Below, piece by piece: positions 1-46,785 of a stretch of 46,785 nucleotides of DNA. Positions within the stretch are counted from its first letter, which is position 1; every line of letters begins with the position of its first letter. The notes under the pieces are model-generated. The model saw nothing but the letters and a program-made list of their open reading frames with translations. It was not told the DNA's origin and made no database searches. Made by a program: the position numbers and the translations under genes. This DNA comes from an uncultured Verrucomicrobiota bacterium (GTDB taxonomy: Bacteria > Verrucomicrobiota > Kiritimatiellia > CAIQIC01 > Lenti-01), in the NCBI GenBank assembly GCA_964397035.1, contig CAYNHA010000204.1, positions 1 through 46,785 on the forward strand, given 5' to 3'.

Positions 1-543
1 CCCGAGGTGGTGGTTTCCGAATACCGGGCGGCGGATTTCGAGGCCCTGTGGCCGGTGGTGGACGAGGCGCTGGAGGCGGCCCTGGCCGGTTTGCAAGCCA
101 TGCGGAAAAAGGAGGGCACGGCGCTGGGGCGCGATTTGCGGGCCCGGGTGAAGCAGTTGGCCGCGCTGTCGGGGGAAATCGGTCAGCGTGCGCCGGGGGT
201 GCTGGCGACGTACCGCGAAAACCTCCTGAAGCGCCTTGCCGAGGCATTGCCGGGAACCGATTGGGCGGGCGATGAGCGGCTGCTGAAGGAAATGGCCCTT
301 TTTGCGGACCGGTCGGACATCACCGAGGAGCGAGTCCGCCTGGAGAGCCATCTGAAGCAGGTGGACGATTTGCTCAAAAAAGGCGGTGTGGTGGGTCGGA
401 CATTGGATTTTTTGGTTCAGGAAATGGGGCGCGAGATCAACACCATCGGTTCGAAGGCAAACGATGGGGAAATCACGCGCCGGGTGATTGCATTCAAGAC
501 GGAATTGGAGCGGATCCGGGAACAGGTCCAGAACGTGGAATAA
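1..543 (+). CDS. YicC-family stress-induced protein, C-terminal part (5' end lies outside the window)
   Basis: The frame is open from base 1. The C-terminal motif LDFLVQEMGREINTIGSKAND...ELERIREQVQNVE is typical of the YicC/DUF1732 C-terminus. It sits immediately upstream of gmk, a common arrangement. Confidence 0.8.
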   Translation, partial: PEVVVSEYRAADFEALWPVVDEALEAALAGLQAMRKKEGTALGRDLRARVKQLAALSGEIGQRAPGVLATYRENLLKRLAEALPGTDWAGDERLLKEMALFADRSDITEERVRLESHLKQVDDLLKKGGVVGRTLDFLVQEMGREINTIGSKANDGEITRRVIAFKTELERIREQVQNVE

Positions 544-559
544 AGGAACAGAGAAGGCA

Positions 560-1201
560 ATGAACGGAAGAAAACCCAGTTGGAAAAACATCATTTTCAT
601 CGTGTCGGCCCCGTCGGGTGCGGGGAAAACCACGCTGTGCGACAAACTGCAGAAGGAGTTCAAGGACATTCACTACGCCGTGACCGCGACCACGCGGGCT
701 CCCCGCGGCGACGAAGTGGATGGGAAGAGCTACTACTTCCTGAAAATGGAGGAATTCGAGGCCAAGCTGGCGGCCGGTGGCTTCATCGAGAGCGCGGTGG
801 TGCATGGAAACCGGTACGGGTCGCCGAAGGGCCCGGCCGTGGCGGCGCTGGAAGAAGGATGCGATGTGCTGATGAATCTGGATGTGCAGGGAGCGGCGGC
901 CGTTCGGGAATATGTGAAGAATGCGAAGGACGACGATCCGTTGAAGCGGACGTTGGTCGACATCTTCGTGGTGCCGCCCTCCGCGGAGGTGTTGAGGAAC
1001 CGCTTGTTTGACCGGGGCACGGACAGCATGGAAGTGATCGAGAAGCGCATGAAGCAGGCCCGGGAGGAAATCTCGCACTGGAACGAATACAAGTACATGG
1101 TGGTCAACGATGATTTGGCGGAGGCGTATGACCACATGCGCGCGATCATTCTGGCCGAGCGGCATCGCAATGCGAACCGACGCGAGGATTATCGTGGCTG
1201 A
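560..1201 (+). CDS. gmk: guanylate kinase
   Basis: ATG at 560 is preceded by AAAGGAACAGAGAAGG. It has the P-loop [28 protein letters not shown], and GNRYGSP. The listed ORF start at 488 overlaps yicC and is rejected. Confidence 0.93.
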
Positions 1202-1742
1202 TTCCCCAAAGATCCTGTTGGGCGTGACCGGCTCCATTGCGGCCTACAAGTCGGCGGATCTGACGCGCCGCATGCAAAAGCGCGGCTGGGACGTGTGGGT
1301 CGTGATGACCGCCTGCGCCACGCAATACATCGGCCCGCTGACGTTCCGCGCCCTGACGGGCCACCCCGTGGCGCATGGGACGTTTGCGGAACTGGAACAG
1401 GAAACCTATACGCATCTGGGCCTTTCCGAAGGAGCGGCGGCGATGGTGGTGGCCCCTTGCTCGGCCCAGACCCTGGCGCGGCTGGCGCATGGTTTTGCCG
1501 ATGATGTGCTCAGTTGCGCCGCCTTGAGCCTGAAGGCTCCCTTGTTCGTGGCGCCGGCCATGAATACGCGGATGTGGGAGAATCCCGCCGTGCAGGAGAA
1601 CGTGGCGACGTTGCAGCGGCGAGGGGCGATTCTTCTTCCGCCGGGCACGGGCGAACTGGCTTGCGGCGACACGGGCGCGGGCCGCCTCTGCGAACTGGAC
1701 GATATCGTGAAGGCCGTTGCTCAGCGCATCGCGGCGGGCTGA
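1170..1742 (+). CDS. coaC: phosphopantothenoylcysteine decarboxylase (flavoprotein, CoaC half of CoaBC)
   Basis: [33 protein letters not shown]...[15 protein letters not shown]...[10 protein letters not shown] matches the Dfp N-terminal domain. The start is ATG 1170 or GTG 1194, the latter overlapping the gmk stop. The stop is TGA at 1740-1742. Confidence 0.85.
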
Positions 1743-1746
1743 CGGC

Positions 1747-2406
1747 GTGAAGGTGCTGGTGACAGCGGGGCCGACGCGGGAGGCCATTGATCCGGTGCGC
1801 TTCATCAGCAACCGGTCGAGCGGAAAGATGGGGTATGCCGTGGCCGAAGCGGCCGTGCGGGCGGGGCATTCCGTGCGGCTGGTTTCAGGGCCGGTGGCGA
1901 TCGAAACTCCGCGGGGCGTGAAACGGGTCGATGTGACGACCGCCGATGAGATGCTCGATGCCATCCAACGGCATCTGCGCGCATGCGACGTGCTGGTGAT
2001 GGTGGCGGCCGTGGCCGATTGGCGTCCAAAAAAAATTGCAAAGAAGAAGCTGAAAAAAAGCGATGGACCTCCGTGCATCGAGTGGGAAGCCACGCCGGAC
2101 ATCTTGAAAACCATCGCGCCGATGAAAAAATCCTCGCAGGTGTTTTGCGGATTCGCCGCCGAGACCAACCGCGTGGATTCGGAAGCCAAACGCAAGTTGC
2201 GCGAGAAAAAACTGGATGTGCTCGCGGCGAACGATGTTTCAAAAAAAGGCCGTGGATTCGAGTCGGAATGCAACTTGCTGAATCTGTTTTTTGCGGACGG
2301 ACGTGTGGTTCGCGGCACGCTCTCCACGAAAAGAAAATGCGCGGAAGAGTTGGTGGAGGTGTTGGAAAAACTCTTCGCGCAGAAAAAAAATCGCGAAAAG
2401 AAATGA
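1747..2406 (+). CDS. coaB: phosphopantothenate-cysteine ligase (CoaB half of CoaBC)
   Basis: [35 protein letters not shown]...AAVADWRP...FAAETN match the Dfp C-terminal domain. The frame is +1 relative to coaC. Possible starts are GTG 1747 (4 nt after the coaC stop) or TTG 1717. Confidence 0.85.
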
Positions 2407-2635
2407 AAATCTATTGACGTTGTTAATAACTTCGCATTACTGTCTTCACCAACGAGATGAAGATGTTCAAAATGACAAGCGCAACCTTCCATATCTTCGA
2501 GCGCGAAATTGAATTCGGGAAATCTCGAGTCGCGATTTAAGTGAAAAAGAAACACAGGACAATGTTTCAAGTGAACAACTTCAAGAATACCCTGACCGCC
2601 TTTGTGCGTCAGGTTGGAAGGGGGGGAAATACACA

Positions 2636-2758
2636 ATGGCAGTGAAGAAGGTTGCGAAGAAGGTCGCGAAGGCGGCTCCGGCCAAGAAGGCGGTCAAGAA
2701 GGTCGCGAAGAAGGCGGCTCCGGCCAAGAAGGCGGCAAAGAAGGTTGCGAAGAAGTAA
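2636..2758 (+). CDS. small Lys/Ala-repeat basic protein (histone H1-like / Hc1-like), 40 aa, absent from the ORF track
   Basis: ATG 2636 follows GGAAGGGGGGGAAATACACA (Shine-Dalgarno-like). My own translation gives [41 protein letters not shown] hairpin plus T-run terminator lies downstream, and an AT-rich promoter-like region lies upstream. Confidence 0.6.
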
Positions 2759-2802
2759 TTTCTTCCCCCTGTGCTGGGCCGTGCAATGCGGCTCAGTCAA
2801 TG

Positions 2803-2843
2803 AACGGCGGTGAATTCCCATTTGGATTCGCCGTCGTTTTTTT
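2803..2843 (+). terminator. rho-independent terminator after the small basic protein gene
   Basis: ACGGCGgtGAAT-loop-ATTCGCCGT is followed by CGTTTTTTT. Confidence 0.6.
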
Positions 2844-2948
2844 GTGGCGTGGGCAATCGCCTCCGGAAGGATTCTGCGCCTTCGCTTGCAATGGGAAAGG
2901 GGGTGGAGTAGTTTCACCGGACATTTTCAAACGTAAGGAGAGTCGATC

Positions 2949-3176
2949 ATGCAAGAGAAAGTCATTCAGTTCATCGAAGAAGTGCGCCCCCTGATTCAAG
3001 GTCATGGCGGGGATGTCGAGTTTGTTTCCATGGACGGCAACACCGTCAACCTGCGGTTGCATGGCGCCTGCCATTCGTGTCCGCATGCGATGATGACGTT
3101 GAAGAATGGCATCGAGGCCGAGATGCGCGAGCGGGTGAGCCCGGAGCTGACGGTCGAACGCGTGATGGACGCGTAG
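2949..3176 (+). CDS. NifU-like (Nfu C-terminal domain) Fe-S cluster assembly protein
   Basis: AAGGAG lies 8 nt upstream of the ATG. IEEVRPLIQGHGGDVEFVSMDGNTVNLRLHGACHSCPHAMMTLKNGIE carries the CxxC motif of the NifU C-terminal domain. Confidence 0.85.
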   Translation: MQEKVIQFIEEVRPLIQGHGGDVEFVSMDGNTVNLRLHGACHSCPHAMMTLKNGIEAEMRERVSPELTVERVMDA

Positions 3177-3199
3177 GCGTTTTGCTTTTGGTATTCCCA

Positions 3200-3226
3200 G
3201 GCCGCCCCGAGGAGGGCGGCTTTTTT
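3200..3226 (+). terminator. rho-independent terminator after the nifU-like gene
   Basis: GGCCGCCC-cgagga-GGGCGGC is followed by TTTTTT. Confidence 0.6.
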
Positions 3227-3233
3227 GTGCCCT

Positions 3234-4058
3234 TCAGGGGGAGGGCGAAGCGCGGGGAGGAGCGGGAAGTTTGCCGTTCACCGCATCGCGGACGATCTGC
3301 TTGGTATCCTCCGGAAAGTCCGACCGCAGGAGCCAGGTGATGAAATTGGGATCGGACGAAACGGCATCGCGCAGCAACTGGCCCTGGAACTTTCCGAAGT
3401 TGAAGGCCACTTCGCCCCTGACCCACTTGAGGCGTCCGGCGCGGTCCACCCAGGCGGGGTCGCGCGGGTCGCAATATTCGTTGAGGGCCTCCATGGCTTC
3501 GGGCAGTTCGGGATACTTGCGGAACTGTCCATCCAGGACTCGGATCGTGGCGAGGACGTCGCCGAGGGCATCGTGGGAGTTGTCGTGCGACTCTCCGCAG
3601 TAATAGCGAAGGGCGGCGGAGAGGTCGCGCGGCTCGTTGCGGAAGAAGATGCGCTGGGCATCGAGAATACGGCGGCCTTCGATGGAGAAGGGTCGGTTGG
3701 AACGGGCGAATTCCTCGGTCAGCAGGGGGATGTCGTATCCGAGGATGTTGTATCCGGCGAGATCGGCATCGGCGAAATGGGTGGCGAGGGCTTCCGCCAT
3801 TTCGGCAAACGTGGGGGCGCCCGCCACGTCGGCATCGGTGATGCCGTGGATGGCGGTGCTGTCTTCGGGAATGGGGATGCCCGGGTTCAGCAGGTAATTG
3901 ACTTGTTCAACGGAACCGGAAGGCTCGTAGCGGACAAGGGCGATGGACACGATGCGGTCGGTGCGCTTGTTGAGGCCGGTGGCTTCCAGGTCAAAGACAA
4001 CGAGGGGGCGTTCGAGCCGCAGACGGCTCGGCAGCGCGGGGATGGTGCTTTCAGTCAT
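3234..4058 (-). CDS. DEDDh 3'-5' exonuclease (DnaQ / DNA pol III epsilon-like) with an extra C-terminal domain
   Basis: It has Exo I (VVFDLEATGL), Exo II (LAGYNILGYDIPLL) and Exo III (HDALGDVLA). ATG 4058 is preferred over TTG 4076. Confidence 0.8.
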   Translation of the reverse strand: MTESTIPALPSRLRLERPLVVFDLEATGLNKRTDRIVSIALVRYEPSGSVEQVNYLLNPGIPIPEDSTAIHGITDADVAGAPTFAEMAEALATHFADADLAGYNILGYDIPLLTEEFARSNRPFSIEGRRILDAQRIFFRNEPRDLSAALRYYCGESHDNSHDALGDVLATIRVLDGQFRKYPELPEAMEALNEYCDPRDPAWVDRAGRLKWVRGEVAFNFGKFQGQLLRDAVSSDPNFITWLLRSDFPEDTKQIVRDAVNGKLPAPPRASPSP

Positions 4059-4110
4059 GCCCGCAGGATGCCGCAACGGACGATGGAGGAAAAGCAGAAT
4101 CGCGGACCGG

Positions 4111-5478
4111 TCAAGCCTGGCGGTAGGCCGCCTTGCCGATGGAATACACGTTGAAGCCGATTCCGTAGAGGGATTTGTGGTCGAGCAGGTTGCGGCCGTC
4201 GAACAAAAAGGCGGGCTTCACCATGTCCTTGAAGATGCGGGCATAGTCCAGCGCCTGGTACTGGCGCCATTCCGTCAGGATGGCGACGGCATGCGCCCCC
4301 TTGGCGGCCTCATAGGGATCGGGCTCGAACTGAACACGGTCCTTCACGTCGGCCAGATCGATTTGGGCCTGTTCGAGTGCCTCGGGGTCGGTGATGACCA
4401 GTTGGGCGTGCTCGGCGATGAGTTCGCGCGCGACAAGGATGGCGGGGCTTTCGCGGGTGTCGCCCGTGTCGGCCTTGAAGGCGAATCCAAACAGAGCGAT
4501 GCGCTTGCCGGCGATGGTGTTGAACATTTCCTTGAGCATGCGAGCCACGAAACGGCGCTCCTGGTACTCGTTCATCTTGACCACCTGCCGCCAGTATTCG
4601 GCCACTTCCTGCAGACCGTAGTTTTCGCAGAGGTAGACCAGGTTGAGGATGTCCTTCTGGAAGCAGGAGCCGCCGAAGCCAATGCTGGCCTTGAGGAACT
4701 TGGGGCCGATCCGGCTGTCCATTCCGATGGCGCGGGCCACTTCGCCCACGTCCGCATCGGTGGCTTCGCACAGCGCCGAAATGCTGTTGATGGAGCTGAC
4801 CCGCTGGGCCAGGAAGGCGTTGGCGGTCAGCTTGGACAGTTCGCTGGACCACAGGTTGGTGGTCAGGATGCGCTCGCGGGGCACCCAGGCGGCATACACG
4901 TCCACCAGGGCCTGGACGGCCTTTTGCCCTTCGGGGGTGGGGTGTCCGCCGATCAGGATGCGGTCCGGGTTGTCGAGATCGGCCACGGCGGTGCCTTCGG
5001 CCAGGAACTCCGGATTGGACAGCACCTCGAAGTGAACGCCGGCCTTGCCGCTGTTGAGGATCCGCTCCATGGCGGCGGCCGTGCGGACGGGCAGGGTGCT
5101 TTTTTCGATGACGATCTTGTTGGACGTGGAGACTTCCAGGATCCGGCGGGCGCATTTTTCCCAGTGCTGCAGGTCGGCGGCGCTGCCGGCGCCGTAGCCG
5201 AAGGTTTTGGTGGGCGTGTTCACGCTCACGAAGATCATGTCGGCTTCCGCGATGCCTCGGTCCACGTCGGTGGAGAAAAACAGGTTCCGGCCGCGCGCCT
5301 CCTTGACCACGGCGTCCAGGCCGGGCTCGTAGATGGGGAGATGGTCCGAGTTCCAGGCATCGATCCGCTTCTGGTTGATGTCGACCACCGTCACCTGGAC
5401 GGATTTGTTTTTCTTGGCGATCATGGCCATCGTGGGACCGCCGACATATCCAGCGCCAATGCAAAGAATCTTGTACAT
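4111..5478 (-). CDS. ugd: UDP-glucose 6-dehydrogenase
   Basis: [19 protein letters not shown] is a Rossmann motif, and [10 protein letters not shown] contains the catalytic Cys. It aligns along the full length with the UGDH family. GGAGAGG lies 6 nt upstream of ATG 5478; ATG 5484 is the alternative. Confidence 0.92.
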
Positions 5479-5686
5479 GAACATCCTCTCCTGATCTACG
5501 GGTGAAACTGGTCCGCGTTATATCACTCCTTTTGCCGATGGGAAAAGCTTTTTGATCTGTCCGGAGGCGTCCAAAATAGTTTTAGAATTGGCTTGCGGGC
5601 GAATATCGCGCTCGAATATCTTCCGCGATGTACCTCCGCATGTCCATGGGTCGCCGATTTGCGGGGGGCGGGTTAAAGCGCGGCCC

Positions 5687-5965
5687 ATGGTTACAGGAGT
5701 TGATGAGTACGTGAAAATATATGTTGGGAATCTCTCGTTCAGGGCCACGGATGATGATCTGCGTGCAGCTTTCGAGCCGTATGGCGAAGTGGTCTCCGCG
5801 CGGGTGATTAAAGACAAGGAAACCGGCCGCTCCCGCGGTTTTGGTTTCGTCGAAATGCCCAATCAGGAACAAGGCAACAACGCGATCGCCAAGGTGAACA
5901 ACACCGAAATCAACGATCGCGCGGTTCGCGTGAACGAGGCGCAGGAACGCCCCCCTCGCCGCTAG
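5687..5965 (+). CDS. RRM-type RNA-binding protein
   Basis: RNP2 is IYVGNL and RNP1 is RGFGFVEM. The start is ATG 5687 or GTG 5711, which has AGGAG 13 nt upstream. The listed N-terminal extension from 5552 has no support. Confidence 0.85.
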   Translation: MVTGVDEYVKIYVGNLSFRATDDDLRAAFEPYGEVVSARVIKDKETGRSRGFGFVEMPNQEQGNNAIAKVNNTEINDRAVRVNEAQERPPRR

Positions 5966-5981
5966 GTCCAGATTCGAACAA

Positions 5982-6012
5982 CCCCGGCAGGTTTTCCCCT
6001 GCCGGGGTTTTT
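5982..6012 (+). terminator. rho-independent terminator after the RRM gene
   Basis: CCCCGGCAGG-ttttc-CCTGCCGGGG is followed by TTTTTC. Confidence 0.7.
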
Positions 6013-6126
6013 CTTTGCTCCAAAAGGTCCGGGCGGGGTTCGTTTTTCGTTTACAGGCGGGAAATTCAAGCGTAGAACGGTAAACCGAAAACACAACAAA
6101 ACCGTAATGATTCCAATAGGAAGTCC

Positions 6127-6963
6127 ATGCAACCCATCATAAATCTGCTTGTTCAACTCCAAGAACTCTCCATTGCCCGCGCCCAACAGGAAGTGGGCAT
6201 GCCCGGATCCCAGCTCGACCAACTGGATGCCTCCATTGCCGCGCTGACCAAGGAACTGCCGGATGCGGTCAGTCAGCAATTTTCGCGCCTGCTGCAGAAG
6301 AACCATCTGGCCATCGTGCCGGTCGTCAACGGTGGCTGCACGGCCTGCGGAATGGCCTTGCCCGTGTCGCTGGTCCACAAGGTGCACGCCGCCGAACAGA
6401 TCTACTCCTGTCCCTCTTGCGCCCGCATGCTGTTCCACCGCGATTCCGGCGCCCGCAACACGCGCAAGTCGCCCCGCCGGAGCGATCCGCCCAAGGTGGG
6501 CATTGACCGTTTTTCCGCCGAAACGCTCATGATTCCCGCCCTGAAGGGCACCGACCGCGACTCCGTCCTGGCCGAAATGTGCCAGAAACTGAAGGACGAA
6601 GGTTTCGTGGATGATGCCGGAAAACTGCTGGAATCCGCGCTCAAGCGCGAAGCCATCGTTTCGACGGCGGTGGAAAATGGTTTGGCCTTTCCCCACGTCC
6701 GCTGCGTGGAAGGCGGCGCGTTGACCCTGGCGCTGGGCATTGCGCCCAAGGGCATCAAGTTCGATCCCGCCGGAAAAGCATCCACGCGCATCGTGTTCTT
6801 CATGGTCATTCCCACCGCGGCCAGCGCATTTTATCTGAAGCTCCTCGCCGGCCTTTCGCAGGTCTTCCAGAAACAGGAAAACCGCGAGAAGCTGCTGGAA
6901 GAGGATACGCCCGAGAAATTGTGGAAGGCGTTGCTGAAGGCGACGCGCCTGGTCATCCAGTAG
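6127..6963 (+). CDS. fusion protein: coiled-coil plus C4 zinc-ribbon (COG1579-like) N-terminus and PTS EIIA type-2 (PtsN-like) C-terminus
   Basis: The N-terminus has CTACG...(22 aa)...CPSCARMLF, i.e. two CxxC pairs. The C-terminus, IPALKGTDRDSVLAEM...GLAFPHVRC...RIVFFMVIP, matches the EIIA-2 fold with the His of the FPH motif. Confidence 0.7.
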   Translation: MQPIINLLVQLQELSIARAQQEVGMPGSQLDQLDASIAALTKELPDAVSQQFSRLLQKNHLAIVPVVNGGCTACGMALPVSLVHKVHAAEQIYSCPSCARMLFHRDSGARNTRKSPRRSDPPKVGIDRFSAETLMIPALKGTDRDSVLAEMCQKLKDEGFVDDAGKLLESALKREAIVSTAVENGLAFPHVRCVEGGALTLALGIAPKGIKFDPAGKASTRIVFFMVIPTAASAFYLKLLAGLSQVFQKQENREKLLEEDTPEKLWKALLKATRLVIQ

Positions 6964-7037
6964 CCCTTGCCTTCGGCCACCTCCCGGCCGAAACTTGGGT
7001 TTGACACCGGACCCGGAATAGGTTGCCCTGTTCCCCC

Positions 7038-7556
7038 ATGAACAAACGACGCAATCTGGTTTTGCTGGGCTTCATGGGCACCGGGAAAAGCGCGCTCGCC
7101 CGCCGGGTGGCCGCGCTGACCGGCTGCCCCTATCTGGAAATGGATGCCGAGCTCGAACGCCGCGCGGGCCGGGCCATCTCGAAGATTTTCGCCGAGGATG
7201 GCGAAGACGCCTTCCGGCGAATGGAATCGCAACTGGCGGCGGAGTGGGGCACGCGCGAAGGTTCCGTCATTGCCTGCGGCGGCGGCGTGGTGCTGCGCGA
7301 GGAAAACGTGCGCGCCCTGGGTTCCAACGGCGTGTTGGTTTGCCTGACGGCCCGCCCCGAAGTCCTGCTGGAACGCACCTCCCGCTCCAAGAAGCGGCCC
7401 CTGCTGGCCGGCGAAAACCCGGAAGAGAAAATCCGGAATCTGCTCGCCGTGCGCGCCCCCCTCTACGCCAAGATTTCCCATCAGCTCGACACGTCCGATG
7501 CCGACCTGGACACGCTGGCCGAAAAACTGCTTGATCTGTGGGCGCAAGCCACCTGA
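7038..7556 (+). CDS. aroK: shikimate kinase
   Basis: LLGFMGTGKSALARRVA is the P-loop. Also present are DAELERRAGRAISKIFAEDGEDAFRRME and IACGGGVV. Confidence 0.9.
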   Translation: MNKRRNLVLLGFMGTGKSALARRVAALTGCPYLEMDAELERRAGRAISKIFAEDGEDAFRRMESQLAAEWGTREGSVIACGGGVVLREENVRALGSNGVLVCLTARPEVLLERTSRSKKRPLLAGENPEEKIRNLLAVRAPLYAKISHQLDTSDADLDTLAEKLLDLWAQAT

Positions 7557-7561
7557 CACCG

Positions 7562-8851
7562 ATGGGACGGTACGTCGTCAGGCGCCTCTTGCAGGCCATT
7601 CCGACCGTGGCGGGCGTGGTTCTCATCACGTTCATCCTGTTCAACGTGGTGGGTGGATCGCCCGCCGCCCTGGTGCTCGGGCAGAACGCCGGGGCCCGCT
7701 CGCTCGAGGAATTCGACGAGGCGCGCGGCTACAACAAACCCCTCTTTTTCGGGAACTGGGCTCCCACGCGCGCTTTGGAGGCCGTGGATTTCGAAACGGC
7801 CTCTCCCGGTCTGCGTGCCAAATGGGGCGCAGGCGAAACCGGATGGCTGCGACTTGAACCCGGCCAGGAATTGGCCCTGCCCTTCGCCTTTCCGCTGCCC
7901 GAAGGCGAACGCTGGCGCCTGACGGTCGAAGGGCGGGGGGAAGGTTTTCCACACTGTGGAAAAAAGTTTTCCACACTGTGGAAAAAAAGCGCTGATTTTT
8001 CCACACCGTGGAAAAAAGTTTTCCACACTGTGGAAAAACCCGTTTTCCGGGCCGAAGGCGGAGCGGTGGAGATTCGGCGCGTGAAGTTGGAACGGGGCAC
8101 GGGGCATTTCTTCGATAGCCAGTTGCTGGACTATGTGAAACGGGTGGTTCGGCTGGATTTTGGAACGAGTACGAGCTTGAACCAGCCGGTGGGGAAGTTG
8201 CTGCTGTTGGGCATCGGCCCAAGTTTGTCGCTGACGGTTCCGATTTTGGTGGTGGAGCTGGCGGTGAGTTTGACGCTGGCGCTGCTGTGCGCGTATCGGC
8301 GCGGGTCGTGGCTGGATCGTAGTTTGGTGGCGGTGTGCGTGGCGCTGATGAGCGTGAACTATCTGGTCTGGATTGTGTTTGGGCAGTTCGTGCTGGCGTA
8401 CAAGCTGGGGTGGTTTCCGGTGTGGGGATTCGAGTCGTGGAGAAACCTGCTGCTGCCGGTGGGAATCGGCGTGGCGACGGGGCTGGGCGCGAATGTGCGG
8501 TTTTACCGGACCATTTTGCTGGAGGAAATGCACAAGGATTACGTGCGAACGGCCTTTGCCAAGGGGCTGGGCCCGCGGAGGGTGCTGTTCAAGCACGTGC
8601 TGAAGAATGCACTGGGACCGGTGATCACGAACGTGGCGCTGGCGCTGCCGTTTTTGTACACGGGCAGTTTGCTGCTGGAAAGTTTCTTCGGGATTCCGGG
8701 ACTGGGATATCTGAGCCTGAATGCGATTCATTCGTCGGACGTGGATGTGGTCCGGGCGGTGGTGCTGGTGGGGGCGCTGCTGTTCACGGCGGCGAACGTG
8801 CTGGCGGATGTGGCCTTGGCGTGGGTGGATCCGAGGGTGAAGCTGTCATGA
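7562..8851 (+). CDS. peptide/nickel-type ABC transporter permease (DppB/OppB-like) with an enlarged first periplasmic loop
   Basis: The N-terminus RYVVRRLLQAIPTVAGVVLITFILF is typical, YVRTAFAKGLGPRRVLFKHVLKNAL is the EAA-type motif, and the C-terminus is LADVALAWVDPRVK. ATG 7562 lies 5 nt after the aroK stop. The loop between TM1 and the LDFG motif is roughly 100 aa longer than in E. coli DppB (from memory). Confidence 0.85.
   Translation: MGRYVVRRLLQAIPTVAGVVLITFILFNVVGGSPAALVLGQNAGARSLEEFDEARGYNKPLFFGNWAPTRALEAVDFETASPGLRAKWGAGETGWLRLEPGQELALPFAFPLPEGERWRLTVEGRGEGFPHCGKKFSTLWKKSADFSTPWKKVFHTVEKPVFRAEGGAVEIRRVKLERGTGHFFDSQLLDYVKRVVRLDFGTSTSLNQPVGKLLLLGIGPSLSLTVPILVVELAVSLTLALLCAYRRGSWLDRSLVAVCVALMSVNYLVWIVFGQFVLAYKLGWFPVWGFESWRNLLLPVGIGVATGLGANVRFYRTILLEEMHKDYVRTAFAKGLGPRRVLFKHVLKNALGPVITNVALALPFLYTGSLLLESFFGIPGLGYLSLNAIHSSDVDVVRAVVLVGALLFTAANVLADVALAWVDPRVKLS
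7945..8037. repeat. four copies of the 19-bp palindrome TTTTCCACA(C/G)(T/C)GTGGAAAA inside the permease CDS
   Basis: Copies start at 7945, 7967, 7997 and 8019, forming two 22-bp-phased pairs. Copies 1, 2 and 4 are perfect and copy 3 has one mismatch. The frame is kept and translates as FPHCGKKFSTLWKKSADFSTPWKKVFHTVEK. Confidence 0.95.
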
Positions 8852-9765
8852 GCGTGGACGCCGTTCAGATGGAGGAGTCGCGCGCGGGCGTGTCGTTTGG
8901 CCGAGAGGCCTGGCGCATGGTGTGGCGGAGCCGCCTGTCGCGCGCGTGCCTGGCCGTGCTGGCGGTGTTTCTGCTGGCGGCGGTTTTCGGGGAGGCGGCG
9001 CACGCGTGGTATTCGTGGAAGGATGCGACTCCGCCGTGGCAGGCGCAGAACCTGGCCGAACGGTATGGGCCGCCGTGCGCGGGCCATTGGCTGGGCACGG
9101 ACGGGCTGGGGCGCGATGTGGCACTGCGGCTGGTGCAGGGCGCGCGGATTGCCTTCCAGGTGGGCGTGGTGTCCTCGTTGATTGCGATTCCGATTGGCGT
9201 GCTGCTGGGCTGTCTGGGCGGATATTTTGGCGGGAAAACGGATGATGCCGTGGTGTGGATTTCGACGACCTTCGCGTCGATCCCGGGTTTATTGTTCGTG
9301 CTGGCGATTGCGATGGTGGTGGGAAAAGGCTTGCTGGGCGTGTTTTTGGCGATTGGACTGACGACATGGGTGGGCGTGTGTCGGCTGATCCGCGCGGAAG
9401 TGCTGCAGCAGAAGGGTCGGGGATACGTGCGGGCGGCGCGGGCGCTTGGATTTTCGCACGGGCGGATCCTGTTCCGCCACATCCTGCCGAATGTGATCCA
9501 TGTGGCGGTGGTGTCGTTCACGCTTCGCTTCCCGGCGGCGATCGGGACGGAGGTGTTCCTGAGTTTCCTTGGAATCGGTGCGCAGGGGGAGCCGAGCTGG
9601 GGATCGATGATGGCCTCGGCGCGCCTGCGGTTGTGGCAGGGCGTGTGGTGGGAACTGGCGGCCGTGACGGCGGCGATTTTTGCAGTGGTGCTGGCGTTCA
9701 ATTTGCTGGGGGATGCGTTGCGGGATGCGCTGGATCCACGTTTGAGAACCACAAAGGACTCCTGA
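8848..9765 (+). CDS. peptide/nickel-type ABC transporter permease (DppC/OppC-like)
   Basis: There is an ATGA overlap with the upstream permease stop. HWLGTDGLGRDVALRLVQGARIA and YVRAARALGFSHGRILFRHILPN are typical motifs. The listed start at 8335 lies inside the upstream gene and is rejected. Confidence 0.88.
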   Translation: MSVDAVQMEESRAGVSFGREAWRMVWRSRLSRACLAVLAVFLLAAVFGEAAHAWYSWKDATPPWQAQNLAERYGPPCAGHWLGTDGLGRDVALRLVQGARIAFQVGVVSSLIAIPIGVLLGCLGGYFGGKTDDAVVWISTTFASIPGLLFVLAIAMVVGKGLLGVFLAIGLTTWVGVCRLIRAEVLQQKGRGYVRAARALGFSHGRILFRHILPNVIHVAVVSFTLRFPAAIGTEVFLSFLGIGAQGEPSWGSMMASARLRLWQGVWWELAAVTAAIFAVVLAFNLLGDALRDALDPRLRTTKDS

Positions 9766-9768
9766 AAT

Positions 9769-9798
9769 CCGACGCATAGTTAATTAACTTTGCGTCGG
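9769..9798. repeat. 30-bp near-perfect palindrome CCGACGCATAGTTAATTAACTTTGCGTCGG; possible terminator of the permease operon
   Basis: It starts 4 nt after the stop at 9765 and has one mismatch in 15 bp arms. It is followed by the T-rich stretch ATTTGGTTTGGGTTTTG. Confidence 0.8.
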
Positions 9799-9893
9799 AT
9801 TTGGTTTGGGTTTTGCCGGGGAATGACCGAAGTGTATTGGTTGAAATGTTTCATGATTTTGGATTGATTATAGGCACAATACTGGAAATATGG

Positions 9894-9923
9894 TCGACGC
9901 ATAGTTAATTAACTATGCGTCGA
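9894..9923. repeat. 30-bp perfect palindrome TCGACGCATAGTTAATTAACTATGCGTCGA, the second copy of the element at 9769
   Basis: The 28-bp core CGACGCATAGTTAATTAACT(A/T)TGCGTCG is shared with 9769-9798. The two copies bracket a 95-bp AT-rich spacer. Confidence 0.85.
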
Positions 9924-9958
9924 TTCTGAATGGGGTTTTCGATTTTTGTGGGGTGTCC

Positions 9959-10151
9959 TTGACAGTCGTTGCGGGGCATGGTTTAGTTTGTCGCACGATG
10001 AAAAGTTCGTCCATTCAATATCTGTCCTTGCTCGCGTTGCGTGGCGACACCCGTGCCACGGCGGGCGGCGGGTGTTGCGTTTGATGGATTCCCGAAACCG
10101 TCTGTTTCCAGGAAAGCCCGCCAAAAAGTCATGTTTGGCGGGCGTTTTGTT
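9959..10151 (+). promoter_or_regulatory. candidate leuA promoter plus Leu-attenuator leader
   Basis: TTGACA (9959-9964), a 17-nt spacer and TTTAGT (9982-9987) form the promoter. The mini-ORF 9998-10084 encodes MKSSSIQYLSLLALRGDTRATAGGGCCV*, with 4 Leu in 6 codons at 10022-10039. A hairpin spans 10044-10078. GGCGGGC occurs at both 10060-10066 and 10137-10143, and both are complementary to GCCCGCC at 10116-10122. The terminator GCCCGCCAAA-loop-TTTGGCGGGC is followed by GTTTTGTTG. Confidence 0.5.
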
Positions 10152-10197
10152 GTCCGCGTTCGAGATGAAGAAAAGTTGATGAAGGAATAACAGGGAT

Positions 10198-11736
10198 ATG
10201 AAGAAGCCGGATCATGTGATTATTTTCGACACCACGCTGCGCGACGGGGAGCAATGTCCGGGGGCGAGCATGGGCATCCACGAGAAGCTGCAGGTGGCGC
10301 GGCAACTGGAGAAACTGAAGGTGGACATCATCGAGGCGGGATTTCCGGCGGCGTCGCCGGGCGATTTCGAGGCGGTGAAGAAGGTGGCCACGGAAATCAA
10401 GAAGTGCCGAATTGCCGGGCTGGCGCGGTGTGTGAAGCGCGACATCGAGCAGTGCGCGGCGGCCCTGAAGCCAGCAGGGAGCCGTGCGCGGATCCATGTG
10501 TTTCTGGCGACGAGCGCGATTCATCGCCAGTTCAAGCTGAAAAAGGCGAAGGATGAGATCGTGCGGCAGGCGGTGGAGGGGGTGACGTATGCGCGCAAGT
10601 TCTGCAAGGACGTTCAGTTCAGTCCGGAAGATGCTTCGCGAACGGAGCCGGAGTTCCTGGCGGAGGTGGTCCGCGCGGTCATCGCGGCGGGGGCGTCCAC
10701 GATCAATATTCCCGACACGGTGGGATTCACGGTTCCGCAGGAGTTTCGCAGACTGCTGACCTATCTGCACGATCATGTGCCGGAGCTGAAGGATGTGGTG
10801 GTTCACGTGCATTGCCACAACGACCTGGGTCTGGCGGTGGCGAATTCGCTGGCGGCGATCGAGTGCGGGGCGCGGGGCGTGGAGGTGACGATCAATGGAA
10901 TCGGAGAGCGGGCGGGGAATTGCTCGCTGGAAGAGCTGGTGATGGCGCTGAAGGTGCGGGGCGACCACTATGGCCTGCAATCGCGCGTGAAGACGCAGGA
11001 GCTGTTCCCGGCGAGCCGCCTGGTGAGCCAACTGACGGGCATGATGGTGCAGCGAAACAAGGCGATCGTGGGTGCGAACGCGTTTGCTCATGAGTCGGGC
11101 ATTCACCAGGACGGCATGCTGAAGCACCGGGAAACCTATGAAATCATGCGCCCTGAGGATGTGGGGGTGGTGACGGGCACGGATCTGGTGCTGGGCAAGC
11201 ACAGCGGCCGGGCAGGGTTTTCGGCGCATCTGCACCGCATGGGGCTTCAGGTGAGTCCGGAGCAACTGCAGGGCGTCTATGATGCGTTTATCGCGCTGGC
11301 GGACAAGAAAAAGGTGGTCTACGACGACGACATCATCGAGCTGCTGCGCGATTTCATTTCGGACGTGCCCCGTGTATATGCCATCAAGTACCTGCAGGTG
11401 TCGGCGGGAAACCGGACGATTCCAACGGCAACGGTTCAGATGGAAAAGGATGGAAAGGTGTCGCAGGATTCGGCCACGGGGTCGGGTCCGGTGGAGGCGG
11501 CCCTGAAGGCGATTGAGCGCATCACGGGCATCCAGGGCGAACTGAAGTCATTTGCGATGCAGGCGGTGACGCATGGCGAGGATGCGCTGGGCGAAGCTTC
11601 GGTGCAGGTGAAGTTTGGCGAGGATCTGGTGTCGGCCAAGGGATCAGACATCGACATCGTGATGGCATCGGCGAAGGCGTATGTGAATGCGCTGAACCGC
11701 CACCTGTTCCGAGTCCAGGAAGTGAAGAAATCGTAA
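10198..11736 (+). CDS. leuA: 2-isopropylmalate synthase
   Basis: [35 protein letters not shown] and HESGIHQDG are present, along with a C-terminal LeuA dimerisation/regulatory domain. Confidence 0.95.
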
Positions 11737-11762
11737 ATCAAGGACGAGTTCGGATTCCTCCG

Positions 11763-11796
11763 CTCCCGGATGGCCTGCGGCCGTCCGGGAGTTTTT
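11763..11796 (+). terminator. rho-independent terminator after leuA
   Basis: CTCCCGGA...TCCGGGAG is followed by TTTTT. Confidence 0.65.
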
Positions 11797-11813
11797 CATG
11801 GGGCGACGGGTGC

Positions 11814-11845
11814 AAAAAAAAGACGCCGCAAGGAAAGCGGCGTCC
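11814..11845 (-). terminator. rho-independent terminator after the KTSC gene (minus strand)
   Basis: On the minus strand, GACGCCGC-tttcctt-GCGGCGTC is followed by TTTTTTTT. Confidence 0.7.
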
Positions 11846-11864
11846 GGAAAAAGAGGAAGGATTT

Positions 11865-12167
11865 CTACTTTTCGGTGATGTCGTCTTCGTCTTCCTCTTC
11901 GCTGTCGGTCTTGAACTGGCCCTTGATGTTCTTCACATAGAAGGCGCCCTTGGACTCCGCGGCGAGGAAGTCGGCATACACGGATGCGGGGACTTCCTGG
12001 TAATTGTAGACATCGGAGCTGTTGACCATCTGGATGCTCAACACCTGGGCAGCGGCGTCATAGCCGGCCTTGGCGATGAGAGAGGACTCGACGGGCAGCA
12101 GGTCAACGGCGAGGGCAGAAACACTGAAAACCATCAGCGAGGCGAGAATCCATGCAATTTTTTTCAT
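11865..12167 (-). CDS. secreted KTSC domain protein with acidic C-terminal tail
   Basis: The signal peptide is MKKIAWILASLMVFSVSALA. VESSLIAKAGYDAAAQVLSIQMVNSSDVYNYQEVPASVYADFLAAESKGAFYVKNIK fits the KTSC consensus. Confidence 0.75.
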   Translation of the reverse strand: MKKIAWILASLMVFSVSALAVDLLPVESSLIAKAGYDAAAQVLSIQMVNSSDVYNYQEVPASVYADFLAAESKGAFYVKNIKGQFKTDSEEEDEDDITEK

Positions 12168-12250
12168 AATCCACATACTCCTTGGTTAAACCGGAGCGAA
12201 GACTAACACGGACGGGAGGGCTGCGCAAGGAAAGTCAGAAGCGGGGAATC

Positions 12251-13813
12251 TCATGGTGGAGCAAAGAAGGTCACGCCGTCCTGGCTGACCCAGATGGTGT
12301 AATAGTGGGCGATTCCAGGCGTCAAATTGGAATGAACGAAAGTGGTGTTCGTGCCCTGGTAGACGAGGGTGCCGTTCGTTAGGGTGGCCGGAAAGGCGTT
12401 GGTGCTGTGGCGAACCTGGACGATGTTGGTGGCGATTCCGCAAAGGGTGGGGTCGGTCCATCGCAAAGCGACTTGGTTGGTCAGGGGAATGGCGCGCAGG
12501 CTGAAATCATGCAGAAGGTTCATATAGATCGATGGGCGAAGGGACGCATCGCCGATGAGCACCATTCCATACCACCATTGGGGGGCCCATCCGGCCCCGC
12601 GGTTGGCATTGAACCAGATGCGGAAGGCGCTGCCGAAGCAATGCCGGTTGGTGAGAGCGGCGTAAAAGGAACTGTCGTTCCACATGCCGCCGGTTTTGGT
12701 GGAGCCCCATGCGAGAAGGCCGCTTCGGTTTGTGCTGAAGACGGAGAGTCCGGCCAGATTGTCGGCGGAGCTGAAATCGGATCCGGAGCAGACGAAGAAC
12801 CCGTAGAAGAGGGAATCGGGGTGGATAAAGACGTAGTTGGTGCCAATGAAATGAATGTATTGTTTGGGGTTGTGCTGGTAGTAGCCATGTCCACCGGACC
12901 ATCCGTGGGAACGGGTGGAAATGAGCTCATAGGATTGGGGAAGGTGGTTGTCGCGGTAGTCGGCCACGGTGGTGATGTTGGACAAGTTCACGAGGGTGGT
13001 GGCACCGGCGTACACGGAGCCGATGGCGGTCTGATCGGAAGGTCCCAAATAGTCCCAATCGTCGTCGTTATAACTCAAAGCTTTGGCGGTGCCGTGCCAC
13101 GTGCGGGTTCGGAAGGCGTGGTTTTTGGCGAGATAGGCGTTGAGCACGGCGGAGGGGGCTCCAAGGAAGGGGAGTTTATCCAGGCGCATGCGGGAAACCC
13201 AGATTTCGATGGCCTTGTCGCCGGTCCAGGTGTCGTATTTACCACTGGTGAATGGGGAGACGGAGTTGGTGTCGCGCCAGGTCCCGTTCATATCCATGTA
13301 GAACAGGTCGCAGGCGAAAGACTCATATTCATCCGCGCCCCCCCAGTTTTGAATCAGTTCATACACGATGTAGGGAAGGTTTCCGATGAGGATGGCTCCT
13401 TGGAGGGAGGAGGGTTCGTTGTAACGGCTGATCAGGTGGTTGCGCAGATCGGTGGCGTTGCCGGAGGAAAACCGGTAGGTCAGCACGGAATAGCCGGCGG
13501 ACTGGAGGTCGGAGGAAAACCGAGAGAGGTTGGCTGCGGCGGCATCGTAGAGGGCGCTTTCGATCACGAGGCAGATGCGGTTGGTGGTGGATGCGGCCGG
13601 GGGCGTGGTATCGGCGGGGACGGGGTCCATGAGCAGAGGGCCTTCAAAAGACGGAGCCTCGATCGGCGGGCGCATCGGCTGGTCGGGCGAGAACCATCGG
13701 CTGGGAATCGGGGTCTGGGCCGAACTGTGGAGAGCCCATCCTGTCCACAGCAGCGCCATGACCATTCCGGTTCGGGCTGCACTGGAAACCTGGGTTGTTT
13801 TCACTTGTCGCAT
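12251..13813 (-). CDS. secreted clan-CD (gingipain/C25-like) cysteine peptidase homolog with a C-terminal FN3/Ig-like domain
   Basis: The signal peptide follows ATG 13813 (MRQVKTT...LLWTGWALHSSAQ). A candidate His (STRSHGWSGGHG) lies about 38 aa before a candidate Cys (FYGFFVCSGSD), as in caspase-fold peptidases. The C-terminal beta-rich segment LRWTDP...YYTIWV also supports the call. The longer listed ORF to 14002 would run through the upstream repeat and is rejected. Confidence 0.5.
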   Translation of the reverse strand: MRQVKTTQVSSAARTGMVMALLWTGWALHSSAQTPIPSRWFSPDQPMRPPIEAPSFEGPLLMDPVPADTTPPAASTTNRICLVIESALYDAAAANLSRFSSDLQSAGYSVLTYRFSSGNATDLRNHLISRYNEPSSLQGAILIGNLPYIVYELIQNWGGADEYESFACDLFYMDMNGTWRDTNSVSPFTSGKYDTWTGDKAIEIWVSRMRLDKLPFLGAPSAVLNAYLAKNHAFRTRTWHGTAKALSYNDDDWDYLGPSDQTAIGSVYAGATTLVNLSNITTVADYRDNHLPQSYELISTRSHGWSGGHGYYQHNPKQYIHFIGTNYVFIHPDSLFYGFFVCSGSDFSSADNLAGLSVFSTNRSGLLAWGSTKTGGMWNDSSFYAALTNRHCFGSAFRIWFNANRGAGWAPQWWYGMVLIGDASLRPSIYMNLLHDFSLRAIPLTNQVALRWTDPTLCGIATNIVQVRHSTNAFPATLTNGTLVYQGTNTTFVHSNLTPGIAHYYTIWVSQDGVTFFAPP

Positions 13814-13888
13814 CCTGAGGATGACCTGAAATCCGCCTGATTGGGAATAATGACTGAAAGGGGTGGACTTGGCAATATTCGGGAATCG

Positions 13889-13928
13889 TTTTCCACGGTG
13901 TGGAAGAACATTATCCACCGGTGGAAAA
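13889..13928. repeat. degenerate 22-bp-phased pair of the TTTTCCACA-N-TGTGGAAAA palindrome
   Basis: TTTTCCACGGTGTGGAAGA lies at 13889 and TTATCCACCGGTGGAAAA at 13911. Both are intergenic, between divergent genes. Confidence 0.8.
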
Positions 13929-13973
13929 GCGGGGAAGGGAGAGTCGATCGCGAGAATGATTGGAGATGGAAGA

Positions 13974-14019
13974 AATTCACTTATTACAATTAGTGAATTC
14001 ACATATTATAATTTGTGAA
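13974..14019. promoter_or_regulatory. AT-rich operator-like cluster of TTCAC/GTGAA inverted repeats upstream of the amino-acid ABC operon
   Basis: The sequence reads AATTCACT-N10-AGTGAATTCACA-N10-TGTGAA. The central GTGAATTCAC is a perfect 10-bp palindrome. A TATAAT at 14007-14012 is embedded in the cluster. Confidence 0.45.
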
Positions 14020-14100
14020 CGAGTGGACGGATTGCGAAGGAAATGGCTTTTCGGGTGGCGGTCATGGGTGTATGAAGGACGCCTACCCATAAGGAGATGT

Positions 14101-14910
14101 ATGAAGAAGATTCAATGGATGACGATCGGGGCGATGATGGCGGTTCTTTTCTTGTTCGCGGGATGTGCAAAGGAAAAGGCGGCAGGGGATTTGTCCCTTC
14201 AAAAAGTGATGGAAAAGAAAACGCTGGTGTTGGGACTGGATGATGCCTTTCCGCCGATGGGGTTCCGCAACGAGAACAACGAGATCGTGGGTTTTGACAT
14301 CGATGTGGCGCGGGAAGTGTGCAAACGCCTGGGCGTGGAGCTGGTTCCGCAGCCGATCGATTGGAATGCGAAGGAGCAGGAGCTGAACACGGGCAAGATC
14401 GATTGCATTTGGAATGGATTCACCATTACACCGGCGAGGCAGGAGCAACTGAATTTCACCGAGCCGTATGTGGGCAATGCGCAGGTTCTGGTGGTGAAGG
14501 CGGATGTGCCGATTTTCAAACTGTCCGAGTTGGCGGGCAAGCAGGTGGGATTGCAGGCGGGGTCAAGCGCGGCGGATGCGCTGGACGAGGCGGTCGAATT
14601 CAAGGCGACGCTGGCCAAGGTGGTGGAGTTCAAGGACAATCTGACGGCGCTGATGGACCTGGAGGCGCGCGGGGTGGATGCCGTGGTGATGGATCTGCTG
14701 GTGGCGAATGACAACATCGCGCGCTCTGGCAAGGCCTATCGCATTTTGGAAGAACGTCTGGCTCCGGAGGAATATGGCGTGGGGTTTCGCAAGGGCGATC
14801 AGGCGTTGCGCGATGCCGTACAGGCGCAGATGTCGGCGATGGCGAAGGATGGGTCGCTGGCGGAAATCGCGGTGCACTGGTTCGGGGCCAACATCACGAT
14901 TGTGAAGTAG
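14101..14910 (+). CDS. amino-acid ABC transporter substrate-binding lipoprotein (family 3 SBP)
   Basis: AAGGAG lies 5 nt upstream of ATG 14101. The lipobox is LFAGC. GLDDAFPPMGFRNENNEIVGFDIDVAREVCKRLG and DCIWNGFTIT are typical motifs. Confidence 0.88.
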   Translation: MKKIQWMTIGAMMAVLFLFAGCAKEKAAGDLSLQKVMEKKTLVLGLDDAFPPMGFRNENNEIVGFDIDVAREVCKRLGVELVPQPIDWNAKEQELNTGKIDCIWNGFTITPARQEQLNFTEPYVGNAQVLVVKADVPIFKLSELAGKQVGLQAGSSAADALDEAVEFKATLAKVVEFKDNLTALMDLEARGVDAVVMDLLVANDNIARSGKAYRILEERLAPEEYGVGFRKGDQALRDAVQAQMSAMAKDGSLAEIAVHWFGANITIVK

Positions 14911-14938
14911 GCGGTCCCGTCGGGACGGAGCGGCGGAC

Positions 14939-15574
14939 GTGGACAAGATGCTGATGCAAATGCTGGAGGGGACAGTGGTCTCCCTCGAGATTTTCGTGCT
15001 GACGCTCTTGTTCGCGCTGCCGCTGGGGCTGGTGGTGGCGTTCGGGCGGATGTCGCGAAACCGCTGGCTGAGCGGGGCGGTGCATGTGTACCTGCTGGTG
15101 ATGCGGGGCACGCCGCTCATCCTGCAACTGATTTTCATCTATTTTGCGCCGTACTACCTGTTTGGTCTTTCCTATGACCGCTTCACGGCGGCGGTGGTGG
15201 CCTTTGCGGTCAACTATGCGGCATATTTTGCGGAGATCTACCGGGGCGGGATCGAGTCGATCCCGGTTGGTCAGCACGAGGCGGGAAAAGTGCTGGGGTT
15301 CACGCGGCCGCAGGTGTTTTGCCGGATCGTGCTGCCGCAGGTGGTGAAGCGCATTCTTCCGGCGATGGGTAACGAGGTCATCACGCTGGTGAAGGATACG
15401 GCGCTGGCGCAGACCATCGGGGTGGCGGAGTTGTTCCGCGTGGCGCAAACCGCCAGTTCGCGGCAGTTTTCCACGGTGCCCATTTTCGTGGCCGGCGTGT
15501 TTTATTTCGTGATGAATTGGGGCGTGGCCTTTGCCTTTGCGCGGTTCGAAAAGAAATTGGACTATTACCGATGA
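14939..15574 (+). CDS. amino-acid ABC transporter permease (His/Glu/Gln/Arg/opine family)
   Basis: VMRGTPLILQLIFIYF, YFAEIYRGGIESIPVGQHEAGKVLGF and ITLVKDTALA are present. The start is GTG 14939 or ATG 14948. Confidence 0.88.
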   Translation: MDKMLMQMLEGTVVSLEIFVLTLLFALPLGLVVAFGRMSRNRWLSGAVHVYLLVMRGTPLILQLIFIYFAPYYLFGLSYDRFTAAVVAFAVNYAAYFAEIYRGGIESIPVGQHEAGKVLGFTRPQVFCRIVLPQVVKRILPAMGNEVITLVKDTALAQTIGVAELFRVAQTASSRQFSTVPIFVAGVFYFVMNWGVAFAFARFEKKLDYYR

Positions 15575-16368
15575 GCGCGGAATTGGGCATGGAAGTGATT
15601 GGAGTGGAGCACCTGAGCAAATCCTTCGGGACGGTCGAGGTGCTGAAGGACATCACCTTCACGGTCCGGAAGGGCGAGGTGCTGGGCGTGATTGGCCCTT
15701 CGGGCTCCGGGAAATCCACGCTGTTGCGGTGTTTGGCCCAACTGGACACGGTGGCCAACGGAACCATCCGGGTGTGCGGGGACACCTTGGTGGAGCCGCA
15801 TCCGCACCATCCGGGAAAACCGCGATATGCGCACAAGGGAATGCTGAGGAAAATCGGACTGAGAATCGGTCTGGTGTTTCAAAACTTCAATTTGTTTCCA
15901 CATTTTTCGGTGATGCGCAATTTGACGGAAGCGCAAATCCATGTGCTGGGAATTCCGCGGGAGGAAGCCCGGAAAACGGCGCTGGCGCTGCTTGCCAAGA
16001 TGGGGCTTTCGGACAAGGCGGAAGCCTATCCCTTCCAGCTATCGGGAGGGCAGCAGCAGCGCGTTTCCATTGCGCGGGCGCTGGCGCTGCGGCCGGAGGT
16101 GTTGTGCTTTGATGAGCCCACGAGCGCGCTGGATCCCGAACTGACGGGCGAGATCCTGAAAGTGATCCGCGCGCTGGCGGCCGAAAAAATGACGATGGTG
16201 GTGGTGACGCACGAAATGGCGTTTGCAAGGGATTTGGCGGATCACATCATTTTCATGGATCACGGGGTGGTGGTGGAGCGCGGCATGGCCGATGACGTGA
16301 TTTCGCGGCCGCAGCAGGACCGTACGCGGGCCTTTCTGGGAAGACTGGAAGGCAGGGACGGGACGTGA
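15571..16368 (+). CDS. amino-acid ABC transporter ATP-binding protein
   Basis: There is an ATGA overlap with the permease stop. It has Walker A GPSGSGKST, signature LSGGQQQR and Walker B VLCFDEPTSALD. Confidence 0.92.
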   Translation: MSAELGMEVIGVEHLSKSFGTVEVLKDITFTVRKGEVLGVIGPSGSGKSTLLRCLAQLDTVANGTIRVCGDTLVEPHPHHPGKPRYAHKGMLRKIGLRIGLVFQNFNLFPHFSVMRNLTEAQIHVLGIPREEARKTALALLAKMGLSDKAEAYPFQLSGGQQQRVSIARALALRPEVLCFDEPTSALDPELTGEILKVIRALAAEKMTMVVVTHEMAFARDLADHIIFMDHGVVVERGMADDVISRPQQDRTRAFLGRLEGRDGT

Positions 16369-17126
16369 GGAATCGGGGAAACGAGTATATCTTTTGCGAT
16401 GGACAACTGCTGGTGCGGGCGGGCGGCTTGGAGCCGGCGTGTTTTTCGGATGTGCTTTTGGAACTGCAAAAGACCCGGGAGATCCAGGATTCCTTCACGG
16501 TGCGCCCGCAGGGGTTCCTCGGGGCGGAAGTGTCCGGCGCGGCGGAAAATCCGCCGGATGGTTTTGCGTGGGTGCGGGTGCGGCAGTTGATCGCGGAGAA
16601 TTCGCCGGATGTGGCGGCGGCGTGCCGGACGCTGGGGCTGCTGAACTGGCGGGCCAAGCACAAGTTTTGCGGCGCGTGCGGGAGCCCGATGACGGAGCAT
16701 CCCAAGGAAGTGGCCCACCTTTGCGGGGCGTGCGGGCACACGGATTATCCAAGCGTCTATCCGGCGGTGATCGTGCGGGTGGAAAAAGAAGGAAAGGTTT
16801 TGCTGGCGAGGCACGTACACCGCATTCAGGAGATTTTCACTTGCCTGGCGGGATATGTCGAAGTGGGGGAAACGCTGGAAGAATGCGTGCGGCGCGAAGT
16901 GCGGGAGGAAGCCGGCATCGAGGTGGACGATATTCGCTATGCGGGGAGCCAGCATTGGCCGTATCCCAACCAACTGATGCTGGCGTTCAAGGCCACATGG
17001 AAATCGGGCGAGCTTTGCCTGCAAGAGGATGAGCTTTCCGAAGCGCGCTGGTTCGATCCATCGGAATTGCCCCCGATTCCACCGGAAGGTTCGGTGGCCT
17101 ACCGTTTGATCCGGGGCCTGATATGA
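16365..17126 (+). CDS. nudC: NADH pyrophosphatase (Nudix hydrolase with zinc ribbon)
   Basis: There is a GTGA overlap with the upstream stop. The Zn ribbon is CGACGSPM...CGACGH and the Nudix box is GYVEVGETLEECVRREVREEAGI. SQHWPYPNQLMLAF is the NudC-type motif. Confidence 0.85.
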   Translation: MRNRGNEYIFCDGQLLVRAGGLEPACFSDVLLELQKTREIQDSFTVRPQGFLGAEVSGAAENPPDGFAWVRVRQLIAENSPDVAAACRTLGLLNWRAKHKFCGACGSPMTEHPKEVAHLCGACGHTDYPSVYPAVIVRVEKEGKVLLARHVHRIQEIFTCLAGYVEVGETLEECVRREVREEAGIEVDDIRYAGSQHWPYPNQLMLAFKATWKSGELCLQEDELSEARWFDPSELPPIPPEGSVAYRLIRGLI

Positions 17127-17143
17127 AAAGCACGGGATAAGGC

Positions 17144-20100
17144 ATGACGGAACGGATGCTGTTTCTGGATTTGGAGACCCATCGGGAAGGGGATGGCATT
17201 TCCAAGGCGGGGCTTTGCATCGAGTCGCTGGATGGGGGCATGGCGTGGTTGTGGGAGGCGGCGCAGCCGAAGCGTTTGTTGGAAACCCGTTTGGATGATG
17301 CGCTGTTTGGCGCGGAGGCGATTTCGGGCCACAACATTTGGCGGCATGACCTGCCGGTGCTGGCCAAGACATTTCCGAATCTGGCCTTGCTGGAACAGTT
17401 GCCGGTGGTGGACACGCTGGAGCTGTCGCCGTTGTGTTTTCCGCGGAATCCGTATCACGCTCTGGAAAAGGACTACAAGCCGACGGGACGGGAGGAAAAC
17501 GATCCGCTGGGCGATGCGGTTTTGGCGCGACAATTGCTTCGCCGCGAGATCGAGGTGCTGAATGAATTGCGCGGGAGGGATCCGGTGTTTCATCGCGCGC
17601 TGCACGGGCTCTGCGCGACCGGCGGAGGGCGCCTGGAAAAAGGCTGCGCGAGGGTGTTCGGAGGGGCAGCTCCCGCGGAAGGGGTGGTGGTCGAGGCCAT
17701 CCGGGCCTGTGCGGGACGGAATGGGTGCGCAACGGCGGCCAGCCGGTTGGAGCTGCCGTCGTCCCGGGAGGAGCGGATGGCGCTGGCGTATGTACTGGCG
17801 TGGCTTTCGGTGGCGGGCGATTGCCGGTCCGTATTGCCGGGCTGGGTGTGGAAGCAATTTCCGAAAAGCCGGGAAATGGCGTCCCGGTTGCGGGATGTGC
17901 CTTGCGGAAGTCCATCGTGTTCGTGGTGCGGAAAGCAGTTCGATGCCCGTGCGCGGTTGAAACGCTGGTTCCCGGAATTCCGGGATTTCCAGGTGGATGA
18001 AAACGGCCACAGCTTGCAGCGGGAGATCGTGGAGATGGCGCTGGGAGGGAAATCGCTGTTGGCGATTTTGCCGACGGGGGGAGGAAAATCGCTCTGCTTC
18101 CAACTGCCGGCGCTGGCGCGGATGGAGCGGCGGGGGATGCTGACGATCATTCTGTCGCCGCTGCAATCCCTGATGAAAGATCAGGTGGATCAGTTGTCTC
18201 GTCGTGTGCCGGCGATTCAGGGGTGCGCGGCGGCATTGAATGGGTTGCTGTCGCCGCTGGAGCGACGCGACGTGCTGCATCGCATCGCCATGGGCGATGT
18301 TTCGTTGCTCTACATTGCGCCGGAGCAGTTGAGAAGCCGGTCGTTTTTCAATGCGGTCTCGCAGCGCGAGATTGGCGCGTGGGTATTTGACGAGGCCCAC
18401 TGCCTTTCCAAATGGGGGCATGATTTCCGCACGGATTATCTCTACGCCGAGCGGTTCATCCGCGAACGGATGGGATCGCCCGTGGCGCCGGTGATGTATG
18501 TGACGGCCACGGCCAAGAGCGAAGTGATCGCCGAGATCCGCGCCTTCCACGAATCGATGACGGGTGAGCGCAATTTGCCGCTCTTTGAGGCTCCGCTGGA
18601 TCGTCCGGGGCTGAAGTTCGAAGTGGTGAAGGCGGCACCGGGCTTCGAGCGGATGAAGAAAATCTCCGAGATCCTTTCGGAGCGATTGGGCGCGTATGGA
18701 AGGGGTGGGGCGATTGTCTTTCGTTCCTCCCGCGCCAAGGCCCGGGAGACTTCTGAATTTCTGCTCAAGGAAGGGTGGAAAGCCGCCCACTACCATGCGG
18801 GGCTTCCGCCGGAAGAGAAAAAAGAAGTGCAGGATCGGTTCATTGCGGGCGATTTGCAGGTGATCGCGGCAACGAATGCGTTTGGCATGGGCGTGGACAA
18901 AGAGGACGTGCGAGTGGTTATCCATGGTGACATGCCCGGATCGGTTGAAAACTACATCCAGGAGGCAGGCCGGGCGGGGCGCGATCGCCGGGAGGCCGAC
19001 TGCATCTTGCTGTTCGACGACAACGATGCGGACTGGCAGTTCAACCTCAACGGGATGAACCGGCTGGGGCGGCGCGAAATCGCGGAGATTCTGCGGGCGT
19101 TGAGAAAGCACAAGCGGAAGGACGGGGATGCGCTTGTGGTGACGGTGGGCGAGTTGATGCAGGATACGCGGCTGCAGGAGGTGCTGGATCCGGAGGACCG
19201 CGGATTGAACACCAAGGTGAAAACGGCAATTTCGTGGCTGGAGCGCGCGCACTACTTGAAGCGCGACGACAATGTGGTGAATGTGTTCCAGGCGCGTCCG
19301 GTTGCGAAGACGCGGAACGAGGCGGAAGCTCGGGCTCTGGAATTGGGAGAGCCGCCGGAGCGCCAGAAATTGTGGGGCGACATTCTGAATGAATTCGTGG
19401 CGGCCCGGGCGGACGGGGGCATTGATGCGGACCGTTTGGTAACGCTGCCCTCGCTGTGGGAGTGGAACCAGAGGCAGGAGTGTCCCCGGAGTGCAATCCG
19501 GCTGCATGGATTGCTGTTCAGCGAACTGCGCGCCATGTCGAAGGCGAAGGTGCTGAAGGAATGCACTTCGATGTCGGCCTATGTGCGGCACAAGATTGCG
19601 GATCCTTCCCGCTTGCGGCTGGAGAGATTGTCGCGGGCGGAACAACGGTTGCACGAGTTGCTTCTGGAACAGGGAGCGATGTCGGGGGAGGAACTGGTGC
19701 TGGATACGGCGGTGCTGAACCAGCGGCTGAAGGACGAAGGCGAAAGCGAAGCGGGGTTGCACGATTTCGGGAGGATGGTCCAAACGTTGTCGGGTCTGGA
19801 AGAAGGGGGGAGGCGCTTGTTGGAAATCCGTCCGGGAAGTGCCACCCGCCACCACATTCGATTGAACGTGGAGATGCCGAAGGTTGCGGAGATGGCGGCG
19901 CGGCGCCGGGAGGAGGCGGCCCGCGTGTTGGAGGCGATCCTGGCGCAAATTCAGCACGAAACGCCGGGAGGCAAAGATGTGTTGGCTGAATTCACAATGG
20001 ATGAATTGTGCGAGGCGCTGGAATCGGGGTCGCTGTTGCAGACGGGGCCGCAAAATGCCGCCGCTGCCGCCGAGCGGGCGTTGCTGTGGCTGCACGATTT

Positions 20101-22321
20101 GCAGATCATTCGCTTGCAACGGGGGTTGGCGCTTTTCCGGACGGCGATGACCCTGCGGGTGGAGGCGGAGCCGTCGCGCGGGTATGGCGTGAAGGAATAC
20201 GCCCCGCTGGGCCTTTACTACGAGGAGAAGACGTTCCAGGTCCATGTGATGATGGAATATGCCCAGCGCGGATTACAGAACATGCAGGCGGCTCTGTCGC
20301 TGGTGCTGGATTATTTCCGCCTCGACAAGCGGCAATTCATCGAGCGGTATTTTCCGGGCCGAAGGAAAGAGCTGGAGCGGGCAGCCACGGCGGAAGCGTA
20401 TCGGAAGGTGGTGGAAGAGCTGGGCGACGAAGAGCAGCGGCGGGTGGTGGAGGCCAATCCCGAGCAGAATTGGCTGGTGTTGGCGGGCCCCGGTTCCGGA
20501 AAGACGCAGACGGTGGTGCACCGGATGGCCTGGCTGTTGAAAATCCAGCATGTGCCGGCGCAATCGCTTTTGGCGTTGTGTTTCAACCATGAAGCGGCCG
20601 TGCAGTTGCGCCGCCGCCTGCGTGCGTTGGCGGGGGATGCGGCGAACGGCGTGACGGTGATGACGTATCACGGGCTGGCGATGCGGCTCACGGGGACATC
20701 CTTTTCGGCCTTGGCCGGACGTTCCGCCGCGGGAACAAAGGCTTCGGGTGAAATGGATTTCGAGCAGCCCCTTCGGGATGCCATTCGGCTGTTGCGGGGT
20801 GAATGGACGGTGGAATCCGCCGAGAGGGACGAGGCGCGTGACCGGTTGCTGGCGGGATTCCGCTATATTCTGGTGGATGAGTATCAGGATGTGGACGACC
20901 TGCAATATGAGCTGATTTCGGCATTGGCGGGACGCACGTTGAAGGATCCGGATGCCAAACTGGGGCTTGTGGCGGTTGGGGACGATGACCAGAGCATTTA
21001 TGCCTTCCGCGGGGCGGATGTCCGGTTCATCCGGCGCTTTGAGAAGGACTACGAGGCCGAGATGTGCGGTCTGACGTCGAACTACCGGTCCAGCAAGGCC
21101 ATTTTGGATGCGGCGGGTCGGGTGATTGCGGAAAACCGAGGCCGAATGAAGGCGGATCTGCCGATTCATGTGGATCGGCGGCGGAGCAAGGATCCTTCTG
21201 GCGAGCCCGTCCGACTGTTGGAAGTCAAAGATTTGGAAACCCAGGCGCTGGAACTGTTGCGACAGGTTGAAAACTGGCACAAGGCGGGAGTGGACTGGAA
21301 GGACATGGCGGTGTTGGGGGTGAACCACGAAGATTTGGATGCATTCCGTTCCGTAGCGGAATCCGAATCTGTTCCCCTGAATGTGAGGATATCGCCGGGG
21401 GAGTGGGCCAAAGGGTCTGGTTTGCCTGCCTTGTGGCGCATGCGCGAGTGCATGATGCTGCTGGAAAAACTGCAGGCCCGGGCCGGCCAACGGGTTTCCC
21501 GCGGGACATTGGAGGAGGCGATTGCAGCGGTTCGCCAAGCGTGTGGAGGTGGAACGTGGCCGGATTTGCTGGCGTCCATGGGGGAGGATTTCCCGGAAGA
21601 GGAGGCCGATGCAGAGGAGTGGATCGAATATTTTCATGAAAGTTTGGCCGGATTTCGTCGCGAGGGGCGTTTGGGAAGACAGGGTATTTGGCTGTCGACC
21701 CTTCATGCCGCCAAGGGGACGGAACATGGATGCGTGGCTGTTGCTGGCCGTTGGCAGAACCCGTGGCGCAAGGACCCAGAGGAGGCGCGTCGCTTGCTCT
21801 ATGTGGGCATGACGCGGGCCAAGCATGCATTGGCGGTTGTGGATTGGTCGGAAGAGGGGTGCCCGATTCTGGATCCGTTGAGACGGACGGACTCGGTGAT
21901 TCGGGAAAAAGAGACTGAGCCCAAGGGGAGGTTGCCGTTGAAGAGGTACCGCGTGCTGGGGCCAGCCGATTTTGATTTGTCCTTTGCGGGGAGGGGAGAC
22001 GCGGGACGGGTGGAGCGAATTGCCAAGGCGTTGGGAAAGGTTCGAGAGGGGGAACGGTTGAATTGGGAAGAGACTCGTTCGGGAATTATCCTCAAAACGG
22101 CGGAAGATGGGGTGGCGTTGTTATCCAGGGACGGGTCTCGACGGTTCATTCAGCATGCGGGACAGGTGGAAGAAATCCGAGTATTGGGCGTTTACGGCTG
22201 GCGGAAGGAAGATGCTGAACCTGAATGGCGAAAGACATATGCTACCAACCGGTGGGGAATTCCGCTGTGCGAAGTGGTGTTGAGACGGGAAGAGGGTGAA
22301 AAAAGGGATATAGTTTTATAA
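17144..22321 (+). CDS. 1725-aa multidomain helicase: DEDD exonuclease-like N-terminus, RecQ-type SF2 helicase, long linker, UvrD-type SF1 helicase, and an unknown C-terminal domain
   Basis: The N-terminus has FLDLET, GHNIWRHDLPVL and DPLGDAVLA. The RecQ part has LPTGGGKSLCFQLPA, FDEAHCLSKWGHDFR (DEAH at 18389-18400), NAFGMGVDKEDVRVVIH and QEAGRAGRD. The UvrD part has LAGPGSGKTQT (about 20486-20506), ILVDEYQDV, VGDDDQSIYAFRGA, SNYRSS, LHAAKGTEH and YVGMTRAK. Confidence 0.85.
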   Translation: MTERMLFLDLETHREGDGISKAGLCIESLDGGMAWLWEAAQPKRLLETRLDDALFGAEAISGHNIWRHDLPVLAKTFPNLALLEQLPVVDTLELSPLCFPRNPYHALEKDYKPTGREENDPLGDAVLARQLLRREIEVLNELRGRDPVFHRALHGLCATGGGRLEKGCARVFGGAAPAEGVVVEAIRACAGRNGCATAASRLELPSSREERMALAYVLAWLSVAGDCRSVLPGWVWKQFPKSREMASRLRDVPCGSPSCSWCGKQFDARARLKRWFPEFRDFQVDENGHSLQREIVEMALGGKSLLAILPTGGGKSLCFQLPALARMERRGMLTIILSPLQSLMKDQVDQLSRRVPAIQGCAAALNGLLSPLERRDVLHRIAMGDVSLLYIAPEQLRSRSFFNAVSQREIGAWVFDEAHCLSKWGHDFRTDYLYAERFIRERMGSPVAPVMYVTATAKSEVIAEIRAFHESMTGERNLPLFEAPLDRPGLKFEVVKAAPGFERMKKISEILSERLGAYGRGGAIVFRSSRAKARETSEFLLKEGWKAAHYHAGLPPEEKKEVQDRFIAGDLQVIAATNAFGMGVDKEDVRVVIHGDMPGSVENYIQEAGRAGRDRREADCILLFDDNDADWQFNLNGMNRLGRREIAEILRALRKHKRKDGDALVVTVGELMQDTRLQEVLDPEDRGLNTKVKTAISWLERAHYLKRDDNVVNVFQARPVAKTRNEAEARALELGEPPERQKLWGDILNEFVAARADGGIDADRLVTLPSLWEWNQRQECPRSAIRLHGLLFSELRAMSKAKVLKECTSMSAYVRHKIADPSRLRLERLSRAEQRLHELLLEQGAMSGEELVLDTAVLNQRLKDEGESEAGLHDFGRMVQTLSGLEEGGRRLLEIRPGSATRHHIRLNVEMPKVAEMAARRREEAARVLEAILAQIQHETPGGKDVLAEFTMDELCEALESGSLLQTGPQNAAAAAERALLWLHDLQIIRLQRGLALFRTAMTLRVEAEPSRGYGVKEYAPLGLYYEEKTFQVHVMMEYAQRGLQNMQAALSLVLDYFRLDKRQFIERYFPGRRKELERAATAEAYRKVVEELGDEEQRRVVEANPEQNWLVLAGPGSGKTQTVVHRMAWLLKIQHVPAQSLLALCFNHEAAVQLRRRLRALAGDAANGVTVMTYHGLAMRLTGTSFSALAGRSAAGTKASGEMDFEQPLRDAIRLLRGEWTVESAERDEARDRLLAGFRYILVDEYQDVDDLQYELISALAGRTLKDPDAKLGLVAVGDDDQSIYAFRGADVRFIRRFEKDYEAEMCGLTSNYRSSKAILDAAGRVIAENRGRMKADLPIHVDRRRSKDPSGEPVRLLEVKDLETQALELLRQVENWHKAGVDWKDMAVLGVNHEDLDAFRSVAESESVPLNVRISPGEWAKGSGLPALWRMRECMMLLEKLQARAGQRVSRGTLEEAIAAVRQACGGGTWPDLLASMGEDFPEEEADAEEWIEYFHESLAGFRREGRLGRQGIWLSTLHAAKGTEHGCVAVAGRWQNPWRKDPEEARRLLYVGMTRAKHALAVVDWSEEGCPILDPLRRTDSVIREKETEPKGRLPLKRYRVLGPADFDLSFAGRGDAGRVERIAKALGKVREGERLNWEETRSGIILKTAEDGVALLSRDGSRRFIQHAGQVEEIRVLGVYGWRKEDAEPEWRKTYATNRWGIPLCEVVLRREEGEKRDIVL

Positions 22322-22331
22322 AACATGACCC
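22300..22331 (+). repeat. 32-bp direct repeat, copy 1 (covers the last 6 codons, the stop and 10 nt downstream of the helicase gene)
   Basis: AAAAAGGGATATAGTTTTATAAAACATGACCC is identical to 22444-22475. Confidence 0.95.
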
Positions 22332-22443
22332 CAAAATGGAGTTTGAGGTTGTCCTGGGGAAATTTGGTAGATTGATGTGATGTAACCAGAATGAATGAAG
22401 GCTGTTAAAGAAATTGATCTAGCACGGTGTTGGGTGGAAACCT

Positions 22444-22475
22444 AAAAAGGGATATAGTTTTATAAAACATGACCC
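22444..22475 (+). repeat. 32-bp direct repeat, copy 2
   Basis: It is a perfect copy of 22300-22331, located 144 bp downstream inside a low-GC intergenic stretch. Confidence 0.95.
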
Positions 22476-22522
22476 TGATTGGCAGTCAGCACGTACGGAG
22501 AAAGGTAGATTTCTTTGTTTAA

Positions 22523-23149
22523 CTAAAACTGCATGAAATAATTGTATCTCTTTTCGTGTCCAATGGTGGTGGGGTCGCCATGACCGGGATAGACGGTCAG
22601 ATCATCGGATAGGGTTGCCAGTTTGCGGAGGGATTTTGTGAGGGAGCGGGGATCGCCGCCTGGCAAATCCGTCCGTCCGGCAGATCCGCGGAACAGGGTG
22701 TCGCCCGAGAATAGCGCGTTGTCTTCTTCCAGCTTCCAGCAGACTCCGCCGGGGGTGTGGCCGGGTGTTTCAACCACGGACCAATGGGCACCTGCCAATT
22801 CAAAAAGCGAGGATTCTGTGACGAGGACCATCGGTCCTTTTGGTTTTTGAGGAGCGACATAAAAACCGGGGAGTTCGTTTCGGGCCGTGAAGCACCATGC
22901 GGCATCCTGGGCGTGAAGATGGATCGGGGCGGGAAACAGAGCCGACAGTTCTGCCGCCGCGGAAACATGATCGACATGGCCGTGGGTGAGCAAATAGGCC
23001 ACCACAGTGACGTTGAGTTCGCGCAGTCGCACGATGAGCTGCTGGGCGTCATCGCCGGGATCGATCACAACGGTTTGGCGGGTGACGGGGTTGGACACGA
23101 AATAACAATTTTCTTCTAAATATCCGGTGGTCCGTGTTTCAATGTTCAT
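22523..23149 (-). CDS. MBL-fold metallo-hydrolase (glyoxalase II-like)
   Basis: THGHVDHV is the metal motif; GHTPGG and GDTLFRGSAGRTDLPGGD are also present. The start is ATG at 23149; the listed longer ORF to 23797 is antisense to the ABC ATPase and is rejected. Confidence 0.88.
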   Translation of the reverse strand: MNIETRTTGYLEENCYFVSNPVTRQTVVIDPGDDAQQLIVRLRELNVTVVAYLLTHGHVDHVSAAAELSALFPAPIHLHAQDAAWCFTARNELPGFYVAPQKPKGPMVLVTESSLFELAGAHWSVVETPGHTPGGVCWKLEEDNALFSGDTLFRGSAGRTDLPGGDPRSLTKSLRKLATLSDDLTVYPGHGDPTTIGHEKRYNYFMQF

Positions 23150-23152
23150 TCC

Positions 23153-24133
23153 ATGAAACCAACAGATTTGAATCAATGCGTCAAGGGCGGATCGGACGCC
23201 GTCTTGACGGTGTTGGATCTGGGCGTGGGGCTGGTCACCGATCACGGGCGCCGTTTGGAGGTGGTGGGGAAGGTCCACCTGAGTTTGCGTGCGGGGTGCA
23301 TGGTGGCGCTGGTGGGCGAAAGTGGTTGCGGGAAAAGCATTACGGCGGCGTCGCTGGGGGGGCTGTTGCCGCGTGGCATGGTCATGGATCGGGGAGAGAT
23401 TCGTTGGGCGGACGGGATTCCGCGCGGGCCCGGAAAAGGCTTGGCGTATGTTTTCCAGGATCCCGGCGAGTGCCTGGATCCGGTCTTCACGATTGGGAAT
23501 CAAATCCGCGAAGTGCTGCCGCCGGAAGACCGTGACCGGGCGGAGGCCCGGATGGAAGAGATTTTGCGCACGGTTGGATTTGAGGAGCCGTCGCGCGTTT
23601 TGGTGAGCTACCCTCACCAGTTGTCGGGTGGCATGCAGCAGCGGGCGATGTTGGCGATGGCGCTGGCGGGACGTCCGCGCGTTTTGGTGGCCGATGAGCC
23701 AACCACGGCGCTGGATGTGACAGTGCAGGCGAAAATCCTGCGTTTGCTGGCGGAGTTGCAACGGAAGGAACACCTGGCGGTTCTGTTGATCACGCACAAT
23801 CTAGGCGTGGTGGCCGAGGTGGCGGATGAAATCCATGTGATGTATGCGGGCCGCGTGGTGGAGTCGGGTCCGGTGGAACTGTTGCGCCGCCCTTTTCACC
23901 CTTACGTGAAGGGGTTGCTGAACGCCCTGCCCCGTTTGGATGGAAAGGGGGAACGGCTGGAAGGAATCGAAGGTACGGTTCCGCCGCTGGGGAAGCATCC
24001 GGCGGGTTGCCGTTTTCATCCCCGCTGCCGGTTGGCACGGGCCATTTGTCAGGAGAAGGAACCGGAGTTGCAGGAGCGGGCGAACGGGCATTTGGCGGCC
24101 TGCTGGGCCTGTACGGAGGGGGGCTGGTCATGA
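23153..24133 (+). CDS. peptide-type ABC transporter ATP-binding protein (DppD/OppD-like)
   Basis: It has Walker A GESGCGKS, LSGGMQQR and LVADEPTTALD. The C-terminal oligopeptide-type extension is GCRFHPRC. Confidence 0.9.
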   Translation: MKPTDLNQCVKGGSDAVLTVLDLGVGLVTDHGRRLEVVGKVHLSLRAGCMVALVGESGCGKSITAASLGGLLPRGMVMDRGEIRWADGIPRGPGKGLAYVFQDPGECLDPVFTIGNQIREVLPPEDRDRAEARMEEILRTVGFEEPSRVLVSYPHQLSGGMQQRAMLAMALAGRPRVLVADEPTTALDVTVQAKILRLLAELQRKEHLAVLLITHNLGVVAEVADEIHVMYAGRVVESGPVELLRRPFHPYVKGLLNALPRLDGKGERLEGIEGTVPPLGKHPAGCRFHPRCRLARAICQEKEPELQERANGHLAACWACTEGGWS

Positions 24134-24984
24134 GCGGCGTCTGGATGAAGGTGGAAAATCTGTCCGTGACCTATCGTACCGGGCGGCGCGTTGTCGAAGC
24201 GGTGAAATCGGTGTCTTTCGAAGTGGTTCGCGGGCGCTGCCTGGGGGTGGTGGGAGAGAGTGGCAGCGGGAAAAGCTCTTTGGCGCGCGCTATTCTGGGG
24301 ATCGAAGAGAACGTTTCGGGGCGGATCGAATTTGACGGGCAGGAGGTGCTGTCCTTGGATCGCGCGGGCCGATTGGCCTTTCGCCGCCGGGCGCAGATGG
24401 TGTTCCAGGATCCGCTGGGTTCGCTGAATCCCCGCATGAAGGCGGGCGCCGCACTGGCGGAAGTGCTCAGGGTGCACCGGTTGGCGGCAACGAGTGAGGA
24501 AGCGGCCCGGCAGGCCGTCCGTTGGTTGGAAACCGTTGGACTGGACGCAGCCTATGCAGATCGTTTTCCTCACGAGCTCAGCGGCGGCCAGCGACAACGC
24601 GTTAATCTGGCCCGGGCCTTGTGCGTGGGGGCGGAATTTCTGGTGGCGGATGAGCCGGTGAGTGCGCTGGATGTGAGTGTGCAGGCACAGATTTTGAATT
24701 TGCTGAAAACCCTTCAAGAAAAGCGGGGAATCACGTGGGTGCTGATCGGACACGACCTGGCGGTGATGCGCCACATGGCCGACGACGTGATGGTGATGAA
24801 GGCGGGAGAAGTTGTGGAGCGGGGGGCCGCTGCGGAGGTGCTGGCCTGTCCTTCCCATCCGTACACGCAGGAATTGCTGGCGGCTGCTCCGAATGTTTCG
24901 CGTTCGCTGGACCGCCGGGCGTCCGTCACTTTGGGGTTGAAGACCCCCTCGGCTCCGGTGCAGGATCGCGCCCGATATGCGTGA
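24130..24984 (+). CDS. peptide-type ABC transporter ATP-binding protein (DppF/OppF-like)
   Basis: There is an ATGA overlap with the upstream stop. It has GESGSGKSS, LSGGQRQR, LVADEPVSALD and HPYTQELL. Confidence 0.9.
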   Translation: MSGVWMKVENLSVTYRTGRRVVEAVKSVSFEVVRGRCLGVVGESGSGKSSLARAILGIEENVSGRIEFDGQEVLSLDRAGRLAFRRRAQMVFQDPLGSLNPRMKAGAALAEVLRVHRLAATSEEAARQAVRWLETVGLDAAYADRFPHELSGGQRQRVNLARALCVGAEFLVADEPVSALDVSVQAQILNLLKTLQEKRGITWVLIGHDLAVMRHMADDVMVMKAGEVVERGAAAEVLACPSHPYTQELLAAAPNVSRSLDRRASVTLGLKTPSAPVQDRARYA

Positions 24985-26245
24985 AACGTGGAACCATTGG
25001 GTTGAATCGGCAGGTGGCGCCTCTGCCGTGCGCCGCCATGCCCTGATCTGGGGCCTTGCGGCGTGGATTTGGTTCCGGCCCTCCAATGAATTGACGACCA
25101 TTGTGATGTGGCTGACGGGGTTCTATGCGGTTTGGAATTGGAGGAAGACGCTGGCCGCCTGGCGGAATCCGGCGGGTTTTTTCTTCGGGCTGGGCGTGAT
25201 TTGGGCCCTGCTTTCGGTGATATGGAGTTTTTATCCGGCGGGAACAGCACGTGATTTGCTGGAAGCGGCCCCTTTGGCGGGCGCAGTGCTGGCCGTGCCC
25301 GTCTTGTTTGATTCTCCGCGCCGCGTCTGGTCGGCGTTGCTGGTGAGCGCGGCCTGGATCACGGCGAATCTGGGGCGCGATCTGATCCGTTTGTTTGACG
25401 AGCTGGGCTGGCCTCTCCTTCTCCGGGAGGCGCGCTTTTTCCATCCGTATCTCTACACGCATCCCAATGTGTCCAGCATGATGGCGGGCCTTTGTGTTTT
25501 GGTTTTCGCGGCGCGGTGGATCGCGGGTGCGCCGGGACCATGGAAGAAGGCGGCCTTGGCTCTGGGCATTCTCCTCGATCTGGCATATCTGGTGGTGATG
25601 GCCTCGCGGGGGCCCCAGCTTGTTTTCGTTTTCGTGGCCTTGGCGTTTCCCCTTGTGCTGATGCCGGGTTGGCGTGCGCGGGTGGTGGCGACCATTCTGG
25701 TGGTGGGAGTGGCCGTGACGTTGGTGGAAGTGGTGCCGCGGGTGAACCCCAGGTTCCGCGACCGGACCATGCGCAACTTCAGCCAGCGCGACACGGTTTG
25801 GAGCCACTCCATGATGCTGGCGGGTCTCCGGCCTGTTTGCGGATACGGGTTTGGAAAGGAAGTCTTCGACAAGGCTGTTTATGCCAATCCGGAGCAGCGG
25901 GCGCCTCTGGTGCCGTTCCGCTATCCGCATGCCCACAGCTATTGGATCATGCTCTATTTCCAAGGGGGAAAAGTCGGCTTTTACCTGTGGAGTTTGGGAT
26001 GGTTGGCGCTGGGGTTCCGCCTTGGAATCCAGGCCTTTCTCGCCGGACGGGCGGAAATCCGTTGGCGTGAAAAACTGCGCGCACGCGCCCTTCCCGTGTT
26101 GCTGGGAACGGGAATGGCCTTTGTTCTGGTTTACGGCATCGGGGATTTCCCGGACCAGGTGATTCGCTTCTCTCAATTTTGCCTGGCCGGGCTGGCGGTC
26201 TCGAGGGTGATTCCCTTGTCCGGGAAAGAGGGAGGAAACGCGTGA
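24977..26245 (+). CDS. O-antigen ligase/polymerase-family (Wzy_C) integral membrane protein
   Basis: It is polytopic and hydrophobic. The loop motif is MASRGPQL...YGFGKEVF...RYPHAHSYWIMLY. It overlaps the upstream gene by 8 nt. Confidence 0.7.
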   Translation: MRETWNHWVESAGGASAVRRHALIWGLAAWIWFRPSNELTTIVMWLTGFYAVWNWRKTLAAWRNPAGFFFGLGVIWALLSVIWSFYPAGTARDLLEAAPLAGAVLAVPVLFDSPRRVWSALLVSAAWITANLGRDLIRLFDELGWPLLLREARFFHPYLYTHPNVSSMMAGLCVLVFAARWIAGAPGPWKKAALALGILLDLAYLVVMASRGPQLVFVFVALAFPLVLMPGWRARVVATILVVGVAVTLVEVVPRVNPRFRDRTMRNFSQRDTVWSHSMMLAGLRPVCGYGFGKEVFDKAVYANPEQRAPLVPFRYPHAHSYWIMLYFQGGKVGFYLWSLGWLALGFRLGIQAFLAGRAEIRWREKLRARALPVLLGTGMAFVLVYGIGDFPDQVIRFSQFCLAGLAVSRVIPLSGKEGGNA

Positions 26246-27054
26246 AAATCAGTGTCCTCACCACCCTCTACAACCGGCCGGATCACCTGCGCCTGCTGGT
26301 GGCGTCGCTGCTGGCCCAGACCCGCGTACCCGACGAATTGGTGGTGGCCGACGATGGTTCCGATGAAGCCACCGTGGCGGCCACAACTCGGCTGTTGTCC
26401 ACGTGTAGGATTCCCTCGACAGTGGTGAGGCAGGAGAAAGACGGCTATCGGCTGGCGGCGGCCCGCAACAAGGCCATTCGAGCCTCCACGGGGGACTACC
26501 TGCTTTTCCTGGACTGCGACATTGCGCTCTTGCCCGACGCGGTGGACCAGCACCGGCGGCATTCCGCGCCGCGCCGCCTCCTGTGCGGCAACCGGGCTTT
26601 GCTGGATGAAGTGGTGACGAAAGCCCTGATGGCGGCCGTGCCCTCGCCCTCCCCGGAGGACTGGGAAATGGCATGGGCGGCCGCCGATGTGGCCGAGCTT
26701 GCGGAAGCCGCTCGCCTGTTTGCGCGGCAAGCCGCGTTGAGGCGCTGGCATGTGGCCCGTCCGCACAAACCCAAATTGCTGGGGTGCCATTTTTCGCTCT
26801 TCCGCGACGACGTGGTGGACGTGAACGGGTTCGACGAGAATTTCGTGGGCTGGGGCTATGAAGACGACGACTTTGCCCGCCGCCTGTACAAAACGGGCGT
26901 GGAGCCCCGGAGTGTGATTCACGAGGCCCGCGCGATGCACTTGTGGCATCCCTCGCTGGCCCCGCAGGCGTTGGAGCGGCATCGCGACCGGCCCAACCGC
27001 GCCTATTTCCGACGGTGGCGCGTGAAGGCATTTTGCCAGAATGGACTCAAATGA
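26242..27054 (+). CDS. family 2 glycosyltransferase
   Basis: There is a GTGA overlap, and GGAGG lies 6 nt upstream. ISVLTTLYNRPDHLRLLVASL, VVADDGSDE, LFLDCD and FVGWGYEDDDFARRL are present. Confidence 0.85.
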   Translation: MKISVLTTLYNRPDHLRLLVASLLAQTRVPDELVVADDGSDEATVAATTRLLSTCRIPSTVVRQEKDGYRLAAARNKAIRASTGDYLLFLDCDIALLPDAVDQHRRHSAPRRLLCGNRALLDEVVTKALMAAVPSPSPEDWEMAWAAADVAELAEAARLFARQAALRRWHVARPHKPKLLGCHFSLFRDDVVDVNGFDENFVGWGYEDDDFARRLYKTGVEPRSVIHEARAMHLWHPSLAPQALERHRDRPNRAYFRRWRVKAFCQNGLK

Positions 27055-28265
27055 AAATGGATTGGACCGAAAAAACGTGGATCGTGGCCACCTGCGGGCG
27101 CGGCTGCGCCGATGTGCTCAAGGGCGAGCTCCGCGCCATGGGCTATGAGCCGCAGGATGTCTCGCCGACTTCCGTTGGAATCGAAGGCGATTTGCGCGAT
27201 GCGATGCGCCTGAACCTGTGGCTGCGGACGGCGAACCGGGTGCTGTTCGAAGTGGGAGGGTTCGAGGTGGATTCCGCGGACGACCTCTATGCGGCCGTTC
27301 GCGAACTGCCGTGGGAGCTGTGGCTTCGCCGGGATGTTCCCTTCCACGTGCATGGCGTGGCCCAGCACGAGACCATCCGCGATCCCCGCTATGCCGTGCT
27401 GCGCTGCAAGGACGCCATCGCCGACCGGTTCGTGGACATGACCGGCGCGCGTCCCGACTCGACCTCGACCCCCGACGGCGCCTCGTGCGTGGCCCTGTAC
27501 TGGAAGGAGCGGTCCGCCCAGATATTCATCGACACCAGCGGCGCGCCGCTTTCGCACCGCGGCTATCGCTGGCGTTCGTGGGTGGCCCCGCTGCGCGAGA
27601 CTCTGGCGGCCAGCATCCTGCTGGAAGCAGGCTGGGGCCGGAACAGCGCGGAAGCCTTCATCGGCCCCATGTGCGGCAGCGGAACGCTGGCCATCGAGGC
27701 TGCGTGGATGGCGCAGAACCGCGCCCCCGGCCTGGAGCGCGAAGACTATGCCTTCCTGCACCTGAACGATGTGGACACGTCCGCCTGGCAGGAGCTGAAG
27801 GACGAAGCGCGCGCCAAATTCATCGCGGCTCCCCGCACATGGATCGCCGCCTCGGACGTGGATGCGCAGGCGATTTCGTGCGCGCGGGAAAACGCCGAGC
27901 GGGCCCGGGTGGCCGGCATGATCCGCTTCCACACCTGCGATTTCCGCGACACGCCGCTGCCGAAGCCGCCGGCGATGGTCCTGATGAATCCCGAATACGG
28001 CGAGCGCATGGGGGAGGAAGAGCGCCTCGTGACGCTCTACGAATCCATCGGCTCCTACTTCAAGGACAAGTGCCAGGGCATGCGCGCGCTGGTCTTCACC
28101 GGGAACCTGCCGCTGGGGCGCAAAATCAGCCTGCATCCCGTCCGCCGCGTGGCCCTGTGGAACGGTGACATCGAGTGCCGCCTGCTGGAATACGACATCT
28201 ACGAAGGCACCCGCGATGCCCGCCTGATCCGCAAGCATGGCGGCGCCGGAATTCCGCCACAATAG
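27051..28265 (+). CDS. THUMP-domain class I SAM-dependent RNA methyltransferase (RlmL/COG0116-like)
   Basis: There is an ATGA overlap. The N-terminus has a ferredoxin-like/THUMP pattern. PMCGSGTLAIEAA is the SAM motif I and MNPEYGERMG is the NPPY-like motif IV. Confidence 0.8.
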   Translation: MKMDWTEKTWIVATCGRGCADVLKGELRAMGYEPQDVSPTSVGIEGDLRDAMRLNLWLRTANRVLFEVGGFEVDSADDLYAAVRELPWELWLRRDVPFHVHGVAQHETIRDPRYAVLRCKDAIADRFVDMTGARPDSTSTPDGASCVALYWKERSAQIFIDTSGAPLSHRGYRWRSWVAPLRETLAASILLEAGWGRNSAEAFIGPMCGSGTLAIEAAWMAQNRAPGLEREDYAFLHLNDVDTSAWQELKDEARAKFIAAPRTWIAASDVDAQAISCARENAERARVAGMIRFHTCDFRDTPLPKPPAMVLMNPEYGERMGEEERLVTLYESIGSYFKDKCQGMRALVFTGNLPLGRKISLHPVRRVALWNGDIECRLLEYDIYEGTRDARLIRKHGGAGIPPQ

Positions 28266-28304
28266 ACTATACTTTCCGCAAGTTTTTCCTAGGATGGGGG
28301 GAAC

Positions 28305-29288
28305 ATGAAACTCAGCGTTCCCATCTTGTGCTACCGCGTCATCTCGCCGGTGTGTGGAATCACGCCGGAGGAATTTCGCGCGCATCTGGAGTGGCTGGCC
28401 TCGCACGGCTGGCACAGCATTCCGCTCGACGACGTCATCGATTACGTCAAGGGCGGCGCCGAGCCCCCGAAGCTTTCCTATGCGCTCACGTTCGACGACT
28501 GCTATCTCGACAACTGGGTCCATGCCGCGCCCGTTCTGCATGAATACGGCGTACGCGCCTCCTTCGGCTGCGCCACGGCCTACCTGCACGACGGTCCTCG
28601 CCGTCCCGACTCCGCCACACCGGGTGCCGACCTGCGTGAACTGCCCGTGGCTCGCGATGCGTGGGACCGAGCCATCGAGCGCAACGACCCCACCGCCTTC
28701 ATGAACCGCACCGAGCTCAAGGCCCTTGTGGAGCAGCAGGGACACGGTCTCTTTGGCCACACCCACACGCACCAGGCCTGTTTCAGCTCCAACAGGCCCA
28801 TTGGCCAGGTGCAGACCGACATCCATCCGGGCGTGCATGGCATCTACCTGGAAATCCGCGACGGCCAGCCCATGTATGCCAGCGGATCCGCCTATGCCCA
28901 CAACGGCTTCTGGCCCGAATCCAGCGATCCGCTGGATACCCATTTGGCGGAGCGGACCACCAGCGAGCGCATCGAGTTTTGCTTGAACGAATTCACCCTC
29001 TGCCGCGAGCGCCTCGAAGAGCTCACCGGAAAACCCTCGCGCGCGATGAGCTGGCCCTGGGGCGAATACGACGGCGTGGCCATCGAGGCGGCGCTGCTGG
29101 CGGGCTACGAAGCCGCGCTGTCGATGGACTGCGGGGCCAACCGCCCGGGCACGCCGCTCTTTGCGCTGCGCCGCATCCGGATGCAGGGCGGCGTGGGCTG
29201 CCGCGAGCTCCACCACCGCCTCTTCATCGCCCAGAATCCGCTGCTGGCCGCCCTCTTCCGCAAGACCTACCGCCGCGCCCGGGGTTGA
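28305..29288 (+). CDS. polysaccharide deacetylase (NodB-homology) family protein
   Basis: ALTFDDCYLDNWVHAAPVLHEYGVRASF, FGHTHTHQ and MSWPWGEYD are present. Confidence 0.8.
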   Translation: MKLSVPILCYRVISPVCGITPEEFRAHLEWLASHGWHSIPLDDVIDYVKGGAEPPKLSYALTFDDCYLDNWVHAAPVLHEYGVRASFGCATAYLHDGPRRPDSATPGADLRELPVARDAWDRAIERNDPTAFMNRTELKALVEQQGHGLFGHTHTHQACFSSNRPIGQVQTDIHPGVHGIYLEIRDGQPMYASGSAYAHNGFWPESSDPLDTHLAERTTSERIEFCLNEFTLCRERLEELTGKPSRAMSWPWGEYDGVAIEAALLAGYEAALSMDCGANRPGTPLFALRRIRMQGGVGCRELHHRLFIAQNPLLAALFRKTYRRARG

Positions 29289-29294
29289 ACCGGT

Positions 29295-29335
29295 TTTTCC
29301 ACAGTGTGGAAAAAAGTTTTCCACAGTGTGGAAAA
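29295..29335. repeat. perfect 22-bp-phased pair of TTTTCCACAGTGTGGAAAA
   Basis: Copies lie at 29295 and 29317, beginning 7 nt after the deacetylase stop and ending 11 nt before the dus start. This is the reverse-complement orientation of the 7945 cluster (central G versus C). Confidence 0.95.
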
Positions 29336-29345
29336 CTCGCTTAGG

Positions 29346-30419
29346 ATGGCGCGCATGTCTGACTTCCAGCTCCAACCGTTGCAACTGGGGACGCTCCGAA
29401 TCGAGTGGCCCGTTTTTCTGGCGCCCATGGCGGGGTATACCGATGGGGCGTTCCGCTCGCTGTGTCTGGAAAAGGGGTGCGGCGCGGTGGTGACGGAAAT
29501 GGCGAATGCGTACGGGCTGACGATCGACCACCTGCGCACGGGCTACTACCTGCATACGTGGGGCGAGGAGCATCCCATCGGGGCGCAGATCTACGGTTCC
29601 GATCCGGCGGTGATGGCGGCGGCGGCGGCCAAGGTGGCGGAAACGAAACTCTTCGATTTCCTGGACATCAACGCGGGCTGCCCGATGCCGAAGATCCGCA
29701 ACCGCGGCGACGGGGCGGGGCTGATGCGCGATCCGGCCCGGATGGCCGAGATCGTGCGGCAGGTGAGGGCGGCGGCGGGGGAGGCAATGCCGGTGACGGT
29801 GAAGACGCGAATCGGCTGGTGCGCGGACACGATCAACGTGATGGAGACGACGTCGGGGGTGGAAGAGGCGGGCGCGGCGGCGATTTTCCTGCACGGGCGG
29901 GTGGCGGCGGTGCGCCATTCGGGGCCGTCGAACTGGGACTTGATCGCGGAAACGAAGCGGGCGCGCAGGATTCCGGTGATCGGCAACGGCGGCATCAAGA
30001 CGGCGGCGGATGTGTTCCGGATGGTGCGCGAGACGGGCGTGGATGGCGTGATGGTCGGGCGCGTGGCGCTGGGGAATGCGTGGCTGTTCCGCGACATCCG
30101 GGAGCTGGCGGCGGGGCGCGAGCCGCGCCTGCCCGCGGTGGAGGAAGTGAGGGCGGAAATCCGGGAGCACCTGCGGAGGGAAATCGCGCTGATGGAGCGG
30201 CGCGGCCGCCGGGAGCTGAAGATGGGCGCGGAGCTGACGGCGTGCCTGGTGATGCGTCCGCATCTGGTTCGCTATCTGCGGGGCTTCCGCGAATTCGGGG
30301 CCCTGGCGCGGACGCTGGAGGAGCGGGTGGATGCGGCGACGCTGCTGGGGCGGATCGACGCGGTGCTGGCGTCGGGCCGCAAGTGCGAACCTCTCCCGGA
30401 GCTTGCGGGAGGGGATTGA
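29346..30419 (+). CDS. tRNA-dihydrouridine synthase
   Basis: FLAPMAGYTDGAFRSLC, DINAGCPMPKI, TVKTRIGW and GNGGI are present. The listed start at 29304 lies inside the repeat and is rejected. Confidence 0.88.
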   Translation: MARMSDFQLQPLQLGTLRIEWPVFLAPMAGYTDGAFRSLCLEKGCGAVVTEMANAYGLTIDHLRTGYYLHTWGEEHPIGAQIYGSDPAVMAAAAAKVAETKLFDFLDINAGCPMPKIRNRGDGAGLMRDPARMAEIVRQVRAAAGEAMPVTVKTRIGWCADTINVMETTSGVEEAGAAAIFLHGRVAAVRHSGPSNWDLIAETKRARRIPVIGNGGIKTAADVFRMVRETGVDGVMVGRVALGNAWLFRDIRELAAGREPRLPAVEEVRAEIREHLRREIALMERRGRRELKMGAELTACLVMRPHLVRYLRGFREFGALARTLEERVDAATLLGRIDAVLASGRKCEPLPELAGGD

Positions 30420-30464
30420 GTCGAGTCGGAATTGGAACAGGCGGAGGAGGATCATCGCGACGCT

Positions 30465-32147
30465 ATGAAACGGATCACGATTCTTTCCTGTCTGGTGTGG
30501 GTGGCTGGATTCGCGGGACCTGCGGGCGGGCAGATGGTTCCGCCGAATCCGGATTTGGCGTATCCGGAAGGGCAGGTGAACAGCGACACGGCGGACATTG
30601 TTCGCAACAAGCCGCGCATCGATGCGGAGCCGGTGGATCAGGACGAGTTGGCGCAGGCGCACCGCCCGAAACTGGATGAAATGGGGGCGGAATTGCTGGC
30701 GGAGGCGATGATGCAGCGGCTTCAGCCGCCCCGGCAGACGGCGCTGGCCAAACTGAATCCGAGCTTCGAGACGATGGCGGTGGCCTATACCGATCTGGGA
30801 ACCTATGTGCGCGATCAGGGAGTTCCTTCTGAACGGCTGGAGAATGGCTATGTTCAACTGACGTTTTTGCAACGGGCGGGGGAGGACAGTGTTGGCGTGC
30901 GACTGGCGGATGCGATTCTGGCATCCAAGGGAGGGCTGCGTCCAGGAGATGTGATGGGGCTCGCAATCGAGATCTGCGGGGGGGATGTGCCGCTGGCCGC
31001 GCTGGCGGTGCATACGCTGTTGAAGGAGGCCAAATACCAGTCGATCCCGACCGAAACGAATCCCAAGCCGACGGGACTGGCCATGGTGGGGGAGTCGAAG
31101 GTGATGAGCCGTACGGGGCCGCGGGTGGAATCGCGCTCGGCGGCGGAATTGATGGCCAAGCTGGTGGATTTGCGACCGGCGGGAGACCTATATGTCCAGG
31201 ACAAAATGGGGCCGTGGTATCACGCGTTCGGATTGCTGTTCGTGGGGACCGCTCTGAGCCCGGATTCGGCGATGGTCGGATCCATGGGGGAAAATGCCTG
31301 GCGATATTTCAACATTCGCAGCCATTGGGATCCGGCGAAGATGGAAGTGAACCGATGGGCCGCCGAAGAGACCTATGCACTGGGATTGCTGATGCAGTGG
31401 CAGTCGGCGGCGACGATCTCCCAGCATCGGGGCTGGTATGTGCCGCGCTTCCTGGACAAGCTGAAGGAGGATGAGCTGGAGCAGATCCTGCAGGATTTGC
31501 ACGCGATGGATCGATTTCTGGTGAACGGGAAGCATCCTGCCTCCCTGCGCCGGGCGGTGGCCATTCACCTGGAGCGGGTGGAGAAGGAATTGCTTTCCCG
31601 GCGCAATCCGCTGGTCTATTGCACCTCGATCCGGGATTCGAAGGGGCAGGCGCGCTCCCGGCCGGAGATGAGCGTGGCGCTGTTTCCACCCAATCAGACG
31701 GTCTACATCGAGAGCCTGCGGGTGCCGCGTCCCACGCCTCCGCCGGGCCCAGCCGTCCCGCGCACATCGGGCACGCCGGTGCTGCCGCCGTGGGCGGAAG
31801 AGGAACCGAAGGCAACGAAACCCGCCGAGAAAGACGACACAGCGTATGACCTGTGGCTGAGGCAGATCCGGCTGCCCTACATGCGGGAGGGAGAAATCAT
31901 GAAGCGGTTTCCAGCCTCAGAGTTGGGGGGTGTTGGGATGCAGGGCGATCTGGTGTTCCGCGGGAGCGTTCAGGGGCGAAGGGTGATGTTGGAGGTGACC
32001 TATCCGCCGGAGAATCGCGGAAATGGGTTGCCGGTGTTGGAGGGAGGCACGGCGGTGCTGATGTTCGATTCTCCGAAGCCGCCGGATTCCACTCCGCCGG
32101 AGCCGCCGAAGGATGGCGTGACCCTTTTCTATCCGCCGGGCATGTAA
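30465..32147 (+). CDS. secreted protein of unknown function (560 aa)
   Basis: GGAGGAGG lies upstream. The signal-like N-terminus is MKRITILSCLVWVAGFAGPAGG. Codon usage is consistent, and a Pro-rich linker sits near aa 440-480. I recognise no motif. Confidence 0.6.
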   Translation: MKRITILSCLVWVAGFAGPAGGQMVPPNPDLAYPEGQVNSDTADIVRNKPRIDAEPVDQDELAQAHRPKLDEMGAELLAEAMMQRLQPPRQTALAKLNPSFETMAVAYTDLGTYVRDQGVPSERLENGYVQLTFLQRAGEDSVGVRLADAILASKGGLRPGDVMGLAIEICGGDVPLAALAVHTLLKEAKYQSIPTETNPKPTGLAMVGESKVMSRTGPRVESRSAAELMAKLVDLRPAGDLYVQDKMGPWYHAFGLLFVGTALSPDSAMVGSMGENAWRYFNIRSHWDPAKMEVNRWAAEETYALGLLMQWQSAATISQHRGWYVPRFLDKLKEDELEQILQDLHAMDRFLVNGKHPASLRRAVAIHLERVEKELLSRRNPLVYCTSIRDSKGQARSRPEMSVALFPPNQTVYIESLRVPRPTPPPGPAVPRTSGTPVLPPWAEEEPKATKPAEKDDTAYDLWLRQIRLPYMREGEIMKRFPASELGGVGMQGDLVFRGSVQGRRVMLEVTYPPENRGNGLPVLEGGTAVLMFDSPKPPDSTPPEPPKDGVTLFYPPGM

Positions 32148-32348
32148 GCCGCGCACGTCTGGTCGCCAAGGTTGGCTTCCCTGTTGGATACGGCACGTTG
32201 GGTGTATCCTTGTTTCATGGACCTCCGTCGGCTTTGTGCCGCAATCCGCGCCATGGGAACGGAAGTTGCGCTCCGATGGACCACGGATGAACACCGATGG
32301 ACACGGATTTCAAAAGGGGGTGAGGGCCGAAAAACCGGAGAAAAGTTT

Positions 32349-32378
32349 TGACTAGTTATTATAATAACTAGTTGATTT
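32349..32378 (+). promoter_or_regulatory. 30-bp AT-rich element TGACTAGTTATTATAATAACTAGTTGATTT (contains TATAAT and a perfect 22-bp palindrome)
   Basis: ACTAGTTATTATAATAACTAGT (32351-32372) is a perfect palindrome, with TATAAT at 32360-32365. The element is 28/30 identical to 42209-42238. Confidence 0.6.
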
Positions 32379-32560
32379 GGAGGGATGCATCCTCGTCTCA
32401 TGGACGGCCCAATTCATACCGAGCATGTTCAAGCGGGATGGGACTGCCATCGAGAGCGCGGAGAGGGGGCGAACGGAAAGAGATGCCACACCCCCAGCCG
32501 CGCTCTATTCAGCATTGCGAAAGCGAGATAGCAGATCAGTGAAACGAGGATGCTCTCCGG
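32379..32560 (+). ncRNA. structured RNA candidate, 6S-RNA-like rod (about 180 nt)
   Basis: The closing helix pairs 32387-32396 with 32544-32553 (10 bp, perfect), plus GGAG/CTCC at 32379-32382 with 32555-32558. The apical helix pairs 32453-32461 with 32498-32506 (9 bp), plus GGGGG/CCCCC at 32465-32469 with 32491-32495. A large asymmetric internal region contains TTCATACC (32413-32420), and a GAAA-tetraloop hairpin lies at 32515-32526. A TATAAT lies about 14 nt upstream. Confidence 0.5.
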
Positions 32561-32620
32561 AATGATGCTTGTACGGGATTGAGCTGTGCAGGGGGGTGGG
32601 GATTTAGTAGAACAGGGGCG

Positions 32621-34066
32621 ATGAAACAGGGCCTTTTCCAAAGTCAACAGGTACGTCAGGAAATGAAGCTGGCGCCGCGCATGGTGCAGGCGCTCCGCTT
32701 CCTGCAGGTGCCGTTGCCGGAATTGCGCGATCTGATCCGCAGCGAGATGGAGCAAAATCCCGTGCTGGAGGAAAAGGCGGTGGACCTGGAGCCGATGTTG
32801 CCGGCGCTGGAGCCAGTGACGGCGACGACGTTCGACGAGGTGGACCAGGAGAACGACTACGAGCCGGATGATTTCGGGAGGGACATCGACGCGCTGGAGC
32901 GGATGCTGGCTCCCCATTCGGCGGAGGAACAACCGGGCGCGGCGCCCACGGCGGAGGCCGAGGAAAAGCGGCAGTTTTTTTTGGATTCGCTGACGGCGCC
33001 GCCGTCGCTGCATGCCCATCTGGACGAGCAGTTGAACGAGTCGGGGATGGATGAAGCGCAGAAGAGGGCGGGGGAATACATCATCGGCAACGTGGATGAA
33101 AACGGATGGCTGTCGGTGGATGTGGCGGAAGTGGCGAGCGAATCGGGCGAACCGGAAGAGGTGGTGAAATCGGCGCTGGCGGTGATCCAGGACTTCGATC
33201 CTCCGGGGGTGGCGGCGCGGAACCTGAAAGAATGCCTGCTGATCCAGTTGCGCCGGTTGGGGCACGGGGAGGGGTCGCCTGCGGCCATCTTGGTCGAAGG
33301 GCATCTGGAGGGGCTGGGATATTTGCAGGCCGCCGACCTGGCGCGGGTGGCGGGGCTGAAGGAAGAAGAAGCGGCGGCGGCGATCAAGGCGATCGCGCTG
33401 CTGGACCCGAAACCGGGGCTGCGGTTTTCGGCGCCGCCGCCGGTGTATGTGACGCCGGAGGTGGAAATCCGCAAGACGGCCGAGGGGGAATATGTGGTGG
33501 AGATGCTGCGGGACGGGTTCCCGCGGCTGCGCATCAGCGCGGAATACGAGTCGATGCTGGAAGATCCCGAGACGGCGACGGAGGCCAAAAAATATTTGGC
33601 CGAAAAAGTGCGTTCGGGCAAGTTCCTGATGGACAGCCTGCACCAGCGGCGGGAAACGGTGCGGCGCCTGGCCGAGGAGATTGCGGCGGCCCAGCGGGAG
33701 TTTTTCGAGCATGGCATCTCGAAGCTGAAACCACTGACGATGGCGGCAGTGGCGGTGAAGCTGGGGGTGCATGAAACGACGGTGGGGCGGGCGGTTTCGG
33801 GAAAATATGCGCGGACGCCGCAGGGGATTTTCGAGCTGAAATTCTTCTTCACCACGGGACTGACGATGGCGGACGGGCAGACCATTTCGACCGAAGCGGT
33901 CAAGGAGGCCGTGGCCAAGGTGATGGCGCACGAGGATGTGAAGCATCCGCTCTCCGACCAGGCCATAGCGGAAAAGCTCAAAGAGCAGGGATTCCAGGTG
34001 GCGCGGCGGACGGTGGCGAAATATCGCGAGCAACTGGGCGTGCCGCCTGCGCACAAGCGGAAATGA
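32621..34066 (+). CDS. rpoN: RNA polymerase sigma-54 factor
   Basis: The N-terminus is MKQGLFQSQQVRQEMKLAPRMVQALRFLQVPLPEL (region I). The C-terminal HTH and RpoN box are TMAAVAVKLGVHETTVGRAVSGKYARTPQGIFELKFFF. Confidence 0.93.
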   Translation: MKQGLFQSQQVRQEMKLAPRMVQALRFLQVPLPELRDLIRSEMEQNPVLEEKAVDLEPMLPALEPVTATTFDEVDQENDYEPDDFGRDIDALERMLAPHSAEEQPGAAPTAEAEEKRQFFLDSLTAPPSLHAHLDEQLNESGMDEAQKRAGEYIIGNVDENGWLSVDVAEVASESGEPEEVVKSALAVIQDFDPPGVAARNLKECLLIQLRRLGHGEGSPAAILVEGHLEGLGYLQAADLARVAGLKEEEAAAAIKAIALLDPKPGLRFSAPPPVYVTPEVEIRKTAEGEYVVEMLRDGFPRLRISAEYESMLEDPETATEAKKYLAEKVRSGKFLMDSLHQRRETVRRLAEEIAAAQREFFEHGISKLKPLTMAAVAVKLGVHETTVGRAVSGKYARTPQGIFELKFFFTTGLTMADGQTISTEAVKEAVAKVMAHEDVKHPLSDQAIAEKLKEQGFQVARRTVAKYREQLGVPPAHKRK

Positions 34067-35061
34067 TGTGGGTCAGGAAGAACCGGACAATGAAGATGGA
34101 TTTCAAGGTGATGGATTTTGTGGAGTTTTGCCGGACGAACCGGCCGGCGTATCATGCGCAGTATTATGCCATGTATTCGAGCTGGTGGGACGGCATCACG
34201 ACGGACCCCAACCTGATGGTGGTGCCGGTCGACGACCACATGGTGCATCGCGGCGATGGCCTGTTCGAGACGTGCAAGTGCGTGGACGGGGCCATCTACA
34301 ACCTGGACGCGCACCTGGCGCGCTTGGAGGGAGGAGCCCAAACCATATCCCTGCAACTGCCCTGGAGCCGGGAGGAGATTTGTCGCATTGTGGGCGAGGT
34401 GCTTCGCGCGGGCGGGCGGCGGGATGCGCTGGTGCGGATTTTTGTTTCGCGCGGGCCGGGGGGGCATTCGGCGAATCCGTATGAATGTCCGAGGCCGCTG
34501 CTGATGGTCCTTTCGATCCGGCTGCCCCCGCCGTTCATGGAGGCTCATCCGGAAGGCGCGAAGGTGGGGGTGAGCGGTGTGCCCGCGAAGAGCGGTTTTT
34601 TCGCGCAGGTGAAGAGCGTGAATTATCTGCCGAATGTGTTGATGAAAAAACAGGCAGTCGATTCGGGCGTGGATTTCATGCTGGGGTTCGACGCCAACGG
34701 ACACATGACGGAACTGCCCACGGAGAATTTCGGCATCGTGACGGCGGCGGGGGTATTGATGGTGCCGAAACCGGAGCATATTTTGCTGGGCACCACGATG
34801 CTGCGGGTGCTGGCGCTGGCGCGAGAAAAACTGGTTCCGGCGGGTGTTCTGGCGGGAGTGGAAGAGGCGGATGTGCCGAGGACGGAATTGGAAAAGGCCG
34901 CCGAAATGCTGGTGTTTGGAACAACACCGCATGTGACGGCGGTGACGGAATTCGCGGGCCGTCCGGTGGGCGACGGAAAGCCCGGGCCGGTCTGGCGCGA
35001 ATTGAGCCGGGTGTTTGAAGAGGATTTGAAAAATCCGGCCCAACTGACCCGATTGATGTAA
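34063..35061 (+). CDS. class IV (branched-chain / D-amino-acid type) aminotransferase family protein
   Basis: There is an ATGA overlap with the rpoN stop. VDDHMVHRGDGLFET, VKSVNYLPNVLMKKQA and TELPTENFGIV are present. Confidence 0.8.
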   Translation: MMWVRKNRTMKMDFKVMDFVEFCRTNRPAYHAQYYAMYSSWWDGITTDPNLMVVPVDDHMVHRGDGLFETCKCVDGAIYNLDAHLARLEGGAQTISLQLPWSREEICRIVGEVLRAGGRRDALVRIFVSRGPGGHSANPYECPRPLLMVLSIRLPPPFMEAHPEGAKVGVSGVPAKSGFFAQVKSVNYLPNVLMKKQAVDSGVDFMLGFDANGHMTELPTENFGIVTAAGVLMVPKPEHILLGTTMLRVLALAREKLVPAGVLAGVEEADVPRTELEKAAEMLVFGTTPHVTAVTEFAGRPVGDGKPGPVWRELSRVFEEDLKNPAQLTRLM

Positions 35062-35104
35062 CCGAATCGGGAGCCGGAACGACTCTCCCCCGAAGGATGA
35101 AAAG

Positions 35105-36562
35105 GTGATGGTCATGAAATTATCCGGAGAGACGGGGAAAAGACGGGCAGCCTGGCTGGCGGGGGTGGCGGCCGTGTGGATGGCGGGATGCGTGGGCGTG
35201 CCGGATGCGGAGCAAATGAGGGATCTCCGCGCAAAGTCGGCGGAGACGCGCATCCGGGATCTTTCAGAAAAGCAAACGACTCCCAGCGTGGTGTATCTTT
35301 CGGGGCCGCTGAAGCTGGCGGACGCCTTGGCGCTGGCCATGGCGCAAAACCGAACCTTGCAGCAGGAGCAACAGGGGCCGGAAATAGCGCGCGGGCGCAT
35401 TCAGGCGTCGTACGCGGAAGCCTTGCCATCTTTGGGGCTCACGGGGGGATATGTGCGGCGCGACGAAGAGCTGGGCAGCACGGTGAACGGCCAGTATGTG
35501 ACGACGCGGTTCCAGGACCAGTACAATGCGGGGCTGAAGGTCACGCAGCCAATCTACAACGGACGCATCGGGTCGGCCCTGCGCGCGGCCCGGCTGTATG
35601 AAGAGTGGGCGGCGGCGGGGTTGCGGGATGCGACCGATGTCGTGCGCTACGACGTGGTGAGGGCCTACTACGATGCGGTGCTGAGCGGCCATTTGCTGGA
35701 TGTGAACGTGGCGGCGCTGGAAACGGCGAATGCCCAGCTCGCGACGGCTCAGGCGTTGCGGCGGCAGGGGATGGCGTCGAACTACGACGAATTGCGCGCG
35801 GAGGTGGAGGTGTCCAATTTCCAGGCCCAGGTGCTGCAGGCGCGAAACAACAGGGACCTGGCCTACACGACCTTGTTCCGACTGCTGGGGGCCTCGCCGG
35901 AGAGCGAGGTGGATTTGGTGGAGGAAATTCCCCTGGTGCCGGAAGAAATTTCGTTCGGGGAGGCCGCCCGGACGGCGTTGGAACGGCGCGCGGATTTGAC
36001 GGAAGCGGAATACGCAATGAGGATGCAGCGCGAAAGCGTGGCGGCCGCCAAGGGGCGCTATCTGCCGGATGTGTCGGGCTATGCGGCGCAGGTGTGGGCG
36101 AATCCCGATCCGCACCAATCCACTTTGGACGACTGGGGCGACGAGTGGCAGGCGGGCATTCAGTTGAGCTGGCCGTTGTTCGACGGGTTCGGGCGCAGCG
36201 GGGCGCTGATCCAGGAGCGGGCCAAGCTGAAGCAGATGGAAATTGCGTTGCAGGATGCGGAAGAGAAGGCCGTCAGCCAGATCCGCCAGGCGGTGCTGTC
36301 GCTGGAAACGGCGAAGGAATTCGCGCGCTCGCAGAGCCAGAACCTGGAAACGGCGAAGGAGGCGCTCCGGCTGGTGGAGGCCGGGCTGCGGGAGGGGCAG
36401 AACACGCCGCTGGAAGTGATGGATGCGCGGCAGGCGTTGACGAAGGCTTCGGCGAACTACTACCAGTCGCTGTTTAGTCACGCGATGGCCCGGGTGTCGC
36501 TGCAGAAGGCGATGGGATTGATGTCGGACGGTGCGTTGCCGGATGGTCCGGTGCTGAAATGA
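35105..36562 (+). CDS. TolC/NodT-family outer-membrane efflux lipoprotein
   Basis: The lipobox is WMAGC. Two repeated TolC half-domains are visible (LSLETAKEFARSQSQNLETAKEALRLVEAGLREGQNTPLEVMDARQAL). Confidence 0.88.
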   Translation: MMVMKLSGETGKRRAAWLAGVAAVWMAGCVGVPDAEQMRDLRAKSAETRIRDLSEKQTTPSVVYLSGPLKLADALALAMAQNRTLQQEQQGPEIARGRIQASYAEALPSLGLTGGYVRRDEELGSTVNGQYVTTRFQDQYNAGLKVTQPIYNGRIGSALRAARLYEEWAAAGLRDATDVVRYDVVRAYYDAVLSGHLLDVNVAALETANAQLATAQALRRQGMASNYDELRAEVEVSNFQAQVLQARNNRDLAYTTLFRLLGASPESEVDLVEEIPLVPEEISFGEAARTALERRADLTEAEYAMRMQRESVAAAKGRYLPDVSGYAAQVWANPDPHQSTLDDWGDEWQAGIQLSWPLFDGFGRSGALIQERAKLKQMEIALQDAEEKAVSQIRQAVLSLETAKEFARSQSQNLETAKEALRLVEAGLREGQNTPLEVMDARQALTKASANYYQSLFSHAMARVSLQKAMGLMSDGALPDGPVLK

Positions 36563-37707
36563 GGATGGCGATGAAAAAACGGATTTGCGGAATGTTGGTG
36601 GCGGGCCTGGCTTGTGGAATGGGTCTGGGCTGTTCCAAGGCGAAGGAGAAGGAACCCGCCGCCGCGGAGAAGAAGATGGCGCCGGTGGCCGTGCGGACGG
36701 CTACGGTGGAGCGGCGCGATATTTCCGAAACCCTGTTGTTCACGGGCGAGCTGGAAACCCCGGTTTCGGTCGAGGTGTTTTCGAAGGCGCAGGGGCGGGT
36801 GGAAACGGTGAACGTGACGGAAGGGGTGGAGGTGAAGCGCGGCGGGATTCTGGCCGAGCTGGACCGCCGCGAGCTGGAGGCCCGTCTGGCCCTGGCCGAG
36901 GCGCAGGTGCAGCAGGCGGCGGTGACCGAGGCGGACCGTGAACGGGAGCGCCGTCGGCTGGAGGCTCTGTTTGCGGAAAACGTGGCCACCGAGCAGGCGC
37001 GGGATGCTGCGGTGACGGCGCACGAAAGCTCCCGGGCCGCGTTGGCCCAGGCGAAGGCCCAGTTGGATTTGGCGAAGGTGAATCTGGACGAGGCTACGCT
37101 GGTGGCGCCGATGGATGGAGTGGTGTCGGCGCGGCGAGTGGATCCCGGCGCGCTGGTGGGGCCGGGAACGGCGGTGGCGAAACTGGTGCAGATGGATCCG
37201 CTCCGGCTGATGCTGGCGATTCCGGCGCGGCTGCTGCCGCTGATGGAAGAGGGGAAGACCGACGTGTCCGTTTCGACGGACGTGCAACCCGGACGGGAAA
37301 CCGTTTGCCAGGTGGCGCGGATTTTTCCGACGGTGGAGGTGGCCACGCGCACGGCCCGCGCGGAAGTGCTGCTGCCCAATCCAAAGGAAACAGGCGGCTG
37401 GTTGCTGCGTCCGGGCATGTATGCCACGGCGAGGCTGACGCTGGCGACGAGTCCGGGCGCGCTGGTGGTGCCGGTTTCGTCCGTGGTCCGCATGCTGGAC
37501 CGCCGGCTGGTTTTCGTGGTGCGCGACGGGGTGGCCCGGGCGGTCGACGTGAAAACGGGAATCCGGGACGGGGCGGACATCGAAATTCTGGAGGGGCTTG
37601 CCGAGGGGGATGAATACGTGGCGATGGGCCAGAACAAGCTGACGGACGGGGCGCCGATCGAGCGGGTGGGGGCCTACGGTGCCTCCGCCGCGGAGGGTGC
37701 GCAATGA
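36559..37707 (+). CDS. RND efflux periplasmic adaptor (membrane fusion protein)
   Basis: There is an ATGA overlap. The lipobox is LGCS. The domain pattern is biotinyl-lipoyl / coiled-coil hairpin / beta-barrel (GRVETVNVTEGVEVKRGGILAELD...APMDGVVSARRVDPGALV). Confidence 0.9.
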   Translation: MRMAMKKRICGMLVAGLACGMGLGCSKAKEKEPAAAEKKMAPVAVRTATVERRDISETLLFTGELETPVSVEVFSKAQGRVETVNVTEGVEVKRGGILAELDRRELEARLALAEAQVQQAAVTEADRERERRRLEALFAENVATEQARDAAVTAHESSRAALAQAKAQLDLAKVNLDEATLVAPMDGVVSARRVDPGALVGPGTAVAKLVQMDPLRLMLAIPARLLPLMEEGKTDVSVSTDVQPGRETVCQVARIFPTVEVATRTARAEVLLPNPKETGGWLLRPGMYATARLTLATSPGALVVPVSSVVRMLDRRLVFVVRDGVARAVDVKTGIRDGADIEILEGLAEGDEYVAMGQNKLTDGAPIERVGAYGASAAEGAQ

Positions 37708-40700
37708 AGTTGCCGGAACTGGGCGTTCATTATCCCATCACGACCCTGATGGTGTTTCTGGCGGTTTTCGTGCTGGGGGCCGTCATGATGACGCAGCTCC
37801 CGGTGGATCTGATGCCGGAGATCGAGCGGCCGACGGTGACGGTGGTGACCACGTGGGAGGGCGCGAGTTCGGAAGACGTCGAGCGCAAGGTGACGAAAAT
37901 CGTGGAGCGAGCGCTGGGTTCGGTGAACAACCTGGATTCGATGTCGAGCACAACGATGGAAGGCGTTTCCTCGGTGGTGTGCGAGTTCATCTGGGGCAGC
38001 AATCTCGACGAGGCGTCGAACGACATCCGCAGCAGCCTGGAACGGATCCGCAAAGTTCTGCCGGACGAGGCCGACCCTCCGGTTCTCCTGAAGTTCAACA
38101 CGTCGCAGATTCCCATCCAGTTTTATGGGATCACCTGCACGGAGAGCATCGAAAGCCTCGAGGAAATCGTGAACAACGAGATCGCGGACCCGCTGAAGCG
38201 GCTTCCGGGGGTGGGATCCGTCTCGCTGTTTGGCGGCCTGGAGCGGCAGGTGAACGTGAACCTGTCGCCGGAGCGGTTGACCGGATTCGGGCTGACGCTC
38301 GAAGAGGTGGCGGCGGCGCTGGCGAAGGAGAACCTGACGCTGCCGGCGGGGAATCTGAAGGTGGGCCGGTTCGACTACACGATTCGGGTGCCGGGCGAAT
38401 ACCGTTCGCCGGATGAAATCGGCGACATCGTGATCCGTTCGCGAGAGGGTGCGTTTGTGAGGCTGCGCGATGTGGCCGATGTGGAAGACGGCTTTGCCGA
38501 AGAGCGCCGGATCGTGCGGGTGAAGGACCGCCGGGCCATCATGATGATGATCCTGAAACGCTCCGGGGCCAACACGGTGGATGTGGCCCGGCAGGTGATG
38601 AAGGAGCTGTCCGACAACATCAAGCCAACCCTGCCGCGCGACATCGAGTATTTTCTGATTTTCGACTCGAGCGACCAGATCACCCAATCCATTTCCAATG
38701 TAGGCGAGACGGTGCGCTGGGCCTTTGTGTTCGTGGTGCTGACGACGCTTTTTTTCCTGCGCAATTTCCGGTCGTCGCTGATCATTGCGCTGACGATTCC
38801 GTTTGCCCTGATCCTGGCGTTCATTTTCATGTGGGTCATGGGGTGGACGATCAACATTATTTCGATGGCGAGTCTGGCGATTGCCATGGGGATGGTGGTG
38901 GACAATGCGGTGGTGGTGCTGGAAAACATTTCCACGAAGGTGGAGCGCGGAACCGCGCCGCGGGAGGCGGCCATGTTCGGTGCCGACGAAGTCGGCACGG
39001 CCGTCAGCGCCTCCACCCTGACGACCATTGTGGTGTTTGTTCCGCTGATCTTCCTGACGGGGGAGGCGGGAATTCTGTTCAAGCAGCTTGGCGGGCTGCT
39101 GACGGCCACCTTGACGGCGAGCCTGGTCTGCGCGCTGTGGCTGACGCCGATGTTGAGCTCCAAGTTGCTGCAATCTCCCCGTCAGCGCAAGACGCGCGGC
39201 CGCTGGGCGGAGACGTTCCATGGGTGGAGCGAGCGTAAATTCGAGGCGCTGGATCTGGCCTATGCGGGGCTGCTGCGGCGCGGATTGCGGCGGCGCTGGG
39301 TGGTGGTGGCGGGCGCGGTGGCGGTTTTCGCTGGAAGCATCGTGCTGTTTCGGGGGCTAGGTTCCGAATATGCGCCGGAAGACGATTCGGGGCGTTTGAC
39401 CCTGCTGGTTCAGGCGCCGGTGGGTACGCGGGTGGAGGAGACGGCGCTTCTTTGCCAGCGGGTGCTGGATGTGGCGCTGGAGAAGGCGGGAAGGGAAAAT
39501 GTCCTGACCTATGCCTTCCGCTGCGGGGACATGGGGGGCATGGTGGGAGGGGCCTCGGGATCGCACATGGGGCGCGTGATGCTGCGCCTGGTTCCGCAAA
39601 CGCAGCGCGAACGTTCGGTGCAGGCGATGGGCCGTTCCATCAGCGAAGTGGTTTCCCGGTGGCCCGAGCTTCAGAAATTCGCCGTCGACACGGCGCAGGC
39701 CGGGCCGGGCCGGAGCGGCGGAGGCAAGCCAATCCTGATCGAGGTGCTGGGGTTCGATCTGGATGTCCTGCAGAAGGTGGCTGAACAGGTGCTGGAAATT
39801 GTGCGGACGACGCCGGGCGCGGTGGACGGGGACATTGGCCGCGATCCGGGGCGTCCTGAAATCCACGTGGAGATCGACCGAACCAAGGCGGCGGCGCACG
39901 GTCTGAACGTGTCGCAGGTGGTGAATGGGATGCGGACGCTTTTCTACGGAACCACGACCACCCGTTTCCGCGAGGAGGACGAGGATTACGATGTGGTCAT
40001 GCGCCTGGCCGATCCCTTCCGGCAGACGGTGGGGGACGTGGCGCGCAGTGAGATCACGCGCCCCGACGGGCGGCGGATCCGGCTGGATAGCGTGGCGGAC
40101 GTGGTGGAGCGGCTGGGGCCGCTGCAAATCGACCGCAAGAACCAGGAGCGCATGGTCAAGGTGGAGGCGGATGTTTTCGGGCGCAGCAGCGGCGAGGTGG
40201 TTCGCGATTTGCAGAAGCGCATCCGCGCGGAGATTCCGTTGCCGTCGGGCGTGGCCGTGCACTTTGGCGGCACGGCGGAGGATCAGGCCGAGACGTTCCG
40301 GCAGATGGGCCTGATGCTGGTGCTGGGAATCCTGCTGGTCTACATGGTGATGGCCTCGCAGTTTGAAAGCCTGCTGGACCCGTTCCTGATTCTGTTCTCG
40401 ATTCCGTTTGCCTTCACGGGCGTGGCGATCAGCCTGACGGTGATGCGGCTCACGGTGAGCATCATGTCGTTCATCGGCATGATCATGCTGGTGGGCGTGG
40501 TGGTGAACAACGCCATTGTGCTGGTGGACTACATCAACCTGCTCCGGGCGCGAGGGGAATCGCTGGCGGATGCCATTGTCCATGCCGGGCGGTCCCGGTT
40601 GCGGCCGGTGCTGATCACGACCATGACGACCACGCTGGGGATGGTGCCGATGATTGTGAGCCGGGGCGAGGGTGCAGCGACGTGGAAGCCGATGGCGGTG

Positions 40701-40832
40701 ACGATTGCGGGGGGATTGACGTTTTCGATGCTGGTCACGCTGGTGCTGGTGCCGGTGCTGTACAGCCTGGCGCATTCGCGCCGGGCGCGGCGGCGGGAGC
40801 AGCTTTCCGCCGAGAAGGGAGTGCTCTCATGA
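37704..40832 (+). CDS. RND efflux permease (AcrB/HAE family)
   Basis: It is 1042 aa and overlaps the upstream gene by ATGA. The AcrB N-terminus is typical, and two pseudo-repeats each carry a TM bundle (VDNAVVVLENI, VNNAIVLVDYI). Confidence 0.93.
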   Translation: MKLPELGVHYPITTLMVFLAVFVLGAVMMTQLPVDLMPEIERPTVTVVTTWEGASSEDVERKVTKIVERALGSVNNLDSMSSTTMEGVSSVVCEFIWGSNLDEASNDIRSSLERIRKVLPDEADPPVLLKFNTSQIPIQFYGITCTESIESLEEIVNNEIADPLKRLPGVGSVSLFGGLERQVNVNLSPERLTGFGLTLEEVAAALAKENLTLPAGNLKVGRFDYTIRVPGEYRSPDEIGDIVIRSREGAFVRLRDVADVEDGFAEERRIVRVKDRRAIMMMILKRSGANTVDVARQVMKELSDNIKPTLPRDIEYFLIFDSSDQITQSISNVGETVRWAFVFVVLTTLFFLRNFRSSLIIALTIPFALILAFIFMWVMGWTINIISMASLAIAMGMVVDNAVVVLENISTKVERGTAPREAAMFGADEVGTAVSASTLTTIVVFVPLIFLTGEAGILFKQLGGLLTATLTASLVCALWLTPMLSSKLLQSPRQRKTRGRWAETFHGWSERKFEALDLAYAGLLRRGLRRRWVVVAGAVAVFAGSIVLFRGLGSEYAPEDDSGRLTLLVQAPVGTRVEETALLCQRVLDVALEKAGRENVLTYAFRCGDMGGMVGGASGSHMGRVMLRLVPQTQRERSVQAMGRSISEVVSRWPELQKFAVDTAQAGPGRSGGGKPILIEVLGFDLDVLQKVAEQVLEIVRTTPGAVDGDIGRDPGRPEIHVEIDRTKAAAHGLNVSQVVNGMRTLFYGTTTTRFREEDEDYDVVMRLADPFRQTVGDVARSEITRPDGRRIRLDSVADVVERLGPLQIDRKNQERMVKVEADVFGRSSGEVVRDLQKRIRAEIPLPSGVAVHFGGTAEDQAETFRQMGLMLVLGILLVYMVMASQFESLLDPFLILFSIPFAFTGVAISLTVMRLTVSIMSFIGMIMLVGVVVNNAIVLVDYINLLRARGESLADAIVHAGRSRLRPVLITTMTTTLGMVPMIVSRGEGAATWKPMAVTIAGGLTFSMLVTLVLVPVLYSLAHSRRARRREQLSAEKGVLS

Positions 40833-41125
40833 AAATGGTGTGGATCATGCACGACGTGGTGTTGACCGACGAGATGCAGGACCTGCTGGACGAGCTGGGG
40901 ATCGTGGGGGTTTCGCGCTGGAGCCGCATGGTGGGGCGCGGCCCCAAGAGCGGCTCGCGAATGGACAACCATGTGTGGCCAGGAGCCAACTCGGGGGCCT
41001 TTGTGGTGGTGGAGGACGAGATGGCCACGCGCCTGATGGGGAGGCTGAAACTGTTGCGCGACGAGGTGGGCGGCATGACCGGCGTGTGGGCTTTCACGAC
41101 ACCGGTGATGGAGATGCTGAAATAG
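40829..41125 (+). CDS. small (98 aa) soluble protein translationally coupled to the RND pump; function unknown (possibly a P-II-fold transporter-associated protein)
   Basis: There is an ATGA overlap with the RND stop. The sequence is MKMVWIMHDVVLTDEMQDLLDELGIVGVSRWSRMVGRG...AFVVVEDEMATRLMGRLKLLRDEV. The listed longer ORF from 40682 lies inside the pump gene. Confidence 0.6.
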   Translation: MKMVWIMHDVVLTDEMQDLLDELGIVGVSRWSRMVGRGPKSGSRMDNHVWPGANSGAFVVVEDEMATRLMGRLKLLRDEVGGMTGVWAFTTPVMEMLK

Positions 41126-41131
41126 GGCGGT

Positions 41132-42238
<1,107 letters not shown>

Positions 42239-42330
42239 CAAACGGCCTTTCTTTCTCGGAAATCCTTGTGTGATTTTCACGTGAACTCAAAACCTTGAAC
42301 CTCCTTTCTGGAAGGGGCATACTGCGGGAC

Positions 42331-43590
42331 ATGAAAACAACCTATTTCAGCGGATTTCGGTGCTTCCGTTGCGGAACGGAGCAGGGTGCGGATTTTGGCG
42401 GGTATGTGTGTCCGGCGTGTGGGGGAAACCTGGAGGTTCGCTATCAGTGGCCGAAGGGAAGGGGCCGGTGGTGGGTGGATGAGGAGCGCAAGGACATTTT
42501 CCGCTACCGCGCGCTCCTGCCGGTTTCGAGGTTGGATCTGGCTTCTCCGTTGCGCGTGGGAATGACACCGGTGTACGAGGCCAAACGGCTGGGTGCGGCG
42601 GCGGGGCTGAAGAATCTGTTGCTGAAGGATGATGGACAGAATCCAAGCGCCTCATTCAAGGATCGCGCGGGGGCGGTGGCGCTGGTGAGGGCGCGGGAGG
42701 TCGGGTCGAAGGTCCTTTGCGGGGCCAGCACGGGCAATGCGGGAAGCTCGATGGCCTGCCTGGCGGCGAGCGTGGGAATGCCGTGCGTGATTTTTGTGCC
42801 GGAAAAGGCTCCGGCGGCCAAAATCGCGCAGTTATTGATCTTCGGGGCCAAGGTCCTGGCCGTGAAGGGGACGTATGACGATGCGTTTGACTTGTGCATG
42901 GAGGTGTGCGCCAAGCGGGGCTGGTTCAACCGCAACACGGGGCACAATCCATTCACGCGCGAGGGGAAAAAGACGGCGGCAATCGAAATATTCGACCAAC
43001 TGGGCGCGATTCCGGACTGGGTGGTGGTGCCGACGGGCGATGGAAACATCATCGCGGGCATCTGGAAGGGTTTTCGCGATTTGAAGGAGTCGGGCATCGT
43101 GAACAAGATGCCGAAAATGCTCTGTGCGCAGTCGGAGGAGAGCCGGGCCATTGGCGAGGCTGTTTGGATGCTGCAGAAGAGCGGGAATGCGCATCCGGAC
43201 TGGAAAACGGTGGAAATTGCGCCGGTGGCGGCAACGACAGTGGCCGATTCGATTTCGGTGGATATTCCGCGCGATGGATTGGCGGCGGTACGGGCGGTGA
43301 TCGAGTCGAATGGTGCGGCGGTGGCGGTTCCGGATGCGGAGATTCTGGCGGCCATTCCGGAATTGGCGCGCGGTGCAGGTGTATTTGCGGAGCCGGCGGC
43401 TTCCTGTGCTTGGGCCGGGCTGAAAAAGGCCGCCCGGGAAGGTATTGTGAAGCCGGAAGAGACCGTGGTGTGCATGTGCACGGGCAACGGACTCAAGGAT
43501 GTGGCCAGCGCGCGCAAGGTGGCGGGCGATCCGACGCCGGTGGAAGCTACGGCGGCGGCGGCGATGGCGGCAACGGAAGGGATGGGCTGA
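42331..43590 (+). CDS. thrC: threonine synthase (type with N-terminal zinc ribbon)
   Basis: The ribbon is CFRCG...CPACGG. The PLP lysine motif is NPSASFKDRAG, and GASTGNAGSS is also present. Confidence 0.85.
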   Translation: MKTTYFSGFRCFRCGTEQGADFGGYVCPACGGNLEVRYQWPKGRGRWWVDEERKDIFRYRALLPVSRLDLASPLRVGMTPVYEAKRLGAAAGLKNLLLKDDGQNPSASFKDRAGAVALVRAREVGSKVLCGASTGNAGSSMACLAASVGMPCVIFVPEKAPAAKIAQLLIFGAKVLAVKGTYDDAFDLCMEVCAKRGWFNRNTGHNPFTREGKKTAAIEIFDQLGAIPDWVVVPTGDGNIIAGIWKGFRDLKESGIVNKMPKMLCAQSEESRAIGEAVWMLQKSGNAHPDWKTVEIAPVAATTVADSISVDIPRDGLAAVRAVIESNGAAVAVPDAEILAAIPELARGAGVFAEPAASCAWAGLKKAAREGIVKPEETVVCMCTGNGLKDVASARKVAGDPTPVEATAAAAMAATEGMG

Positions 43591-43594
43591 TTCG

Positions 43595-44083
43595 ATGGAA
43601 CCGATCGCCTTGCAGTTGCGAAAAGTGGGTCCGCAGGACCAAAGACGGATCTGGGAATGGGTGAACGACCCCGTCATGCTGGGATTCGCCTTCCAGACGC
43701 ATGATCCGGTGCCGTGGGAGAATCATTGCAAGTGGTTTGCCGGAACCTTGGCGGGCCAGAAGCGGACGCAATATGTGGCGGAAACGGCTGATGGAACGCC
43801 GGTGGGGCAGATTCGCTTTGAGCCGAACGAGGGGGAACCGGTTGTTTCGGTGTATCTGGCGACGGAATTCCGCGGAAAAGGGCTTGCACCGGGGCTGATT
43901 CGCATGGGGACGGAGCAATTCTGCGCGGAAAAAGGGGCGACGGTTGTTTTGGCGTGGATCAAGCCGGAAAACGAGGCTTCGCGGCGCTCCTTTTTGAAGG
44001 CGGGCTATGGGGAGGCGGAGCTGATGGAGTTTGCGGGCCAGCCGGCATGGCGCCTGGTTTATCGTCCGCCCCGGAACGGATAA
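43595..44083 (+). CDS. GNAT-family N-acetyltransferase
   Basis: VGQIRFEP...VYLATEFRGKGLAPGLI...NEASRRSFLKAGY fits acetyl-CoA binding motif A. Confidence 0.8.
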   Translation: MEPIALQLRKVGPQDQRRIWEWVNDPVMLGFAFQTHDPVPWENHCKWFAGTLAGQKRTQYVAETADGTPVGQIRFEPNEGEPVVSVYLATEFRGKGLAPGLIRMGTEQFCAEKGATVVLAWIKPENEASRRSFLKAGYGEAELMEFAGQPAWRLVYRPPRNG

Positions 44084-44131
44084 GGACACTTCCCGGACGA
44101 ATCCGGTGCCGACGGCATAGCTGGAAAAGGT

Positions 44132-45298
44132 TTAGCCGATCGGCAAGGTGATGATAAAGCGGGCACCCCCTTCGGAGCGGTTCTGCACTTGGAGATCGCC
44201 GCCGTGGTCCTGGATAATGCCTCGGCTGATGGACAGGCCCAAACCCGTCCCCTTTTCACCTTTGGAGGTGTAAAAAGCATCCCAGATGGCGTCCAGCTTG
44301 GCGGGTGGTATTCCGGTCCCGTTGTCGTCCAGAGTTAGGCGAACCTGGTTGGCGATGCGTTCAACGGAAATCCCGATGAGGCCATCGTTCCCGGATTCCT
44401 CGATGGCGTCGACTGCGTTGTTGATCAAATTGACCAAGACCTGCTCGATTTGCTGGGGCCGCATGCGCACGGGTGGCAGATCCGGACTGAAGCGGGTGGT
44501 CACCGTTGCCCGATTCTTGAGCTTGTAGGAGCAGAGCTTGAGAGCGTTTTCCACGGACGCGCCAAGCGAGGCGGGCTTGCTGTGTTCGTCGTCGCGCTTG
44601 GCGTAGCCCTTCATGCCGGCCACGATGCGGGCGATGCGATCGGTATCGTCCAGAATGGCTTGAAGATAGGCACCGCCGGTCTGGATATATTCCCAGAATG
44701 CCGCCGGGGCATTGGCAAGGGCGGCCGGCGTGTCGTGCGCCGGGAGGGACTTGAAAGAACGCAGCAACATATCGGCGTGCATCATGATGCACGTGAGTGG
44801 ATTGTTGATTTCGTGGGCGATGCCGGCCGCCAGGGTTCCGAGCGTGGCCAATCGTTCCGAATGGACGAGTTGGCGGGCTCGCGCTTCGGCCAAGGCTTCG
44901 AGGTGATCGCGGTGGCGCTTCAGCTCGAGATGGGTTTTCACCCGGGCGCGGACGATGGACGGGCAGAAGGGCTTGGTGATGTAGTCCGCGCCACCCACTT
45001 CAAATCCGCACGACTCCTCTTCCTCCGCGTCGAGGGTCGTGCAAAATATGACTGGAACATTTTTGAGAGTGGGGTCGGACCGTGCCTGGCGGCAGACGTC
45101 GTATCCGTTGATCTCCGGCATGTTGATATCAAGCAGCATCAAGTCGGGCGGGTTGGACCGGGCCCGTTCGAGCGCTTCCACGCCGTTTTTGGCAACGGTG
45201 ATTTCGCCCAGGTCCCGCAGGGTCTCGATCAGGGCGCGGAGGTTGGCGGGCTCGTCATCGGCAACGAGGAGACGGCAGGTCGGATTCGTGGATTTCAT
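44132..45298 (-). CDS. cytoplasmic receiver-histidine kinase (REC-HisKA-HATPase_c, no sensor or TM region)
   Basis: The REC domain has LLVADDEP...LMLLDINMP...ITKP. The H-box is AAGIAHEINNPL. The N, G1 and G2 boxes are NLINNAVDA, DNGTGI and GTGLGLS. Confidence 0.88.
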   Translation of the reverse strand: MKSTNPTCRLLVADDEPANLRALIETLRDLGEITVAKNGVEALERARSNPPDLMLLDINMPEINGYDVCRQARSDPTLKNVPVIFCTTLDAEEEESCGFEVGGADYITKPFCPSIVRARVKTHLELKRHRDHLEALAEARARQLVHSERLATLGTLAAGIAHEINNPLTCIMMHADMLLRSFKSLPAHDTPAALANAPAAFWEYIQTGGAYLQAILDDTDRIARIVAGMKGYAKRDDEHSKPASLGASVENALKLCSYKLKNRATVTTRFSPDLPPVRMRPQQIEQVLVNLINNAVDAIEESGNDGLIGISVERIANQVRLTLDDNGTGIPPAKLDAIWDAFYTSKGEKGTGLGLSISRGIIQDHGGDLQVQNRSEGGARFIITLPIG

Positions 45299-45311
45299 GT
45301 GTGTGTTCCAT

Positions 45312-46785
45312 TCACGGTTTTGGAGTTTCGTTTTGCGCGGGGCGCGAAAACGCCCACTGCTCGATCAGATTTGCGGTTTGGCCCAGGTCGAACGAATCGG
45401 AAGTTTGGCGCAGGCGCAGAATCTCTTGCTCGCCAAGTCCGGCTTGCCGCAGGTGGGGCAACAGGTTTTCGAGTTGGTCCAGGCCTTCCGTGTTGCCATT
45501 TCGGAGAAGCGGGATGATGCGTCCGCAGGCTTCCACAATGGTCGCAGGCGGCGTACCGGATGAACTTGTGCCGTTTGGCGGCGAGGGCGATGGAGATTCC
45601 GCCAGAAGCTGGCGAAGGGCACTGAAAGCGACTTCGAAGGAGGCCAATAGTTCGGCGGCCTGGCTCCATCGTTCCTGCCGGAGGCAAAGGTCGATCTCGC
45701 GGGCGATTCGATGGATATGCAGGGCTCCCAGATTGGCCGCGCTGCCCTTGACGCTGTGTGCCAGATCCCTTGCCCGGGCCAAGTCGCCGGAGCGAATGGC
45801 CTCATCCATGCGCTGGGCATCGTCCCGATGTTCGGCGAGGAATTGATCAAGAAGCCTGCGATGGAGCGGTCGGTTGCCACGCAGGCGTTCCAAGGCGGCG
45901 GCCTCGTCCAGCACAGTGTCTGAGCATGCCGCAATGGACGGGGATGGGGGTGGCGGGGGGAGTCCCTCGACCGCGGAAAGCGGCGACAGATGGTAGACCA
46001 GCGTCTCCAAGAACACGTTTCGATCAAGGGGCTTTTCGATGTATCCATCCATGCCGCATTCCTTGCACCGGTCTTCGTCTTCCTTCCGTGCATGCGCGGT
46101 CATGGCGACGATCGGTGTTCGGGGGCGTTTGGTTGTGCCAGCCTTTTCCAGTTCGCGGATTCTTCGCGTGGCCTCGCAACCGTCCATCACCGGCATTTGC
46201 ACATCCATGAGGATGAGGCCCCATTCCGCGGTTCTGGCTTTCTCAACGGCTTCTAGTCCGTTTTGGGCGGTTTCGACGATCATGCCGAATTCAGTCATGT
46301 TCTCCATGGCGATTTCCCGGTTGATGGAGTTGTCGTCCACGAGAAGCACTCGGGCATTCCGGAGAACGGGAGCATGAATCGGCATTTCGGTGGACGGAAG
46401 ACCAGGTGTCGCCAACGGATGGGGTTTGTATCCCCAGGCGGCCAGCAAGGCATGGTGAAGCTTCGAAAACGTCAGCGGTGTTTCCAGGCGCTGGATGGAT
46501 GGAGAGTCCTTGCCGTTCCAAATGGGGTTGGATGACTGCGGATCGAGAAGGAGGACCAACGGAATGGAACCGTCGAGCACGGCAGCCCAATCGTCGCCGA
46601 TTTCCGTGCGGGCGACGTCCAGAATGACGAGATCGGCCGCGGCCAGGCATTCCGCGGCCAGAGGAGCGGTTGCCGGTTGGGGGTTCAGCTTCAGCGTCCG
46701 GCACATCCGTTCCACTGCGGTCCTTGTGACGGAGGCGTCGCCCACGAGGAGCACGGTCTTTCCCGGCCAATCCCCGGGCTGTACG
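45312..46785 (-). CDS. phosphorelay protein: REC-like, canonical REC, HPt and a C-terminal extension; N-terminus outside the window (probably a hybrid sensor kinase)
   Basis: The frame is open to the window edge. The second REC has VLLVDDNSINREI...LILMDVQMPVMDG...IEKPLD. The HPt motif is HSVKGSAANLG. Confidence 0.8.
   Translation of the reverse strand, partial: VQPGDWPGKTVLLVGDASVTRTAVERMCRTLKLNPQPATAPLAAECLAAADLVILDVARTEIGDDWAAVLDGSIPLVLLLDPQSSNPIWNGKDSPSIQRLETPLTFSKLHHALLAAWGYKPHPLATPGLPSTEMPIHAPVLRNARVLLVDDNSINREIAMENMTEFGMIVETAQNGLEAVEKARTAEWGLILMDVQMPVMDGCEATRRIRELEKAGTTKRPRTPIVAMTAHARKEDEDRCKECGMDGYIEKPLDRNVFLETLVYHLSPLSAVEGLPPPPPSPSIAACSDTVLDEAAALERLRGNRPLHRRLLDQFLAEHRDDAQRMDEAIRSGDLARARDLAHSVKGSAANLGALHIHRIAREIDLCLRQERWSQAAELLASFEVAFSALRQLLAESPSPSPPNGTSSSGTPPATIVEACGRIIPLLRNGNTEGLDQLENLLPHLRQAGLGEQEILRLRQTSDSFDLGQTANLIEQWAFSRPAQNETPKP

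Follow-up and report, generated by a model that had tools for sequence, protein, structure and literature searches.

The window, i.e. the whole stretch of 46,785 nucleotides that was analysed, contains a large gene that encodes an exonuclease fold, a RecQ-type helicase and a UvrD-type helicase on one chain. The gene stands between transporter operons and nudC, and its 3' end is duplicated a short distance downstream. The features are listed below; amino acid (aa) positions are those of the fusion protein.

16365-17126, + strand: nudC (NUDIX and Zn-ribbon domains, by Pfam), 17 nt upstream of the fusion gene
17144-22321, + strand: exonuclease-RecQ-UvrD fusion gene, one ORF of 1725 aa, stop codon at 22319-22321
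17144-17578, + strand: aa 1-145, divergent DEDD (DnaQ/PolB-exo-like) 3'-5' exonuclease fold (AlphaFold2 model, Foldseek, residue invariance)
17579-17998, + strand: aa 146-285, helical module with four cysteines (DSSP of the model, residue invariance)
17999-19063, + strand: aa 286-640, RecQ-family SF2 helicase core (Pfam, TIGR00614, PDB matches, motif invariance)
19064-20413, + strand: aa 641-1090, family-specific linker of 450 aa with several invariant blocks
20414-21853, + strand: aa 1091-1570, UvrD/PcrA/Rep-type SF1A helicase core (Pfam, NCBIfam, PDB, motif invariance)
21854-22318, + strand: aa 1571-1725, C-terminal alpha/beta domain (AlphaFold2 model)
22300-22331, + strand: 32-nt direct repeat, copy 1, from which the gene takes its final seven codons and its stop codon
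22444-22475, + strand: 32-nt direct repeat, copy 2, 144 nt downstream of copy 1, in a patch of 52% GC

As the first-pass annotation of this DNA had stated, the fusion is a single uninterrupted reading frame: it starts with ATG and contains no internal stop codon between 17144 and 22321. That annotation had also named a possible weakness, namely that orthologues might turn out to be separate genes. An assembly or frameshift artefact uniting two or three genes is nevertheless ruled out by the conservation of the single-ORF architecture, and its probability is close to nil. More than 120 full-length homologues from independent sources share 42-85% identity with the 1725-aa protein and have an identical set of Pfam domains. 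Among 80 loci examined, about 55 independent complete ones have an uninterrupted ORF, 1690-1800 aa long, that is colinear with the window's protein, and in finished plasmid copies RefSeq annotates a single CDS. Nearly all complete loci have a single ORF, of 1700-1800 aa; six loci (L011, L013, L016, L023, L026 and L067) are split into shorter ORFs, but these exceptions look like pseudogenes or errors in metagenome-assembled genomes. A search with the N-terminal domain yielded 943 clusters at 50% identity; the full-length clusters listed are mostly 1650-1900 aa long with the match at their N-terminus, while those that are shorter probably derive from contig fragments. The catalytic residues of all three enzymes are invariant in 56/56 full-length members, a set drawn from Verrucomicrobiota, Lentisphaerae, Alpha-, Beta- and Gammaproteobacteria, Desulfobacterota, Acidobacteriota, Binatia and Gemmatimonadota. 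Such residue-for-residue conservation across very distant bacteria points to one integrated mechanism, not to a chance fusion.

Both motors are complete, as had been proposed from the sequence. In the RecQ core, Pfam detected DEAD (aa 291-461) and Helicase_C (aa 516-614), both far above their cut-offs, and the NCBIfam model recQ_fam (TIGR00614) scored 284.3 bits against a cut-off of 219.8, which places the core within the RecQ family. Its motifs are invariant in the family: Walker A (K315), the DEAH box (aa 416-419), the aromatic loop SKWGHDFR and motif VI, QEAGRAGRD. The cores of RecQ, RECQ1, BLM and WRN in the PDB matched at E 1e-42 to 1e-66, with RecQ cores at 8e-66 and the WRN helicase core at 2e-42. 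The protein is not a canonical bacterial RecQ orthologue: TIGR01389 gave 317 bits against a cut-off of 640, its alignment covering only model positions 16-336 of 591, and neither RQC, HRDC nor the RecQ Zn-binding domain was found by Pfam at E <= 0.1.

As for the SF1 core, UvrD-helicase/AAA_19 (aa 1098-1303) and UvrD_C (aa 1513-1566) were detected by Pfam far above cut-offs (PF00580 147.5 bits, PF13361 63.7 bits), and Pfam also matched UvrD_C_2. The motifs GPGSGKT (with K1120), DEYQD (1245-1249), VGDDDQ (1278-1283) and Y..TRA (1553-1559) are invariant in the family. UvrD, PcrA and Rep were the best NCBIfam matches, and UvrD and PcrA in the PDB matched at E 1e-34 to 1e-38. Domains and motifs together identify a UvrD/PcrA/Rep-like SF1A helicase. 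Because the scores of the UvrD, PcrA and Rep equivalog models were all far under their cut-offs, the core is a member of the UvrD-type family rather than an orthologue of any of these proteins. The positions that the first-pass annotation gave for the two motors were correct as well, the DEAH box lying at nt 18389-18400 and GPGSGKT starting at aa 1115 (nt 20486).

The N-terminal segment had been described as DnaQ-like, and this holds, although the DEDD fold was found by structure and not by Pfam. Pfam gave no match above threshold here (single sub-threshold matches were RNase_H_2 at E = 0.027 and RNase_T at E = 0.23), and a profile search of PDB sequences gave none. The AlphaFold2 model of aa 1-290 (pLDDT 88.8) was best matched in Foldseek by E. 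coli Pol II, archaeal PolB and the N-terminal domain of S. aureus DinG (E 0.01-0.1, probability about 1.0), while T7 polymerase and EXD2 were weaker and ranked lower. The motifs can be assigned as ExoI, D9/E11; ExoII, H63-N64..H68-D69; and ExoIII, N119-D120..D124. With an RNase H-like fold and the four acidic residues D9, E11, D69 and D124, which are invariant in 56/56 family members, the domain belongs to the DEDD exonucleases. It falls into neither the DEDDh nor the DEDDy type, as the His or Tyr general base, expected 4-5 residues before the last Asp, is replaced by N119 (53/56) and D120 (50/56). For this reason we call the exonuclease activity putative. The lack of His or Tyr in the third motif had thus been noticed correctly; a degenerate nuclease is improbable, given that none of the metal-binding residues varies. 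One may speculate that an invariant loop of the domain (N102-P-Y-H105, K109 and Y111) stands in for the missing base.

The helical module (helices 121-275 by DSSP of the same model) always occurs together with the exonuclease fold that it follows. The four cysteines of the module, C195, C254, C259 and C262, are invariant in 56/56 members and form a putative Zn or Fe-S site, the identity of the metal being inferred.

The linker between the motors had no match in Pfam, PADLOC or PDB profiles. Sub-threshold matches to winged helix-turn-helix families (DUF4194/MksE, TrmB, MarR, Crp, IclR and DprA_WH) appeared in up to 8/56 members, suggesting that it probably contains winged-helix modules. The C-terminal domain was modelled with a pLDDT of 86.5 as six strands and three helices, and residues Y1602, L1605, S1661, W1704, P1707 and E1710 are invariant. 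Its fold had been regarded as unfamiliar, and indeed no significant match was obtained among PDB structures (best 3k2y at E 0.07) and none in Pfam and PDB sequence searches; its length had been put at about 185 aa, whereas it is a mixed alpha/beta domain of about 150 aa. Weak matches in BFVD were to uncharacterised phage proteins (E 8e-4) and to HIRAN-annotated proteins (E 0.26), so that the likeness of the modelled fold to HIRAN can serve as a lead only.

The arrangement invites comparison with several known systems. As in WRN, a DEDD-fold exonuclease precedes a RecQ core on one chain, and both proteins are expected to couple 3'-5' unwinding with 3'-5' trimming. The WRN-like architecture that had been suggested is fair as a description of how the protein may work. 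However, the WRN exonuclease is of the RNase D/Pol A type, whereas that of the fusion has no PF01612 match, its nearest folds are PolB/Pol II and DinG, and the ExoIII Tyr is replaced by N/D. A WRN-type protein would have DNA_pol_A_exo1, the RecQ core, RQC and HRDC; in the fusion, PF01612, RQC and HRDC were undetected, and there are four further parts: the Cys4 module, the 450-aa linker, the UvrD motor in complete form and the novel C-terminal domain. The resemblance looks like independent (convergent) assembly and not orthology. Staphylococcal-type DinG likewise joins an N-terminal DEDD exonuclease to an SF2 helicase, and S. aureus DinG structures (9ii8, 8zef) were among the best matches of the N-terminal model, but the DinG helicase is of the XPD/DinG type, whereas the fusion has a RecQ-type motor and a second motor besides.

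Bacterial RecQ and RqlH/PsyrT share with the fusion every signature motif of the RecQ motor, the aromatic loop among them, and the PADLOC model of PsyrT matched the RecQ core at E 2e-78. The fusion lacks the Zn-binding, WH and HRDC signatures of RecQ (Pfam) and is about three times longer than these proteins; unlike RqlHI/PsyrTA, its loci have no adjacent antitoxin-like partner. Models of Gabija GajB matched the UvrD core at E 7e-52, but the GajA partner is missing. The partner genes that mark Dpd/DpdF, PsyrTA and Gabija (the dpd cluster, PsyrA and GajA) do not recur, there being no conserved neighbour in 80 loci. In contrast to UvrD and PcrA, the UvrD module here is the C-terminal half of a larger chain, and the solved C-terminal regions of those proteins were not matched by the C-terminal domain in the fold search.

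RecBCD, AddAB and AdnAB also combine motors and nuclease in one machine, and the fusion had been thought to carry an SF1 motor of opposite polarity to RecQ, giving such a machine on one polypeptide. SF1A helicases (the UvrD/PcrA/Rep class) translocate 3' to 5', and the bipolarity of RecBCD stems from its SF1B subunit RecD. Being UvrD/PcrA/Rep-like, the SF1 module falls into SF1A and would share the polarity of RecQ; judging from the families to which they belong, both motors are predicted to move 3' to 5'. RecQ-like helicases do so, and a resection machine in which two UvrD-like motors share their polarity is known from mycobacteria, namely AdnAB (PMC3378886). A bipolar machine of the RecBCD/AddAB type is thus very improbable, although two motors and a nuclease share one chain and the RecB and AddA family models match the SF1 core weakly and in part. 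Both motors belong to 3' to 5' classes (SF1A UvrD-like and SF2 RecQ), no SF1B RecD-like or PD-(D/E)xK domain was found by Pfam, NCBIfam or the C-terminal fold search, and the exonuclease sits at the end of the chain opposite the SF1 motor. Machines of the RecBCD/AddAB type pair an SF1A with an SF1B motor, or an SF1A motor with an inactive one, and carry PD-(D/E)xK nuclease domains. The fusion falls outside this type: its second motor is an SF2 RecQ, its nuclease is DEDD instead of PD-(D/E)xK, all is on a single chain, and nothing points to Chi-type regulation.

We further examined the distribution and surroundings of the gene. The single-ORF architecture occurs in at least 584 species representatives of many phyla (collection of 185,579 species representatives). 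Protein clusters follow taxonomy in part, and beta- and gammaproteobacterial sequences are intermixed. Fourteen plasmid records had a match covering at least 80% of the protein, the carriers being large plasmids or chromids of Thiothrix, Paracoccus, Cereibacter, Sulfitobacter, Microvirga, Rhizobium, Croceicoccus and Allochromatium. On Thiothrix pTfr153 the gene lies beside a type I-D CRISPR-Cas system and a SWIM/DEAD helicase pair, and on Allochromatium pALVIN01 beside a type I restriction-modification system and an HNH endonuclease; both plasmids, the two inspected, were typed as non-mobilizable. No full-length copy was found in 50,697 phage records. Core repair genes would less typically show the sporadic spread, the beta/gamma intermixing and the plasmid copies, a pattern that suits accessory or defence genes better and was weighed against a maintenance role.

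The gene stands alone, with no conserved partner. In all-against-all ORF clustering of 80 loci no neighbour cluster was present in more than three loci, and 111 adjacent genes contained 107 Pfam families, each in at most two loci. Most immediate neighbours are housekeeping genes, e.g. those for GatB, MreB, 6PGD, PNPase and pyruvate carboxylase, and local synteny is kept within clades (the window with L001 and L002; PNPase-tRNA-helicase in L010 and L033). Among the 111 immediate neighbours PADLOC detected IetS, a type II restriction endonuclease, DzbA, Cas2 and several PDC candidates, and Pfam detected EcoRII-C, PLDc_2, DUF4143/AAA_14 and a Schlafen-type helicase; further out in the flanks come a CBASS system and type I specificity subunits. 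Some neighbours are true defence genes, an observation that we counted against a role in genome maintenance. Flanks of about 960 kb contained 17 tRNAs versus roughly 12 expected, a rough background estimate assuming about 50 tRNA genes per 4 Mb. Some tRNAs adjoin the fusion gene in Betaproteobacteria, where they are flanked by housekeeping or HipA-like genes; no integrase lies beside nearby tRNAs, and no integrase or transposase recurs at the loci. Upstream of the gene there is no enrichment of the LexA box CTGT-N8-ACAG (exact 1 vs 0.2 expected; one-mismatch 8 vs 8.3 expected), which was likewise counted against a maintenance role. PADLOC v2 contains no model for the fusion, be it curated or candidate; its matches span generic helicase cores only, and the family-specific regions were matched by none.

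Our preferred reading, to which we assign a probability of roughly 0.45, is that the protein is a stand-alone single-chain helicase-exonuclease with all three enzymes active, serving accessory genome maintenance. Its most likely activity, as far as its domains foretell, would be unwinding and resection of DNA from 3' ends, nicks or gaps. Loading would take place on DNA that has a 3' single-stranded tail, a nick, a gap or a fork. The RecQ-type and UvrD-type motors, tethered by the 450-aa linker, would both run 3' to 5', and might engage the two antiparallel strands, opening the nick or gap in both directions, or the two arms of branched DNA. The exonuclease, which adjoins the RecQ core in the manner of WRN, would trim the exposed 3' end. 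In the cell, this could amount to accessory processing of nicks, gaps, stalled forks and DNA ends, by a gene retained in some lineages and horizontally exchanged between others. A maintenance role fits the domain repertoire, which is wholly of the repair and recombination type, as well as the housekeeping neighbours, the lack of integrases by the tRNAs, the clade-level synteny, the partly taxonomic clusters and the family-specific regions having no PADLOC model.

A single-gene system of defence or surveillance against phages, plasmids and other foreign DNA must be weighed against this, and we regard it as possible, if still short of an even chance. The motors and exonuclease would load on ends, nicks or replication intermediates of the invader and degrade or stall them, the C-terminal domain or linker acting as sensor. 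In this it would resemble Hna and Nhi, which are one-protein helicase-nuclease defences, or the action of RecBCD on linear DNA. A large single gene without a conserved partner, its sporadic multi-phylum distribution with signs of horizontal transfer, the 14 plasmid records, both inspected plasmid loci adjoining defence genes, the defence genes among immediate neighbours and in outer flanks, the missing SOS boxes and the uncharacterised phage proteins as best structural matches of the C-terminal domain would all suit defence. Yet when the far flanks of these loci served as control, they yielded no fewer PADLOC families than the adjacent genes did, generic models inflating both counts; most neighbours are housekeeping genes, and in the window the gene is flanked by transporter operons and nudC; integrases and transposases do not recur, PADLOC v2 has no model, phage records are devoid of full-length copies, and the protein has no obvious means to discriminate self from non-self DNA. 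Slightly less probable, though worth stating, is the fully developed form of this idea, in which the two tethered 3' to 5' motors and the 3'-5' exonuclease would recognise invader DNA or its replication intermediates through the novel C-terminal or linker domains and destroy it with no partner; if true, it would be an undescribed immune system in hundreds of species of at least eight phyla or classes. Finally, a function for mobile elements, such as plasmid or ICE DNA processing or protection, anti-restriction, or the replication and upkeep of large secondary replicons, could be read from the copies on plasmids and chromids of eight genera, and UvrD-like and other helicase modules do occur in polyvalent proteins of conjugative elements (PMC5512222). 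We consider it improbable: most loci examined appear chromosomal and lack nearby genes for transfer, replication or integrases, the two inspected plasmids are typed as non-mobilizable, and phage records have no full-length copy of the fusion.

The fusion could teach how motors of the same polarity cooperate, for example in two-way gap widening, fork remodelling or stripping of proteins during unwinding, and it could offer, in bacteria that are open to genetics, an analogue of the way in which WRN-type proteins couple exonuclease and helicase; it may also represent a new single-gene defence system. We know of no characterised enzyme with SF2 RecQ and SF1 UvrD motors on one polypeptide. Full-text searches found no published description of the exonuclease-RecQ-UvrD architecture, which is described neither in the RqlH paper nor in the polyvalent-protein paper, and the earlier view that the system is uncharacterised agrees with this and with the lack of a PADLOC model for its family-specific parts. 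In databases the family is labelled "RecQ family helicase" or "RecQ family ATP-dependent DNA helicase", and hundreds of entries labelled only as RecQ-family could receive proper annotation. The question is directly testable because cultured hosts exist: Allochromatium vinosum DSM 180, Thiothrix fructosivorans, Cereibacter, Rhizobium, Azoarcus, Thauera, Methylomonas and Azospirillum.

Two features of the window are peculiar to it or to its closest relatives. That the fusion gene closely follows nudC had been noted, with a gap of 18 nt where the actual one is 17 nt, and the two genes are probably co-transcribed. Co-occurrence with nudC had been proposed as a check among orthologues; of 80 loci compared, nudC lies upstream of the fusion gene only in the window, L001 and L002, the three most closely related loci. 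The linkage is lineage-specific and therefore gives no functional clue for the family, and nudC was rejected as a functional partner. The duplicated 3' end that had been pointed out as att-like proved to be an exact 32-nt direct repeat (chance expectation 0 matches), copy 1 of which holds the palindrome GTTTTATAAAAC. The repeat is absent from the other 81 loci fetched and thus unique to the window; in L001, the closest relative, both the C-terminal tail and the downstream region differ from those of the window.

The exonuclease-RecQ-UvrD fusion is encoded by one frame, in which the motifs fall where the first-pass annotation had placed them, with DEAH at aa 416-419 (nt 18389-18400) and GPGSGKT starting at aa 1115 (nt 20486). 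Four Pfam domains were recovered, each far above threshold.

Window 17144-22321, + strand: exonuclease-RecQ-UvrD fusion gene, single uninterrupted ORF, ATG start, 1725 codons
aa 1-145: exonuclease beta-alpha core in the AlphaFold2 model, with ExoI (D9-x-E11), ExoII (H63-N64-x3-(H/F)68-D69) and ExoIII (N119-D120-P-x2-D124)
aa 146-285: helical module following the core, with four invariant cysteines (C195, C254, C259, C262)
aa 291-461: DEAD (Pfam)
aa 516-614: Helicase_C (Pfam)
aa 1098-1303: UvrD-helicase/AAA_19 (Pfam)
aa 1513-1566: UvrD_C (Pfam)

The protein passed the NCBIfam RecQ-family model TIGR00614 (284 bits vs a cut-off of 219.8), and it remained far under the cut-offs of the RecQ, UvrD, PcrA and Rep equivalog models, with matches confined to the motor cores. 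Among PDB sequences, aa 286-650 matched the solved cores of RecQ, RECQ1, BLM, RECQ5 and WRN and aa 1092-1390 matched UvrD/PcrA, and none of the matching entries spanned more than one module. The fusion protein is a member of the RecQ and UvrD-like families in its motor cores alone.

In profile searches, neither PDB sequences nor Pfam gave a significant match to aa 1-290. An AlphaFold2 model of this region, built from 20 family sequences, was confident (pLDDT 88.8, pTM 0.87), and its best Foldseek matches were all DEDD-type exonuclease domains, headed by those of E. coli Pol II and an archaeal family-B polymerase and by the S. aureus DinG N-terminal domain (E 0.01-0.1, probability ~1), with T7 DNA polymerase, the Exuperantia EXO-like domain and EXD2 matching more weakly. 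The third exonuclease motif does lack the usual His or Tyr, as had been remarked from the sequence. Although this had raised the possibility of a degenerate nuclease, the four metal-binding acids were present in all 56 full-length family members compared residue by residue, and a loop near ExoIII (N102-P-Y-H105, K109, Y111) was also invariant, which argues for an active site that works or is at least strongly constrained, and against a decayed one. When the N-terminal 290 aa were used as a query, 943 clusters at 50% identity were obtained; most of the full-length matches listed were 1650-1900 aa long and aligned at their N-terminus, so the exonuclease/Cys4 module appears to be tied to the fusion architecture.

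The linker (aa 641-1090) had no PDB relative when searched with a 56-sequence profile, and yielded only sub-threshold matches to winged-helix families, in up to eight of the 56 members. A winged helix straight after the RecQ core would fit RecQ architecture, but these matches are no more than a lead. The C-terminal domain (aa 1571-1725, nt 21854-22318) gave a confident model of six strands and three helices (pLDDT 86.5) without a significant PDB match in the fold search. Its BFVD matches were weak, the best being uncharacterised phage proteins (E 8e-4), with HIRAN-annotated phage proteins lower in the list (E 0.26). In helicases that remodel forks, HIRAN domains are the parts that bind 3' DNA ends, and the likeness of the modelled domain to them is a further lead.

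The fusion itself proved to be conserved. A search of 5.8 billion proteins recovered over 120 full-length homologues, 1710-1796 aa long and 42-85% identical, that share the Pfam set of the window protein, those with names all being called "RecQ family ATP-dependent DNA helicase". A scan of GTDB with one genome per species confirmed at least 584 loci, distributed among Verrucomicrobiota, Kiritimatiellia, Lentisphaerae, Alpha-, Beta- and Gammaproteobacteria, Desulfobacterota, Bdellovibrio, Acidobacteriota, Binatia, Gemmatimonadota and Methylomirabilota. Within the best 80 loci, nearly all complete copies were a single ORF colinear with the window protein. The frame was split into shorter ORFs in six of the 80 (L011, L013, L016, L023, L026 and L067), where tblastn still spanned nearly the whole query; these are possibly pseudogenes or sequencing errors of metagenome-assembled genomes. 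The catalytic residues checked in the 56 members were all invariant or nearly so, in the exonuclease as well as in the RecQ motor (K315, DEAH, WGHDFR, QEAGRAGR) and the UvrD motor (GKT, DEYQD, VGDDDQ, Y..TR). From this retention of all three sets we infer that the three activities are jointly under purifying selection. Average-linkage clustering of the proteins partly tracked taxonomy (Verrucomicrobiota, Alphaproteobacteria and Desulfobacterota groups) and partly intermixed Beta- and Gammaproteobacteria, with one Puniceicoccaceae sequence among them, which points to vertical descent with some horizontal transfer.

The window protein is one member of a large family, already sequenced and apparently uncharacterised. 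It shares with WRN the working outline of exonuclease plus RecQ, but is no member of that group, as its exonuclease is of a different subtype and neither RQC nor HRDC was detected; likewise, it resembles in outline S. aureus DinG, which combines a DEDD domain with an SF2 helicase, but falls outside that group too, the helicase of the fusion protein not being XPD-like. DpdF, PsyrT and GajB were ruled out as its identity, since PADLOC matches covered the cores only and the partner genes were absent; no PADLOC model addressed the family-specific regions. No description of the architecture was found in the open-access papers searched, which is absence of evidence and not proof that there is none. 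To our knowledge, no other helicase-nuclease joins an SF2 RecQ motor, an SF1 UvrD motor and a DEDD exonuclease. The fusion is a new variation on the helicase-nuclease theme, both surprising and experimentally tractable. Its cultured carriers include Allochromatium vinosum (ALVIN_RS15835), Thiothrix (J1836_RS00275) and strains of Azoarcus, Thauera, Methylomonas and Cereibacter.

UvrD/PcrA/Rep-type SF1A helicases translocate 3'->5', and DEDD exonucleases degrade DNA from the 3' end. RecQ-family helicases, for example RqlH, also translocate 3'->5' (PMC3378886). The opposite-polarity machine resembling RecBCD or AddAB, proposed in the first-pass annotation, is therefore contradicted by the family assignments: both motor classes share one polarity, and neither an SF1B motor nor a PD-(D/E)xK nuclease was found in the protein by Pfam, NCBIfam or the C-terminal fold search. 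Two tethered motors, both predicted to move 3'->5', could instead open a nick or gap both ways when placed on antiparallel strands, or might act on the two arms of a fork. The exonuclease, lying beside the RecQ core as it does in WRN, would trim whichever 3' end is exposed. Alternatively, the UvrD module may serve as a protein-stripping translocase. A precedent for two UvrD-like motors of the same polarity in one resection machine is AdnAB (PMC3378886).

In the window, the fusion gene is preceded by an amino-acid ABC transporter and then nudC, and followed by an MBL-fold hydrolase in opposite orientation and peptide-transporter ATPases. Co-occurrence with nudC across the family was not borne out: apart from the window, only L001 and L002, its two closest relatives, have nudC upstream of the gene.

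Window 16365-17126: nudC paired with the fusion gene, gap 17 nt
L001 9222-9980: nudC paired with the fusion gene, gap ~17 nt
L002 ~6446-7177: nudC paired with the fusion gene

This pair is a lineage-specific operon arrangement and not a family trait. When the ORFs of the 80 loci were clustered, every neighbour cluster was confined to three loci at most. The 111 immediately adjacent genes represented 107 Pfam families, each of them present in one or two loci. With no conserved neighbour and nudC restricted to three loci, the fusion gene is a stand-alone unit; downstream synteny with L001 stops exactly at its stop codon. LexA boxes were not enriched upstream of the gene. Genes for tRNAs showed only a mild excess in the vicinity; their own neighbours were housekeeping or HipA-like genes, with no integrases. 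In several Betaproteobacteria the fusion gene lies directly beside tRNA genes, again with no adjoining integrase.

L010 9247-9620 and L033 2893-3232: two Rhodocyclaceae, in the order PNPase, tRNA-Pro/Arg/His, helicase
L018 8122-8198, L038 15378-15454 and L055 6327-6403: tRNA-Arg(CCG), 0.4-3.6 kb from the helicase in three other genera; in L018, a HipA-like kinase separates the two

The repair-type repertoire, mostly housekeeping context, clade-level synteny and absence of mobile-element hallmarks lead us to favour, tentatively and with a probability of roughly 45%, an accessory genome-maintenance role, and the protein may prove to be an accessory repair enzyme. A single-gene defence role, to which we give less credence, would agree with the sporadic distribution of the gene, the absence of SOS boxes upstream, its carriage on plasmids and the defence neighbours of some loci. 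Plasmids or chromids accounted for 14 PLSDB records at ≥80% coverage; phage records contained no full-length copy. The gene lies near a type I-D CRISPR-Cas system on Thiothrix pTfr153 and adjoins a type I R-M system and an HNH endonuclease on Allochromatium pALVIN01. Some adjacent genes matched defence models (IetS, a type II REase, DzbA, Cas2 and several PDC candidates). A control set, taken from farther out in the flanks of these loci, contained as many PADLOC families as the adjacent set, including CBASS, type I S subunits and generic matches.

Downstream of the fusion gene, at a distance of 1.5-9 kb, both plasmids also carry a separate gene of ~200 aa annotated as '3'-5' exonuclease'. This may be fortuitous, or the gene may belong to a plasmid module common to both.

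pTfr153 (L081) 18670-19251, - strand: ~200 aa, annotated as exonuclease
pALVIN01 (L082) 23608-24225, + strand: ~200 aa, annotated as exonuclease

The att-like duplication noticed at the 3' end of the gene is an exact 32-nt direct repeat, AAAAAGGGATATAGTTTTATAAAACATGACCC, containing the palindrome GTTTTATAAAAC and situated in a patch of 52% GC with a spacing of 144 nt.

Window 22300-22331: repeat copy 1, the last seven codons and stop of the helicase
Window 22444-22475: repeat copy 2

The repeat occurs nowhere else in the window and is missing from 81 other loci (L001-L081). In L001, the closest relative, the C-terminal tail differs and synteny ends at the repeat, which resembles a scar left by insertion or recombination.

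The + strand (1-46785) showed a very strong and nearly uniformly positive GC skew, ~+0.2 to +0.3 per kb, with dips at ~6-8 kb and 26-29 kb. Such values far exceed the replication skew usual in bacteria and suggest that this lineage has a strong bias in strand-specific composition or in gene orientation. Two more very long ORFs were present, the second with relatives in two related loci by ORF clustering.

Window 27003-31013, - strand: ORF of 1336 aa
Window 37704-40832, + strand: ORF of 1042 aa
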